Source of the DNA: a virus
Virus genome (UHGV): UHGV-0302460
Length of the DNA stretch: 17,770 bases
Direction: 5' to 3' (one strand)
Shown here: positions 1-17,770 of the stretch, piece by piece
Position numbering within the stretch: the stretch's first letter is position 1
How the letters are laid out: each line of letters begins with the position of its first letter
Notes under the pieces: generated by a model
The model's input: only the letters and a program-made list of their open reading frames with translations
Told to the model about the DNA's origin: nothing
Database searches by the model: none
Made by a program: the position numbers and the translations under genes

Positions 1-319
1 AGTGATGAGAGCAACAGGCTGAATCAGGGCGTGTTTGTTGATGACTGGGGGCGTCCCGAAAAATATCTGGTGTATAAAAGTCGTCCCGTATCCGGACGGC
101 AGATGGAAACCAAAGAAGTGGATGCAGAGCGAATGCAGACGTCCCGCGCATCTGGTGCAGACGGCGAACAAATTTAAGATGCAGCATTCGCTCTGCATCC
201 ACTTCTTTGGTTTCCATCTGCCGTCCGGATACGGGACGACTTTTATACACCAGATATTTTTCGGGACGCCCCCAGTCATCAACAAACACGCCCTGATTCA
301 GCCTGTTGCTCTCATCACT
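1..319. repeat. Perfect inverted repeat pair at left window edge: arm 1..136 is the reverse complement of arm 184..319, with a 47-bp non-palindromic spacer (137..183)
   Basis: Checked base by base: reverse complement of 1..136 equals 184..319; the match stops at 137/183. Arm 1 starts at the window boundary, so the repeat may continue beyond the window. Confidence 0.9.
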
Positions 320-856
320 GGTCATGGGAATAAAGTCTGGCTCGAGCGCCTCCAGCCAGAAATGAACACCGGCAGAAGGCGTCAGGCTGTTTATGCGCCC
401 GGAAACCATCTGGGCAAACACCTCACCATCGCGCAGCCAGGTACGCAGCATCAGACGTTCCAGCATCGGACGGGTAAACTGCCCGGTGACTTCCGGGCTG
501 ACAGACCATTCACTCCATCGGGTGCGAATCTCCGCAGCCAGGTCACGGGCAATGGCCCCATTGCGTAATACCGGATGTGGCTCGACAATAATCCCGTTTT
601 TCCCCACCACCCGTTCTTCCAGCTTGTCAAATACACCAATAACCAGATCGTGGTTGTTATCAAGGTAACGGGCCTGCTCACGTAACGACACGGCCCCGTA
701 CTGGCTTAGCTGGTCGGCAGTTCGGTTCTCCCGTCGGGCTTTGTGTGTCCGCGTCGTTTTTACGGCTTCATAAGCCTGGATCACCGCACGGGAACGCAGC
801 CTTGCCGCTTTCCATCCTGGTGAAAAAACGCCAATCACATCATCAAGAATTGCCAT
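137..856 (-). CDS. Phage portal protein, lambda-like family, 5' part only; the gene runs into the fold-back repeat
   Basis: ATG at 856..854 overlaps the gpW-like stop (TGATG). The frame is open to the window start. Translation MAILDDVIGVFSPGW...GVFVDDWGRPEKYLVYKSRPVSGRQMETKEVDAERMLHLKFVRRLHQMRGTS has portal-like character and the position after terminase and gpW fits. It was missing from the ORF track because it runs off the window edge. Codons read from 136..1 are the inverted copy of 184..319 and are probably not real portal sequence. Confidence 0.65.
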
Positions 857-1074
857 CAGAACCTCGCCAGCCGGTACCCGGGATGCCCCCGTCGTCGTGT
901 AATCAGAGCCGCAAGGCGGCGCTCCCACTCCTGCCGCCCCTGCCGGATCTCAGATAAGTTTTCCATGGTCATCTGCTGACCATTAAAGGTGACGGATTTT
1001 CCGTCCAGCACCGCCATTTCAGCTTCCGTATAACGCTGAATCATGGCTTCGATATCATTCTGGTTCATAACCAT
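856..1074 (-). CDS. gpW-like head-tail joining protein
   Basis: 72-aa ORF between large terminase and portal, the same position as lambda W. C-terminal RRRGHPGY resembles lambda W RRRGPAGF. Start overlaps the terminase stop. Confidence 0.55.
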   Translation of the reverse strand: MVMNQNDIEAMIQRYTEAEMAVLDGKSVTFNGQQMTMENLSEIRQGRQEWERRLAALITRRRGHPGYRLARF

Positions 1075-3167
1075 CCTCCGGAAGTCAGCCAGGGGTTAAC
1101 ATCGTCAGTTACTGTTTTCTTCCGTTTTTGTTTTTTAACAGGCGTGGATACCGGTTCCGGTGAGGATGACGGTTCGGTACTGTCCTGGACACACTCCAGC
1201 CAGGTTTCCCGGCTCGCCCACTCCGGTGCATCCGGCCAGCGGATCTTTTCGTATCCATGCAGAATGACCAGAGCCTCGGCATACACCATCAGGTCAAAAG
1301 CTTCGTTGGCACCGCGACCCGGCTTACTCCATTTCCCGTCACTGCTCCGCTCTTCATACGTCAGTTCGTCGTAAAACCAGCTCCCCAGCCAGTCAGGGAA
1401 ATGCACATAGCCGGGACCTGGCGAGTCACGCCATAACGCGTTATTCACCCGGTCTTTCAGTGCATCCGTCTGAAGAAGCCAGAGCGGCACATCACCTGCG
1501 GCCTGCGCCCGTCGGCCCGTTCGTCCGGTGTTATCAGGGAATGTACGGGTGATCAGTTTTGCGCGCCGGATGCTGTCGCCCTTAAACAGGTAAATACGTT
1601 TACCAAGGCCATCACGACGGCAACGACGCCAGAATTTATAGGCATTATCAGTGACCCCGTCTTCACCGCCGGAGTCCACCGCCATTGCCATCAGTCGCAT
1701 TTGTTGAGAAGGATCGGAGGCCAGCGGCCAGCTTTTATGAAAAACATCCGTCAGCAGGACATCCCAGTCTTCCGGATAGCTGGCCGGATCAATTCGCTGG
1801 CTCTCCCCGTCGCTGTCACCGCGCAATGACTGCGTGATGTTGTAACGATCAATAATCCAGCGTTCGCCACGGCTGCCATAGCCCGTTACCTGAACCACAA
1901 AACGGCGATGACGTCCCGCCTGCACATCCACTGTCGCCACAAGGAAATTAACGCCATCCGGCACACTGCGGGAAGGAACTGGCTCTGCCCGCTGCTCAAG
2001 CAGTTCACTTTTTCGTTGCTCCATGCTGGCGCGGGGAAGATAAGGTAATCCCCAGTCGGTATTGATAACCGTCTTGAGTGTTTCTTCACTTCCGGTTGTC
2101 TCGTATTCCTGTTCTGCAGTAAGCAGTTTGTAAACGAGTTGCGAGAGTGTCTGGTAAGCAGCTGCCGGACCCTCCATCCAGAATGACGCAATACGTGAGC
2201 GTCGGGGATCACCATAACGACTGCCATCCGCATTGATGGATTCACCATCCCGCAACCAGACCCCACGTCCGTTCAGCTCACGTTTTTGTTCAGGCATAAT
2301 CCGTCCTGAACAGGAAGGACACTGAATATAAGCCGCCTCACTTGCCAGCACGGGATCGGCAATATCACGGAAACCAGCAACCACATCGCCGCAGGGCTGA
2401 AAATACTCACCACAGTGTGGACAAGGCCAGTACCAGCGACGGCGATCGCCACGGTTATAGAGCGACAGTATCCCCGTGGTTGGTGGAGCCTCATGCGGTG
2501 AAGTCCGTCGCCATTTCACATCCTTCACATCCCTGCCGGGGGAACTCTCCACAAGCGTCATACCACTGGACATAAATGTTGTGGTACGTTTTGAGGCAAG
2601 AGAGAAAGCATCCCCCTCGCCATCAATATCTTCCGGAAAACGGTCATAATCCGTCAGCGCGACGCATTTATAATCTGATGAGGACATGATATTGACTGAC
2701 GGCCAGCCGATTTTCAGGTAGTTACCAGCAAGGAATGTTCTGTCATAAACGTTGTTGTCATTTTTGTTCGGACTCAGGCGACTGACCACTTCCGGGCTGA
2801 CGCGAAACGTTCTGGCGAGTCGTTTTTTGGAGTGTTCGCGGGCTTTTTCCTCCGTCATCTGTATGATCAGCATATCAGCAGGATCGCAAATCACGTTGTA
2901 AATCACCCAGCCGTCAATCAGGCCGATAGTCTTGCCGGTTCGTGCCGGGCCAACAAATATCACTGCGTCGTATTCACGCGAGGCCAGGCAGTTCATCGGC
3001 TCAATAACATACGGTGCCACCAGCGGATCCCACGGGACTGAGTTCCCTGCCCCCATGGGCACCCGCATATACTGAGCAACGGCATCAGCAACCCGCATTC
3101 GTCTCGGTGCGCGAAGGATATAACCTGAATCGGTTCGTGCTGCCTTTGCGGTTTCCTGATTCAGCAT
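1065..3167 (-). CDS. Terminase large subunit, lambda gpA-like
   Basis: 700-aa ORF with a Walker A-like GPARTGKT motif and a WPCPHCGEYFQ motif resembling lambda A ACPHCGEEQYL. Its ATG overlaps the stop of the upstream small terminase (TAATG). Confidence 0.85.
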   Translation of the reverse strand: MLNQETAKAARTDSGYILRAPRRMRVADAVAQYMRVPMGAGNSVPWDPLVAPYVIEPMNCLASREYDAVIFVGPARTGKTIGLIDGWVIYNVICDPADMLIIQMTEEKAREHSKKRLARTFRVSPEVVSRLSPNKNDNNVYDRTFLAGNYLKIGWPSVNIMSSSDYKCVALTDYDRFPEDIDGEGDAFSLASKRTTTFMSSGMTLVESSPGRDVKDVKWRRTSPHEAPPTTGILSLYNRGDRRRWYWPCPHCGEYFQPCGDVVAGFRDIADPVLASEAAYIQCPSCSGRIMPEQKRELNGRGVWLRDGESINADGSRYGDPRRSRIASFWMEGPAAAYQTLSQLVYKLLTAEQEYETTGSEETLKTVINTDWGLPYLPRASMEQRKSELLEQRAEPVPSRSVPDGVNFLVATVDVQAGRHRRFVVQVTGYGSRGERWIIDRYNITQSLRGDSDGESQRIDPASYPEDWDVLLTDVFHKSWPLASDPSQQMRLMAMAVDSGGEDGVTDNAYKFWRRCRRDGLGKRIYLFKGDSIRRAKLITRTFPDNTGRTGRRAQAAGDVPLWLLQTDALKDRVNNALWRDSPGPGYVHFPDWLGSWFYDELTYEERSSDGKWSKPGRGANEAFDLMVYAEALVILHGYEKIRWPDAPEWASRETWLECVQDSTEPSSSPEPVSTPVKKQKRKKTVTDDVNPWLTSGGWL

Positions 3168-3661
3168 TACTCCTCCCGCTGTAATTCCTCCTCATCATCC
3201 GCACCTGCTTCGGTCACCCGCAGGGCTATCTGATCGCGCAGATCATCAATAATGGACTGAACACGGCTCACAGCGGCAGGCTGCAGACCGCAGTCACGTT
3301 CAAGAATATCCGGTAATGTCTCCAGCACCTGCACGACCGCTTTTGCCCAGATGGCAAACTCCCGTCTGACATCACTGGCCGGAATGAGTTGTGCCGTTTC
3401 CTGTTCGAACTTAAGACGCTCACGTTCAGACTGATACCAGGCTTTGCGCTCATGCGCGTCCATTTCGCCTTCTGCAACCGGCGGTGGTAATGCCAGAAAT
3501 GCCGACACAATATCAACCACCCGATAAAGCTTGAGGTTGCTTTCATGCCCCCCTGCAACGGGTAGATTTTGCAGCCTTGCCGCAGCAGTCTGGCGATGTA
3601 CACCTGACAGTGCCGCCAGTTGACTGATATTCAGCGTCAGATTTTTTAACTCTCGATCCAT
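3167..3661 (-). CDS. Terminase small subunit, Nu1-like
   Basis: 164-aa ORF directly upstream of, and translationally coupled to, the large terminase. N-terminal HTH-like segment (LTLNISQLAALSGVHRQTAAARL) and acidic C-terminus. A cos-like site lies about 170 bp upstream. Confidence 0.65.
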   Translation of the reverse strand: MDRELKNLTLNISQLAALSGVHRQTAAARLQNLPVAGGHESNLKLYRVVDIVSAFLALPPPVAEGEMDAHERKAWYQSERERLKFEQETAQLIPASDVRREFAIWAKAVVQVLETLPDILERDCGLQPAAVSRVQSIIDDLRDQIALRVTEAGADDEEELQREE

Positions 3662-3824
3662 ACCCGCTCCAGAATGTTTTAAACATGCATCTTGCGAACA
3701 ACTTTAGGCAAACGGTGTTAGTGATGAACAAAAAACAATCAAAATCGACACCACAAAAATAAAACCACTGTAATATCAATACATTACAGCAGTGGTGATG
3801 ACGAATGAAATTTCAAAAACTAGC

Positions 3825-3880
3825 CTTTTTCCGCGACGCTCCCGCCCCGTGGCAGGCCACCCCACCGGAAGGACCCGCCA
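3825..3880 (-). other. Putative cos packaging site (cosQ/cosN-like)
   Basis: Minus strand reads GCGGGTCCTTCCGGTG...CCACG GGGCGGGAGCGT CGCGG. From memory, the lambda right end and cos read ACGGGTCCTTTCCGGTGATCCGACAGGTTACG GGGCGGCGACCT CGCGGG. The putative 12-nt core maps to 3836..3847 and matches the lambda cohesive end at 8 of 12 positions, with conserved flanks. Confidence 0.45.
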
Positions 3881-4114
3881 AAATGAGAGTGATTATCACC
3901 ATTGCTGATGAATAAATTGATGAAAATCATTGAAACGCCTTTCAGCAAGATAACGGCGACGGTCGTTGTTGAACTCCGTAGCTCTGCTACTAAGGTTAAA
4001 AGCATGGCCATCTTTTGCCACCGGCAAATCTTCAATGGATTTCCCCTGCCGGTTTTTTATTCCTCACATTATCGCAGCCCCTCAGTGAAGGGCTGCTGTA
4101 ATGCCTGCTCTTAC

Positions 4115-4477
4115 TCAGTAACGACCGCGCCTTCCGGTAATTTCATACCGGCAAATACCGGACAGCCCGGGGATCGTTATCTGCAGCTGGTTAGCCAGGG
4201 AGTTAATCTCAGCGACCAACACTGGCTTCGTATAGCGCCATGCCGCCAGCCCTTGTCCACAGAAGCTCGCCATATCTTTTTTCTGATCAAACTCATGACA
4301 CTTCATATTGAGCTGCGCACTTAAGCTGTTGCGATGCTGAAGTTCTCCGGTGAAGTAGTCATCCAGGACTTTATAGGCTGCATATTTAAATCCGGGGTTT
4401 AGCCATGCTGCATAATCATAAGCAACAAACTTCCCGCCATATGTTCCACCGTGTACACCGCGCTCAGTAAAAACCAC
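4115..4477 (-). CDS. Hypothetical protein; N-terminus resembles the C-terminal half of a KilA-N domain, possibly a 5'-truncated remnant
   Basis: 120-aa ORF with a GTG start 21 nt after the minus-strand Rz stop. GGTYGGKFVAYDYAAWLNPGF resembles the KilA-N C-terminal motif GTWvHp.lA...A.WLsPeF, but the N-terminal half of the domain is absent. Confidence 0.35.
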   Translation of the reverse strand: MVFTERGVHGGTYGGKFVAYDYAAWLNPGFKYAAYKVLDDYFTGELQHRNSLSAQLNMKCHEFDQKKDMASFCGQGLAAWRYTKPVLVAEINSLANQLQITIPGLSGICRYEITGRRGRY

Positions 4478-4498
4478 AGATTCGTGTTTTTTCTCCAG

Positions 4499-4645
4499 CT
4501 ACTTAATGCGCTGGGTGCGGATATATTCCTGCGCCCCTTCCAGTTGCTTCTGCATCGTCATCAACCGTTCTCTGAGGGTGAAATAATCCCGTTCAGCGGT
4601 GTCTGCCAGTCGGGGGCTGGTTGCATTATCCATGCTGGTGGGTCC
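4499..4645 (-). pseudogene. Rz (i-spanin) C-terminal fragment on minus strand
   Basis: Minus-strand translation ...[50 protein letters not shown] with stop at 4501..4499 matches the lambda Rz C-terminus pattern. Its upstream continuation is broken at 4645/4646. Confidence 0.6.
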
Positions 4646-4913
4646 CGCTGACATGCAGCAGCGTCAGCGTGATGTTGCTGCGATCGATGCAAAATACACG
4701 AAGGAGTTAGCCGATGCGAAAACTGAAAATGAAACTCTGCGCGCTGATGTTGCCGCTGGTCGTAAGCGCCTGCGGGTCAATGCCAGTTGCTCCGCAGCCG
4801 TGCGTGAAGCCACCGGACCCACCAGCATGGATAATGCAACCAGCCCCCGACTGGCAGACACCGCTGAACGGGATTATTTCACCCTCAGAGAACGGTTGAT
4901 GACGATGCAGAAG
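4646..4913 (+). pseudogene. Internal Rz fragment in inverted (plus) orientation
   Basis: Plus-strand translation [88 protein letters not shown] is a contiguous mid-to-C-terminal Rz segment. It lacks the N-terminal TM anchor and the native C-terminus. Confidence 0.6.
4714..4899 (+). CDS. Rz1-like o-spanin lipoprotein, copy 1, nested in the inverted Rz fragment
   Basis: 61 aa: [61 protein letters not shown]. Signal peptide with lipobox-like VVSAC and a proline-rich body, typical of lambda Rz1, in the +1 frame inside Rz. Confidence 0.6.
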
Positions 4914-5222
4914 GCGCTTACGACCAGCGGCAACATCAGCGCGCAGAGTTTCATTTTCAGTTTTCGCATCGGCTAACTCCTTCGTGTATTTTGCATCGAT
5001 CGCAGCAACATCACGCTGACGCTGCTGCATGTCAGCGATGGTGGCGGTCGCCTGCTTCAGCTCACTGACTTTTTTATCACGCTGTTCTTTGTAGGCGATG
5101 GCGTTATCACGGTAATGATTGACCGCCCACGACAGGCAGACGATGATGCAGATAACCAAAGCATAAATAATCGCGGCGACTCTGAGTGAGCTGAAGCAGT
5201 CGATCGCCACCATCGCTGACAT
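4912..5222 (-). pseudogene. Rz (i-spanin) N-terminal fragment on minus strand, with TM anchor
   Basis: Minus-strand translation ...[93 protein letters not shown] matches the lambda Rz N-terminus [21 protein letters not shown].... The expected native start near 5184 is replaced by a junction; the only ATG is a fortuitous one at 5222. The fragment ends at the 4911/4912 junction. Confidence 0.6.
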
Positions 5223-5526
5223 GCAGCAGCGTCAGCGTGATGTTGCTGCACTCGATGCAAAGTACTCGAGAGAATTAGCCAATGCGAAAGCTGAAAATGA
5301 AACTCTGCGCGCTGATGTTGCCGCTGGTCGTCGTCGGTTGCACATCAAAGCAGTCTGTCAGTCAGTGCGTGAAGCCACCACCGCCTCCGGCGTGGATAAT
5401 GCAGCCTCCCCCCGACTGGCAGACACCGCTGAACGGGATTATTTCACCCTCCGGGAACGACTGGTAATGATGCAGGCCCAACTTGAAGGTGCTCAGCAAT
5501 ACATAACCGAGCAGTGTTTAAAGTAA
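5185..5526 (+). pseudogene. Rz (i-spanin) copy 2, N-terminally truncated, lacking the TM anchor
   Basis: Translation (L)[113 protein letters not shown] is very close to lambda Rz from about residue 45 to the end. There is an in-frame stop at 5164..5166 and the first ATG is at 5221. This resembles the rzpR pseudogene situation in the K-12 Rac prophage. Confidence 0.7.
5282..5467 (+). CDS. Rz1-like o-spanin lipoprotein, copy 2
   Basis: 61 aa: [61 protein letters not shown], nearly identical to lambda Rz1 as I remember it. Lipobox VVGC; nested in the +1 frame of Rz copy 2. Confidence 0.8.
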
Positions 5527-5663
5527 AATCTTAACTACAATATGATTCATTTTGATGATTGTTTCATAAGGAACAGTGAAGTAAGATCTAAGAGGAGTTA
5601 AATTTTATACAGTATAATCATAATATTGCAGCAAGGTGGTTATAATTGAAAGAATATTTAGAT

Positions 5664-7121
5664 ATGAATACATCTCATGTAAGAGTTGTTACTCATATGT
5701 GTGGGTTCCTGGTTTGGCTCTATAGTCTTTCAATGTTGCCACCAATGGTTGTAGCATTGTTTTATAAAGAAAAAAGCCTGTTCGTTTTCTTTATAACTTT
5801 CGTTATATTTTTTTGCATTGGTGGCGGAGCGTGGTATACAACTAAGAAATCTGGCATTCAATTACGTACCCGTGATGGGTTTATTATAATTGTAATGTTT
5901 TGGATTTTGTTTTCTGTTATTAGTGCATTCCCTTTATGGATTGACTCAGAACTTAATTTAACGTTCATTGATGCTCTGTTTGAAGGGGTTTCTGGAATAA
6001 CAACAACAGGAGCAACTGTAATTGATGATGTTAGTTCATTACCTCGGGCATATTTGTACTATCGGTCACAGTTAAATTTTATAGGTGGTTTAGGAGTTAT
6101 TGTTCTGGCGGTTGCTGTATTGCCATTATTGGGTATTGGTGGTGCAAAGCTTTATCAGTCAGAAATGCCGGGGCCATTTAAGGATGACAAACTCACTCCC
6201 CGCCTGGCCGATACGTCACGGACACTGTGGATAACTTATTCTTTATTAGGTATTGCTTGTATTGTCTGTTATAGACTTGCAGGAATGCCTTTGTTTGATG
6301 CTATTTGTCACGGGATTTCCACAGTTTCGCTTGGTGGTTTCTCAACTCATAGCGAGAGTATCGGATATTTTAATAACTATTTGGTTGAGCTGGTGGCTGG
6401 TTCTTTTTCCCTGCTATCGGCTTTCAACTTCACTCTTTGGTATATTGTTATTAGCAGGAAAACGATAAAACCTTTAATCAGAGATATTGAACTTCGTTTC
6501 TTTCTGTTAATAGCCTTAGGGGTGATCATTGTTACCTCTTTCCAGGTCTGGCATATAGGTATGTATGACTTGCATGGAAGTTTTATTCATTCGTTTTTTC
6601 TTGCCAGCTCCATGCTCACTGATAATGGTTTAGCTACGCAGGATTATGCAAGTTGGCCCACGCACACGATAGTGTTTTTGCTGTTGTCAAGTTTCTTTGG
6701 GGGATGTATAGGTTCAACTTGTGGTGGAATTAAGTCACTTCGATTTCTTATACTTTTCAAACAAAGCAAACACGAGATAAATCAGCTTTCTCATCCCAGA
6801 GCGTTGTTGAGTGTAAATGTAGGAGGGAAGATAGTTACAGATCGTGTAATGAGGTCTGTATGGAGTTTCTTTTTTCTTTATACTCTCTTCACGGTGTTTT
6901 TTATACTGGTGTTAAATGGTATGGGATATGATTTTCTTACATCATTTGCAACAGTGGCTGCATGTATTAATAATATGGGATTAGGTTTTGGGGCTACTGC
7001 ATCGTCATTCGGAGTGCTTAATGACATTGCAAAATGTTTAATGTGCATAGCTATGATTCTTGGTCGCCTTGAAATTTATCCTGTTATTATATTGTTTTCA
7101 GGTTTTTTTTGGCGCTCCTAA
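5664..7121 (+). CDS. trkG: TrkH/TrkG-family potassium uptake membrane protein
   Basis: Reading from the ATG at 5664 gives 485 aa starting MNTSHVRVVTHMCGFLVWLYSLSM..., which I recognise as E. coli TrkG (a Rac prophage gene). It is a multi-pass membrane protein with GIGG-type selectivity-filter-like motifs (LLGIGG, GFGATA). The coding region is strongly AT-rich compared with its flanks. The ORF-track start at 5646 is a TTG upstream extension. Confidence 0.88.
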   Translation: MNTSHVRVVTHMCGFLVWLYSLSMLPPMVVALFYKEKSLFVFFITFVIFFCIGGGAWYTTKKSGIQLRTRDGFIIIVMFWILFSVISAFPLWIDSELNLTFIDALFEGVSGITTTGATVIDDVSSLPRAYLYYRSQLNFIGGLGVIVLAVAVLPLLGIGGAKLYQSEMPGPFKDDKLTPRLADTSRTLWITYSLLGIACIVCYRLAGMPLFDAICHGISTVSLGGFSTHSESIGYFNNYLVELVAGSFSLLSAFNFTLWYIVISRKTIKPLIRDIELRFFLLIALGVIIVTSFQVWHIGMYDLHGSFIHSFFLASSMLTDNGLATQDYASWPTHTIVFLLLSSFFGGCIGSTCGGIKSLRFLILFKQSKHEINQLSHPRALLSVNVGGKIVTDRVMRSVWSFFFLYTLFTVFFILVLNGMGYDFLTSFATVAACINNMGLGFGATASSFGVLNDIAKCLMCIAMILGRLEIYPVIILFSGFFWRS

Positions 7122-7258
7122 TATATGGCTGATTTATAATTGTGAGTTTAATATTATGTTGACTCACTCATTGATCCAATACCTAACTTTACCAGCAACC
7201 CCTCCGTCCCCAGTAGCACTGGCTGCTGGGGTGCGTTTTATTCATAAAGCAAGGCTGT

Positions 7259-8050
7259 ATGAGCGAGAAATTAAAGATAGTCTATCGCCCATTACAAGAA
7301 TTGTCACCGTATGCGCACAACGCCAGGACGCACAGTACTGAGCAGGTGGCACAACTGGTAGAAAGTATTAAGCAATTCGGCTGGACTAATCCGGTGCTGA
7401 TTGACGAAAAGGGCGAAATTATTGCGGGTCACGGTCGTGTTATGGCGGCTGAAATGCTCAAAATGGATTCTGTTCCGGTCATTGTTCTGTCTGGCCTGAC
7501 GGATGAGCAGAAAAAGGCGTACCGCCTGGCAGATAATCGCCTGCCGATGAATGCTGGCTGGGATGAAGATCTGTTGCGGATGGAGCTGTCGGACCTAATC
7601 AATGCTGATTTTGATGTCTCCCTGACAGGCTTCATCCCGACAGAAATTGATGAACTGTTGACGGATGTTTTGCCCGGTACAGGAAATGAGGAGGAGCCGT
7701 ATACGACGAAAATTGATACGCCTGTTTATGAGCCGTCGGGCGGTAAACCGGATATCAGTGAACTGTACGACGATACGAAAACTCAGGAGCTGATCAGCCG
7801 GATACGTTCGGCGTCCCTTGAGCCTGATATTGAGAAATTCCTCCTGTGTGCGGCAGAACGTCACACGGTGTTTAATTTCAGCAGAATTGCGGACTATTAC
7901 GCTCACGCCCCCTCTGAAATTCAGTGTTTTTTCGAGGAGTCGGCGCTGGTGATCATTGATTATCAGCAGGCTATTGAAAATGGATTTGTCCGGATGACGC
8001 AGCGCATGGTGGAGATCATGCATGGTGGTGAGGAGGAGGAATATGCGTGA
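7259..8050 (+). CDS. ParB-like nuclease domain protein
   Basis: The 263-aa N-terminus IVYRPLQELSPYAHNARTHSTEQVAQLVESIKQFGWTNPVLIDEKGEIIAGHGRVMAA fits the ParB/Srx N-terminal domain pattern (GxGR motif). The position after trkG matches the ynaK region of Rac. Confidence 0.7.
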   Translation: MSEKLKIVYRPLQELSPYAHNARTHSTEQVAQLVESIKQFGWTNPVLIDEKGEIIAGHGRVMAAEMLKMDSVPVIVLSGLTDEQKKAYRLADNRLPMNAGWDEDLLRMELSDLINADFDVSLTGFIPTEIDELLTDVLPGTGNEEEPYTTKIDTPVYEPSGGKPDISELYDDTKTQELISRIRSASLEPDIEKFLLCAAERHTVFNFSRIADYYAHAPSEIQCFFEESALVIIDYQQAIENGFVRMTQRMVEIMHGGEEEEYA

Positions 8051-8975
8051 TGATTTTTGCGCCTTTATTCTGACTCACGGGCGACCGGACAAAGTTCTGA
8101 CTTACCGGACGTTGCGTCGTGCTGGCTATACCGGGAAAATTTTTATCGTTGTTGATGATGAAGATAAGACACGGAATCAGTACATGGCTGAATTTGGTGA
8201 ACAGGTGCTGGTGTTTTCCAAAGCCGATATCGCCAGTCGTTTTGACGAAGCCGATAATTTCTGTGACCGCCGCTCAATTTTTTACGCCCGTAATGCCTGT
8301 TTCGACCTGGCAAAACTGGTCGGGTGTAAATACTTCATTCAGCTCGATGATGATTATCACGAGTTCCAGTTTCGGGTGGATCGCAACTATGACCAGGCCT
8401 ATTTTCCGATAAGGAAACTGGATGCGATCCTTTCTGAAATGCTGGCGTACTACGAATCAATACCTGCTCTTTCCATCGCTATGTCGCAGGGCGGGGATTT
8501 TCTTGGTGACAATGGCGGCCATGCTTCGTGGGTGAAACGCAAGGCAATGAACAGCTTTATCTGTTCGGTTGATCGACCGTTCTCATTCATGGGGCGCATT
8601 AACGAGGATGTGAATACGTACACGAATCTCGGTCGCTGTGGTGAATTGTTTATGACGATCGGTGCTGTCCAGTTAGGGCAGAAACAGACGCAGAAAAACA
8701 GCGGCGGAATGACCGAGCTGTATCTGGATTCCGCAACCTACGTTAAAAGTTTTTACTCCGTCATGTATGCGCCGTCGTGCGTAAAAATCTCACTGATGGG
8801 TGCCAGCCATAAACGCATTCACCATCAGGTCACCTGGAACAACGCTGCAGTAAAAATCCTTCACGAAAAATACAGGAAGAAGACACCCTGCATATCAATG
8901 GGGGTGACAAATGATTCCGTATTCGAAAGTCGAGTCTCTGGCAGCGTGCCGGATGACTGCACAACAAATCGCTGA
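8043..8975 (+). CDS. Hypothetical protein with possible GT-A glycosyltransferase-like features; function unknown
   Basis: ATG at 8043 follows a strong SD (GAGGAGGAGGA, 8029..8039) and overlaps the ParB-like stop, so it is preferred over the ORF-track start at 8022. N-terminal FILTHGRPDKVL...KIFIVVDDED and a later QLDDDY motif resemble a GT-A Rossmann-like fold with a DxD motif; this is a weak, motif-level call. Confidence 0.5.
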   Translation: MRDDFCAFILTHGRPDKVLTYRTLRRAGYTGKIFIVVDDEDKTRNQYMAEFGEQVLVFSKADIASRFDEADNFCDRRSIFYARNACFDLAKLVGCKYFIQLDDDYHEFQFRVDRNYDQAYFPIRKLDAILSEMLAYYESIPALSIAMSQGGDFLGDNGGHASWVKRKAMNSFICSVDRPFSFMGRINEDVNTYTNLGRCGELFMTIGAVQLGQKQTQKNSGGMTELYLDSATYVKSFYSVMYAPSCVKISLMGASHKRIHHQVTWNNAAVKILHEKYRKKTPCISMGVTNDSVFESRVSGSVPDDCTTNR

Positions 8976-9162
8976 CGTTCTGGATGTTGATCTGAACCGA
9001 CTGAAAGAAAATCGGGAAGCAATGACAGATTTTTATGCGGCCATCCGTAAGGGCAGAGCGAAAGGTGAAGCCGAGTTACGAGCGGCATTGTTTAAGCTTG
9101 CCAGAAAAGGGGATGCCTTTGCTCTGCGCGAACTACTCAGGGTGGATAAAAATCAGGACTAA
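8911..9162 (+). CDS. Small HTH-like protein, possibly terminase-associated
   Basis: 83-aa ORF immediately upstream of the small terminase. The helix-turn-helix-like segment MTAQQIADVLDVDLNRL is followed by a basic helical region. Start is uncertain (8911 or 8953); it overlaps the upstream gene by 65 nt if 8911 is used. Confidence 0.45.
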   Translation: MIPYSKVESLAACRMTAQQIADVLDVDLNRLKENREAMTDFYAAIRKGRAKGEAELRAALFKLARKGDAFALRELLRVDKNQD

Positions 9163-9165
9163 CTG

Positions 9166-10260
9166 ATGAGCAGACCGGACTGGGGGGCGTTGCAGCAGGA
9201 GTATATTGCTGAATACACCCGCTCCGGTATATCTCCGGTGGCATGGTGTGAAGCAAGGGGACTGAATTACGCAACAGCCCGTCGTTACATCAAAAAAACT
9301 CCGAAAAATGCGCAGACAGAAATGTGCAAAACTGCGCAAAAAAGTGCGCAGAAAAAATCTGCGCAGACTGCACAAAAGCGGAACGAAAAATCTCAGGAAA
9401 AAAAGCCAGTATTCGATGCGGGCCTGAATGAGGGCGACGCGGAGGAATTTTCGTTCTGTCCCGATGAATTCGGCATTTCTGACCAGCAGGCTAAGTTTGC
9501 GATGCTTGTTGCTCAGGGTAAAAAGCCGACAGAGGCGTACCGACTAGCCGGTTATGAGGGGCAAGGTGCGACAGCTAACAGCAACGCCAGTCGTATGCTT
9601 AGAAATGCCAGGGTTTTTCGCGCTATCAGCTACTTCCGCAATCAGTACCAGAAACGCTATACCGCAGACCTGGATTTACTAGTGAGTCAGTTGATGGCTA
9701 TTGTCCTGGCCGACCCCAATCAGCTTGCACAATTTCGCCGTGTTAACTGCCGTTATTGCTGGGGCGAGAATCATCTCTACCAGTGGCGCGATATAGCAGA
9801 ATTCGACAAGGCAGCGGCGCAGGCTTCCAGAGATGGCAAACCCGAACCGGAATATGGAGGCCTCGGCTTTGTTGATAACGCCATACCCAATCCGGACTGC
9901 CCGAAGTGCTGCGGTGAGGGAACGGGACAGCTTTATATGGCTGATACCACTCTGCTTGATGGGGATGCGCGGCAATTATATGCAGGGGCAAAATTCGGAA
10001 AATTCGGCGTTGAGATCCTGCTGGAGGATAAGGCTGCCGCCCGGCGTGAATTGTTGCGTTTGTTTTCTGCTGGCGGGGCTTTATGTGCAGATAAACGGCT
10101 ACAGGAACTGGAAATTGAACGGCGCAGAATGGAAAACCAGAAGCTGCGCAAAGAGATCGAAACGGTGGAAGATAATGAACATCCCCAGCCTGTGGCGATC
10201 AATATTAATGTGGTTGATGCCAGAGTAAGGAGTGATGAAGATGATCTCTCCGACGCTTAA
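9166..10260 (+). CDS. Terminase small subunit (P27-like family), long form with Cys4 motif
   Basis: Central segment ISDQQAKFAMLVAQGKKPTEAYRLAGYEG...NASRMLRNARV matches the terminase small-subunit signature. It sits directly upstream of the large terminase. It also has a low-complexity K/A/Q-rich stretch, a CRYCWG...CPKCCGEG zinc-ribbon-like motif and a C-terminal coiled-coil-like segment. Confidence 0.7.
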   Translation: MSRPDWGALQQEYIAEYTRSGISPVAWCEARGLNYATARRYIKKTPKNAQTEMCKTAQKSAQKKSAQTAQKRNEKSQEKKPVFDAGLNEGDAEEFSFCPDEFGISDQQAKFAMLVAQGKKPTEAYRLAGYEGQGATANSNASRMLRNARVFRAISYFRNQYQKRYTADLDLLVSQLMAIVLADPNQLAQFRRVNCRYCWGENHLYQWRDIAEFDKAAAQASRDGKPEPEYGGLGFVDNAIPNPDCPKCCGEGTGQLYMADTTLLDGDARQLYAGAKFGKFGVEILLEDKAAARRELLRLFSAGGALCADKRLQELEIERRRMENQKLRKEIETVEDNEHPQPVAININVVDARVRSDEDDLSDA

Positions 10261-11542
10261 TGTGCCTCAGGCGCGATTTCTTTCAATGCCCCATAAATTT
10301 AAAGCCTATATTGCTGGTTTTGGCTCGGGCAAAACATGGGTTGGGTGTGGCGGCATATGCAAGGGGATTTGGGAGCATCCAGGTATAAATCAGGGATATT
10401 TTGCGCCAACGTATCCCCAAATTCGCGATATTTTTTACCCTACAGTGGAAGAAGTTGCTGCTGACTGGGGATTGAACGTAAAAATTAATGAGGGAAATAA
10501 AGAGGTTCACTTTTATTACGGACGCCAGTATCGGGGAACCACTATCTGCAGATCGATGGAGAAGCCACAAACGATCGTCGGTTTCAAAATTGGTAATGCG
10601 TTGGTGGATGAACTGGACATTTTGCCGAAGGAAAAAGCCAGAACGGCGTGGCGCAAGATAATTGCACGTATGCGTTATAAGATTGATGGACTTCGCAACG
10701 GTATTGACGTTACAACCACGCCGGAAGGATTCAAATTTGTCTACGAGCAGTTTGTTAAAGCCGTGCGTGAAAAAACAGAGCTGGCCTCACTGTATGGTCT
10801 GGTGCAGGCATCTACTTTCGATAATGAAAAGAACCTGCCAGCAGATTACATTCCTTCGCTTCTTGAATCATACCCTCCAGAGCTGATTAAAGCCTATCTT
10901 CGAGGACAGTTTACTAACCTGACAAGTGGTACTGTTTACCATCAGTTTGACCGGAAACTGAATAATTGCGAAGAAGTGGAGCAGCCAGGGGAGCCGATTT
11001 ATATTGGGATGGATTTTAACGTTGGAAAGATGGCGGGAATCGTCCATGTGCTGCGTTTGGGGCTTCCATGTGCGGTAACTGAAATCATCAATGCCTACGA
11101 TACGCCGGATATGATCCGCATCATTAAAGAACGCTTCTGGCTGTATGATGGGAATGATTACCGGAAAGTGAGGGAAATTTATATTTATCCAGATGCTTCC
11201 GGGGATTCCAGAAAATCAAGTAACGCAAGTACGACGGATATAGCCCAGCTTAAGCAGGCTGGTTTTAACGTTGTGGTGAACAGCTCGAACCCGCCAGTAA
11301 AAGATCGCGTTAACTCAATGAATGCAATGTTCTGCAATGCCAATGGTGAGCGTCGCTATAAAGTTAATGTGAAGCGTTGCCCGTTATATGCCGAATCTCT
11401 GGAGCAACAGGTCTGGGATGAGAAGGGGGAGCCTGATAAAAAATCTGGCAATGATCACCCGAATGATGCCGGAGGTTATTTCATCGTTAAGCAATTCCCT
11501 ATTGTCAAACCGACCGGAAGAGTCACATCACTTCGGATTTAA
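10241..11542 (+). CDS. Terminase large subunit
   Basis: Walker A-like AGFGSGKTW near the N-terminus, nuclease-type acidic residues in the C-terminal half, and a position between small terminase and portal. The ATG at 10241 is preferred because of the AAGGAG at 10227..10232; alternative starts are the GTG at 10232 and the ATG at 10235. Confidence 0.85.
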   Translation: MISPTLNVPQARFLSMPHKFKAYIAGFGSGKTWVGCGGICKGIWEHPGINQGYFAPTYPQIRDIFYPTVEEVAADWGLNVKINEGNKEVHFYYGRQYRGTTICRSMEKPQTIVGFKIGNALVDELDILPKEKARTAWRKIIARMRYKIDGLRNGIDVTTTPEGFKFVYEQFVKAVREKTELASLYGLVQASTFDNEKNLPADYIPSLLESYPPELIKAYLRGQFTNLTSGTVYHQFDRKLNNCEEVEQPGEPIYIGMDFNVGKMAGIVHVLRLGLPCAVTEIINAYDTPDMIRIIKERFWLYDGNDYRKVREIYIYPDASGDSRKSSNASTTDIAQLKQAGFNVVVNSSNPPVKDRVNSMNAMFCNANGERRYKVNVKRCPLYAESLEQQVWDEKGEPDKKSGNDHPNDAGGYFIVKQFPIVKPTGRVTSLRI

Positions 11543-11544
11543 TT

Positions 11545-12951
11545 ATGGCTGATATATCAACACCCAACCTCGACTATAACGATATGCTGGAGGCGTGGGA
11601 TATTAACGACGCACTGATGGGCGGTACGCTTGAAATGCGCAGGCAGGGGGAAAATTATCTCCCAAAATGGCCTAACGAAGATGAAGACGCTTATAAAAAA
11701 CGCCTGTCTGTGGCTACGCTACTTCCTGTGTATGAAGAAAGCATCAAGCAAAATATTGGGCGCATATTTGCAGAGCCGACAGTATTGAGTGAGGAAACGC
11801 CGGCAAAAATCAGGGAATATGCAGAAAATATCGACATGGAGGGGAGCCGACTGGATGTGTGGGCGCAGCAATTTTTCAGCCTCGCATTTCAGTATGGTGT
11901 GGCACATGCGCTGGTGGACTATCCACGAACGGATATGAAAGAGATTCGTACAAAAGCCGATGAAAACGCGACCGGTGGTCGTCCGTACGTTACGATGCTG
12001 AATCCACGCCAGGTTATTGGATGGAAATCGAAAGTTGAAAAAGGGAAAGTTGTTCTCACTGATTTGCGTATAAAAGAGGTCATCATTATTGATGGTGATG
12101 ATTTCGGGCAGAAGAAGGTGGAGCAGATCCGCCATATTATGCCCCGTCGAGTTGAAATTTATCGACGTAGCGAAGGCACTAATGGCGAATCTGTCTGGAC
12201 GCTTCATGAGTCATGGAATACCAGCCGTGATGATATTCCTCTGGTAACACTGTACACGAAGAAAACAGGATTTATGCGTGGTACACCGCCATTGCTTAAT
12301 CTTGGCTTGCTGAATATCAAGCACTGGCAAAGCCAGAGCGAGCAGGACAATATTCTTCATGTTACCCGCGTTCCATTGCTGGTGGCCTACGGGCTGGACA
12401 GGAATGAAGAACTGACGGTTGGTGCATCCACCGCTACGATTTTTGAGGACAGAACAAAAAATGGCCTCGAATATGTTGAACATAGTGGCGCAGCGATAGA
12501 ATCTGGCGAAACATCACTTGAGAAGCTGGAAAATCAGATGCGTCATGCCGGCGCTAAACTTCTGCGTGCTGAAAATACATCCACCAAATCTGTTGATCAG
12601 ACTAATGAAGAGCGAATGCAGGAAAACTCGCCGCTTTATACAATGGCGAACTCCCTCGAAGATGCCCTCGATAATATTCTCCAGATAATGGCGGAATGGA
12701 TCGGAGAGAGTTGCGGTGGCAATGTGGATGTGCGCACTGAACTGGATGTATCTGCCCAGGTGTTTGACTCATCCTCCGCGCTGGCTGTTCAGTCATTGCG
12801 TCAGGGCGGTGATATACGTCAGATTGATGCGGTTCGGGTGTTGCAGGCGTTGAAATTTATCGATCAGGATTCCCGTCCAGAGGAAGTGATCGATGAATTA
12901 AAAAATCAGAGTGTAATGCTGATGGAAATCAATGATGCAAACCGTGAATGA
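11545..12951 (+). CDS. Phage portal protein
   Basis: 468-aa ORF immediately after the large terminase and before the head-morphogenesis gene, with size and position typical of a portal. No motif was verified. Confidence 0.7.
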   Translation: MADISTPNLDYNDMLEAWDINDALMGGTLEMRRQGENYLPKWPNEDEDAYKKRLSVATLLPVYEESIKQNIGRIFAEPTVLSEETPAKIREYAENIDMEGSRLDVWAQQFFSLAFQYGVAHALVDYPRTDMKEIRTKADENATGGRPYVTMLNPRQVIGWKSKVEKGKVVLTDLRIKEVIIIDGDDFGQKKVEQIRHIMPRRVEIYRRSEGTNGESVWTLHESWNTSRDDIPLVTLYTKKTGFMRGTPPLLNLGLLNIKHWQSQSEQDNILHVTRVPLLVAYGLDRNEELTVGASTATIFEDRTKNGLEYVEHSGAAIESGETSLEKLENQMRHAGAKLLRAENTSTKSVDQTNEERMQENSPLYTMANSLEDALDNILQIMAEWIGESCGGNVDVRTELDVSAQVFDSSSALAVQSLRQGGDIRQIDAVRVLQALKFIDQDSRPEEVIDELKNQSVMLMEINDANRE

Positions 12952-14047
12952 ACGGCTGCGTGATGAATCAATTGCTCATGCAGTCTGGATATCCCGCTAT
13001 AGCACTGGCGTGGCTGCCAGAATGGTGAAAATACTGAATGACAGCGATGCGGAACTTACTGCTCGCCTGCTGATAGCACTGGACAGCCTCGATCCAGGTA
13101 ATTTTACCGTTAAGCGCCTGGAGTCACTTCTGGCGAGCGTCAGAGAGGTTAACCGCACTGCTATTAACAGCATGTTTACCAGTCTCTCCGGAGAGCTGAA
13201 CGAGCTGGCAATTTATGAGGCTGGTTATCAGTTAAGTCTGTTTGATTCTATGCTACCTGATTTTGTTGCTGATGTTCACCCTCTGGTTGGTATCTCTCCT
13301 GATGCACTTTATGCCGCTGCAATGGCGCGACCATTCCAGGGACGACTGCTCAGTGAGTGGGCCTCAGATCTTGAGGCGGATCGGCTCAGACGCATAACAA
13401 ATACAGTGCGTCAGGGTTTTTTGCTGGGGGATACCAATGAGCAGATCGCAAGAAAAATTCGGGGACATGTCAGTAAGGGATTTCAGGATGGTGCATTGCA
13501 GATGAGCCGGGCTAATGCGGCCAGCATTGCAAAAACAGCGGTTGGACATCTTGCTGCTACTGCCCGTGAGAGTTTTGCCAGCGCGAATAATGATTTGATT
13601 AAGGGTAAGCAATGGTTATCAACGCTTGATAATCGTACTACGCCACAATGTCGAATCAGGGATCGCCTCAAATATACGCTGAATAATAAACCTGTAGGTC
13701 ACAGCGTGCCTTATTTGCAGGGGCCGGGAAAAATTCATTTCTGCTGCCGCTCAACGGAAACGTTCATTCTGAAATCAGCGAAGGAACTGGGTATTGATGT
13801 TCGCGATATTTCCCCGGCTGAGCGGGCCAGCATGGATGGCGTGGTGGCCGGAGATACAACCTACAGGGAATGGTTTTTGCGTCAGCCTTACACCAGACAA
13901 AAACAGATTGTGGGGGAAACCCGAGCAAAGCTGATTCGGGATGGTGGTATGTCGCCAGATGAATTTTACACCGATAAAGGCGAATGGCTGACGCTGAAGC
14001 AGCTCCGTGAGCGTGATGCACAGGTATTCAGAAAAGCAGGGATTTAA
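12932..14047 (+). CDS. Head morphogenesis protein (Mu F-like / SPP1 gp7-like minor head protein)
   Basis: 371 aa following the portal. Contains the characteristic ...LSTLDNRTTPQCRIRD... motif seen in Mu F-like head morphogenesis proteins. Confidence 0.7.
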   Translation: MMQTVNERLRDESIAHAVWISRYSTGVAARMVKILNDSDAELTARLLIALDSLDPGNFTVKRLESLLASVREVNRTAINSMFTSLSGELNELAIYEAGYQLSLFDSMLPDFVADVHPLVGISPDALYAAAMARPFQGRLLSEWASDLEADRLRRITNTVRQGFLLGDTNEQIARKIRGHVSKGFQDGALQMSRANAASIAKTAVGHLAATARESFASANNDLIKGKQWLSTLDNRTTPQCRIRDRLKYTLNNKPVGHSVPYLQGPGKIHFCCRSTETFILKSAKELGIDVRDISPAERASMDGVVAGDTTYREWFLRQPYTRQKQIVGETRAKLIRDGGMSPDEFYTDKGEWLTLKQLRERDAQVFRKAGI

Positions 14048-14066
14048 ATAAATCATTTATTACAAC

Positions 14067-14093
14067 AGGCTACCTTCGGGTGGCCTTTTTTAT
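14067..14093 (+). terminator. Putative rho-independent terminator (UUCG tetraloop hairpin plus T-tract)
   Basis: AGGCTACC-TTCG-GGTGGCCT forms an 8-bp stem (one G-T wobble) with a TTCG loop, followed by TTTTTTATT, just downstream of the head-morphogenesis stop. Confidence 0.55.
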
Positions 14094-14151
14094 TGCTGCG
14101 ATCCGGATGGTGAGCAGCGTAACTGTCGGAAGACTTAAACCAGGTACTAAT

Positions 14152-14916
14152 ATGAAACTGAAAACGGTCGAGATTAACGGAAAACAATACGCAGAAATTG
14201 ATACTGCTGGCCTGCCAGTTTATGTGCACGACGATGGTAAAGAAATTGGCTTCGATGCACCGCTGGCGACAAAAAAAATTACAGAGCTTAATGGCGAGGC
14301 AAAAAATCATCGCCTGGCTAAAGAAGCTGCAGAGGAAAAACTGGCTAAGTTTGCCGCTATCGAAGACCCGAAGAAGGCGATCGAGGCACTGGAAATGCTG
14401 TCAAAAATCGACCAGAAAAAGCTGCTCGATGCGGGACAGGTTGACCAGGTTAAGGCAGAAATTACGAAAAATTTTCAGCAGCAATTAGATGAAGAAAAGC
14501 AACGCTCTCAGATGCTGGAGAAGCAGCTTTACGATTCTATGATTGGCGGTAGTTTTGCGGGTTCAAAATATATTGCCGATAAAATTGCGATCCCGGCAGA
14601 TTTATTACAAGCCCGCTTCGGGCAGGCATTCAAAGTGGAAGAAGGGAGGATCGTTGCTTATGACGCTTCCGGCAACAAAATTTATTCCCGCGCGAAGCCT
14701 GGCGAACTGGCGCAGTTTGATGAGGCGCTGGAGTTCCTTGTCGAAAATTACCCTCAGAAAGACTACATCCTGAAAGCCAGTGGCAACAATGGCGGCGGCT
14801 CCCGTCCGACACAGCATGATATTGGTCAGAAAACGATGAAACGCTCTGCTTTTGATGCACTGGATGTTGCAGGTAAGCAAAACGCATTGAAAGACGGTAT
14901 CACAATCGTTGATTAA
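14152..14916 (+). CDS. Scaffolding protein (putative)
   Basis: About 254 aa, charged and predicted helical (EEKLAKFAAIEDPKKAIEALEMLSKIDQKKLL...), located immediately upstream of the major capsid gene. Start is uncertain (ATG 14152 preferred; ATG 14107 possible). The ORF-track start at 14080 would lie inside the terminator hairpin. Confidence 0.55.
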   Translation: MKLKTVEINGKQYAEIDTAGLPVYVHDDGKEIGFDAPLATKKITELNGEAKNHRLAKEAAEEKLAKFAAIEDPKKAIEALEMLSKIDQKKLLDAGQVDQVKAEITKNFQQQLDEEKQRSQMLEKQLYDSMIGGSFAGSKYIADKIAIPADLLQARFGQAFKVEEGRIVAYDASGNKIYSRAKPGELAQFDEALEFLVENYPQKDYILKASGNNGGGSRPTQHDIGQKTMKRSAFDALDVAGKQNALKDGITIVD

Positions 14917-15014
14917 CACATTTGTCAGCTTCCGGATGGGAGCTGGTGTCAGGGCTGGATAGCTCATTACTCCATCTATTCACAATTACGCAAATTTTTA
15001 AGGAATATTTAATT

Positions 15015-16154
15015 ATGGCTGGAAATACCCTGACCGGGTTGATCCCGACTATTTATACCGCCCTGGATGTTGTATCCCGTGAGCAGGTAGGTTTTATCCC
15101 TGCGGTAGCAAAAAACGCAAAAGCTGACGCCGCAGCAAAAGATCAGACGGTAACCGCGCCAGTTGCGCCTGAGGCGAAAACCGAAGATATCGTACCGGGG
15201 CCGTCAGCTCCGAATACCGGTGATCAAAATATTGGCACTGTTGATGTAAAAATTACTAAATCCAAAATGGCACCGGTTAAATGGAATGGTGAAGAACAAC
15301 TGGCTCTTGGCCCTTCAGGGACTTACAACACCATTCTGGCTGATCAGTTCAAGCAGGCTTTTCGCGCCCTTGCAAACGAGGTTGAGGCTGATCTTGGTGC
15401 GTTGTATTTCGGTGCTTCCCGCGCCGTGGGAACCGCAGGGACAACGCCGTTTGGTGTTAAAGATGATCTTTCTGATGCTGCTCTGGCTCGTCAGGTTCTG
15501 GAGGATAACGGCGCACCGACAACCGATCTGCAGATGGTGCTTGGCTCCACTGCCATTGCTAATTTGCGCGGAAAACAGTCTGTATTGTTTAAAGTGAATG
15601 AATCCGGCACTGAACAGCTACTGCGTGAGGGCGTGTTGGGGCGTCTGGAGGGATTCAATATTCACAGTTCGGCAGGTGTGAAACGAGCGCCAAAGGTTGC
15701 TGCAACTGGTTATCTCGTGAATGGAGAGAAAAAAGAAGGCGATGTTCTTATTTCCATTGATACTGGTTCGGGGAGTATTTCTGCAGGTCAGATTGTTACG
15801 TTCGCTGGTGATCCGAATCAGTATGTTGTGGCAGCAGCGACCAGCAATCTGATTACTCTTGCAGCGCCCGGACTGCGTCAGGATCTGGCCGATGATACTG
15901 CCATCACAGTTGTTGGGGCCTTTACGGCAAATATGGCGTTTGATCGCAACGCGTTTCTGCTGGCATCCCGTACTCCGGCAATGCCGGAAGGTGGCGATAA
16001 TGCTGATGATGTAATGAATGTTACGGACCCGATTTCAGGGATTACGTTCCAGATTGCACTGTATCGTCAGTATCGCCAGGTGCGCTATGAAGTTGGACTG
16101 GCATGGGGTGTTTCATCAGTGAAGCCGGCACATGGTTGTCTGATTCTTGGTTAA
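15015..16154 (+). CDS. Major capsid protein (putative)
   Basis: ATG at 15015 follows AAGGA. About 379 aa, downstream of the scaffold and followed by a strong terminator. Segments such as TPFGVKDDLSDAALARQVLEDNGAP and GVLGRLEGFNIHSS resemble phage coat proteins. Confidence 0.7.
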   Translation: MAGNTLTGLIPTIYTALDVVSREQVGFIPAVAKNAKADAAAKDQTVTAPVAPEAKTEDIVPGPSAPNTGDQNIGTVDVKITKSKMAPVKWNGEEQLALGPSGTYNTILADQFKQAFRALANEVEADLGALYFGASRAVGTAGTTPFGVKDDLSDAALARQVLEDNGAPTTDLQMVLGSTAIANLRGKQSVLFKVNESGTEQLLREGVLGRLEGFNIHSSAGVKRAPKVAATGYLVNGEKKEGDVLISIDTGSGSISAGQIVTFAGDPNQYVVAAATSNLITLAAPGLRQDLADDTAITVVGAFTANMAFDRNAFLLASRTPAMPEGGDNADDVMNVTDPISGITFQIALYRQYRQVRYEVGLAWGVSSVKPAHGCLILG

Positions 16155-16164
16155 ACATTCAAAC

Positions 16165-16187
16165 GGGGCTTCGGCCCCATTTTTAAT
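16165..16187 (+). terminator. Putative rho-independent terminator (UUCG tetraloop hairpin plus T-tract)
   Basis: GGGGC-TTCG-GCCCC followed by ATTTTTAAT, 11 nt after the capsid stop. Confidence 0.55.
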
Positions 16188-16196
16188 GGGGGGCAT

Positions 16197-16373
16197 ATGG
16201 CCGGATTAACTAAAGAGCAAAGAGCACAGCGTGAAGCCGCACAAAAAACGCAAATTGAGTTAGTGGTTATGGTGACCGATTATCAGATGTTTCCCGGCGC
16301 ACCAACTATCGCTAATGTTCATCCTGATGAAGTTGACAACTGGAAGGCTGTGGGCTGGAAAACTCAGGAGTAA
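16197..16373 (+). CDS. Small hypothetical phage protein (58 aa)
   Basis: ATG at 16197 is preceded by a G-rich SD-like stretch. Translation MAGLTKEQRAQREAAQKTQIELVVMVTDYQMFPGAPTIANVHPDEVDNWKAVGWKTQE. It exactly fills the gap between the capsid terminator and the next gene. It falls below the ORF-track size cut-off. Confidence 0.4.
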   Translation: MAGLTKEQRAQREAAQKTQIELVVMVTDYQMFPGAPTIANVHPDEVDNWKAVGWKTQE

Positions 16374-16376
16374 CAC

Positions 16377-16772
16377 ATGATCACTTACGTGACCTGTGAT
16401 GACGTTGATAATGCGTTTGGGAACGCCTGGACGAGTGAGAACGCTAAAAATAAAGCTGTTTTAATGGCTAATGCCTGGCTTAATGGCTTCAACCTGAAAA
16501 TTAACCCATCCCGTATTCCGGAAGAGGTAAAACTTGCGGGAGCATATGCAGCCAGAATTGCCTCATTCGGTAAGTTGTTTCAGCAGAAAAATGATTCTGG
16601 CGTTGTTATCAGTAAAGCCGTGTCGGCTGACGGGGTCAGTGTATCGAAATCATTTTCTGAGTTGCCAGCAAACAGCACTGCATTGCTTGAACCCGATTTA
16701 CAGCTTGCGATAGCACTGCTGAAACCGTACGGACTTAGTCGCTCACAAGTCAGGGTTGTGAGGGGGGGATAA
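16377..16772 (+). CDS. Head-tail connector / head completion protein (gp6-like, putative)
   Basis: 131 aa with a good RBS (AGGAG). Size and position after the capsid are typical of a head-tail connector protein. Confidence 0.45.
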   Translation: MITYVTCDDVDNAFGNAWTSENAKNKAVLMANAWLNGFNLKINPSRIPEEVKLAGAYAARIASFGKLFQQKNDSGVVISKAVSADGVSVSKSFSELPANSTALLEPDLQLAIALLKPYGLSRSQVRVVRGG

Positions 16773-17155
16773 TGGGGCTTCGTGAAGAGATTCAGTCAGA
16801 GGTTGCCGCTGCTTTTGATGAGGATTTAGCGGACGCCGTGAGTGATTTTTCTGGTTCTTACGTTACGCACCGGCACTGGGATCCTGTGACGGAAACTGGC
16901 GGCGAATCCACCGCAATCTATACCGGGCGAGGCGTGTTGACACGTTATAAGCTGGGCAGAATTGATGGGATTAATATTTTGCATGGTGACCTTAAATTAA
17001 CCGCTCTGGTATGCGAGGTTACGGATAAACCAGCTGTCGACCATATTATTGAGATTTATGATCCTGTATCAAGGCAGTTACAACGATACGAGGTAATTAC
17101 AGCAAGTGTAGATCCTTCCGCATCAGTTTACTCTATCCAGTTAAGGAGAGCGTAA
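16772..17155 (+). CDS. Hypothetical phage head-tail joining protein
   Basis: 127 aa, translationally coupled to the upstream gene, with a GAGGGGGG RBS. Assignment is by position in the morphogenesis cluster only. Confidence 0.45.
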   Translation: MGLREEIQSEVAAAFDEDLADAVSDFSGSYVTHRHWDPVTETGGESTAIYTGRGVLTRYKLGRIDGINILHGDLKLTALVCEVTDKPAVDHIIEIYDPVSRQLQRYEVITASVDPSASVYSIQLRRA

Positions 17156-17563
17156 ATGGCAAAGGCATGGGATATAGAACCGTCAATATTTGCCGGGATG
17201 ATTGAGGAAGATGTAGGGCTGAAGATTCGCTACATCGCTATTCAGATTCTTACTGCTATTGATATTGCTGCTCCGGTTGATACCGGACGTTTCAGAAATA
17301 ACAACCTGGTGTCGTTACAGCATCCCGATTTTGGTATATCTGATAACGTGGATCCGAACGGTACGATTGCTGTTCAGCGTGGGATCGGGGTTATTTCGAA
17401 AGCTGCAAATTACGGAGTTATTTATATCCAGAATAACCTTCCTTATGCAGAGGCTCTTGAAAACGGTCATTCACAACAAGCGCCAACTGGCGTGTATGCC
17501 AACGCTTTTCATGGTGTTTTACAGGCTTACAAGGCTTTGTTGAATAAATCGAACTTTTGCTGA
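17156..17563 (+). CDS. HK97 gp10-like neck / tail-completion family protein
   Basis: 135 aa with an AGGAGAG RBS. Contains the PVDTGRFRNN motif typical of the HK97 gp10 family (DTGRLRNS). Confidence 0.55.
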   Translation: MAKAWDIEPSIFAGMIEEDVGLKIRYIAIQILTAIDIAAPVDTGRFRNNNLVSLQHPDFGISDNVDPNGTIAVQRGIGVISKAANYGVIYIQNNLPYAEALENGHSQQAPTGVYANAFHGVLQAYKALLNKSNFC

Positions 17564-17770
17564 GTTGAAGGATCAGATCACGCATCCTCCCGACAACACA
17601 GACCATTCCGTGGCAAAGCAAAAGTTCAGAATCAGCCAGTTGGCGCTTGTTGTGAATGACCGTTTTCAAGAGCCTCTGCATAAGGAAGGTTATTCTGGAT
17701 ATAAATAACTCCGTAATTTGCAGCTTTCGAAATAACCCCGATCCCACGCTGAACAGCAATCGTACCGTTC
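17356..17770. repeat. Perfect inverted repeat pair at right window edge: arm 17356..17491 is the reverse complement of arm 17635..17770, with a 143-bp spacer
   Basis: Checked base by base; arms are 136 bp and the match stops at 17492/17634. Arm 1 lies inside the gp10-like gene; arm 2 ends at the last base of the window. Confidence 0.9.

Follow-up and report, generated by a model that had tools for sequence, protein, structure and literature searches.

A contig built from a de Bruijn graph that ends at a repeat usually does so k-1 bases into it. Palindromic or hairpin contigs are known from short-read de Bruijn-graph assemblers. In SPAdes assemblies of M. bovis, 81 palindromic contigs were found and judged to be assembly errors (PMC9455707). 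Inverted joins are also produced in the tube. More than 85% of the chimeras made by MDA link two nearby sites of one molecule in inverted orientation, and over 70% of MDA junctions show 2–21 nt of complementarity (PMC1855051). In a re-analysis of MDA chimeras with Illumina data, typical chimeric distances span 0–5000 nt and are commonest at 250–300 nt, and microhomology peaks at 6 nt (PMC4595205). Library preparation may have a similar outcome: reads of the PDSM type combine a strand with its nearby inverted complement, and under the PDSM model a natural inverted repeat of at least about 8 bp has to contain the join (PMC10908179).

We analysed a stretch of 17,770 nucleotides, the UHGV virus genome UHGV-0302460 (hereafter the window, i.e. 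this stretch at its full length). Like the palindromic contigs, it contains a stretch together with its exact reverse complement, and it generates duplicated or truncated gene calls (PMC9455707). It differs from them in two respects: folding back is limited to the k-1 terminal bases at each end, with a loop present in a single copy, and further fold-backs, internal to the window, also chain two prophages. With a probability of about 0.9, we consider that positions 1–136 are a contig-end fold-back artefact of a de Bruijn-graph assembly and not a feature of a genome.

Results

The left edge of the window is an inverted copy of a portal gene segment

A first reading, made from the sequence only, had described at the left edge two exact inverted arms of 136 bp around a spacer of 47 bp. 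A repeat search and a direct string comparison both give this arrangement: 1–136 is the exact reverse complement of 184–319, and 47 nt (137–183) lie in between. The arms are maximal, as bases 137 and 183 (both A) are not complementary. By our own arithmetic, about 1e-74 such repeats are expected by chance in 17.8 kb (about 1.6e8 position pairs × 4^-136). The features of both edges and of the internal region described below are collected in Table 1.

The references place the aberrant join of this edge at 136|137 (J1), and there only. In a megablast of positions 1–1500, the alignments with 1,860 complete E. coli records and with 17 phages (mEp460, cdtI, phi458, Ayreon and relatives) run without a break over 137–1500, at an identity of about 99–99.6%. 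Compared base by base with NZ_CP016404.1, the window is identical from 137 onward and unrelated to it leftward. At 1–136 the references have unrelated sequence, and the sole reference match of arm 1 is the antisense of the portal segment. None of 5,426 complete E. coli genomes spans 136|137; a 200-nt query with the join at its centre matched 1,853 records, and every one of these matches ends at the join. A 40-mer across J1 was not found in the genome, viral or metagenome collections. The 47 bp that separate the arms stand as described, with one refinement: the spacer is no element of its own, 137–183 being aligned continuously with 184–319 in the references.

The portal gene carries a natural 7-bp inverted repeat beside the breakpoint at base 184 (GATGCAG / 8 nt / CTGCATC, at 178–184 and 193–199). 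Its position is probably a coincidence, as it does not pair the two joined points.

Table 1. Coordinates of the features of the two edges and of the internal Rz region of the window.
Feature	Coordinates	Strand	Description
Arm 1	1..136	.	most probably artefactual reverse-complement copy of 184–319 appended at the contig end; references differ here
J1	136..137	.	blunt strand-switch join, 0 nt microhomology
"Spacer"	137..183	-	genuine portal-gene sequence, contiguous with arm 2
Arm 2	184..319	-	genuine portal-gene sequence; template of arm 1
Lambda-family portal gene, first 240 of 502 codons	137..856	-	cut off by J1; RefSeq annotation of the colinear gene and PF05136
Rz zig-zag	4499..5526	.	A antisense nt 468->322, J2, A sense 153->420, J3, antisense 278->6, J4, B sense 124->465
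Inner arm, right fold-back	17356..17491	+	genuine HK97 gp10-family head-tail gene; family name from cluster members
Right spacer	17492..17634	+	end of the gp10-family gene (to 17532) and first 102 nt of the IS903 copy (17533–17634)
J5	17634..17635	.	blunt strand-switch join inside IS903, 0 nt microhomology
Outer arm, right fold-back	17635..17770	.	artefactual reverse-complement copy of 17356–17491

The portal gene is interrupted at J1

In the references the colinear gene is annotated by RefSeq as "phage portal protein" (502 aa). Read on the minus strand from 856 to 137, the window encodes portal codons 1–240, which match PF05136 (E=9.5e-45) over positions 3–210 of the 354 of the profile. The frame then stays open past J1 through arm 1, for 45 residues that match no family. 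A portal ORF that is truncated and runs into the inverted copy, as proposed from the sequence only, is therefore what is found: 240 of 502 codons followed by the antisense of the gene itself. The remaining 262 codons occur nowhere else within the window.

We considered that J1 could mark a mosaic or divergence boundary at which the assembly graph would branch. This was rejected, portal nt 720 not being divergent among 11 reference portals. Our guess is that the genuine path was lost at J1 from a coverage gap.

A palindrome at an end of a sequence may also have a structural origin, i.e. the covalently closed hairpin telomere of an N15-type linear phage-plasmid or the border of a site-specific invertible segment. 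A palindrome is indeed what is read when a hairpin end is sequenced through, and invertible segments are known in phages. But J1 cuts the portal gene of an integrated lambdoid prophage about midway, the 47-nt loop is non-palindromic coding sequence, and the arms are plain coding sequence found in a single copy in every reference. Neither a protelomerase nor an invertase was found in the window or in the reference neighbourhoods, and no recombinase lies near 1–856 or 4499–5526 in the window or in the references. Such an origin is practically out of the question.

The right edge carries a fold-back with arms of the same length

The arm length of 136 bp had been said to be identical at the other edge of the window, and it is: 17356–17491 and 17635–17770 are 100% complementary over 136 nt, maximal, and separated by a 143-nt spacer. 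Both fold-backs reach the first or the last base of the window exactly, and nothing unique lies beyond the arms.

At this edge the references are colinear with the window up to 17532, within the HK97 gp10-family gene. The next 102 nt (17533–17634) are 100% identical to the end of IS903, as determined by comparison with a reference locus (L002). The window can be compared here with a separate assembly, the MEGAHIT contig k141_17825 (ENA ERZ27269943; L004; 12,369 bp). This contig is 100% identical to 7156–17634, without mismatch over 10,479 nt, and it runs on normally into IS903 where the window turns back. After AATCA, k141_17825 continues with CCAACTGGTCC (over a longer stretch, CCAACTGGTCCACC), whereas the window has GCCAGTTGGCG. 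The join between the gene and IS903 is also present in k141_17825, where it encodes an identical fusion protein. Thus the IS903 insertion is real and the right fold-back is not, because k141_17825 keeps the gene–IS903 join and continues normally beyond it. Of the two edge junctions, this independent contig covers the right-hand one only, and not J1. Should its reads derive from the sample of the window, the contrast would point to an effect of the assembly and not to absence from the biology.

The IS903 copy interrupts the 3' end of the gp10-family gene and creates a 135-aa fusion ORF at 17156–17563; most genomes have an intact gene of 126 aa.

The way in which k141_17825 ends is itself instructive. 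It terminates 140 nt into the IS903 repeat, i.e. k-1 for k=141, as the window terminates 136 nt into its own reverse complement. The difference is that the "repeat" entered by the window is the contig itself, read on the other strand.

A simulated graph walk across a fold-back yields arms of k-1

We simulated a walker over canonical k-mers, supplied with the genuine sequence and one fold-back molecule, the genuine continuation being withheld. It passes through the junction, reads back along its own other strand and stops when every k-mer has been used. For k = 99, 119, 127, 137 and 141 the terminal arm measures k-1, with the 47-nt and the 143-nt loops alike. With k=137 the simulated ends are identical to 1–319 and to 17356–17770, and among the values tried only 137 gives an arm of 136. 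Likewise, no exact repeat in the window is longer than 136 nt, as expected for a path that never uses a 137-mer twice.

When limited to a strict path, the simulation halts at the fork where the loop re-attaches, and it completes once either branch is allowed. A strict unitig builder would break at this fork; the assembler actually used must therefore have merged loops of this kind or walked greedily. We infer that k was 137, solely from the arm length, and that the window is a whole contig, from the arms ending at its first and last base.

These results bear on the reading in which the prophage, or part of the cell or phage population, carries a real inverted duplication that destroys the portal gene. 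In its favour, the sequence-only reading had allowed for it, and some sequenced molecule or read must have contained the junction k-mers. But two independent rearrangements would not share arms of 136 nt that are the product of a graph walk with k=137, and the window ends precisely where the arm does, leaving no unique sequence behind it. J1 is missing from the 5,426 complete genomes and from three large collections, and its right-hand twin is contradicted by k141_17825, a separate assembly of identical sequence. Moreover, the contig has three further joins of this type and links two prophages that are separated by 1.5 Mb in a genome with the two of them (see below). The biological ALTERNATIVES, a real inverted duplication, is thus very unlikely. 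A related possibility is that the fold-backs were real molecules of the sample (e.g. induced prophage DNA whose broken ends had snapped back or been capped by a hairpin) and that the assembler set the arm length only; this we regard as very improbable.

Three further junctions in the Rz lysis gene chain two prophages

Three more strand-switch junctions lie within Rz/Rz1: J2 at 4645|4646, J3 at about 4913 and J4 at 5184|5185. The Rz fragments of this region match Pfam PF03245. The internal junctions yield inverted repeats (I3–I6), direct repeats (D1–D2) and four Rz fragments in alternating orientation. The arms of two of these inverted repeats, 126 nt in I4 and 99 nt in I6, were considered as k-1 or k of other iterations of the assembler; this was rejected, their lengths being set by the positions of the neighbouring junctions.

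The sequences on either side of this region belong to different prophages. Prophage A (137–4645) is an mEp460/cdtI-like lambdoid prophage, represented by its packaging module, with the portal gene, a W-like gene, the large and small terminase genes and Rz. Prophage B (5185–17532) is a Rac-region prophage with trkG, ParB_N, TAGT, terminase, DUF4055 portal and P22-type capsid genes. Strain 4114 (CP071328.1) carries both of them, A at 2.24 Mb and B at 0.75 Mb, i.e. about 1.5 Mb apart. No complete genome has at least 80% of the window in one place, no genome has at least 80% of 3500–5400 in one place, and J4 is spanned by none of the 5,426 complete genomes. The window is a chimera of two different prophages.

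In prophage B the ParB_N-domain and TAGT-family (PF20691) genes, at 7259–8975, are just upstream of the small terminase gene, and they are conserved in all related loci (L004 and L006–L015).

The arms of J4 are only 93% complementary. J4 could then be a join of two different Rz copies, which would exclude the fold-back of a single molecule. This was rejected: a natural Rz allele, that of strain 4/0 (L026, NZ_CP023849.1), is identical both to the left side of J4 (nt 6–138) and to its right side (nt 124–278). From these sequence identities, J4 can be a fold-back on the Rz of B, the path then entering A through an Rz stretch identical in both copies. The hybrid Rz path would have arisen while a multi-k assembler was working at a smaller k. 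At k=137 such a path would include three junction k-mers (starting at 5049–5051) with the other allele, hence the need for this step.

Long stretches of Rz are identical between alleles of different prophages, e.g. nt 6–138 between the A-type copy of the window and that of strain 4/0 (compared with 4912–5339). An assembly graph treats these stretches as repeats, and mis-joins of prophages are likely there.

The right side of J4 was also found in an ordinary context. A metagenome scaffold of 623 nt (L005, ENA ERZ28600532 scaffold_33722) contains a complete, normal Rz gene, and it is the only public contig with the exact 101-aa Rz fragment encoded by 5221–5526. Since this fragment is carried there within a normal Rz, position 5185 is nt 124 of an ordinary Rz gene.

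The junctions do not recur elsewhere. Like that of J1, the 40-mers for J2, J4 and J5 have no match in the viral, metagenome and genome collections; because all four are absent from these three collections, the junctions are not recurrent. No record was found either for the ORFs unique to the chimeric joins (35–568 and 4599–4976 on the plus strand; 4499–4654, 4707–5222 and 17418–17759 on the minus strand). The large terminase and a head gene are too widespread to single out a contig.

The five junctions lack the base pairing typical of MDA and PDSM chimeras

Each of the five junctions switches strand, between points that are, from J1 to J5, 47, 169, about 142, 118 and 143 nt apart. The corresponding microhomologies are 0, 0, 2, 0 and 0 nt, as random blunt joins would give. 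Whatever their source, the junction k-mers would have to derive from reads or from contigs of earlier k iterations.

The chemistry of the joins bears on polymerase template switching, i.e. on physical fold-back chimeras made in the tube (e.g. by MDA of a low-input or virome sample) and then assembled. Inverted local joins are typical of MDA, and here five of five are inverted, over 47–169 nt. The window resembles MDA inverted chimeras in its nearby strand-switch joins, with the intervening segment present once (PMC1855051). Amplification before fragmentation would in addition give many reads with an identical junction, and the window is solely prophage DNA, as in a virome sample. But MDA chimeras are usually primed on 2–21 nt, with a mode of about 6, whereas the five joins of the window are blunt. 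At a rate of 30%, at least four of five junctions under 2 nt have a probability of about 0.03 by our own arithmetic. Template switching by a polymerase is therefore possible but rather unlikely.

Base pairing is also required by chimeras of the PDSM type, formed in library preparation (sonication or enzymatic fragmentation) when single-stranded ends pair at natural inverted repeats in end repair. The 7-bp inverted repeat beside base 184 is in line with such an event. However, base 184 is joined to 137 and not to the partner of this repeat, and none of the five junctions shares more than 2 nt, well short of an inverted repeat at the join. This origin is distinctly improbable.

The most likely origin of the junctions is a join that needs no base pairing, polymerase template switching being less likely. 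A pairing-free join is favoured because all five are blunt and link points 47–169 nt apart on opposite strands. In a concatenated read pair, the last base of mate 1 abuts the first base of mate 2, which is on the opposite strand, and the spacer is the insert size minus the read length. Read pairs given to the assembler as single concatenated reads would be the obvious candidate source.

Discussion

The sequence-only reading had preferred a systematic artefact to biology. This preference is supported by the colinear references, by k141_17825, by the k-1 arms of the simulation and by the three additional junctions. At both edges we find together a perfect inverted repeat that reaches the terminus, arms that are equal whatever the loop, and references that are colinear up to the junction. 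The disappearance of the junction in an independent assembly is found for the right-hand junction only. Among the causes then listed, MDA inversion chimeras fit least, the junctions being without the microhomology of such chimeras (PMC1855051, PMC4595205); the cause is better worded as "chimeric or fold-back reads" together with an effect of the assembler at contig ends.

The following sequence of events would produce the left edge. The graph would have held k-mers joining portal base 137 directly to the opposite strand at base 184, while the genuine continuation of the portal gene was either unavailable to the assembler or not chosen. The path would then have crossed J1 and read its own sequence backwards, and it would have stopped once the next k-mer was the reverse complement of one already used, i.e. 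after exactly k-1 bases; an arm of 136 therefore corresponds to k=137. At the right edge an identical process would have taken place inside the IS903 copy. The internal fold-backs in Rz would not have stopped the path: presumably it diverged each time from its own track with fewer than 136 bases repeated, short of a collision, and their arms are shorter (99 and 126 nt) for this reason. Through these fold-backs and the shared Rz stretch, the contig would have passed from one prophage into an unrelated one.

Used as it stands, the contig suggests a truncated portal, Rz fragments and a link between two prophages, all of them false, and its spurious inverted repeats could pass for terminal repeats or invertible segments. 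Positions 1–136 and 17635–17770 should be trimmed, and the contig split at about 4645–5185. Other contigs from the same pipeline can be screened for a perfect terminal inverted repeat of equal length at both ends. The relevance of the finding is one of data hygiene only: the window is not to be read as a phage genome.

Follow-up and report, generated by a model that had tools for sequence, protein, structure and literature searches.

A probable lambda-supergroup cos site carrying a common non-lambda cohesive-end allele in a chimeric-looking viral contig

The Feiss laboratory has defined the lambda-like phages by 12-base 5' ends related to those of lambda, and has reported strong conservation of three elements of their cos sites, namely the 7-bp cosQ, bp 1-6 of the cohesive end and the CG dinucleotide at each nick (PMC4669245). 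Differences at bp 7-12 of cosN are common, those of N15 falling at positions 9 and 12 and those of Gifsy-1 at positions 8, 9 and 11, and the lambda large terminase (TerL) nicks such right-half variants efficiently, being positioned by small terminase (TerS) bound at cosB (PMC4669245). For mEp213 and LLS a 2025 paper gives 5'-GGGCGGCGCGCT and calls this cos 'putative' (PMC12315714), and in these two phages, as in N15 and Gifsy-1, the variation is limited to bp 7-12 (PMC12315714, PMC4669245). Among the phages that turned out to resemble the locus described here, phi458 is a spontaneously induced, plaque-forming siphovirus whose description gives no cos location (PMC9701743), the authors of Ayreon expected a cos upstream of terS and did not locate it (PMC5764929), and Tritos, the LF82 prophage 3, was obtained from plaques in a study that describes sequencing of virions but no mapping of cos (PMC9928086). 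In both the records and the papers of phi458, mEp460, Ayreon and vB_EcoS-569R4 the cos is unannotated.

Here we describe a site on the minus strand of UHGV virus genome UHGV-0302460, of which the whole stretch of 17,770 nucleotides is called the window below. In all likelihood this feature is the cos of a temperate phage of the lambda supergroup, of the mEp460/phi458 type. That reading is built on the observed architecture of the site, its conservation and co-variation among relatives, the families of the adjoining genes, the termini of deposited genomes and sequence identity with a viable phage, from which we infer that the site would be active in this particular host.

Match of cosQ and cosN to lambda

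A sequence-only reading of the window had reported a lambda-like cosQ-cosN region on the minus strand, with conserved flanks around a divergent core, and comparison with the lambda record bears this out. From 3876 to 3831 the minus strand runs GGGTCCT-TCCGGTG-N12-ACG/GGGCGGGAGCGT/CGCGG, and its lambda counterpart (NC_001416) is GGGTCCT-TTCCGGTG-N12-ACG/GGGCGGCGACCT/CGCGG, slashes marking the presumed nicks; the longer stretch from 3880 to 3821 reads TGGCGGGTCCTTCCGGTGGGGTGGCCTGCCACG GGGCGGGAGCGT CGCGGAAAAAGGCTA. The lambda record has ...ACGGGTCCTTTCCGGTGATCCGACAGGTTACG at its 3' end and begins with GGGCGGCGACCTCGCGGG (longer: GGGCGGCGACCTCGCGGGTTTTCG), which agrees with the lambda sequence that the reading had quoted. 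All three parts of the match are present, namely CGGGTCCTTCCGGTG at 3877-3863, the core GGGCGGGAGCGT at 3847-3836 and CGCGG at 3835-3831. In alignment with NC_001416 the core is identical to lambda GGGCGGCGACCT at 8 of 12 positions, the count first proposed; bp 1-6 are all identical and the mismatches occur only at bp 7, 8, 9 and 11, where the first base of the core is numbered bp 1. The downstream CGCGG is kept, and the sole difference of the upstream flank from that of lambda is one missing T between cosQ and CCGGTG.

The packaging-termination element cosQ, GGGTCCT, lies at 3870-3876 on the minus strand and is identical to that of lambda. It starts 29 bp before the top-strand nick, as against 30 bp in lambda, and our alignment shows that it is kept in PhiR47_1, CP-1639, mEp213, VT1-Sakai, Kp4865-4 and cdtI. 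The 16-bp cosN, CG/GGGCGGGAGCGT/CG, occupies 3834-3849 of the same strand and has CG at both presumed nicks, as does lambda; its rotational symmetry extends to 8 of 16 positions, compared with 10 of 16 in lambda. From the sequence, the CG flanks and the ends of deposited genomes, the top-strand nick would fall at 3848/3847 and the bottom-strand nick at 3836/3835. The predicted product is a 12-nt 5' cohesive end, GGGCGGGAGCGT (3836-3847, minus strand), and the complementary end would be ACGCTCCCGCCC. Beyond cosN follows the block CGCGGAAAAAGGCTAGTTTTT (bp 13-33; 3815-3835, minus strand). It is unchanged in cdtI and Tritos, remains conserved among phages that have the DUF1441-type TerS and aligns with lambda CGCGGGTTTTCGCTATTTATG.

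The four differences of the window from lambda fall within bp 7-12; this half is documented as free to vary because a terminase anchored at cosB nicks the bottom strand with little sequence dependence. This pattern of differences is exactly the known one. A full-text literature search for GGGCGGGAGCGT, its reverse complement and sibling alleles returned only unrelated eukaryotic, G-quadruplex and construct papers. A dedicated survey of cosN was reportedly made by Vahanian et al. in 2017 (Virology 509:140).

Terminase genes and cosB

The genes that follow the site are those of a terminase. On the minus strand, terS (3167-3661) encodes a small terminase of 164 aa with an N-terminal helix-turn-helix (HTH; Pfam DUF1441, E = 2.7e-41), and terL (1065-3167) encodes a large terminase of 700 aa of the gpA family (GpA_ATPase E = 8.6e-72, GpA_nuclease E = 1.1e-85). 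The terS ATG (3661) lies 174 bp from the end of the core (3836), close to the figure of about 170 bp given earlier; in bp numbering the ATG stands at 187 in the window, as against 185 in cdtI and 191 in lambda. TerL shows 25% identity to lambda gpA (E = 5e-19) and 88% to its cdtI counterpart, and is presumed to be both the endonuclease that nicks cosN and the packaging ATPase. It has already been published that cosQ, the left half and the CG flanks stay fixed, here despite a TerL at 25% identity, as the right half drifts.

The description of terS as 'Nu1-like' holds for remote homology and fails for membership of the Pfam Nu1 family. BLASTP of TerS against Nu1 found no similarity and Pfam assigns DUF1441 only, not Phage_Nu1, whereas an hhalign comparison of 50 DUF1441-type with 47 Nu1-type sequences aligned 136 columns with a probability of 94.6% (E = 7e-8), laying HTH on HTH. 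The residues of TerS that align with the Nu1 recognition helix include the invariant H22, R23, T25 and R29. It is likely, judging from these profiles, that TerS works like Nu1 although it stands outside the Pfam Nu1 family. A search with the TerS profile against PDB sequences gave nothing significant, the matches including an HTH regulator at E = 0.33.

The segment between cosN and terS has the parts expected of cosB, all on the minus strand. A putative R3 site for TerS binding, TCGTCATCACCAC, lies at bp 44-56 (3792-3804), and a putative R1, TGTTCATCACTAAC, at bp 118-131 (3717-3730). Both are contained in the copies of a 24-nt direct repeat (3795-3818 and 3721-3744, respectively) returned by a repeat tool, 71% identical and 74 bp, or about 7 helical turns, apart; the two copies, of which that at R1 is the second, compare as TTTTGATTGTTTTTTGTTCATCAC against TTTTGAAATTTCATTCGTCATCAC. 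Between them are a putative I1 site for integration host factor (IHF), TAATGTATTGATA, at bp 62-74 (3774-3786), which matches the IHF consensus YAANNNNTTGATW (the reverse complement of WATCAANNNNTTR) perfectly, and a putative inverted R2, GTGGTGTCGAT, at bp 94-104 (3744-3754; reverse complement ATCGACACCAC). The inverted R2 was recognised in a multi-phage alignment and is not among the output of the repeat tool; it has TC..CACCAC in common with R3, in the opposite orientation.

That alignment comprised the window, PhiR47_1, Chris1, CP-1639, mEp213, VT1-Sakai, Gifsy-2, Fels-1, Kp4865-4, cdtI and lambda. In all relatives a TCATCAYCAY motif equivalent to R3 occupies the corresponding place and varies in concert with R2 and R1, the R2 counterpart is ..GTGTCGA or ..GATGATGA in all of them and changes along with R3, and the R1 counterpart is conserved as GTTCATCAC or GTTCGACAY. 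The three sites co-vary by lineage, with CACCAC in the window, CATCAT in mEp213, Fels-1 and VT1-Sakai, and CACTGA in all three Gifsy-2 copies. The IHF element of the window occupies the same alignment columns as lambda TAATGTTTTTATT, which we take to be I1, and the relatives retain this motif. R3 has been placed at bp 50-65 in lambda and bp 48-60 in N15, and the putative R3 of the window is comparable in location; by its sequence, the segment is a cosB with the lambda layout of R3-I1-R2(inverted)-R1 and other R sequences (PMC9026076). The altered R sequence is consistent with a different TerS recognition helix, and the R and I1 sites would be bound by their respective proteins.

Compared with lambda as a whole, the locus is alike in cosQ, bp 1-6, the CG flanks, the order and orientation of the sub-sites, the aligned IHF site and a TerL of the gpA family. 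It differs in its R sites, which are CGTTTCC(G/T)TTCT in lambda and TCATCACCAC in the window, and in that Nu1 is only remotely related to the DUF1441 TerS. mEp213 and LLS share the DUF1441 TerS family (57-58% identical) and the overall architecture with the window but carry a different right-half cosN allele, given above as their putative cos; in mEp213 cosB is also shorter, with the terS ATG at bp 130 and R1 overlapping the start codon.

About 37 cosB variants are 95-99% identical to that of the window. Their substitutions cluster around bp 57, 66-68, 79-82 and 92-95, where they flank the IHF site and sit in R2, and the remainder of cosB is invariant among them.

Relatives, deposited genome ends and allele frequencies

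The closest relatives are phi458, mEp460, Ayreon and vB_EcoS-569R4, which have the same cosQ, cosN, cosB and TerS (site 96.7-100% identical, TerS 98.8-99.4%) and whose cos regions show essentially no difference from that of the window. Against the annotated small terminases of phi458, Ayreon, mEp460 and others the TerS identity spans the same 98.8-99.4%, being 99.4% for phi458 and Ayreon. Between phi458 and the window no base differs in the 109 nt that span the site (100% identity), and over positions 137-4645 of the window the two are collinear at 99.4% identity.

Two deposited genomes bear on the position of the cut. The cdtI record (AB285204) ends in ...CCACG and starts with GGGCGGGAGCGTCGCGG (GGGCGGGAGCGTCGCGGAAAAAGGCTAGTTTTT), so that its last base matches position 3848 of the window and its first base position 3847; the two sequences are 100% identical for 253 nt to the left of the nick and 33 nt to the right. 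Likewise, the Tritos record (OV696610) ends in ...CCACG and starts with GGGCGGGAGCGT, and is cut at the same position as cdtI. The depositors were independent, the cdtI record having been deposited with a 2007 description and that of Tritos in 2022, and the ends of both records may have been set by analogy with lambda. Because the first 12 bases of cdtI and Tritos are the proposed 12-mer and their last base is the one preceding it, the suggestion of a lambdoid phage with a cohesive end other than that of lambda holds; the locus has all the sequence features of a lambda-type cos and an intact terS-terL pair directly downstream.

cdtI and Tritos are identical to the window from cosQ to cosN, in GGGCGGGAGCGT and in the next 21 nt. 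Beyond that point neither their cosB nor the DNA-binding N-terminus of their TerS is related to its counterpart in the window, and similarity returns in the C-terminal half of TerS and in TerL (cdtI TerS has 179 aa and is 42% identical overall). With respect to both phages a sharp mosaic joint lies at about 3815 on the minus strand, 21 nt past cosN. This joint is a swap of a specificity module made up of cosB and the TerS DNA-binding domain, comparable to the difference between lambda and phage 21.

Two surveys of viral contigs show how frequent the allele is. In the first, contigs were scanned for lambda-like flanks with bp 7-12 left free, and the matches listed (n = 123 sites) comprised 55 with GGGCGGGAGCGT, 24 with the lambda core, 20 with GGGCGGGAGCGG, 10 with GGGCGGCAGCGG, 5 with GGGCGGAAGGCG and nine singletons. 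In the second, all 12 positions between the CG and CGCGG flanks were left free, and its results were pooled with those of the first. Among the matches listed in the pooled surveys (172 distinct contexts), the lambda allele accounts for 65 and the window allele for 47, which makes GGGCGGGAGCGT the second commonest allele after that of lambda. In the same listed matches bp 1-6 are GGGCGG in about 96% of the 172 contexts, a share biased somewhat upwards because the first survey fixed bp 1-6, bp 7-12 are variable and the 12-bp spacing dominates. The cohesive end is therefore distinct, as had been claimed, in the sense that it differs from that of lambda, but it is not unusual, being one of the two commonest alleles. 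Since it is very common and already stands at the ends of two deposited phage genomes, we regard the allele as ordinary.

The core allele is also untied to the type of terminase. Among the matches listed, GGGCGGGAGCGT is combined with one TerS type at 33 loci and with the other at 17, and one left-flank type pairs with five different cores, that of lambda included; this mixing of core, TerS and left flank indicates that cos is a mosaic joint.

The region from cosQ to cosB is found in 1461 of 5426 complete E. coli genomes (at least 80% query coverage), and in none of these 1461 does the RefSeq annotation mark anything at the site. In the set of species-representative genomes, the exact variant together with its flanks is confined to E. 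coli, E. ruysiae and two metagenome bins (MAGs). These two MAGs, one of Veillonella parvula and one of Bacillota (binned as Firmicutes), carry the exact Escherichia-type variant, and they are most likely cases of binning carry-over, that is, of mis-binned phage contigs.

Assembly context, alternative readings and proposed mechanism

The window looks like an assembly chimera. Positions 1-136 are the exact reverse complement of 184-319, and 17635-17770 of 17356-17491; at 4646-5184 the sequence zig-zags in alternating orientation within Rz, and this stretch is the link between two blocks, one phi458-like (137-4645) and the other from a Rac-like prophage (5185-17532). The two blocks stand side by side in no complete E. 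coli genome. The plus strand of 5646-17563 holds a second, unrelated module, carried by the Rac-like prophage, in which trkG (potassium transporter cargo) precedes a ParB-like gene, small and large terminase genes of the P22 type, a DUF4055 portal and a capsid of the P22 family; a prophage of E. coli SE11 matches it at 99.7% identity. Given this second, P22-type module, the window has two packaging systems, one of the cos type and one presumably headful. In a contig of such chimeric appearance, the prophage may be incomplete or not inducible.

This context speaks for the strongest of the alternatives, namely that the site is a true cos by descent but inactive and never cut in this host, being either left over in a prophage that is defective or truncated or an artefact of the assembly. 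The 136-nt fold-backs at both ends, the joining of two prophages at the Rz zig-zag, the lack of any complete E. coli genome in which the two halves adjoin, and the fact that only about 4.5 kb of phi458-like phage is visible would all fit a relic. We nevertheless consider this reading unlikely, since the visible block is 99.4% identical to and collinear with the viable phi458, both terminase genes have their full length and score strongly for their domains, and all cos sub-sites are intact. The cos lies inside a clean block and is untouched by the apparent chimera joints.

A functional cos that is cut with a different stagger or at other nicks than lambda, for example with a 9-11-nt overhang or a shift of at least one base, is less probable still. 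The spacing between CACG and CGCGG does vary among relatives, from 9 nt in the mEp460_4F5 record (GGGCGGGAG) through 10 in CP-1639 and 11 in VT1-Sakai to about 14 in Gifsy-2; the mEp460_4F5 record starts 5 nt ahead of the presumed nick and is without 3 nt of the core. These differences could be real changes in cohesive-end length, defective prophages or sequence errors, and with 9-11 or about 14 nt between the flanks in some relatives, not every member of the clade need have a 12-nt stagger. Moreover, a 9-nt end has been reported for a cyanophage whose TerS is of this family (PMC9303873), and TerL shares only a quarter of its residues with gpA. In the window, however, exactly 12 bp separate the CG flanks, which is the lambda distance; the cdtI and Tritos records have exactly the predicted ends, and the 12-bp spacing is the dominant one in the survey.

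It has also been described that phage-inducible chromosomal islands (PICIs) carry cosQ and cosN nearly identical to those of their helpers, so that a PICI hijacking a lambda-like helper terminase might show such a site, but a PICI cos has the rpp gene next to it and is without R repeats (PMC9026076). The gene content downstream refutes this origin, leaving it only the slightest probability: the window has R repeats, and after terS and terL come a head-tail adaptor gene and then the start of a portal gene, collinear with phi458. Upstream of cos are a gene with an ORF11CD3 domain and the Rz gene. Finally, chance likeness of a GC-rich stretch to lambda cos, for which the short length of the core speaks and nothing else, is refuted, since the composite pattern GGGTCCTNCCGGTG-N12-ACGGGGCGG-N6-CGCGG, built solely from positions that the window and lambda have in common, has one match in the window with 0 mismatches and appears in 0 of 200 dinucleotide-preserving shuffles of it even with up to 3 mismatches tolerated, since the region recurs in the complete E. 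coli genomes counted above, and since its distance to terS is conserved; the alignment to lambda, which might have exposed the similarity as spurious, upholds it.

For the preferred reading, a cos of the mEp460/phi458 type, we propose a mechanism by homology with lambda. Dimers of the DUF1441 small terminase, a remote Nu1 homolog with an N-terminal HTH, would bind R3, R2 and R1 of cosB (3804-3717), and host IHF would bend the DNA at I1 (3786-3774) and thereby aid this binding. The bound complex would place the gpA-family large terminase on cosN, where it would nick the top strand at 3848/3847 and the bottom strand at 3836/3835. Separation of the strands would then yield 12-nt 5' overhangs, 5'-GGGCGGGAGCGT at the left genome end and 5'-ACGCTCCCGCCC at the right end. 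Packaging would run from cosB into terS and terL, that is, toward lower window coordinates, and would end at the next cos, for which cosQ (3876-3870) would be needed along with cosN. After injection the ends would anneal and be ligated.

We also considered whether the right-half cosN alleles, of which there are at least 14 on conserved flanks, are kept as a compatibility barrier rather than by neutral drift, an idea that we hold to be doubtful. The end GGGCGGGAGCGT has 4 mismatches with the lambda end, and 2 mismatches between ends have been found to cost about four-fold in yield (PMC4669245). If there is such a barrier, packaging begun at the cos of one phage and ended at that of another would produce mismatched sticky ends, and alleles like GGGCGGGAGCGT would partly isolate co-resident lambdoid prophages and perhaps satellite islands. 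Beyond annotation the importance of the site is small: the position of cos and its core orient genomes of the phi458/mEp460 type, and a known cos predicts the direction of packaging and hence any cos-dependent transduction or effects of Chi orientation.

A minor observation concerns the DNA on the far side of cosQ. A palindrome, GATAATCATTATC, which resembles the core of a Fur box, lies 4-8 nt upstream of cosQ in lambda, mEp213, CP-1639, VT1-Sakai and Kp4865-4; in Tritos, PhiR47_1 and mEp460_4F5 the left flank lacks it. The window has a degenerate version of it, GATAATCACTCTC, at 3885-3897 on the minus strand, and with up to two mismatches the palindrome is present in 38 of 86 distinct upstream contexts.

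Follow-up and report, generated by a model that had tools for sequence, protein, structure and literature searches.

The spanin genes of lambda-type phages are nested, with Rz1 (PF06085) embedded in the +1 frame of Rz (PF03245), and relatives of this type have an intact Rz of 154–155 aa downstream of a holin and an endolysin. In the cryptic prophage Rac of E. coli K-12 the genes rzpR and rzoR lie directly upstream of trkG, where rzpR is a pseudogene and rzoR is intact. Template-switch inverted duplications are represented by quasi-palindrome mutations in E. coli and by DUP-TRP/INV-DUP rearrangements in human genomes. An Rz/Rz1 locus of the virus genome UHGV-0302460, analysed as part of a window of 17,770 nt, had been predicted from its letters to be a zig-zag of four Rz segments joined through inverted repeats, and the original prediction attributed this to replication template switching or repeated inversion. 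As in the lambda-type genes, Rz1 is embedded in the +1 frame in the window, where there are two complete copies; unlike the lambda-type relatives, the window contains neither a holin nor an endolysin, and it has no whole Rz.

All of the pieces of 4499–5526 are Rz sequence and match Pfam Phage_lysis (PF03245). When mapped to an intact natural Rz (468 nt, E. coli E41, locus L001), which is the reference for all Rz coordinates given here, they resolve into the four alternately oriented segments that had been predicted (Table 1). The two perfect inverted repeats were likewise recovered as described, 4547–4645 against 4815–4913 (99 nt) and 4646–4771 against 4912–5037 (126 nt), both at 100% identity, and the divergence of the duplicated arms is zero. 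A third inverted pair, 4920–5066 against 5185–5331, is imperfect (147 nt, 93%). In the whole window the longest perfect inverted match is 136 nt, against a mean of 14.7 nt and a maximum of 18 nt in 50 dinucleotide-preserving shuffles of the same sequence.

Table 1. Features of the window in order of position. Rz nucleotides are numbered on the E41 gene; jump-back is the distance moved backwards at a junction before the sequence resumes on the opposite strand.
Feature	Position	Strand	Details
Left terminal fold-back arm	1..136		Perfect reverse complement of 184–319; loop 47 nt (137–183)
Left-end junction	136/137		Jump-back 47 nt; microhomology 0 nt
Late region, lambda-like prophage A	137..4498	-	99.7% colinear with E. 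coli E41; Pfam matches
Portal gene, 5' part	856 down to 137	-	Prophage A
Small ORF			Prophage A; listed between portal and TerL
TerL	1065–3167	-	Prophage A
DUF1441	3167–3661	-	Prophage A
ORF11CD3/KilA-like gene	4115–4477	-	Prophage A
Rz allele A, nt 322–468	4499..4645	-	C-terminus and stop codon; 100% to E41 Rz; PF03245 positions 78–125
J1	4645/4646		Jump-back 169 nt; microhomology 0 nt
Rz allele A, nt 153–420	4646..4913	+	Opposite to neighbours; 100% to E41 Rz; intact Rz1 ORF 4714–4899
J2	within 4911–4914 (~4912/4913)		Jump-back 140–142 nt; 2 nt shared
Rz nt 6–278	4912..5184	-	Includes transmembrane anchor; 97.8% to E41 Rz; mosaic
J3 (Rz 6/124)	5184/5185		Jump-back 118 nt; microhomology 0 nt
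Rz nt 124–465, different, Rac-type allele	5185..5526	+	Beside trkG; intact Rz1 ORF 5282–5467
Rac-like prophage B	5527..17532	+	Colinear with FDAARGOS_497 at 98.2% and with ten other natural loci
trkG	5664–7121	+	Prophage B
ParB_N/ynaK-like gene	7259–8050	+	Prophage B
TAGT/GREB1-related gene (PF20691)	8043–8975		Between the ParB-like gene and the small terminase of prophage B
TerS, TerL, portal (DUF4055), Mu_F-like gene, capsid genes, head-tail genes		+	Prophage B
IS903-group (IS5 family) element, first 102 nt	17533..17634	+	In HK97 gp10-like gene; IS label from matching records
Right-end junction	17634/17635		Jump-back 143 nt; microhomology 0 nt
Right terminal fold-back arm	17635..17770		Perfect reverse complement of 17356–17491; loop 143 nt

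In Rz coordinates the topology is a-B-A'-m'-B'-A-c, in which B is Rz 153–278, m is 279–321 and A is 322–420; the unique core at 4772–4814 is 43 nt long and corresponds to m. This agrees with the predicted order of blocks and with the predicted core, and an inverted copy flanked by duplicated blocks is the topology of a template-switch inverted duplication. Two boundaries required correction. The minus-strand N-terminal segment had been extended to 5222, but its Rz homology stops at 5184, and at the middle junction 2 nt (4912–4913) are shared rather than 2–3 bp. The ATG at 5222 is fortuitous, 5185–5222 being the reverse strand of the second, plus-strand Rz copy. The start codon and the first 5 nt of Rz are missing from segment 4912–5184. 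When the three left segments are un-zigzagged, the result is a colinear, intact Rz of 155 aa, which matches approximately 100 complete genomes from end to end at 99.2%.

None of the ORFs in the window encodes a complete Rz, with the N-terminal transmembrane anchor and the full periplasmic domain in one frame. The ORF at 4707–5222 on the minus strand covers only positions 1–66 of PF03245, and the ORF at 5221–5526 on the plus strand, which is without the anchor, covers positions 26–125. The Rz1 ORFs at 4714–4899 and 5282–5467 are intact, at 61 aa each, with PF06085 E-values of 1e-18 and 2e-19, and both are lipoprotein ORFs embedded out of frame in Rz, as is characteristic of o-spanins. The expectation that neither Rz copy would be intact and that both nested Rz1 would be is therefore correct on the evidence of the ORFs and of both Pfam families. 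A third Rz1 start, truncated to 31 aa, is present in the minus-strand segment (4874–4969, minus strand), where it is cut by J2.

The Rz segments included, window 137–4645 is a minus-strand block of prophage A and 5185–17532 is a plus-strand block of prophage B, and the late regions of these two different phages meet back to back across broken Rz genes. Twenty natural loci, ten per phage type, were retrieved via the exact TerL or ParB-like proteins. All 20 are colinear with holin, endolysin and Rz, and a back-to-back join of the late regions of two prophages is found in none of them. In the ten with an identical TerL, of the prophage A type, the holin-lysozyme-Rz order is upstream in 10/10, and in E41 itself Rz is preceded by a holin and a lysozyme. 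Rz is not downstream of such genes in the window. The original prediction had proposed a comparison with the syntenic locus in related genomes, and no zig-zag is seen in any of the 20. It had also described one Rz/Rz1 spanin locus; this holds for the pieces, but not for a single lysis cassette, since the Rz genes come from two different prophages.

Two genes of prophage B have annotations that vary between genomes. The ParB_N protein at 7259–8050 is full-length at 263 aa. At this site K-12 carries just the short ynaK (264 nt), and a pseudogene is annotated in many RefSeq genomes; the exact 263-aa protein is listed in 11,863 blocks of the assembly collection. The PF20691 (TAGT) gene is annotated in some genomes as encoding a GREB1-related protein.

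The three junctions within the Rz locus are of the same class as the junctions at the two ends of the window, which the original prediction had not noted. In all five the sequence halts, jumps back 47–169 nt and resumes on the opposite strand. A microhomology of at least 2 nt is present at only one of the five (J2) and the other four are blunt, so that at J1–J3 the microhomology or short inverted repeat looked for at each switch point amounts to 0, 2 and 0 nt; no quasi-palindrome was found at the breakpoints. Both terminal arms are exactly 136 nt long with 100% identity, and no perfect repeat in the contig is longer than this. Because both arms end exactly at the edges of the window, the window appears to be one whole contig of 17,770 nt. 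The equal arms imply that the assembly had a technical parameter of 136 or 137, and a final k of about 137 is suggested, with arms of k-1 nt when the graph extension meets its own reverse strand. At the left end, the phage sequence of E41 is colinear from 137 onward and goes natively past the fold-back point. The inner junctions are spaced at 266–268 and 271–273 nt, which is suggestively close to 2 x 136, although no model that was tried accounts for this.

At the right end an independent assembly is available. Native phage sequence ends at 17532, where an IS follows ...GGCTTACAA and interrupts the HK97 gp10-like head-tail gene of prophage B. The truncated gp10-like gene product led to the ENA metagenome contig ERZ27269943 k141_17825, an independent MEGAHIT assembly, which has 0 mismatches to window 7156–17634 (10.5 kb) and the same IS insertion at 17533. 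None of 5,426 complete E. coli genomes has this insertion, which, being also present in k141_17825, appears to be a real strain marker. At the base of the right-end fold-back, k141_17825 continues natively into the IS (…AGAATCA followed by CCAACTGGTCC…), whereas the window turns back (…AGAATCA followed by GCCAGTTGGCG…). A second assembly of the same allele therefore lacks the right-end fold-back. For J1–J3 a search for a same-strain assembly gave none, and the natural loci are all colinear.

Searches for the inner junctions elsewhere were negative. Among 5,426 complete E. coli genomes, none covered 80% or more of a 120-nt probe centred on J1, J2 or J3, or of the whole 1.2-kb locus; each half of each probe is common in these genomes. 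A 40-mer across J1 is absent from IMG/VR, the JGI metagenomes and the GTDB representative genomes; no junction match was found in GenBank phages, and the junction-spanning ORFs are absent from a collection of 15 billion proteins.

At least three natural Rz alleles are involved in the locus: allele A of E41, the trkG-linked allele B, and the type of strain 4/0, which is linked to iss. Segment 4912–5184 differs from E41 Rz at six positions, all at nt 12–31. Its nt 6–138 are identical to the strain 4/0 allele and its nt 32–278 are identical to allele A, a mosaic that is found in no complete genome, the best match being 99.2% and always with the same 6 mismatches. In segment 5185–5526, nt 124–342 are identical to the strain 4/0 allele. 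Compared with a natural trkG-linked allele (L003; ENA contig LIJI17-1_SAMEA3951668 scaffold_33722, nt 9–473), this segment has differences only at nt 137, 139 and 189, with 99.1% identity over 5185–5526 and 99.4% over 5185–5676. The L003 Rz has an in-frame TAG at about codon 36, and consequently the same 101-aa ORF is called in L003 as in the window. Rz decay beside trkG appears to be recurrent.

The two arms of J3 are not identical at Rz 139 (window 5051 versus 5200), and between its two sides there are differences at Rz 139, 143, 189 and further positions. Along the path through the locus there are two allele switches within identical stretches, plus three fold-backs. Switching inside identical stretches is what a walk through a repeat graph would produce, and J3 may be interpreted as a fold-back in a single copy from which the path then passed into the A copy; no junction between distant prophages is needed for this reading.

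The window holds two ordinary prophage fragments, which five junctions of the same class join to each other and close off at either end. Judged from sequence comparison, the zig-zag is very probably an artefact of the library or assembly and not a genomic structure. This is suggested by the fold-backs with exactly 136-nt arms that form both contig ends, by the single class to which all five junctions belong, with near-zero microhomology, and by the independent contig k141_17825, in which the right-end fold-back is missing. It is also suggested by the absence of every junction from the collections searched, by the intact 155-aa Rz, colinear with about 100 genomes, that unfolding yields, and by the colinearity of 20/20 natural loci set against a window without holin or endolysin in which two phages stand back to back. 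The zero divergence of the duplicated arms and the allele switches of 4912–5184 and 5185–5526 inside identical stretches point the same way. As would be seen in an artefact, the junction class recurs where the contig ends, and the arms there share one length that is linked to a technical parameter. Replication template switching or repeated inversion, the cause given in the original prediction, agrees neither with the 0, 2 and 0 nt of microhomology at J1–J3 nor with the terminal fold-backs of the same class; an origin in the genome is likewise at odds with the contradiction of the right-end fold-back by k141_17825 and with the absence of the junctions from all public collections searched. The caveat attached to that prediction, an assembly artefact, is the better explanation and the most likely one.

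An E. coli genome has several Rz alleles, and contigs therefore normally break at Rz. In this contig the assembler may have walked through the Rz repeat tangle instead of breaking, switching on the way from allele B to the 4/0 type within Rz 190–342 and from the 4/0 type to allele A within Rz 32–138. Three fold-back links would have been used, one in the 4/0-type or B copy (Rz 6/124) and two in the A copy (278/420 and 153/322). Each link could be the read pair of one short fragment joined head to head, mate 2 not having been reverse-complemented, in which case the jump-back distance would be the insert length minus the read length and would correspond to ordinary insert sizes. The terminal arms would result from extension of a de Bruijn graph, with k about 137, into its own reverse strand. 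A point against this model is that in its simple form, a single k=137 de Bruijn graph with one chimeric fragment per junction, it fails at J3, where the arms are not identical at Rz 139; either an earlier iteration with a smaller k or several events would be needed. MEGAHIT at k=141 with unsplit 2x136-nt reads would, by reasoning, fit the 136-nt terminal arms but would leave the inner pieces unconnected. Blunt junctions could also be produced in principle by illegitimate recombination in vivo.

An unlikely variant of the artefact is that the fold-backs were real library molecules, made in vitro and then faithfully assembled. A strand-displacing polymerase (phi29 in MDA, or SISPA/Klenow random priming) would have switched to a nearby displaced strand. 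Of the chimeras formed in MDA of E. coli, 85% join segments in inverted orientation with a deletion between them, nearby segments being favoured, and 93.5% of the inverted chimeras with ends <10 kb apart show 2 nt or more of complementarity where they join (Lasken and Stockwell 2007, PMC1855051). The junction class seen five times here is of this kind, with nearby segments joined in inverted orientation, the stretch between them deleted, and jump-backs of 47–169 nt, and the sister contig k141_17825 derives from a metagenome. Complementarity of at least 2 nt is, however, found at 1/5 junctions, and at a rate of 93.5% the probability of no more than one in five is roughly 1e-4 (own calculation); the equal 136-nt terminal arms are also unexplained by polymerase switching. 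Because 4/5 junctions are blunt, MDA-type switching is ranked below an origin in read pairs or the assembler. A real rearrangement in vivo, in one strain, is very unlikely. Template switching or break-induced replication would have generated an inverted duplication in the Rz of prophage A, and a further inverted join to the Rz of a Rac-like prophage would have followed, with both early regions deleted. The a-B-[A'm'B']-A-c topology is the product of two strand switches, the perfect arms fit a recent event, and Rz is dispensable in a prophage, so there would be no selection removing the rearrangement. Known in-vivo template-switch mechanisms need breakpoint microhomology or a quasi-palindrome, and there is none here; the same junction class, with equal 136-nt arms, caps both contig ends, one terminal junction is contradicted by the independent assembly, and the junctions are absent from every collection searched. 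The event would also leave two prophages with only late genes back to back, which is seen at 0/20 natural loci. The form that it would have to take, very recent, homology-independent, with serial strand switches without microhomology and with two late regions fused, is accordingly given very little weight.

It is extremely unlikely that the locus is a mixture, in which J3 is a real illegitimate deletion between two divergently oriented prophages and J1, J2 and the terminal hairpins are artefacts. The sides of J3 do come from different alleles, which a single-fragment fold-back does not predict. The breakpoints of J3 are nevertheless only 118 nt apart in Rz (6 and 124), which a local fold-back explains and which would be a coincidence for a distant deletion, and J3 is absent from the 5,426 complete genomes. 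Left nt 6–138 and right nt 124–342 are moreover both identical to the strain 4/0 allele, and with this common identity a fold-back in one copy plus an allele switch explains the data.

Several other sources of inverted sequence do not fit. Site-specific inversion of the Gin/Pin or shufflon type was rejected, as there is no invertase gene and there are no crossover repeats, and inversion alone would not explain the duplicated blocks. From homologous recombination between inverted Rz copies one would expect colinear hybrid phages rather than two late regions back to back, and the junctions are at non-homologous positions. An IS-mediated inversion at the right end would place the joint at the terminus of the IS, but it lies 102 nt within the element. 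The palindromes generated by missed PacBio adapters or by hairpin telomeres are loop-free, and the loops here consist of 47–169 nt of native sequence. Nor is the break at Rz 124 the truncation of the K-12 Rac prophage, which keeps Rz from about nt 28.

Short-read contigs can hold blunt fold-back joins in multi-copy prophage genes and at their ends, and these mimic inverted duplications. They can be recognised quickly: the hairpin arms at both ends have the same length, the joints are blunt, and searches of thousands of complete genomes do not find the junctions. A real structure of this kind would be an unusual complex rearrangement, free of homology, that unites two prophages and touches only a dispensable lysis gene.

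Among known systems, rzpR/rzoR of the K-12 Rac prophage occupy the same position as 5185–5526, and K-12 and the window are 96.8% identical over 5185–6000. The copy in the window resembles that pair in having a truncated Rz with an intact Rz1, but in K-12 the Rz homology reaches about nt 28 and abuts ydaW, whereas the window breaks at nt 124. Template-switch inverted duplications also have an inverted middle copy with duplicated flanks, resulting from two strand switches; unlike the window, they have inverted microhomology at the switch points and no hairpins at contig ends. The inverted chimeras of MDA nearly always have 2–21 nt of complementarity, in contrast to the four blunt junctions out of five found here, but they are likewise inverted joins of nearby positions with an intervening deletion (PMC1855051).

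Follow-up and report, generated by a model that had tools for sequence, protein, structure and literature searches.

The stretch of viral DNA analysed here (17,770 nucleotides of UHGV virus genome UHGV-0302460, hereafter the window) very probably holds two ordinary Rz/Rz1 spanin cassettes, one from a lambdoid phage and one from a prophage identified as Rac-like by its trkG gene, which have been scrambled by an artefact of sequence construction. The picture that the window presents as written, of broken Rz genes around intact Rz1 genes, arises because the sequence contains five blunt fold-back joins. The real cassettes would each contain a complete Rz gene, encoding an i-spanin with an N-terminal transmembrane segment, and an o-spanin gene (Rz1) embedded in its +1 frame. 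The two Rz1 alleles, and the two Rz alleles reconstituted with them, are all catalogued already.

Disruption of the outer membrane by the Rz-Rz1 complex is the last step of lysis; residues 1-24 of Rz anchor it in the inner membrane, and the protein tolerates almost no C-terminal shortening (PMC5295617). That o-spanin function needs the i-spanin, as a preliminary description of this DNA had stated, is established lambda biology (PMC5295617). By analogy with lambda, the Rz1 proteins encoded here would be exported and lipidated at Cys20, after which sorting would take them to the outer membrane; they would bind the periplasmic C-terminus of Rz, forming a complex that disrupts the outer membrane after the endolysin.

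Two prophages and their spanin genes

The window is filled by Escherichia coli prophage DNA from two phages. Its left part (137..5184) belongs to a lambdoid phage that is close to phage cdtI (98.7% across the Rz region) and whose genes here lie on the minus strand: those for the portal, the large terminase (1065..3167), a DUF1441 protein (3167..3661) and an ORF11CD3 protein (4115..4477), and Rz/Rz1. From 5185 to 15200, the window is colinear with a Rac-like prophage of strain APEC E14033 (99.75% identity), running from inside Rz through trkG (5646..7121, plus strand), the landmark that marks the right-hand prophage as Rac-like, to a ParB-like gene, terminase, portal and head genes. A gene with a TAGT domain (8022-8975; PF20691, ‘GREB1-related protein’ in RefSeq) is located in this prophage after the ParB-like gene and before the small terminase gene. 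Downstream of the head genes, an ORF of 135 amino acids with no assigned function (17156..17563) has the end of an IS903 element (IS5 family; 17533-17634) inserted at its 3' end.

Two intact Rz1 ORFs, each with a start, a lipobox cysteine, a proline-rich body and a stop, had been reported in the preliminary description, and their coordinates, profile matches and lipoboxes all agree with that report. Copy 1 (4714..4899, plus strand) and copy 2 (5282..5467, plus strand) are both complete ORFs of 61 codons, matching the PF06085 (Rz1) profile with 66.8 bits (E 1.4e-18) and 69.4 bits (E 2.1e-19), respectively, against a gathering cut-off of 27.9 bits; no NCBIfam model matches either copy. Both signal peptides contain four Lys/Arg among their first seven residues and lead to a lipobox (scored by a regular expression modelled on PROSITE PS51257) with the cysteine at position 20 (VSAC followed by G in copy 1, VVGC followed by T in copy 2), and neither protein has an Asp at +2, as expected for outer-membrane sorting. 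The mature part of each contains 10-11 prolines and a second cysteine.

The two copies share 48 of 62 aligned positions. Alignment to lambda Rz1, which had been proposed as a check, gives 88% identity for copy 2 and 75% for copy 1; in its mature part, copy 2 does not differ from K-12 RzoR, and copy 1 is a different allele. Copy 2 is the orthologue of rzoR of K-12 Rac, located just upstream of trkG, and its exact protein is found on eight contigs, flanked each time by an endolysin gene and trkG. The exact protein of copy 1 is found on at least 999 contigs, under the name ‘Rz1 family lipoprotein’. A Shine-Dalgarno sequence (GAAGGAG, 4700-4706) precedes copy 1. The ribosome-binding region of copy 2 (5260-5285) reads GAGAGAA, as compared with the GAAGGAG of copy 1 (4692-4716) and K-12 rzoR; this variant is also present in natural loci, such as L024.

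The same description had every Rz frame around these ORFs truncated or rearranged, which holds for the sequence as written: Rz homology is split into four pieces (72-88% identity to lambda Rz), none of which contains a complete frame. Two pieces of the left-phage gene retain their native minus-strand orientation, namely the 3' end (4499..4645; codons 108-155 and the stop, matching positions 78-125 of the PF03245 profile) and the 5' part (4912..5184; nt 6-278, including the transmembrane segment). Between them, a flipped block of 268 nt (4646..4913, plus strand; nt 153-420, codons 52-140) contains the whole of Rz1 copy 1 in the +1 frame of the Rz homology. The fourth piece (5185..5526, plus strand) belongs to the Rac-like Rz, from nt 124 (codon 42) to the stop; its codons 42-154 embed copy 2, again in the +1 frame, and it is written without a transmembrane segment. 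A full-length cognate i-spanin, with both the N-terminal transmembrane segment and a complete C-terminus, is missing from the sequence as written and present once the flips are undone. By analogy with lambda, the window as written would encode no working i-spanin, and as reconstructed would encode two ordinary spanin pairs.

Two further Rz1 remnants, absent from the preliminary description, lie in native orientation on the minus strand: one (4969..4874) is the signal peptide as far as Ala19, breaking right before the lipobox cysteine, and the other (4645..4561) comprises the C-terminal 27 codons.

Fold-back joins and the Rz genes that they divide

Read against the intact Rz of strain AR_0085, the window runs backwards to nt 322, forwards from nt 153 to nt 420, and backwards again from nt 278 to nt 6; at 5184/5185 the reading turns once more, and the Rac-like Rz continues forwards from nt 124. 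Positions 4646-4771 are the reverse complement of 4912-5037 (126 nt, 100%), and positions 4815-4913 that of 4547-4645 (99 nt, 100%), such that only 43 nt of the flipped block (4772-4814) are single-copy. Together with the two ends of the window, this gives five fold-back joins (136/137, 4645/4646, 4913/4914, 5184/5185 and 17634/17635), at each of which the sequence jumps by 47-169 nt and then continues on the opposite strand. The left terminal fold-back (1..136) repeats 184-319 exactly, as its reverse complement, across a loop of 47 nt; the right terminal fold-back (17635..17770) does the same for 17356-17491 across a loop of 143 nt, and stands in place of the true run into IS903.

In all four joins at which the sequence folds back upon itself, the arms are perfect over 99-136 nt, with zero divergence, and the joins are blunt (0, 0, 2 and 0 nt of shared sequence). 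The fifth join, 5184/5185, has arms that are 93% identical, only because its two sides come from different Rz alleles, and falls within a 133-nt stretch that is exactly common to natural copies of both alleles. The window looks like a whole contig with fold-back tails: both end pieces are 136 nt long, with perfect arms and blunt joins. An excerpt from a real chromosome would not have such ends, and we therefore take the sequence as a whole to contain construction artefacts.

Blunt joins (0-2 nt), exact reverse complements of nearby sequence and end pieces of equal length are also consistent with editing or concatenation in silico, in which pieces were copied, reverse-complemented and pasted. 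Such editing is highly improbable in our view; the lengths of the pieces (136, 268, 271 and 136) resemble those of reads or fragments, and deliberate editing would here be indistinguishable from an artefact introduced by an assembler or scaffolder.

When the block at 4646..4913 is exchanged for the reverse complement of its 43-nt core plus five missing bases, the result is an Rz of 155 amino acids with Rz1 embedded. This reconstructed protein is found exactly in public data (WP_431307504.1 among others, 11 contigs), and six of the eight loci shown have the gene order holin-endolysin-Rz-ORF11CD3-DUF1441-terminase, the remaining two being a contig that starts at the endolysin and a jumbled metagenome scaffold. 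The preliminary description had named a complete Rz in a correctly assembled locus as the observation that would count against its reading, and this is largely what is found, as undoing the flip yields a catalogued Rz. All 18 related loci of the left phage contain a single colinear Rz; in 10 loci this gene is 100% identical to the flipped block, in the opposite orientation. All related left-phage loci also pass colinearly through the portal gene at the point where positions 1..136 of the window fold back. What has been lost in the window is orientation only, plus five bases. The reconstructed left-phage locus would consist of 137..4645, the reverse complement of 4772..4814, 4912..5184 and CTCAT, leading into an endolysin gene, and the Rac-like one of an endolysin gene, Rz nt 1-123 and the sequence from 5185 on.

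The reconstructed left-phage Rz ends in ...EYIRTQRIK (4499-4520, minus strand), without a cysteine matching C152 of lambda Rz. By analogy with lambda, such an allele would rely on the disulfide of Rz1, which in copy 1 involves Cys30.

A comparable result comes from natural copies of the Rac-like allele. Positions 5052..5184, read on the other strand, correspond to Rz nt 6-138; among the 16 IMG/VR loci whose Rz allele is the one that starts at 5185, this segment is base-identical in 14. The Rz frame is open over 153-154 codons in 15 of these 16 loci and cut short in the other (L035); where the copy-2 protein occurs exactly, the open Rz frames span 158-159 codons. Ten Rac-like loci that share the ParB gene of the window contain a complete Rz of 154 amino acids, or at least the embedded Rz1, between the endolysin gene and trkG.

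In most natural copies of the Rac-like allele (L029-L044, L024), Rz starts with GTG rather than ATG, and the gene tables of several NCBI records (L023-L026, L050, L052) list only Rz1 at this locus. One metagenome scaffold (ENA ERZ28600532 scaffold_33722, L014) contains a colinear Rac-like Rz with an in-frame TAG at about codon 35 (positions ~110-120), Rz1 being intact; this may be a natural case in which Rz is broken and Rz1 is not, or it may reflect a sequencing error.

An independent assembly bears directly on the right-hand end of the window. The MEGAHIT contig ERZ27269943 k141_17825 (ENA metagenome, L028) is identical to positions 7156..17634 (10,479 nt) and has the same IS903 insertion at 17533, but beyond 17634 it runs on into IS903, with no fold-back. 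This is the only join (17634/17635) that an independent assembly contradicts directly; the others are judged indirectly, by their absence from sequence collections. The internal junctions occur in none of 5,426 complete E. coli genomes and none of 50,697 phage records, and two junctions searched as exact strings have no match in IMG/VR, GTDB genomes or JGI metagenomes. The proteins of the chimeric ORFs 4707..5222 (minus strand) and 4599..4976 (plus strand) have no database record, and lookup of a 101-residue Rz fragment returned only an unrelated 623-nt scaffold with an in-frame stop.

Origin of the joins

We infer that the internal and terminal junctions share a technical origin, and infer likewise what that origin was: chimeric reads or a mis-oriented assembly join would be the likeliest source of the fold-backs. 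The window resembles known fold-back chimeras in that each join leads into reverse-complemented sequence from close by, 47-169 nt away, also at contig ends, and in that a join is absent from an independent assembly. It differs in that the published pairing implies shared bases at the join, of which there are 0-2 here. Fold-back artefacts of library preparation, amplification and assembly are also the subject of PMC12870357 and PMC13141652.

The bluntness of the joins counts against an artefact, when set beside the pairing at short inverted repeats in published fold-back models; in addition, inverted repeats such as these, perfect over 99-126 nt and separated by loops of 140-169 nt, could persist in a living cell. 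Chimeras of multiple-displacement amplification form by pairing at short inverted repeats. The PDSM fold-back model similarly has short inverted repeats pair (PMC10908179). Neither is established as the specific mechanism, as the inverted repeat or microhomology at the joins amounts to 0, 0, 2 and 0 nt.

Several other routes to the same structure were considered and rejected. Traversal of a de Bruijn graph via an inverted repeat needs k-1 shared bases, and 0-2 are present. Contig ends set by a fixed k-mer do not fit, as the window runs 102 nt into IS903 before it folds back and the Rac-like part starts 15 nt ahead of the first difference between the two Rz alleles, distances for which no single k will serve. 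Concatenation of contigs with 136-nt tails does not account for the internal pieces. Homologous recombination between oppositely oriented prophages would yield colinear hybrid genes, not head-to-head joins.

A real and very recent rearrangement is unlikely in our judgement. It would comprise a nested inverted duplication in one Rz and a head-to-head illegitimate join to the Rac-like Rz, inactivating both i-spanins, with both Rz1 ORFs surviving by chance in a form of prophage decay like that of K-12 Rac. In formal terms, the geometry (D' / B-C-D / B') matches a tandem inversion duplication that has been remodelled. Tandem inversion duplications consist of forward, inverted and forward copies with remodelled junctions, are usually kilobases in size and are selected as amplifications; this geometry was reportedly described by Kugelberg and Roth in Salmonella. 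The window fits such a structure in its geometry, but not in its size (268 nt) or its lack of a selectable amplified gene.

Support for a real event also comes from K-12 Rac, where Rz is 5'-truncated at about codon 8 and rzoR is intact, and from scaffold L014, with its in-frame TAG in Rz and intact Rz1. Survival of both Rz1 ORFs is, moreover, unremarkable (31% times 47%): a random 268-nt block within Rz contains all of Rz1 31% of the time, and a random 5' truncation leaves Rz1 whole 47% of the time, so the pattern of intact Rz1 and broken Rz is not beyond chance. Against a biological event, five fold-backs within 17.8 kb are hard to account for, particularly as two of them lie exactly at the ends with equal arms of 136 nt; one is contradicted by an otherwise identical independent contig; the arms have not diverged, and no second occurrence was found in more than 5,400 genomes or in other collections; and it is orientation alone that has been lost. 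The ‘recent disruption’ suggested in the preliminary description survives only in the trivial sense that the duplicated arms show zero divergence.

A bolder version of the same idea is that inverted duplications arose in a burst over short distances, scrambling the spanin genes of both resident prophages and leaving two orphan o-spanin genes; this we consider very unlikely. If the fold-backs were real, one orphan Rz1 would be newly co-oriented with the late operon of the Rac-like prophage, and expression of the orphans as free outer-membrane lipoproteins would be possible.

The proposal that selection keeps Rz1 for a function that does not involve Rz, whether as a lipoprotein moron or as a toxic or lysis lipoprotein, strikes us as improbable in the extreme. 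In its favour, rzoR is intact beside a pseudogene in K-12, and overproduced RzoD of the K-12 prophage DLP-12 has been reported to be toxic, its mRNA being regulated (PMC9782134). However, the window contains two unmutated copies of common alleles and nothing more, and nearly all natural loci with these alleles keep Rz, with no population of orphan copies. No trace of selection is possible, because arms that are 100% identical mean that the breaks are too recent. The ‘lipoprotein moron’ raised in the preliminary description thus finds no support, there being no pattern of divergence, no independent occurrence, and a survival of Rz1 that lies within chance.

Known spanin systems and implications

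As in lambda, Rz1 lies wholly within the +1 frame of Rz, and encodes a 19-residue signal peptide, a lipidated Cys20, a second cysteine at position 29 or 30 and a proline-rich mature part. In contrast to lambda, there is no complete Rz as written, a difference that ceases to be one of kind once the flips are undone, and the left-phage Rz allele contains no cysteine equivalent to C152.

The rzpR (pseudogene)/rzoR/trkG region of K-12 Rac represents the same locus as that of copy 2: there too Rz1 directly precedes trkG, the mature protein matches that of copy 2 exactly, and the Rz partner is without its 5' end. In K-12, however, approximately the first seven codons of Rz have been lost by a deletion fusing the gene to ydaW, whereas the break in the window is at codon 42 and the missing part of Rz adjoins it, flipped. 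In addition, the rest of the prophage in the window, from terminase to head genes, is intact, unlike that of K-12 Rac. The rzpD/rzoD genes of DLP-12 are another Rz/Rz1 pair resident in E. coli, and many matches to the genes analysed here are annotated as rzoD or rzpD; in contrast to the window, both are annotated as intact, and the toxicity of RzoD is an effect of overproduction and not of an orphan gene (PMC9782134).

The window offers nothing that bears on a role of Rz1 without Rz. A real rearrangement would be a minor and modestly interesting case of a prophage decaying through inverted duplication, and would leave a state resembling K-12 Rac, from which a 5'-truncated Rz with an intact rzoR is known already. 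The finding is of use chiefly as a caution: an apparent ‘orphan o-spanin’ pattern, which invites ideas of lipoprotein morons, vanishes once the local strand flips are seen.

Follow-up and report, generated by a model that had tools for sequence, protein, structure and literature searches.

The segment from 5527 to 7258 of the window (the whole stretch of DNA that was analyzed, 17,770 nucleotides) is very probably the trkG cassette of a Rac-type lambdoid Escherichia coli prophage, that is, a horizontally acquired, AT-rich, single-gene cargo with its own promoter. The features of the cassette and its surroundings are given in Table 1.

Table 1. Positions of features in the window and the evidence for them
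Feature	Position	Strand	Evidence or remark
gpA-type TerL gene, left prophage	1065–3167	−	
DUF1441 small subunit (terminase) gene, left prophage	3167–3661	−	
ORF11CD3 protein gene, left prophage	4115–4477	−	
Rac-type Rz (i-spanin) gene, 3′ remnant	5185–5526	+	Pfam Phage_lysis; DNA homology to E. coli SE11 and K-12 Rz starts at 5185
Rz1 (rzoR-type o-spanin lipoprotein) gene, intact, 61 aa	5282–5467	+	+1 frame inside Rz
AT-rich trkG upstream region (approximately 25% G+C)	5527–5645	+	100% identical to K-12 and SE11
trkG, K+-translocating membrane subunit, TrkH family (from the probable start)	5646–7121	+	K-12 TrkG identity, family models, TrkH structures
trkG downstream intergenic region	7122–7258	+	AT-rich to approximately 7175, then hairpin
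ParB/Srx-like gene, full-length, 263 aa	7259–8050	+	Pfam ParB_N; SE11 and K-12 annotation

The annotated trkG ORF extends from an ATG at 5664 to 7121; it encodes 485 aa, the length given in the preliminary description, and is free of frameshifts and stop codons. The protein was identical to E. coli K-12 TrkG at 485 of 485 residues (100%) and 41% identical to K-12 TrkH, in agreement with the earlier assignment of this ORF to TrkG. It matched the Pfam TrkH model PF02386 with 484 bits (cut-off 27, E 5e-145, model positions 3–500 of 502) and TIGR00933 with 415 bits (cut-off 331), and it aligned end to end with the Vibrio parahaemolyticus TrkH structures (PDB 3PJZ and 4J9U; E 1e-120). E. coli TrkH (b3849) and V. 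parahaemolyticus TrkH are of the same family and length as TrkG, and their pore-loop motifs lined up with TTTG116, LGG224-225FSTH, DNG322, and NNMG439 of TrkG. The glycine-rich intramembrane loop (GGCxGSTxGG) was also conserved, with GGCIGSTCGGIK aligned to GGCAGSTGGGMK. TrkG has four pore-loop repeats with one conserved filter glycine each, the filter residues being assigned from the V. parahaemolyticus TrkH structure. With a score of 450 bits, TrkG did not reach the 866-bit cut-off of the TrkH equivalog model NF008020; it is part of a distinct TrkG clade within the Enterobacterales, whose members are 62–79% identical. The two proteins also differ in function: K+ uptake by K-12 TrkG is Na+-dependent and is accompanied by Na+ uptake, whereas uptake by TrkH does not depend on Na+, and TrkA is common to both (PMC9898762).

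Base composition was computed over the whole window. The cassette contained 37.4% G+C, compared with 53.2% for positions 1–5526 and 48.0% for positions 7259–17,770. Among 1258 segments of the same length (1732 nt), none of which overlapped 5527–7258, the minimum was 45.6% and the mean was 49.6% (SD 2.6); the cassette lay at z = −4.7. These values bear out the preliminary claims that this segment is more AT-rich than the surrounding phage genes and that trkG has its own AT-rich upstream region, since the 137 nt preceding the annotated ATG (5527–5663) contained 25.5% G+C. The trkG gene itself had 38.1% G+C and a GC3 of 0.32, compared with 0.46–0.55 for neighboring phage genes. On the left, the composition changed sharply at the stop codon of Rz (5526/5527); on the right, the change fell at approximately 7175–7200, about 60–85 nt short of the next gene. 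Inspection for flanking repeats or mobility genes near the cassette revealed only short repeats at chance level, and an Rfam scan of 3500–9300 (E ≤ 0.1) gave no match.

Although RefSeq places the trkG start at ATG 5664 (485 aa), the true start is probably TTG 5646, giving a product of 491 aa that begins with MKEYLDMNTSHV... This TTG is located 18 nt 5′ of the annotated ATG and 6 nt past a Shine–Dalgarno sequence, AAGGTGG, at 5633–5639; ATG 5664 is not preceded by one. In homologues of the TrkG clade, a Shine–Dalgarno sequence and a TTG or GTG codon were kept at exactly the position of TTG 5646. Where E. coli has the ATG, most of these homologues lacked a Met, and their genes had been called as encoding 491 aa; for Citrobacter trkG the gene caller was forced onto a CTG at that position. 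In tetracycline ribosome profiling (TetRP), the same start was listed as a new site, 'trkG TTG -18', with the sequence MKEYLDMNTSHV... (PMC4909307). In a published study, lacZ fusions gave no clear result for the TTG start. The comparative data provide independent support for this start, which has not been adopted.

The preliminary description had noted TATAAT-like elements upstream of trkG, and two exact TATAAT hexamers are present there, at 5613–5618 and 5641–5646. When the 137 nt were shuffled as mononucleotides, 4.5% of the shuffles had two or more TATAAT sequences on the + strand; given such AT-rich DNA, the pair is only mildly unusual. The hexamer at 5641–5646 overlaps the probable TTG start and is therefore unlikely to be a −10 element. 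The most plausible −10 candidate is the hexamer at 5613–5618, for which the 5′ end of the transcript would fall near 5625, ahead of the Shine–Dalgarno sequence. Enumeration of −10/−35 pairs upstream of trkG gave no good −35 for either hexamer, and the best full promoter match was TTTAAA-18-TATGAT at 5517–5546 (9 of 12 positions). A −35/−10 consensus scan of 5200–7500 found 5 sites, compared with 6.5 ± 2.8 in shuffles. Because promoter-like sites were no more frequent than in shuffles, a promoter could not be called from the sequence alone.

The 137 bp 5′ of trkG are identical in K-12, SE11, and the window; therefore, the regulation described for K-12 should apply here as well. In the K-12 Rac prophage, trkG is regarded as a foreign gene (38% vs. 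53% G+C). Its transcripts reach levels like those of trkH transcripts, H-NS binds trkG, H-NS (and StpA) reduce its expression without silencing it, and a trkG promoter fragment has been used to drive luciferase (PMC9898762). Genomic SELEX placed a constitutive RpoD promoter at trkG within Rac (PMC5811629). The earlier proposal that trkG is lysogenic-conversion cargo is in accord with the foreign origin, own promoter, and lysogen expression published for K-12. No terminator-like site was found between Rz and trkG, and Q-antiterminated late transcripts should consequently also include trkG.

Downstream of trkG, a terminator-like hairpin at 7208–7231 (10 pairs, 7 of them G-C) is followed by TGCGTTTTAT, a T-rich run. 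The hairpin was present in both the MFE and the centroid folds, and the fold of the whole region had a z of −1.9. Because it lies within the G+C-normal part of the intergenic region, the hairpin may belong to the phage backbone. The first backbone gene past the cassette is the ParB/Srx-like gene, and the order of genes in the window is Rz/Rz1, trkG, ParB-like gene, TAGT-type glycosyltransferase gene, small ORF (83 aa), TerS, TerL, and portal. The view that trkG interrupts a continuity of lysis genes, cos, and terminase was accurate in that trkG lies between Rz/Rz1 and the packaging module; however, three genes stand between trkG and the terminase. Moreover, the packaging module is P22-like, with Terminase_2, Terminase_6, and a P22-type coat, so that a cos site can only be assumed here, by analogy with lambda. 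The ParB/Srx-like gene and the overlapping gene for the TAGT-type (TET-associated) glycosyltransferase (7259–8975) are located just 5′ of TerS. Phages of Lactobacillus delbrueckii and L. gasseri carry the same pair at their left end, ahead of the packaging genes; it may be a DNA-modification or packaging-associated module.

On the other side of the cassette, the Rz ORF (5221–5526) encodes 101 aa that correspond to residues 54–154 of the intact 154-aa Rz and are 93% identical to SE11 Rz; the N-terminal 53 residues, the membrane anchor among them, are missing. The remnant matched positions 26–125 of 126 in the Pfam Phage_lysis model (E 7e-44). Rz1 matched positions 1–40 of 41 in the Pfam Rz1 model and, over its full 61 aa, was 95% identical to K-12 RzoR. 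The truncated Rz and intact Rz1 that had been likened to those of Rac are therefore both present, but the truncation resulted from a breakpoint other than that of K-12, which lies further upstream than the one at 5185 in the window.

Homology to the Rac-type Rz has an abrupt start at 5185, corresponding to nt 124 of that gene. At 5184/5185 two prophages meet head to head, and the Rz gene of the other lambdoid prophage stops 5 nt short of its start codon. Because the junction positions in the two Rz genes are not equivalent, this is not a simple homologous exchange. Positions 1–5184 form the late region of a second lambdoid prophage, whose genes here lie on the minus strand; this region has a match of 98–100% identity in strain AH01 and includes that prophage's own Rz up to the junction. 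Within it, 268 nt (4646–4913) are an exact (100%) inverted copy of their own flanks, with junctions at 4645/4646 and 4912/4913. Neither the 5184/5185 junction nor the rearranged order was found in any complete E. coli genome searched, and searches of metagenome and viral contigs gave no exact match to the junction 32-mer. The scrambled Rz region (4500–5331) reflects either a strain-specific prophage rearrangement or an assembly error. Elsewhere in the left prophage, positions 3662–4114, between the DUF1441 small terminase and ORF11CD3 genes, are non-coding and relatively AT-rich (43–47% G+C); a cos site of the lambda type would be expected at this place.

The 1.7-kb island was present in 1551 of 5426 complete E. 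coli genomes, as a rule once per genome, and was at least 99% identical in 1516 records. Rz, trkG, and the ParB-like gene (ynaK) occurred together in 1520 genomes, and the position of the island was nearly always this one. The phage collection contained 10 records with the island, all of them Rac-like; the other TrkH-family matches in that collection were chromosomal contaminants or unannotated fecal contigs with 30–43% identity. The same trkG arrangement was found in E. ruysiae. In Shigella flexneri (locus L014, 4414–5836), trkG is at the same prophage position in the form of frameshifted fragments whose apparent identity is 40–57%, next to a ParB-like gene that is interrupted as well; the broken trkG is a case of cargo decay in Shigella. 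In at least one E. coli genome, H121, trkG is interrupted by an IS element.

An empty site, with Rz followed directly by the ParB-like gene, was not found by DNA search of Rz–trkG–ParB against the phage collection or by ParB-like protein searches, which included Escherichia and Shigella contigs and tblastn of the module proteins. In Escherichia and Shigella genomes as well as in the phage collection, trkG stood upstream in all of the close ParB-like and terminase relatives, and the more distant ParB-like relatives were in unrelated phages. Because no empty-site relative was found, it is only the composition that points to an insertion, and its boundaries are not fixed by comparison. The same arrangement in E. 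ruysiae and the degraded copy at this place in S. flexneri, together with the missing empty site, indicate that the capture of trkG predates the spread of the Rac-type prophage in Escherichia.

Other members of the TrkG clade were found in E. fergusonii (79% identity), Citrobacter (77%), Pectobacterium (75%), Enterobacter (approximately 70%), Serratia (66%), and Xenorhabdus (62%). None of the five contexts examined outside Rac was a phage lysis–packaging junction; these genes were chromosomal or in other mobile elements. The E. fergusonii gene is beside porin genes, the Pectobacterium gene follows ychF, the Citrobacter gene is in a variable region, and the Enterobacter gene is in the core parC neighborhood and has a host-like G+C content of 57%. 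The Serratia gene (L009/L010, 300–9461) is in a P4-like island with AlpA and D5 primase, where it adjoins a Na+/alanine symporter gene and IS fragments. Among the copies measured, Rac trkG (38% G+C) was the most AT-rich. Both the failure to find an empty site and the chromosomal location of TrkG-clade genes in other Enterobacterales bear on the question of where the phage acquired trkG.

The cassette lies in the late region, on the strand of the late operon, with Rz/Rz1 on one side and the genes for the ParB-like protein, glycosyltransferase, and terminase on the other. We propose that in the lysogen, trkG would be transcribed from its own sigma-70 promoter in the upstream 137 bp and would be partially repressed by H-NS, as the identity to K-12 suggests. 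Q-antiterminated late transcription would also read through the gene, and the hairpin at 7208–7231 would end the promoter-driven transcripts ahead of the packaging genes. Translation would most likely start at TTG 5646, behind the strong Shine–Dalgarno sequence, and yield the 491-aa protein. Together with host TrkA, this TrkG would, from the literature, mediate Na+-dependent K+ uptake and some Na+ uptake beside the core-genome TrkH.

Several other explanations were considered. Low G+C could follow from the amino-acid make-up of a highly hydrophobic membrane protein, and not from foreign origin, and the residues F, Y, M, I, N, and K do make up 0.31 of TrkG compared with 0.28 of TrkH. However, E. 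coli trkH, which encodes a protein of the same fold and length, had a GC3 of 0.63, compared with 0.32 for trkG, and the neighboring phage genes were also well above trkG; the low G+C of the non-coding 137 bp and the 57% G+C of the Enterobacter core-context gene argue against the same explanation. Amino-acid bias does not explain the low G+C of trkG, and this possibility, which the GC3 comparison refutes, is extremely unlikely. It is also very unlikely that trkG has been silenced in this strain and persists there as a decaying passenger that no longer has a function. The binding and repression of trkG by H-NS (PMC9898762), the fragmented S. flexneri copy, and the IS element in the H121 copy would be expected of such a passenger, yet the ORF in the window is intact and its product is 100% identical to the functional K-12 protein. 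Furthermore, repression is partial and does not amount to silencing (PMC9898762), and the near-identity of the island across the E. coli records is not that of a decaying gene.

Alternatively, trkG might mainly serve the phage as a late-operon passenger expressed by Q-dependent read-through, for example by supplying K+ in lytic growth, with its expression in the lysogen being incidental. Its orientation on the same strand as the late genes, with no terminator-like site after Rz, is consistent with such a role, as are its very strong conservation and its constant position, also in apparently complete prophages and in E. ruysiae, with no empty-site relative. We nevertheless consider this quite unlikely: The K-12 Rac annotation contains no late-promoter region, holin, or endolysin, yet trkG is transcribed there at levels like those of trkH; K-12 TrkG contributes to K+ uptake, and its promoter fragment drives a reporter (PMC9898762); and an RpoD promoter has been assigned to it (PMC5811629). 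A more specific proposal, that selection on the phage has fixed trkG as part of the Rac-type late operon, with read-through expression that benefits the phage and the 491-aa TTG-initiated protein as its functional form, is speculative and rather unlikely. If it were true, the benefit might be restoration of K+ in lytic growth or a changed ion balance that excludes other phages. The reading we prefer is still that of an acquired, AT-rich cargo gene with its own promoter.

Genes of this kind have been called morons: single cargo genes in a late region that have deviant composition, their own promoter, and a terminator-like hairpin, are expressed in the lysogen, and are dispensable for phage growth. 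The lambda genes bor and lom are said to have been treated as phage morons in 2000 by Juhala and by Hendrix and their co-workers. In the literature searched, trkG and the word 'moron' occurred together only in incidental mentions. A sister phage without trkG at the same junction was not found, all of the relatives found carrying the gene, and in this trkG differs from bor and lom. It resembles them in being a single late-region cargo gene of deviant composition with a terminator-like hairpin downstream, which may or may not belong to it; an own promoter and expression in the lysogen, as published for K-12, and dispensability for phage growth would probably be further points in common.

The closest known counterpart is trkG (b1363) of the cryptic Rac prophage of K-12. 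The presence of trkG in Rac has reportedly been known since 1991; it is already described, and earlier publications cover its foreign origin, promoter, H-NS control, and ion selectivity. Nothing at 5527–7258 departs from that picture. In RefSeq, the order of genes in K-12 Rac is ydaW, rzpR (pseudogene), rzoR, trkG, ynaK, and ydaY; thus, the arrangement rzpR, rzoR, trkG had been given correctly in the preliminary description, and the window matches it, with the order Rz remnant, Rz1, trkG, ynaK common to both. The DNA of K-12 Rac, like that of SE11, is identical or nearly identical to the window from approximately 5300 (the 3′ part of rzpR/rzoR) to beyond the trkG start. In K-12, ynaK is cut to an 87-aa remnant of the 263-aa ParB-like gene, ydaY follows directly, and the annotation contains no terminase, portal, or head genes. 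The window, in contrast, has the full ParB-like gene and the glycosyltransferase, TerS, TerL, portal, and head genes.

The prophage of E. coli SE11 and 'Escherichia phage vB_EcoS-666R9' (ON470614) are collinear with the window and approximately 99% identical to it from 5185 to approximately 17,530. Both begin this region with Q, followed by holin, endolysin, and Rz/Rz1 (with an Rz of 154 aa), and continue with trkG, ParB-like gene, a 310-aa TAGT protein gene, a small ORF, TerS, TerL, portal, and head and tail genes. They differ from the window in having a complete Rz after holin and endolysin, whereas the 5′ part of Rz in the window has been replaced by an inverted piece of the other prophage. 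The trkG slot after Rz is the same in all three. Because the window is collinear with these prophages, the slot that trkG originally occupied, with the lysis module on one side and the packaging module on the other, is seen here, and the window provides an example of an undeleted Rac-type late region, with the trkG site as it was before the K-12 deletions.

What the first reader, a model, noticed from the sequence alone, without database searches (positions are those of the whole stretch)
7259..9162. ParB-like nuclease-domain protein, a GT-A-like hypothetical protein and a small HTH protein lie between the trkG moron and the terminase
Three translationally coupled genes with strong ribosome-binding sites sit immediately upstream of the small terminase. 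The first has a clear ParB/Srx-type N-terminal domain. The second (310 aa) has an N-terminal Rossmann-like strand-helix-strand segment ending in IVVDDED and a later QLDDDY, reminiscent of GT-A nucleotide-sugar transferases, but it has no obvious membrane segments and does not resemble GtrB-type seroconversion enzymes. From memory, ParB-like genes in this position occur in many phage late regions, and the corresponding Rac genes (ynaK and ydaY in K-12) have no assigned function. A ParB-like protein paired with a sugar-transferase-like enzyme next to the packaging genes is a plausible DNA-modification or packaging-associated module that is not characterised.
Basis: partly seen in the sequence, partly recalled or inferred. 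Interest (0 to 1): 0.7.

Follow-up and report, generated by a model that had tools for sequence, protein, structure and literature searches.

The report
DNA-tethered sugar transferase pair before terminase
Just upstream of the DNA-packaging genes, this Rac-like E. coli prophage carries a sugar-transferring enzyme from a known phage DNA-glycosylating family and an obligatory partner protein that looks built to hold it on DNA, yet nothing nearby makes the modified base such enzymes normally need, so its target is unknown.

Summary
Three coupled genes lie between a trkG terminator and the small terminase: a ParB/Srx-domain protein (7259-8050), a 310-aa GT-A glycosyltransferase (8043-8975) and an 83-aa terminase-related protein (8911-9162).

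- **Enzyme.** The 310-aa protein belongs to Pfam PF20691 (TAGT, "TET-associated glycosyltransferase"), the family of the T2/T6 second-glucose enzyme and of phage 5hmC glycosyltransferases.
- **Partner.** The first protein is an acidic adaptor: ParB N-domain, disordered linker with a near-invariant YTxKIxxPxYEPxG motif, and a conserved C-terminal domain (CTD).
- **Pairing.** The CTD gene sits directly upstream of the GT in every locus with room (50 close and 76 diverse viral contigs, plus cultured phages of Lactobacillus, Nocardia, Porphyromonas, Vibrio and Haloarcula).
- **Tether swap.** About 40% of adaptors lack ParB-N. 24 of 27 of these instead start with Qxx[LMIV]F, which resembles a β-clamp-binding motif. 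ParB-type pairs precede the terminase; the others mostly do not.
- **Missing acceptor.** I found no TET/JBP or hydroxymethylase.

The best reading is a clamp-tethered, late-expressed DNA glycosylation module with an unknown acceptor. One detail is wrong: K-12 ydaY is not the GT counterpart. I rate it a new variant of a known kind.

The parts
7208..7231 (+). Terminator-like hairpin that closes the trkG moron, 28 nt before the first gene of the block.
   Evidence: 10-pair stem with 7 G-C pairs, followed by TGCGTTTTAT. It lies between the trkG stop (7121) and the ATG at 7259.
7259..8050 (+). Adaptor protein ("ParB-X", 263 aa, pI 4.5). It has a ParB/Srx N-domain (aa 1-95), a helical segment (aa 96-135), a disordered acidic linker, a C-terminal domain and an acidic tail.
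7700..7741 (+). Near-invariant linear motif YTTKIDTPVYEPSG (aa 148-161) inside the disordered linker.
   Evidence: P155 is invariant, and Y148, T149 and Y157 are at least 90% conserved across bacterial and archaeal virus homologues. The motif is also present in the adaptors that lack ParB-N.
7754..8047 (+). Conserved helical C-terminal domain plus acidic tail (aa 166-263). This is the part always found with the GT.
   Evidence: Mean pairwise identity is 46%, against 32% for the ParB domain. It is encoded directly upstream of the GT in 76 of 76 diverse loci with room. All 28 phage records that hold it are among the 36 that hold the GT. No Pfam family matches it.
8043..8975 (+). TAGT-family GT-A glycosyltransferase (310 aa; core of about 285 aa, pI 8.5). 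The last 25 or so residues are an E. coli-specific tail that runs over the start of the next gene.
   Evidence: PF20691 E 8e-35. phrog_842 E 6e-103. Foldseek matches GT-A enzymes in the PDB and TAGT proteins in BFVD, with E down to 1e-21 (9.6e-22). Invariant R14, D38..D41, D102-D104, D189 and H260-H261. PGAP name "GREB1-related protein".
8154..8165 (+). DDED (aa 38-41), the first acidic motif of the GT-A active site.
   Evidence: Read from the sequence. D38 and D41 are invariant in A1.
8346..8357 (+). DDDY (aa 102-105), the DxD-type metal and nucleotide-sugar motif.
   Evidence: Read from the sequence. DDD is invariant in A1 and A4. It matches the R...DDD...EDY/F motif described for phage GT-A DNA glycosyltransferases (bioRxiv 10.1101/2023.12.21.572611).
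8911..9162 (+). 83-aa basic protein related to small terminase subunits (alternative start 8953). It is probably part of the packaging recognition machinery, not of the modification pair.
   Evidence: phrog_309 "terminase small subunit" E 8e-23, with no Pfam hit. It lies between the GT and TerS in the enterobacterial loci only. In Lactobacillus and Porphyromonas phages the GT abuts TerS directly.
9166..10260 (+). Small terminase subunit (context).
   Evidence: Pfam Terminase_2 E 4e-8; phrog_51 E 2e-75.
10232..11542 (+). Large terminase subunit (context).
   Evidence: Pfam Terminase_6N E 4e-33 and Terminase_6C E 3e-10.

Best explanation
The core is a two-gene enzyme-plus-adaptor module that most likely glycosylates DNA.

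**Proposed mechanism.**
- The 310-aa protein is a metal-dependent GT-A glycosyltransferase of the TAGT family. It is basic and soluble.
- The upstream protein is an acidic, non-catalytic adaptor. Its conserved linker motif and C-terminal domain bind and activate the GT.
- Its N-terminal ParB/Srx domain, an NTP-gated fold that forms DNA clamps, keeps the complex on double-stranded DNA.
- In relatives that lack the ParB domain, the same job appears to be done by an N-terminal β-clamp-binding-like peptide.
- In this prophage the pair sits after the trkG terminator, at the head of the packaging genes of the late region. It would therefore act on replicated phage DNA just before and during packaging.
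- The progeny genome would then carry sugars that block restriction or other DNA-targeting defences in the next host.

**Shown here:**
- family membership, fold and conservation of the catalytic motifs;
- obligatory gene pairing;
- the two alternative N-terminal modules;
- the position relative to the terminase;
- purifying selection.

**Inferred:** the adaptor-GT contact, the DNA tethering, DNA as the acceptor and the anti-defence role.

**Unknown:** the acceptor atom and the donor sugar. No enzyme that makes 5hmC or 5hmU is present.
For: **Enzyme identity.** PF20691 at 121 bits, a GT-A fold, and the invariant R / DDxD / DDD / HH residues. Characterised members of this family act on DNA (T2/T6 enzyme, PMC13216743 and PMC13390438; phage GT-A enzymes on 5hmC).

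**Obligatory pairing.**
- The adaptor is directly upstream of the GT in 50 of 50 close loci.
- The same holds in 76 of 76 diverse IMG/VR loci with room.
- It also holds in phages phi jlb1, c5, NTR1, phage005, HHTV-2 and pv27 and on 217-kb contigs.
- All 28 phage records with the CTD are among the 36 with the GT.

**DNA tether.**
- 24 of 27 complete ParB-less adaptors carry Qxx[LMIV]F 16-20 residues before the motif. Only 2 of 42 ParB-type adaptors do, and shuffled sequences give a mean of 0.45 (max 4) of 25 unique pre-regions, against 22 observed. UmuC's clamp motif QLNLF is recalled from my own knowledge.
- One such locus reads PolA - adaptor - GT - DnaN-like β clamp.

**Precedents.**
- A phage ParB with the same architecture (NBD, linker, CTD, no HTH; N for Q, H or D for E) activates a thymine dioxygenase specifically on dsDNA (PMC13229309).
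- T4 α-GT binds the gp45 clamp (PMC13216743).

**Charge.** The median pI is 9.1 for the GT and 4.7 for the adaptor.

**Timing and position.** TerL lies within 2.5 kb downstream in 31 of 44 ParB-type loci, across several TerL families.

**Tailoring partners.** Some relatives are fused to, or adjacent to, a class I methyltransferase, a sulfotransferase, a P-loop kinase or a sugar epimerase.

**Selection.** dN/dS is 0.06-0.16.
Against: - **No acceptor is available.** Known DNA O-glycosylation needs a hydroxyl (5hmC, 5hmU, 5-hydroxy-C or a sugar). No TET/JBP, ThyS-type hydroxymethylase or C5-methyltransferase was found in the neighbour censuses (only families in the top 25 were visible), in the complete c5 genome or in the annotated Rac-like phage.
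- **One family member acts on protein.** GREB1 glycosylates a protein (PMC7968844, abstract).
- **The clamp motif is inferred.** It rests on sequence resemblance only, the sequences that carry it are related to each other, and some adaptors (Vibrio phage pv27) have neither a ParB domain nor the motif.
- **NTP-box residues are not conserved.** They vary across ParB-type adaptors (GNKT, GNGV).
- **Half of the GT model is poor.** pLDDT is below 50 from about residue 216 onward.
- **No data on DNA.** I found no experimental data on DNA from any phage that carries the pair.
Confidence: 0.5

Rival explanations
1. The GT is a protein glycosyltransferase. Its acceptor is either the adaptor itself (Tyr or Thr of the invariant YTxKIxxPxYEP motif, as in self-glucosylating glycogenin) or a packaging or virion protein made from the same operon.
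For: - The near-invariant motif is rich in Tyr, Thr and Ser and lies in a disordered linker.
- GREB1, a TAGT-family member, O-GlcNAcylates a protein (PMC7968844).
- Fold neighbours include the peptide glycosyltransferases SunS and ThuS, and glycogenin.
- In ParB-type loci the pair sits at the head of the structural operon.
- No DNA acceptor base is provided.
Against: - It does not explain why the partner carries a ParB clamp domain or, alternatively, a clamp-binding-like peptide.
- It does not explain why ParB-less pairs sit in replication modules.
- The fold matches are generic GT-A matches with 9-16% identity.
- Pfam (PF20691), BFVD and PHROGs name the family and its viral matches as DNA-modification glycosyltransferases.
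Confidence: 0.2
2. The pair is a packaging accessory. The ParB-like protein marks or processes the pac/cos region for the terminase, as a centromere-binding or nuclease-like factor, and the GT plays a secondary or regulatory role.
For: - The position immediately upstream of TerS or TerL is conserved across several terminase families (Terminase_6N, Terminase_3, TerL_ATPase, gpA and T7-type) and across phyla.
- In phage NTR1 no TerS is annotated between the GT and TerL.
- In c5 the pair is the first gene set after cos.
Against: - About 40% of adaptors have no ParB domain at all, and these pairs are mostly not near a terminase (4 of 32 within 2.5 kb).
- The universally conserved elements are an enzyme with intact catalytic motifs and its CTD partner, not a DNA-recognition domain.
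- The adaptor is strongly acidic and has no HTH.
- TerS is present separately in most loci.
Confidence: 0.1
3. The pair is the downstream half of a hydroxymethyl-pyrimidine pathway. It glycosylates 5hmU or 5hmC made by a dioxygenase encoded elsewhere, in a co-resident element, or too divergent to recognise, and is idle without it.
For: - TAGT and ParB genes frequently co-occur with phage 5mYOX genes (GTs 31%, ParBs 27%, terminases 19%; PMC13229309).
- Thousands of 5mYOX-like sequences escape the Pfam TET/JBP model (same paper).
- The ParB domain here shows the substitutions described for 5mYOX-associated ParBs.
Against: - Phage c5 (31.8 kb, 50 ORFs) has no dioxygenase-sized unassigned gene. 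The largest hypothetical proteins, at most 208 aa, gave no TET/JBP hit.
- Adaptor and GT are directly adjacent in 75 of 76 loci.
- No TET_JBP appears among the neighbour families listed.
- Strong purifying selection and deep conservation of the bare pair argue against idleness.
Confidence: 0.08
4. The GT is a lysogenic-conversion enzyme that alters the host's surface polysaccharide, in the manner of Gtr-type seroconversion.
For: - The genes lie next to a moron (trkG) in a temperate prophage.
- The GT-A fold is shared with many envelope glycosyltransferases.
Against: - There is no membrane segment.
- No flippase or GtrA/GtrC-type partner appears in the annotated neighbourhood.
- The block is separated from trkG by a terminator and is translationally coupled to the terminase genes.
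- It has an obligatory ParB-type or clamp-type partner.
- It is also present in strictly lytic-looking and archaeal viruses.
Confidence: 0.03

Closest known systems
T2/T6 β-glucosyl-HMC-α-glucosyltransferase and other members of Pfam PF20691 (TAGT)
   Same: It belongs to the same Pfam family (121 bits) and the same PHROG (phrog_842). It has a GT-A fold and the conserved R / DDxD / DDD motifs.
   Different: - The T6 enzyme adds a second glucose to α-glucosyl-5hmC. It depends on a dCMP hydroxymethylase and an α-GT (PMC13216743), neither of which was found here.
- T-even phages were not detected by tblastn at E 1e-3, so this is a distant subfamily.
- This subfamily has a conserved C-terminal extension of about 60 aa beyond the Pfam model, and an obligatory adaptor gene.
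Phage GT-A DNA glycosyltransferases of MT/5mYOX (TET) clusters (Pyle et al., bioRxiv 10.1101/2023.12.21.572611; Cell Rep 2024)
   Same: The fold and the active-site motif pattern (R...DDD...EDY/F) are the same. Modification is post-replicative. ParB and terminase genes are frequent neighbours.
   Different: Those enzymes glycosylate 5hmC made by an adjacent methyltransferase and dioxygenase. Here no such genes accompany the pair. The authors themselves set aside the roughly 65% of GT contigs that lack a base-modification neighbour.
ParB-dependent phage thymine dioxygenases: the ParB176/5mYOX176 pair (O'Toole et al., PNAS 2026, PMC13229309)
   Same: - The partner has the same architecture: a ParB nucleotide-binding domain, a short helical piece, a disordered linker and a C-terminal domain, with no HTH.
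- N replaces the catalytic Q, and H replaces E in the GERR box.
- The partner is encoded next to the DNA-modifying enzyme that it serves.
   Different: - The client enzyme is a glycosyltransferase, not a dioxygenase.
- Here the linker holds a near-invariant motif, whereas theirs is described as non-conserved.
- The CTD of this family was found only with the GT in 50,697 phage records.
- Direct sequence comparison with ParB176 was not possible because its sequence is not held here.
T4 α-glucosyltransferase bound to the gp45 sliding clamp
   Same: A DNA glycosyltransferase is coupled to a sliding clamp (pull-down in PMC13216743). This is analogous to the clamp-binding-like peptide of the ParB-less adaptors and to the adjacent DnaN-like gene in L187.
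   Different: T4 α-GT has a GT-B fold and binds the clamp itself. Here a separate adaptor would do the tethering, and in the E. coli prophage the tether is a ParB domain rather than the replication clamp.
DpdA/DpdB (7-deazaguanine insertion into DNA) and ParB-N-methyltransferase fusions of phages
   Same: A ParB/Srx-fold protein or domain is paired with a DNA-modifying enzyme. The DpdB role is recalled from my own knowledge. ParB-methyltransferase fusions are enriched in prophages (PMC12704722), and phrog_498 "DNA methyltransferase" matches aa 3-141 here.
   Different: The client enzymes differ (a transglycosylase and methyltransferases). None of these partners has the motif plus CTD module that defines this adaptor.

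Membership tests
Pfam PF20691 TAGT (TET-associated glycosyltransferase) | Match to the family profile above the curated threshold. | tested here: met
   121 bits against a cut-off of 27.5, E 8e-35, covering profile positions 4-205 of 205. phrog_842 E 6e-103. The best BFVD structural matches are TAGT-domain proteins, with E down to 1e-21 (9.6e-22).
Pfam PF20691 TAGT (TET-associated glycosyltransferase) | GT-A fold with conserved Arg and acidic DxD-type motifs. | tested here: met
   All top Foldseek matches in the PDB are GT-A enzymes. R14, D38/D41, D102-D104 and H260-H261 are invariant in the alignments. Caveat: the C-terminal half of the model has low confidence.
Pfam PF20691 TAGT (TET-associated glycosyltransferase) | Genomic association with an enzyme that creates the hydroxylated acceptor (TET/JBP dioxygenase, dCMP/dUMP hydroxymethylase, or a first-sugar GT). 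| tested here: not met
   None was found in the Rac-like phage annotation, the complete phage c5 genome, ten genes directly upstream or the neighbour censuses of 79 loci (only the 25 most frequent families are listed).
Pfam PF20691 TAGT (TET-associated glycosyltransferase) | Transfer of a sugar to DNA. | not testable with these tools
   This needs biochemistry or nucleoside mass spectrometry.
ParB/Srx superfamily (PF02195 ParB_N) | ParB/Srx fold of the N-terminal domain. | tested here: met
ParB/Srx superfamily (PF02195 ParB_N) | Intact NTP-binding box (GERR-type GxxR, NxR). | tested here: inconclusive
   The window protein has N21-A-R23 and G57-H-G-R60, so it keeps the last Arg but has H in place of the catalytic E. 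Distant adaptors have GNKT or GNGV. NTP binding itself was not testable.
Chromosome/plasmid-partition ParB (TIGR00180) | Central HTH DNA-binding domain, ParA partner and a full-length match to the partition family. | tested here: not met
   TIGR00180 scores 38 bits against a cut-off of 58.45, on the N-domain only. No HTH family was found in aa 128-263. No parA is annotated nearby. It should not be filed as a partition protein, despite GenBank labels.
5mYOX-activating phage ParB (PMC13229309) | Architecture of NBD + short helices + disordered linker + CTD, without a DNA-binding domain. | tested here: met
   In the AF2 model the NBD spans residues 1-95, helices span 103-134, pLDDT is below 50 at 136-164, and a helical CTD spans 166-254.
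5mYOX-activating phage ParB (PMC13229309) | A cognate 5-methylpyrimidine dioxygenase encoded next to it. | tested here: not met
   The next gene is the GT, overlapping by 8 nt. The same holds in 75 of 76 diverse loci.
Gtr-type seroconversion glycosyltransferase (GtrB-like) | Membrane association and GtrA/GtrC partners. | tested here: not met
   No hydrophobic segment was found. No such partners are annotated in the neighbourhood.
β-clamp-binding proteins (QL[SD]LF-type motif); applies to the ParB-less relatives, not to the window protein | Terminal pentapeptide Qxx[LMIV]F that binds DnaN. | tested here: inconclusive
   The sequence pattern is present in 24 of 27 complete ParB-less adaptors at a fixed distance from the motif, and a DnaN-like gene is adjacent in one locus. 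Binding was not testable. The window protein has a ParB domain instead.

The most novel reading that the evidence does not exclude
The pair glycosylates canonical DNA directly, with no hydroxymethylated precursor. The attachment could be an N-glycoside on an exocyclic amine, or a sugar on the backbone or at DNA ends. This would be a chemically new kind of DNA modification. It would be made by a minimal two-protein system whose adaptor rides on DNA through its own ParB clamp or, in other phages, through the host β clamp. The system is present in prophages of about one in six complete E. coli genomes and in viruses of Firmicutes, Actinobacteria, Bacteroidetes, Vibrio and haloarchaea.
Probability: 0.3. 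Interest if true: 0.9.

Novelty: new variant of a known kind. Interest (0 to 1): 0.72.

Why it matters
**An orphan enzyme in a well-studied host.** Glycosyltransferases of this family are known to decorate phage DNA, but only on top of a hydroxymethylated base. A 2026 survey noted 288 of 753 GT-carrying phages with a "solitary" TAGT of unknown function.

**What this window adds.** It places such an orphan in one of the commonest E. coli prophage types. At least 80% of the module is present in 867 of 5,426 complete genomes. The comparative work also yields a concrete, testable architecture:
- an obligatory small adaptor domain;
- two interchangeable DNA-tethering devices;
- a split between packaging-linked and replication-linked versions.

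**If DNA is the target.** The module would point to a new DNA modification, or at least a new route to one, with consequences for restriction and defence evasion, for phage therapy host range, and for enzymatic DNA-labelling tools.

**If the target is a protein.** It would be a new use of a ParB fold.

**Testability.** Either way the experiment is simple in E. coli: co-express the two genes and run nucleoside LC-MS.

Tried and rejected
- **Partition function.** Rejected. The protein matches ParB only in its N-domain, scores below the TIGR00180 cut-off, and has no HTH or ParA.
- **K-12 equivalence.** ynaK is a truncated copy. ydaY is unrelated to the GT and is brought next to ynaK by a deletion.
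- **Hidden dioxygenase.** I looked at the genes upstream of ParB-less adaptors, at the unassigned ORFs of phage c5 and at two neighbour censuses. None was found. Three upstream proteins of about 250 aa had no Pfam match and remain unassigned.
- **ParB-GT fusion proteins.** The long GT homologues are fused to other domains instead: a P-loop kinase-like N-domain, a class I methyltransferase, a sulfotransferase or a second TAGT. None matches the adaptor profile.
- **Solved TAGT structure.** None was found by sequence.
- **Libraries and papers not available.**
  - The afdb50 fold library was not available.
  - The Iyer et al. 2013 paper that defined TAGT is not held.
  - The ParB176 sequences are not held.
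- **Other adjacent clamp genes.** A search for further phage-encoded β clamps next to the pair found only the one locus.
- **dN/dS against 75-82% relatives.** Uninformative, because dS was saturated.


Full report
**1. What is in the sequence**

- 7259-8050 (263 aa);
- 8043-8975 (310 aa; a longer 317-aa reading from 8022 exists, but database homologues use the 310-aa start);
- 8911-9162 (83 aa; GenBank phage records annotate a 69-aa version from 8953).

They are followed by a small terminase (9166-10260, Terminase_2) and a large terminase (10232-11542, Terminase_6N/6C).

Coupling can be read directly from the DNA:
- The GT start overlaps the stop of the first gene (ATGCGTGA) and follows GAGGAGGAGG.
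- The 83-aa gene starts inside the 3' tail of the GT gene.
- TerS starts 3 nt after the 83-aa stop.
- A strong terminator-like hairpin at 7208-7231 closes the upstream trkG moron.

The block therefore opens the packaging part of the late region. Window 5185-17532 is 99.6% identical and collinear with the induced Rac-like phage vB_EcoS-683R6. At least 80% of the 1.9-kb block is present in 867 of 5,426 complete E. coli genomes.

One statement in the finding is wrong. K-12 keeps only the first 254 nt of the first gene (ynaK). A deletion joins that fragment to ydaY, which in intact relatives is a tail-region gene, not the counterpart of the GT.

**2. The enzyme**

The 310-aa protein matches Pfam PF20691, "TET-associated glycosyltransferase" (TAGT), at 121 bits against a cut-off of 27.5. 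It matches phrog_842 at E 6e-103. NCBI now names it "GREB1-related protein".

An AlphaFold2 model (pTM 0.69) is confident in the N-terminal 150 residues and poor in much of the C-terminal half.
- In the PDB it matches only GT-A enzymes such as SpsA, SunS/ThuS, glycogenin and collagen galactosyltransferase.
- Among viral models it matches TAGT-domain proteins, with E down to 1e-21 (9.6e-22).

R14, D38/D41, D102-D104, D189 and H260-H261 are invariant from E. coli to Porphyromonas and haloarchaeal viruses. This fits the R...DDD...EDY/F pattern reported for phage GT-A DNA glycosyltransferases.

The protein is soluble. It is basic, with a family median pI of 9.1.

Known members of the family act as follows:
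- One adds the second glucose to glucosyl-5hmC in T2/T6.
- Others glycosylate 5hmC made by phage methyltransferase/TET pairs.
- Human GREB1 O-GlcNAcylates a protein.

**3. The partner**

Beyond residue 95 it has:
- a short helical segment;
- a disordered acidic linker (pLDDT below 50 at 136-164) that holds a near-invariant motif, YTxKIxxPxYEPxG;
- a helical C-terminal domain (CTD) with an acidic tail.

The motif and the CTD are better conserved than the ParB domain: 43-46% mean pairwise identity against 32%. The whole protein is very acidic, with pI 4.5.

**4.

The survey covered 50 close loci, 79 diverse loci, cultured phages and large metagenomic contigs.

- *Close loci.* In 50 close viral or prophage loci (56-99% GT identity), the adaptor gene lies directly upstream of the GT every time.
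- *Diverse loci.* I sampled 79 IMG/VR loci, each only 26-31% identical to a Porphyromonas phage GT. An ORF with the motif and CTD lies directly upstream of the GT in 75 loci, and one gene further upstream in one more. The remaining three have the GT at the contig edge.
- *Cultured phages.* The same pair is found in Lactobacillus phages phi jlb1 and c5, Nocardia phage NTR1, a Porphyromonas phage, the archaeal virus HHTV-2 and 191-kb Vibrio phages.
- *Large contigs.* It is also found on 217-kb metagenomic contigs.
- *Reciprocal check.* All 28 of the 50,697 phage records that hold the CTD are among the 36 that hold the GT.
- *Selection.* Both genes are under purifying selection, with dN/dS of 0.06-0.16.

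So the two genes do co-occur. The constant partner, however, is the motif plus CTD, not the ParB domain.

**5. Two kinds of adaptor**

In 44 of the 79 loci the adaptor has the ParB domain. In 32 it is only about 130 aa long, with no ParB domain.

Of the 27 complete, distinct short adaptors, 24 begin with Qxx[LMIV]F (QINLF, QVNLF, QLNMF, QLRLF and similar), 16-20 residues before the motif. Only 2 of 42 ParB-type adaptors carry this pattern, and shuffling gives a mean of 0.45 (max 4) of 25 unique pre-regions, against 22 observed. From my own knowledge, this resembles the bacterial β-clamp-binding consensus QL[SD]LF (UmuC: QLNLF). In one locus the order is PolA - adaptor - GT - DnaN-like clamp.

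Position differs between the two types:

| Adaptor type | Loci | TerL within 2.5 kb downstream |
|---|---|---|
| With ParB domain | 44 | 31 |
| ParB-less | 32 | 4 |

For the ParB-type pairs, the downstream TerL belongs to several different families: Terminase_6N, Terminase_3, TerL_ATPase, gpA and T7-type. The ParB-less pairs tend instead to sit among replication genes.

The Vibrio adaptors have neither a ParB domain nor the Qxx[LMIV]F peptide. The sequences that carry the motif are related to one another. The motif is therefore a conserved feature, not a set of independent events.

**6. What is missing**

I found no TET/JBP dioxygenase, ThyS-type hydroxymethylase or first-sugar GT with the pair. 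I checked:
- the annotated Rac-like phage;
- the complete 31.8-kb genome of phage c5, whose unassigned ORFs are at most 208 aa and gave no relevant hit;
- ten genes directly upstream of short adaptors;
- Pfam censuses of 133 downstream and 97 upstream neighbour proteins (only the 25 most frequent families are displayed, so a rare occurrence cannot be excluded).

Some relatives carry sugar-tailoring functions. These are fusions to class I methyltransferases, a sulfotransferase or a P-loop kinase-like domain, a tandem TAGT, or an adjacent NAD-dependent epimerase.

**7. Mechanism**

The most economical reading is an enzyme-plus-adaptor system that works on DNA.
- The adaptor's motif and CTD bind and activate the GT.
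- Its N-terminal module keeps the complex on DNA, either through a ParB-type NTP-gated clamp or by hitching onto the replication clamp.

Two precedents support this:
- A 2026 study showed that a phage ParB with the same architecture (NBD, short helices, disordered linker, CTD, no HTH; N for the catalytic Q, H or D for E) is required for a phage thymine dioxygenase to act on double-stranded DNA (PMC13229309). The window protein shows the same substitutions: N21-x-R23, S36, G-H-G-R60.
- T4 α-GT binds the gp45 clamp.

In this prophage the module would be read from the late transcript together with the terminase. The DNA would therefore be modified just before packaging, presumably to blunt restriction or other DNA-targeting defences.

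The steps from "adaptor binds GT" onward are inferred. The acceptor is unknown, and that is the main weakness. I put this explanation at about 0.5.

**8. Rivals**

- *Protein glycosylation (0.2).* The target would be the adaptor's own invariant Tyr/Thr motif, or a packaging or virion protein. This fits the missing DNA acceptor and the GREB1 precedent, but it leaves the two DNA-tethering modules unexplained.
- *A pure packaging accessory (0.1).* This fits the synteny but not the ParB-less, terminase-distant pairs.
- *A stranded half of a hydroxymethyl-pyrimidine pathway (0.08).* This is contradicted by complete small genomes and by selection on the bare pair.
- *Surface seroconversion (0.03).* This is contradicted by solubility, context and host range.

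**9. Comparison with what is known, and novelty**

The GT is a member of PF20691. The one defining feature it fails is the "TET-associated" context. The first protein is a member of the ParB/Srx superfamily but not of the partition family. It resembles the 5mYOX-activating ParBs in architecture but has a different client.

The literature held here notes solitary TAGTs as unexplained: 288 of 753 GT-carrying phages (PMC13216743). It also reports ParB as a frequent neighbour. I found no description of any of the following:
- the obligatory motif plus CTD adaptor;
- its ParB-less, clamp-motif form;
- the packaging-versus-replication split.

The 2013 paper that defined TAGT could not be read, so earlier mention of a ParB-TAGT pairing cannot be excluded. 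I therefore rate this a new variant of a known kind. There is a real chance, about 0.3, that it hides a new DNA modification chemistry.

**10. The third gene**

The 83-aa basic protein matches a small-terminase PHROG (E 8e-23) and no Pfam family. It occurs between the GT and TerS only in the enterobacterial loci. In other phyla the GT abuts TerS directly. It belongs with the packaging machinery rather than with the modification pair.

Noticed in passing
window 4547-5331: The Rac-like segment begins abruptly at 5185, 123 nt inside its Rz/spanin gene. To the left lies a different lambdoid late region in the opposite orientation. That region contains perfect inverted duplications (4547-4645 vs 4815-4913, and 4646-4771 vs 4912-5037; 100% complementary). 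No complete E. coli genome holds 3600-5700 in one piece. This is either a fold-back assembly artefact or a rare rearrangement. If it is real, it cuts the late operon off from its own Q/pR' and lysis genes.
   Followed up: partly
window 17635-17770: The right end of the window is an inverted copy (99%) of sequence that lies about 140-280 nt upstream in the same window (L001 30233-30098 against the collinear match ending at 30274). This is a second fold-back at the other end of the Rac-like segment, which again suggests an assembly artefact.
   Followed up: partly
window 1065-3661 (- strand): A second, lambda-type terminase pair lies on the opposite strand: a gpA-like large subunit (GpA_ATPase and GpA_nuclease) and a Nu1-position DUF1441 protein. 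It belongs to another prophage.
   Followed up: partly
window 12932-14047: A head-morphogenesis protein (Mu F-like, Pfam E 1e-8) is annotated in a near-identical phage record as "NAD+--asparagine ADP-ribosyltransferase". A possible toxin or ART domain fused to a minor head protein was not examined.
   Followed up: no
window 8897-8975: The E. coli GT carries a C-terminal tail of about 25 aa that is absent from Salmonella, Klebsiella and more distant homologues (287-290 aa). The tail is read out of frame across the start of the 83-aa gene. This looks like a stop-codon shift rather than a functional extension.
   Followed up: partly
L187 5270-9940; L192 1151-1981; L175 7126-8010; proteins P0265, P0288: Relatives of the pair carry extra functions next to, or fused with, the GT:
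- a phage-encoded DnaN-like clamp and PolA;
- an NAD-dependent sugar epimerase;
- a class I methyltransferase between the adaptor and the GT;
- an N-terminal P-loop kinase-like domain;
- a C-terminal sulfotransferase.

These hint at decorated glycans and at replication-coupled versions of the system.
   Followed up: partly
L166 6852-7613; L168 4325-5077; L171 255-1013: Proteins of about 250 aa with no Pfam match lie directly upstream of several ParB-less adaptors. They could be a further recurrent partner and were not characterised.
   Followed up: no
L001 9953-13971 (phage vB_EcoS-683R6, outside the window): The early region of the intact Rac-like phage carries a block annotated LygF / kinase fragment / FtsH-like / S8 peptidase. 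This looks like a defence-type moron and was not examined.
   Followed up: no

Follow-up and report, generated by a model that had tools for sequence, protein, structure and literature searches.

A candidate packaging signal of TGCGCA hexamers within the modular small-terminase gene of an Escherichia coli prophage

How a small terminase (TerS) ring recognizes the DNA to be packaged was called unclear and controversial in a 2022 review of these proteins (PMC9611059). The locus considered here raises this question in an unusual form. In a 17,770-nucleotide stretch of viral DNA (UHGV-0302460; "the window"), the terS gene encodes, close to its N terminus, a K/A/Q-rich low-complexity peptide, KNAQTEMCKTAQKSAQKKSAQTAQKRNEKSQEKK (aa 47-80, nt 9304-9405), raising the question of whether the tract serves the protein or is instead a consequence of something required of the DNA. 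The explanation that best accounts for the whole, favored here with some reservation, is that a P1-like N-terminal helix-turn-helix (HTH1) of this small terminase reads an array of TGCGCA hexamers within its own gene as the packaging (pac) signal.

The element that carries the gene is a Rac-like, P22-coat-type E. coli prophage, present in about 1 in 6 E. coli genomes (terS in 896 of 5426), and the open reading frame is identical (100%) across many complete genomes, its product being named terminase small subunit in RefSeq (WP_000089447.1). This identity, already proposed from the sequence in the initial annotation, is borne out by a match to Pfam Terminase_2 (PF03592; 34.5 bits against a gathering cut-off of 26.1, E 3.7e-8), in which aa 122-321 cover just 110 of the 141 profile positions, by a G1P-type HTH fold followed by an oligomerization helix, as that family requires, by an end-to-end match to phrog_51 (1-364 against 1-261 of 261, E 1.7e-75), and by the large-terminase gene directly after it, which starts within the final 29 nt of terS. 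The protein is also unusually long, as had been remarked, with 364 residues compared with a median of 259 in its own subfamily and with the 141 positions of the Terminase_2 profile. As TerL belongs to the Pfam Terminase_6 (T4-like) families, headful (pac-type) packaging is to be expected.

TerS is modular, comprising HTH1, a linker, a second helix-turn-helix (HTH2) with a long helix, a Cys4 module, and a C-terminal helix and tail (Table 1). HTH1, with the putative recognition helix NYATARRYIKK bearing Arg39, aligns with the N terminus of P1 PacA (hhalign probability 91.7%, E 7.8e-7; BLASTP 34% identity, E 0.002) and matches phrog_370 (E 2e-16) and phrog_1711, the PacA family (E 3.8e-5); searches of Pfam and NCBIfam returned no family for it, only sub-threshold transposase-type HTH matches. 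AlphaFold2 gives HTH1 a pLDDT of ~75-83 and predicts the linker to be disordered (31-44). The full-length model, built on a two-clade alignment, was poor (pLDDT 54, Cys region <50), and was replaced by a model of the core alone, based on a broader alignment; both are monomer models. The long helix after HTH2 is probably the oligomerization helix, and the coiled-coil-like C-terminal segment suspected earlier corresponds to a confidently predicted long helix. The best structural match in BFVD is Itty13 TerS (E 1e-19), while a sequence search of the PDB gave only a weak HTH match, to Pam5 TerS (E 0.23).

Table 1. Features of the terS region, in window coordinates
Feature	Position	Strand	Remarks
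terS, single 364-aa small-terminase ORF	9166..10260	+	ATG start, in-frame stops absent
HTH1, aa 1-44, P1 PacA-like helix-turn-helix	9166..9297	+	profile and sequence matches
Longest stretch of the window stop-free in every forward frame, 162 nt	9263..9425	+	
Hexamer array, candidate TerS recognition (pac) site	9309..9374	none	retained by homologues in each of the three codon phases
HTH2 (aa 99-146), SF6/SPP1 G1P-type DNA-binding domain, then helix aa 148-181	9460..9708	+	
Cys4 module, aa 188-258	9727..9939	+	conserved cysteines; putative zinc site
Beta-hairpin aa 272-286, helix 289-302, long C-terminal helix 310-334	9979..10167	+	predicted structure
Acidic C-terminal tail, aa 340-364, PVAININVVDARVRSDEDDLSDA	10183..10257	+	covaries with TerL
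terL (Terminase_6N + Terminase_6C)	10232..11542	+	overlaps terS 3' end; RefSeq start 10241

The imperfect DNA periodicity that had been noticed in the tract is recovered by Tandem Repeats Finder as a period of 12 (9328-9355, 2.3 copies, 87% matches), together with a second period of 36 (9304-9377, 2.1 copies). Underlying it is an array of four exact TGCGCA hexamers (at 9309, 9333, 9345, and 9360) and two with one mismatch (TGTGCA at 9323, TGCACA at 9369), which occupy 66 bp, +143 to +208 of terS, at spacings of 14, 10, 12, 15, and 9 bp; A-runs separate the sites. Chance clustering is excluded both by the distribution of the hexamer, four of whose nine exact copies in the 17.8-kb window fall inside 57 bp, and by codon choice: when the tract was back-translated 200,000 times with prophage codon usage, at least four exact hexamers arose with P = 2e-4 and at least six TGYRCA with P = 5.5e-5. 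Exact TGCGCA stands at both degenerate positions in most E. coli alleles, from which the window allele differs by R54C and TGCACA. In the terS frame, xxT GCG CAR encodes X-Ala-Gln, and the K/A/Q-rich peptide is the protein shadow of the conserved array.

Comparison with more distant homologues separates what is conserved from what merely follows from it. In a Klebsiella phage TerS (~40% amino acid identity), six exact TGCGCA lie within 64 nt at the same place and are read as TAQ, LRT, and KCA, so that all three codon phases are in use; across 80 distinct alleles, the 415 sites divide among the phases as 329, 75, and 11. The original view of the tract as a low-complexity feature of the protein thus gives way, since it is the DNA hexamer that is conserved, in three codon phases and with differing amino acid readings. 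Judged by these comparisons, the hexamers are under selection at the level of DNA.

The partner of the array appears to be HTH1. The array also follows HTH1 on unrelated TerS cores, as in Aeromonas phiARM81mr, where all seven TGCGCA of a 5.1-kb locus lie in the array, and genomes diverse at the species level, from Aeromonas, Vibrio, Pantoea, Serratia, and Psychromonas, show the same order. In the reverse direction, a search of IMG/VR for three closely spaced TGCGCA led to an HTH1-bearing TerS in 79 of 120 cases, among the first 120 matches listed. Alleles and loci compared in this way show the hexamers to be linked to HTH1 rather than to the TerS core. The number and layout of clusters vary, with 6+3 in a clade of Klebsiella, Raoultella, and Citrobacter and 4+8 in Vibrio salinus; a second cluster of the Klebsiella kind was looked for in the window and is absent.

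Within HTH1, residue 39 of the recognition helix tracks base 5 of the hexamer in the alleles compared. When array presence was judged in +105 to +260 of terS, alleles with the helix A-R-R-[YH] had TGCGCA in 80 cases, TGCGAA in 0, and neither in 4, whereas those with A-K-R-[YH] had TGCGAA in 14, TGCGCA in 0, and neither in 1. The pairings are Arg39 with TGCGCA and Lys39 with TGCGAA, and the K-type arose at least two times: the K-type HTH of Gallibacterium is 65% identical to the R-type of the window compared with 51-53% to the enteric K-types. Linkage could account for some of the covariation, because reader and site are ~100 nt apart. The number of independent switches on which it rests is about two.

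A homologous arrangement is known from phage P1. PacA (phrog_1711) has a homologous N-terminal HTH, and the P1 pac site, like the window array, lies just 3' of the HTH-coding part, within the first third of the TerS gene, where repeated palindromic hexamers 7-15 bp apart are likewise read as an odd repetitive peptide, MIIDHSNDQHAGDH. The annotated pac cleavage in pacA falls between four and three TGATCA/G hexamers (+194 to +352), and synonymous recoding of these hexamers impairs packaging and lowers the titer ~9-fold (PMC10028697). The differences are also considerable. The hexamer is TGCGCA in the window and TGATCA/G in P1, and as TGCGCA has no GATC, Dam-methylation control of the P1 type cannot apply. 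The P1 site is bipartite, with 4+3 hexamers on either side of a central cleavage region that has an IHF site, whereas the window hexamers form a single cluster of six. Beyond the HTH, the two proteins are unrelated (a Terminase_2 and Cys4 core compared with the PacA core), and the TerL of the window is of the Terminase_6 type rather than PacB. In PacA of D6, a P1 relative, an obvious hexamer array was not found in the stretch examined.

A second parallel is offered by the Stx phage 933W, whose TerS (phrog_370) has HTH1 (~40% identity) and, directly after it, a hexamer array read as the repetitive peptide IDHEIDHKTDHEIDHD. Its four (C/T)GATCA sites have a strict 12-bp period and are P1-like, with Dam sites, in contrast to TGCGCA in the window, and its core is unrelated to the window core and has no Cys4. 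Phage P22, also a headful packager, has its pac within the coding sequence of TerS (gp3) (PMC9611059, PMC11260489), as proposed for the window, but in place of a hexamer array P22 has one asymmetric site of 22 bp, and the fold and family of the TerS differ. With G1P of SF6/SPP1 (Terminase_2, PDB 2cmp/4zc3), the window TerS shares the Pfam family, the long helix after the HTH, and, as expected from TerL type, pac-type packaging with a recognition sequence in or near terS; it differs by ~95 aa of additional HTH and linker at the N terminus and by an inserted Cys4 beta module of ~90 aa.

Taken together, the conservation of the hexamer, its tracking by residue 39, and the same layout in P1 are the reasons for which the tract is read here as a TerS recognition (pac) array; pac function, binding of the array by HTH1, and the position of the cut are inferred. 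The mechanism would be as follows. HTH1 domains arrayed around the TerS ring would bind the hexamers, some six copies about one helical turn apart, on concatemeric phage DNA, with residue 39 of the recognition helix reading base 5 of the hexamer. The array would thereby mark pac inside terS, TerL making its first cut there and headful packaging beginning as in P1, while the C-terminal helix and acidic tail would dock the large terminase. The literature searched holds nothing linking TGCGCA to packaging or terminase, nor anything on this system by way of the 933W pac.

The alternative that survives best, although it is a good deal less probable than pac function, is that the array is a real cis-acting element of another kind, bound by a regulator of late genes, a nucleoid protein of the host, or some other factor, or acting through HTH2 or TerL. 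One IMG/VR locus (L254) is instructive in this regard. Its TerS has an R-type HTH1, but the array is absent from the linker, and a non-coding stretch of 57 nt located 1.9 kb upstream contains six TGCGCA instead, which shows the array to be separable from coding sequence. This stretch is in the intergenic region directly before the first lysis gene, a placement that would also fit a transcriptional role. TGCGCA is moreover a palindrome such as dimeric regulators bind; neither a second cluster nor a recognizable cleavage region is present in the window; and HTH2, being of the SF6 type implicated in DNA binding in SF6/SPP1, could be the true pac reader. Against this alternative, however, the array follows HTH1 on phrog_370-type cores that lack HTH2 (RothC, phiARM81mr, and nine Aeromonas species), and to this are added the covariation of the HTH1 helix with base 5 across at least two independent switches and the homologous PacA system of P1, in which a site of the same layout is a proven pac.

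The Cys4 module poses a separate problem of interpretation. The cysteine motifs originally pointed out, CRYCWG (aa 195-200) and CPKCCGEG (aa 245-252), whose C198 and C245 are separated by 46 residues, are real and strongly conserved: C195 and C198 occur in every one of 141 representatives at 50% identity, and C245 and C248 in 134. All four are also invariant in six diverse phage TerS, including those of F116 and Bcep22, while C249 is not conserved. Far from being an oddity of one protein, the motif characterizes a large subfamily of TerS proteins (1639 representative clusters). TerS of the F116/Bcep22/Itty13 type have the core (aa ~100-300) in common with the window protein but are without HTH1 and the hexamer linker, comprise ~250-270 aa, and end in other C-terminal tails. 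In the core-only model, a confident one (pLDDT 87) in which the Cys4 blocks exceed 90, a strand (188-193) adjoins the C195-x2-C198 knuckle and another (253-258) the C245-x2-C248 knuckle, the two knuckles being separated by a 46-residue insert with a helix (210-222). Two CxxC knuckles flanking beta-strands, together with a conserved CPxC-G-x-G, are typical of structural zinc ribbons. Residues 188-302 are a beta-rich module held by the four cysteines, probably as a structural zinc site.

That the cysteines instead serve as disulfide partners, as ligands of an Fe-S site, or in a zinc finger that contacts DNA and reads pac is unlikely. Searches for a solved structure matching the module, among TerS or zinc-ribbon domains, returned none, which leaves such readings some room; the herpesvirus TerS (pUL28/pUL56), a recognition subunit with Cys-based zinc sites, has zinc fingers, one of which is implicated in DNA binding (PMC9611059), but the likeness is one of analogy only, as no relationship of sequence or fold to the window TerS was detected. 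The ribbon-like pattern of the knuckles speaks for a structural role, and the cytoplasmic location speaks against disulfides. The module also occurs with and without HTH1 and in many pac contexts, so that it is unlikely to set specificity. The literature searched holds nothing on a small terminase of this system with a zinc ribbon or zinc finger.

At the other end of the protein, the acidic tail follows the type of TerL rather than the type of TerS core. The window prophage and a Klebsiella phage, with TerL 85% identical, have the same tail, while a Yersinia phage and RothC, with TerL 87% identical and unrelated TerS cores, have another tail in common. The tail is thus probably a peptide on which TerL docks.

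Variation within the tract bears on the view, in line with the initial annotation but quite improbable, that it is a flexible, basic low-complexity linker, slippage-prone or hypervariable, with the DNA repeat a by-product of duplication. Predicted disorder of the linker is compatible with such a role, as are the A6-A8 runs (A7 at 9292-9298 and 9398-9404, A6 at 9338-9343 and 9352-9357 in the window) and a tract open in all three forward frames. Hypervariability, however, is contradicted by 40 E. coli-clade alleles, in which diversity is lowest in HTH1 and the array (0.04 at third positions compared with 0.14-0.30 elsewhere in the gene); most alleles are of equal length. Of slippage, what stands is the rare in-frame loss of repeat units, seen as variants missing 2-9 aa in four protein variants and two loci. 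Variants that shift out of frame and back again are homopolymer sequencing errors: all 12 come from Logan or ENA assemblies, which rules them out as cases of programmed or tolerated slippage, and in P0036, the one examined at the DNA level, the sole differences from a common allele are an additional A in each of three A-runs, with more such additions in other runs of its contigs breaking the portal gene. Because none of the three forward frames of the tract contains a stop triplet, these artifacts still read as full-length proteins. Beyond this, the linker view does not account for a hexamer that is kept while the peptide is not (AQ, LR/VR/MR, or CA by lineage, with TGCGAA read as CE or AN), that is favored by codon choice, and that forms an array once in non-coding DNA. 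Low synonymous diversity extends over HTH1 as well, and its cause may be a recent mosaic transfer instead of constraint acting on the site.

Although most members of the Cys4 subfamily (~259 aa) are without the first ~95 residues, and an error in so homopolymer-rich and stop-free a tract would pass unnoticed, the notion that a frameshift or sequencing error has joined a small HTH protein to a ~260-aa TerS can be set aside, as the identical frame recurs in many independently finished genomes, the fused architecture is found in hundreds of clusters (one with 1423 members) and, with other linker sequences, in Klebsiella, Enterobacter, Yersinia, Pantoea, Morganella, and Serratia, and the phrog_51 alignment spans the whole protein. 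The 364-aa frame is one real and common gene.

If HTH1 does read the array as pac, reader and site lie side by side in ~230 bp and would move together when terS genes recombine. A bolder proposal, which we put forward only tentatively, is that HTH1 and the array constitute a portable reader/address cassette of ~230 bp, shared across phrog_51, phrog_370, and phrog_1711 cores, in which residue 39 sets specificity.

This gene family is unusually legible with respect to the choice of DNA by TerS, with a short site in multiple copies adjoining a small, separate HTH, natural core swaps, and natural specificity variants (R with TGCGCA, K with TGCGAA, and the GATC type in Stx phages and P1). The Cys4 module, in turn, defines a large TerS subfamily without a solved structure. 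For annotation, the locus illustrates that low-complexity phage peptides can be shadows of cis-acting DNA, and that a stop-free, homopolymer-rich tract can mask sequencing frameshifts in proteins that seem intact. If the cassette proposal is true, the family would provide a tractable system for DNA recognition by the TerS ring and a simple, readable, and re-programmable code for phage packaging specificity, and pac sites would become predictable from sequence in many enterobacterial, Vibrio, and Aeromonas prophages. A readable signal would aid the design of packageable phagemids and, because the prophage is common and its relatives include Stx-converting phages and prophages of Klebsiella and Enterobacter, would help to predict where generalized and lateral transduction start.

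As a protein-coding gene, terS is ordinary and already annotated. Its product matches Pfam Terminase_2 (34.5 bits against a gathering score of 26.1) and, end to end, PHROG 51 "terminase small subunit" (E 1.7e-75), so that the identity proposed in the initial annotation stands, and the sequence features listed there are all found in place. The gene is present in 896 of 5426 complete E. coli genomes, with 100% identity in many finished chromosomes, and its product falls in a 90%-identity protein cluster of 1423 members; these observations indicate a real, single, and common gene. Genes for a large terminase (Terminase_6N/6C), a DUF4055 portal, a Mu-F-like protein, and a P22-type coat protein follow downstream, and trkG, a ParB_N/ynaK gene, and Rz are neighbors of the block, which RefSeq annotation of strain ECCHD184, where ynaK is a pseudogene, identifies as part of a Rac-like lambdoid prophage. 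Directly 5' of the packaging genes, the ParB_N/ynaK gene is overlapped at its end by a TET-associated glycosyltransferase homologue (PF20691, E 8e-35; phrog_842), and the two may be a DNA-modification pair. An ORF lying just 5' of terS and overlapping the end of the glycosyltransferase gene has a match (E 8e-23) to the middle part of phrog_309 "terminase small subunit" and to no Pfam or NCBIfam family; the RefSeq call there is a 70-aa hypothetical protein.

Coordinates of features in the window and in the terS product
Feature	Position	Strand	Remark
Lambda-type large terminase gpA	1065-3167	minus	
Nu1-like DUF1441 gene	3167-3661	minus	
Inverted-repeat arms, 99 nt	4547-4645 / 4815-4913		100% complementary
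Inverted-repeat arms, 126 nt	4646-4771 / 4912-5037		100% complementary
Rz-like ORF	4707-5222	minus	
Rz-like ORF	5221-5526	plus	
Region of the ParB_N/ynaK gene and the glycosyltransferase homologue	7259-8975		
ORF 5' of terS	8911-9162		83 aa
terS	9166-10260	plus	364 aa, no internal stops
Longest stretch without a stop triplet in any forward frame	9263-9425		
Exact TGCGCA palindromes	9309, 9333, 9345, 9360		
One-mismatch copies	9323, 9369		TGTGCA, TGCACA
C-terminal tail of TerS	10183-10257		last ~25 residues
Core model, strand	aa 188-193		
Core model, knuckle	aa 195-198		C195-x2-C198
Core model, helix	aa 210-222		
Core model, knuckle	aa 245-248		C245-x2-C248
Core model, strand	aa 253-258		followed by hairpin and helix
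Core model, long C-terminal helix	aa 310-334		

Elsewhere in the window, two phage segments are joined (1065-5530), with the minus-strand gpA and DUF1441 genes pointing away from the plus-strand Rac-like block and odd inverted repeats around the Rz-like ORFs. None of the 5426 complete E. coli genomes contains 4300-5700 in one piece, and the junction stems from a rare prophage-to-prophage inversion or else from chimeric assembly.

The Cys4 motif noted initially is real. The family, taken at E <= 0.001, comprises 1639 representative clusters with a median length of 259 aa. Among its representatives at 50% identity, all 141 have C195 and C198, and 134 of the 141 have C245 and C248; all four are invariant in the F116 and Bcep22 TerS, and C249 is not conserved. 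A model of the core (residues 95-335, 58 sequences from several clades) has a pLDDT of 87.3, and its Cys-bearing part has no match among solved structures. The natural inference is a putative structural zinc site; in a 2022 TerS review (PMC9611059), zinc fingers come up only for the herpesvirus proteins. The C-terminal tail tracks the type of the large terminase (TerL), not that of the TerS core, being common to two TerS with unrelated cores and 87% identical TerL (the Yersinia phage and RothC loci) and to two TerS that are only ~40% identical with 85% identical TerL (the window and the Klebsiella phage). TerS genes of this group are thus mosaic, with three or more parts that can be exchanged.

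Judged by comparison with relatives, which is decisive here, the K/A/Q-rich tract (residues 47-80) is a conserved DNA element rather than a protein feature, a point that the initial interpretation misses. Its hexamers, of which only five exact copies occur elsewhere in the 17.8-kb window, read xxT-GCG-CAR in the terS frame, giving X-Ala-Gln repeats in which the codon preceding Ala varies by site (AAT, ACT, AGT, TCT) and has T as its third base every time. When the peptide is back-translated at random with prophage codon usage, at least four exact hexamers arise by chance with P = 2e-4. The window allele is slightly degenerate: its TGCACA position is TGCGCA in most E. coli alleles, and it has R54C where most of them read TEMRK, in which ATG CGC AAA provides an exact hexamer in phase 2. 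At the equivalent place, the Klebsiella phage TerS carries six exact TGCGCA within 64 nt; their readings are Thr-Ala-Gln, Leu-Arg-Thr, and Lys-Cys-Ala, which covers all three codon phases. Over 80 distinct alleles, 415 sites divide among the phases as 329, 75, and 11.

Nor is the tract hypervariable, as had been suggested, since third-position diversity among 40 alleles of the E. coli clade is 0.044 in the array and 0.039 in the N-terminal helix-turn-helix (HTH1, residues 1-44) versus 0.14-0.30 elsewhere in the gene. It is not slippage-prone in any strong sense; a few variants have indeed lost whole repeat units in frame (2-9 aa), but the frame changes are sequencing artifacts. A dozen homologues, all from Logan or ENA assemblies, switch frame within the tract and then return. 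For the one checked at the DNA level (P0036), the sequence equals a common allele apart from +1 A in each of three A-runs; other A6 runs of its two contigs (L140 and L141; Logan ERR13669498 and ERR13669351) likewise have +1 A, breaking the portal gene. Systematic +1 A calls in their A6-A8 runs split the portal genes and produce a TerS "variant" of 365 aa, which illustrates how sequencing artifacts enter databases as proteins. These look like intact proteins because the tract lies in a stretch that is free of stops in every forward frame.

By its distribution, the array belongs to HTH1. This domain is common to TerS of otherwise unrelated sequence (phrog_370: RothC, Aeromonas phage phiARM81mr, Stx phage 933W), and in all of them a hexamer array comes immediately after it; in phiARM81mr all 7 of the 7 TGCGCA of the 5.1-kb locus lie inside the array. 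A taxonomic scan of one genome per species finds the combination also in nine Aeromonas species, three Vibrio, Pantoea, Raoultella, Citrobacter, Serratia, Psychromonas, and others, typically with 5-9 of the 5-10 hexamers per 3.1 kb at +105 to +400 of terS. In the reverse search of IMG/VR, an HTH1-bearing TerS adjoins 79 of the 120 first-listed stretches with three closely spaced TGCGCA. The largest array seen, in Vibrio salinus (L128, 1631-1960), has twelve TGCGCA in two groups (4 + 8) over ~330 nt, and the terS there is apparently frameshifted. The element can also occur outside coding sequence: on one contig of IMG/VR (L254), whose TerS combines an Arg-type HTH1 with an array-free linker, six TGCGCA occupy 57 nt of non-coding DNA (9745-9801) 1.9 kb upstream of TerS, immediately ahead of the first lysis gene.

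Variation in the putative recognition helix is accompanied by variation in the hexamer. Among distinct alleles with A-R-R-[Y/H], three or more TGCGCA are present in 80, TGCGAA in none, and neither hexamer in 4; for A-K-R-[Y/H], the corresponding counts are 14 with three or more TGCGAA (frequently TGCGAAT, or in pairs as TGCGAATTCGCA), 0 with TGCGCA, and 1 with neither. Both helix types are found on both core types, and the Gallibacterium K-type HTH is closer to the window R-type (65%) than to enteric K-types (51-53%), implying that the switch occurred at least twice. This covariation points to direct reading of hexamer base 5 by residue 39, although the linkage of reader and site limits its weight.

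The window array is best read as a candidate TerS recognition (pac) array of the P1 type, built from another hexamer. Homology links HTH1 to the N terminus of PacA from phage P1 (91.7% probability and E 7.8e-7 by hhalign; BLASTP E 0.002; phrog_1711 match), and the P1 genome annotation places the pac cleavage points inside pacA. Published descriptions give the P1 pac site seven hexamers with Dam sites (PMC10028697; PMC11260489), and synonymous recoding of these lowered P1 titre ~9-fold (PMC10028697). In pacA they lie at +194, +201, +213, and +228 (TGATCA) on one side and at +324, +336, and +347 (TGATCG/TGATCA) on the other, the peptide there being MIIDHSNDQHAGDH. A P1-like array bearing Dam sites follows HTH1 in 933W terS (L010, 1630-1690), where four (C/T)GATCA with a 12-bp period encode IDHEIDHKTDHEIDHD; no description of it was found in the literature searched. 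The window array differs from that of P1 in its hexamer, which contains no GATC and so would be without Dam control; the hexamers of the window allele form a single cluster, compared with 6+3 in the Klebsiella clade. By analogy, TerS would bind at the array, and cutting and the start of packaging would occur there. As far as the literature searched shows, the reading of the tract as a pac array is new, as is the possible one-residue specificity code in the HTH1/array system, and both are testable by simple experiments.

Follow-up and report, generated by a model that had tools for sequence, protein, structure and literature searches.

The window analysed here (the whole stretch of 17,770 nt) ends on its right-hand side in a perfect 136-nt fold-back, which we consider with a probability of roughly 0.88 to be an assembly or library artefact, i.e., a chimeric connection of the "double-strand hairpin" type that was formed where a repeat had brought the contig to a dead end. 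The last stretch of the contig repeats nearby internal sequence as an exact reverse complement, and the joint that produces this copy is missing in the other assemblies and genomes of the locus. The fold-back is real as sequence, but not as a biological structure, and the only genuine biology at this site is the insertion of an IS903-group element.

The fold-back and the insertion element in its loop

Positions 17635–17770 (minus strand) are the exact reverse complement of positions 17356–17491 (plus strand), with 136 of 136 nt identical (100%). The two arms are separated by 143 nt and the second arm finishes on the final base of the window. Both the exact complementarity and the 143-bp spacer had been claimed in the first-pass annotation, and a repeat search and a self-BLAST of the window confirm them. 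The arm at 17356–17491 is the natural copy, which lies inside a gp10-like gene and is collinear with intact prophages, and the arm at 17635–17770 is the artefactual copy, which is missing from a sister contig described below. A second fold-back is found at the left edge, where positions 1–136 (minus strand) are the reverse complement of positions 184–319, again over 136 nt at 100% identity but with a loop of 47 nt; the portal gene into which this fold-back falls belongs to a lambdoid prophage. This left loop (137–183) is natural sequence, and the natural prophage (locus L006) diverges from the window exactly between positions 136 and 137 with a microhomology of 0 nt. The equal length of the arms at the two edges, also pointed out earlier, is borne out by these data, and so is the statement that the window does not carry an end-to-end inverted terminal repeat, since the self-BLAST shows no similarity between its two ends. 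A perfect inverted repeat of 136 nt cannot arise by chance in 17.8 kb, where the expectation is about 1.6e8 position pairs × 4^-136.

The gene that contains the natural arm (17156–17532, plus strand) is a tail-completion/Neck1 gene of the HK97 gp10-like type from a Rac-type prophage. It matches PHROG 169 ('tail completion or Neck1', E=6e-56), it is collinear with the intact prophage, and the NCBI names in the 90% cluster of its protein are 'HK97 gp10 family phage protein'; searches of Pfam and NCBIfam with the protein gave no match. The position of the gene fits this family: it is preceded by Ad1 and Hc1 genes (PHROGs) and followed in intact prophages by Phage_tail_terminator_5, and hence sits between the head-closure and tail-terminator genes. 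Comparing its translation with that of the natural gene shows that all 126 natural codons are kept and that the stop codon has been lost to an insertion sequence (IS). The reading frame therefore runs on to 17563 and gains 9 IS-encoded codons (ALLNKSNFC), giving a fused product of 135 aa. The gene had been described as intact, which is right for its codons and for the placement of the arm inside it, but not for its end.

The loop between the right-edge arms has the length that was first reported but is composite, and the IS end within it had been missed. Its first part (17492–17532, plus strand) is natural sequence, namely the final 41 nt of the gene, and continues in its natural form in the intact prophage at locus L002. 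Its second part (17533–17634, plus strand) comes from an IS903-group element (IS5 family), of which it comprises the first 102 nt, with 102/102 identity to the left end of E. coli copies of the element. The match to every intact prophage ends at 17532, where the natural continuation is ATGACGTTTACTG, the stop of the gp10-like gene overlapping the start of the tail-terminator gene (ATGA); across the insertion point the natural sequence in L002 reads GCTTACAA followed by ATGACGTTTACTG. In the window, the terminal inverted repeat GGCTTTGTTGAATAAATC instead starts at 17533, which is base 1 of the IS, and is joined directly to the target DNA. The boundaries of the element were set from a complete reference copy of 1057 bp in which the inverted repeats and a 9-bp target duplication (TSD) are present, and an IS903 annotation of the element is also present in phage records. 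The transposase has its TTG start at 17565, and its N-terminus (LKDQITHPPDNTDHSVAKQKFRI) is identical to that of the reference copy, whose transposase matches PF13737 (1e-38) and PF01609 (7e-32) (DDE_Tnp_1 / DDE_Tnp_1_5), the window itself holding the first 23 codons only. The element thus shares with the IS903 / IS903B / IS102 group the terminal inverted repeat and the first 102 nt with the transposase start, all identical, as well as a target joint exactly at IS base 1, but differs from complete members in that the window shows one IS end, without the second inverted repeat or the 9-bp duplication.

Because the joint between phage and IS falls exactly at the IS terminus, it is a genuine transposition joint; a random chimera would land on IS base 1 with a probability of about 1 in 1,000. 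The insertion at the ATGA stop/start overlap of the tail-completion and tail-terminator genes is real but ordinary. From these boundaries we predict that positions 17524–17532 (GGCTTACAA) are the 9-bp target site. With one IS end present in the window and in the sister contig, the joint on the far side would be expected to read CAACAAAGCC, then GGCTTACAA, then ATGACGTTTACTG. The true continuation of the window would accordingly comprise the ~955 bp of the IS that remain after 17634, then the 9-bp target duplication, and then the tail-terminator gene. This predicted route replaces the earlier expectation that the sequence would continue from 17563 straight into the tail genes, which was formed before the IS903-group end in the spacer had been found. 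The tail genes are indeed absent and the window does stop at the end of the arm, as noted before, but the cause is not the fold-back: the genes are missing because the IS, a repeat, is inserted there and the contig stops at it. The insertion parts the tail genes from the head operon, and a polar effect on their expression is probable.

The insertion allele is also found in a second assembly. The MEGAHIT contig ena:ERZ27269943:k141_17825 (L005; 12,369 nt) matches positions 7156–17634 of the window over its last 10.5 kb with 0 mismatches in 10,479 nt, whereas complete genomes differ from the same region at 26 or more positions. This sister contig carries the fused 135-aa protein, an open reading frame that is on record for this ENA contig only, and it shares the joint between phage and IS. 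However, between IS nt 102 and 103, where the window turns back, its IS runs on normally (CCAACTGGTCCACC), reading AGAATCA followed by CCAACTGGTCCACCTAC in this region. The sister contig stops 140 nt, that is k–1, into the IS, and no inverted repeat was found in it. Since it has the insertion but not the fold-back, the insertion allele exists independently of the fold-back. A dead end inside a repeat is the natural fate of a short-read contig at an IS. The sister contig may derive from the same or a related sample: the assembly is independent, but its biological independence is uncertain.

No counterpart of the fold-back was found in wider searches. Among 5,426 complete E. coli genomes and the PLSDB plasmids, not one covers positions 17500–17700 to at least 80% or spans the joints, and the insertion site of the IS was not found in the 5,426 genomes. 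The phage/IS joint was not found in the IMG/VR, JGI metagenome or GTDB genome collections, the IS/arm joint was not found in IMG/VR, and neither of the open reading frames confined to chimeric parts, at 4707–5222 (minus strand) and 17418–17759 (minus strand), is on record. Three complete genomes apparently reached position 17638; in strain 4114, IS903 lies elsewhere in the prophage and the pieces had been merged by match grouping. GenBank phage records of the 'vB_EcoS-...R..' type were considered as parallels to the fold-back and set aside, ON470609 being a trimmed prophage prediction and uninformative.

Two prophages and five strand-switch joints in one contig

A BLAST segment map against the natural loci L006 and L002 shows that the window consists of two prophages. 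Positions 137–4645, on the minus strand, match a lambdoid prophage collinearly at 99.7% identity and carry its portal, large terminase, DUF1441 and Rz lysis genes. Positions 5185–17532 are collinear at 99.8% identity with a Rac-type prophage and carry Rz, trkG, ynaK/ParB, TAGT, terminase, DUF4055 portal, Mu-F, P22-type coat, Ad1, Hc1 and Neck1. In complete genomes these prophages are separate, lying ~1.5 Mb apart in strain 4114, and the terminase of the lambdoid prophage is very common (5,282 blocks).

The two parts are linked by a region (4645–5185) with three strand-switch joints, at 4645/4646, ~4913/4914 and 5184/5185, which have microhomologies of 0, 2 and 0 nt respectively and create internal perfect inverted arms of 99 and 126 nt. 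Specifically, positions 4646–5184 zig-zag through Rz: the sequence follows L006 forward to 7009, runs back from 7178 to 6911, and goes forward again from ~7053 to 7325, after which the window enters the Rz gene of the other prophage in the opposite sense, i.e., in a head-to-head join. At the right edge, the joint J5 (17634/17635) is likewise a blunt strand switch without microhomology (0 nt), in which IS nt 102 is followed by the reverse complement of 17491. Including both edges, the 17.8 kb contain five strand-switch joints, with microhomologies of 0–2 nt and loops of 47–169 nt, and no snap-back priming or microhomology beyond these 0–2 nt was found at the joints. All five adjoin sequence that is repeated in E. 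coli, namely the IS, the lambdoid lysis cassette or the lambdoid portal. Together with the sister contig that has no fold-back and an arm length resembling k–1, these joints support the earlier suggestion that the two edges have a common technical origin.

The practical value of the case lies in the quality control of contigs in large scans. Scored at face value, the contig would pass for a strange viral genome whose ends carry inverted sequence and whose gene content is unusual; it actually consists of two stitched, unrelated E. coli prophages, both of its ends are artificial, and its Rz gene is artificially scrambled. A cheap filter would combine equal arms at the two ends, an arm that is also the longest repeat of the contig, and blunt strand switches beside repeats.

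Some other features of the Rac-type part can be noted here. A low-GC stretch within 5501–7121 (0.32 at 5501–6000) starts just upstream of trkG, between the lysis cassette and ynaK; trkG encodes a potassium transporter and is cargo of Rac-type prophages. At 7259–8975 the ParB_N/Srx-like gene (ynaK) overlaps the PF20691 (TAGT) gene, directly upstream of the small terminase, and PGAP names the PF20691 gene 'GREB1-related protein'. The Phage_Mu_F minor head protein (12932–14047) is labelled 'NAD+--asparagine ADP-ribosyltransferase' in the annotation of record ON470614. Finally, a 29-nt stretch ending in GTTGAAATTTATC occurs in three loose copies with 69–100% identity, at 7052–7080, 12135–12163 and 12833–12861, which is probably due to chance.

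Origin of the fold-back

The explanation that we favour involves three steps. The first is the insertion of the IS903-group element between the gp10-like and tail-terminator genes in this E. coli strain, to which the transposition joint directly attests, and the contig comes to a dead end there because the IS is multi-copy and impassable for short-read de Bruijn assembly. In the second step, the library would have held strand-switch chimeric molecules joining positions to the opposite strand 50–170 nt away, and one such molecule would have fused the complement of 17491 onto IS nt 102. In the third step, the assembler would have taken the hairpin edge out of the dead end, which a toy graph shows to be workable in principle and which we presume for this particular assembly. 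Where the true paths are ambiguous, a chimeric edge can become the sole unbranched exit, and the assembler would stop k–1 nt past the joint, where the next k-mer lies wholly within sequence already in the graph. The same process would also account for the fold-back at the left edge and for the three internal joints, which falsely link the two prophages. We infer the chimeric molecules and their coverage from the sequence of the contig.

The arm length can be examined quantitatively. The walk through a toy node-centric de Bruijn graph, made by combining the natural body with a long fold-back molecule, halts exactly k–1 nt past the joint (136 nt at k=137, 140 nt at k=141), since at that point the next node is already part of the opposite strand. 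The sister k141 contig follows the same k–1 rule at the IS, with its 140-nt overhang. In the window no canonical 137-mer occurs twice, and exactly two canonical 136-mers are repeated, which are the terminal arms; the internal arms of 99 and 126 nt fall below this 136-nt bound. The equal arms at the two edges would follow from a parameter of the graph, and we predict that the source assembly used a final k of 137, which to our knowledge is not a default of common assemblers. Assembly by MEGAHIT at k=141 was considered as the origin of the arm length and rejected: it would give 140–141 nt rather than 136, and the gap of 5 nt is not derivable from known defaults. In the comparison of arm length with k-mer size that the first-pass annotation had proposed, the toy graph gives 136 nt at k=137 and not at k=141. 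Note that a pure unitig graph would also break the main path at 17491, and that a contig-building step which merges the hairpin unitig must be assumed.

The equal arms could also suggest a purely computational origin, in which no chimeric molecule was present in the library and the assembler or a post-processing step made the inverted ends. Identical arms of 136 nt at both ends do point to a software parameter, and every joint lies at a repeat boundary, where graphs tangle. However, a real chimeric edge combined with the k–1 stop rule explains the arm length equally well, and joints with a microhomology of 0–2 nt are impossible to produce by k-mer or overlap joining unless a read contains them. 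A joint without microhomology needs at least one read that contains it, which argues against a purely computational origin, and the contig has neither Ns nor any scaffolding signature. We therefore regard this alternative as unlikely.

A chimeric library molecule remains our preferred source, whichever laboratory step made it. Blunt joints (0 nt) do not match the published enzymatic-fragmentation model or the usual multiple-displacement model (MDA), each of which relies on short homology. The joints thus agree imperfectly with both wet-lab models.

Less likely still is a real inverted duplication in vivo, that is, a palindromic rearrangement which would affect part of the cells or of the packaged DNA and would have been seeded in the IS copy after its recent insertion. 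As the window stops at the arm, the sequence taken by itself is compatible with such a duplication. There is also a quasi-palindromic octamer, CCAACTGG, beside both break points, which can pair with itself at 6/8 positions, a weak stem that could draw the two break points close: it occurs at 17483–17490, ending 1 nt before the inner end of the natural arm, and at IS nt 103–110 (positions 10480–10487 of the sister contig), after the break in the IS. The coincidence is weak, with P about 0.05 and a 7-mer core that is over-represented (5 per strand compared with 1.1 expected), and the arrangement is not repeated at the other joints. For these reasons CCAACTGG was rejected as the cause of the right-hand joint, and it is very improbable that strand switching within a fresh IS903 copy of the Rac-type prophage, with the octamer perhaps as its nucleus, took place as a physically real event. 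In addition, the allele is found without the fold-back, biology leaves both the equal arms and the stop exactly at the end of an arm unexplained, and the four other blunt switches include impossible head-to-head Rz joins and a join between two distant prophages.

With an IS903-group end directly at the site, a rearrangement by the IS903 transposase, such as adjacent inversion or one-ended transposition, also has to be weighed, but we give it hardly any credence. Transposase joints involve the termini of the IS, whereas the IS/arm joint lies 102 nt inside it, between IS nt 102 and 103 and within the transposase frame, and is therefore not a transposase product; moreover, the left-edge and internal joints occur without any IS. 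Equally hard to credit is a natural linear phage end, either an inverted terminal repeat of the phi29/PRD1 type or a covalently closed hairpin telomere of the N15 type, which would share with the window inverted sequence at a sequence end and could account for fold-backs at both ends, but which is refuted by the collinear natural loci: the window ends are not mutual reverse complements and lack end-to-end complementarity, the loops of 47 and 143 nt are long and, unlike the palindrome of a telomere, consist of coding or IS sequence that is not palindromic, both arms lie inside ordinary genes that run on normally in intact prophages and in thousands of genomes, and two prophages make up the contig.

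Comparison with known chimeric connections

Library molecules that resemble the chimeras proposed here are known from two settings. Enzymatic fragmentation yields molecules that combine nearby opposite strands (PMC7531576), and the window likewise combines nearby opposite-strand DNA. That model differs in needing a natural short inverted repeat, for which CCAACTGG at the right-edge joint provides the only candidate, and a weak one; none was found at the other four joints. In MDA, the chimeras are mostly inverted and their segments adjacent on the template, according to the account of Lasken and Stockwell (2007) cited in PMC10945365 and PMC6736328. As far as that account goes, the window is similar, with joints that are mostly inverted and between close positions (loops of 47–169 nt). 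MDA joints usually show short homology, whereas those of the window are blunt (0–2 nt).

The description of "double-strand hairpins" in assembly graphs, recognised there by their topology, comes from rnaSPAdes (Bushmanova et al. 2019; PMC6736328), and the same structure is also reported for MDA single-cell data (PMC6736328). The differences are that double-strand hairpins are known from RNA-seq and single-cell data, whereas here we deal with a DNA contig of E. coli prophages, that the hairpin has been kept rather than removed, and that there are internal strand switches as well. In its main features the window agrees with them: the arm is the 100% reverse complement of sequence 143 nt upstream, it lies at the end of the contig, and its length is that of the largest repeat permitted by a graph with k=137.
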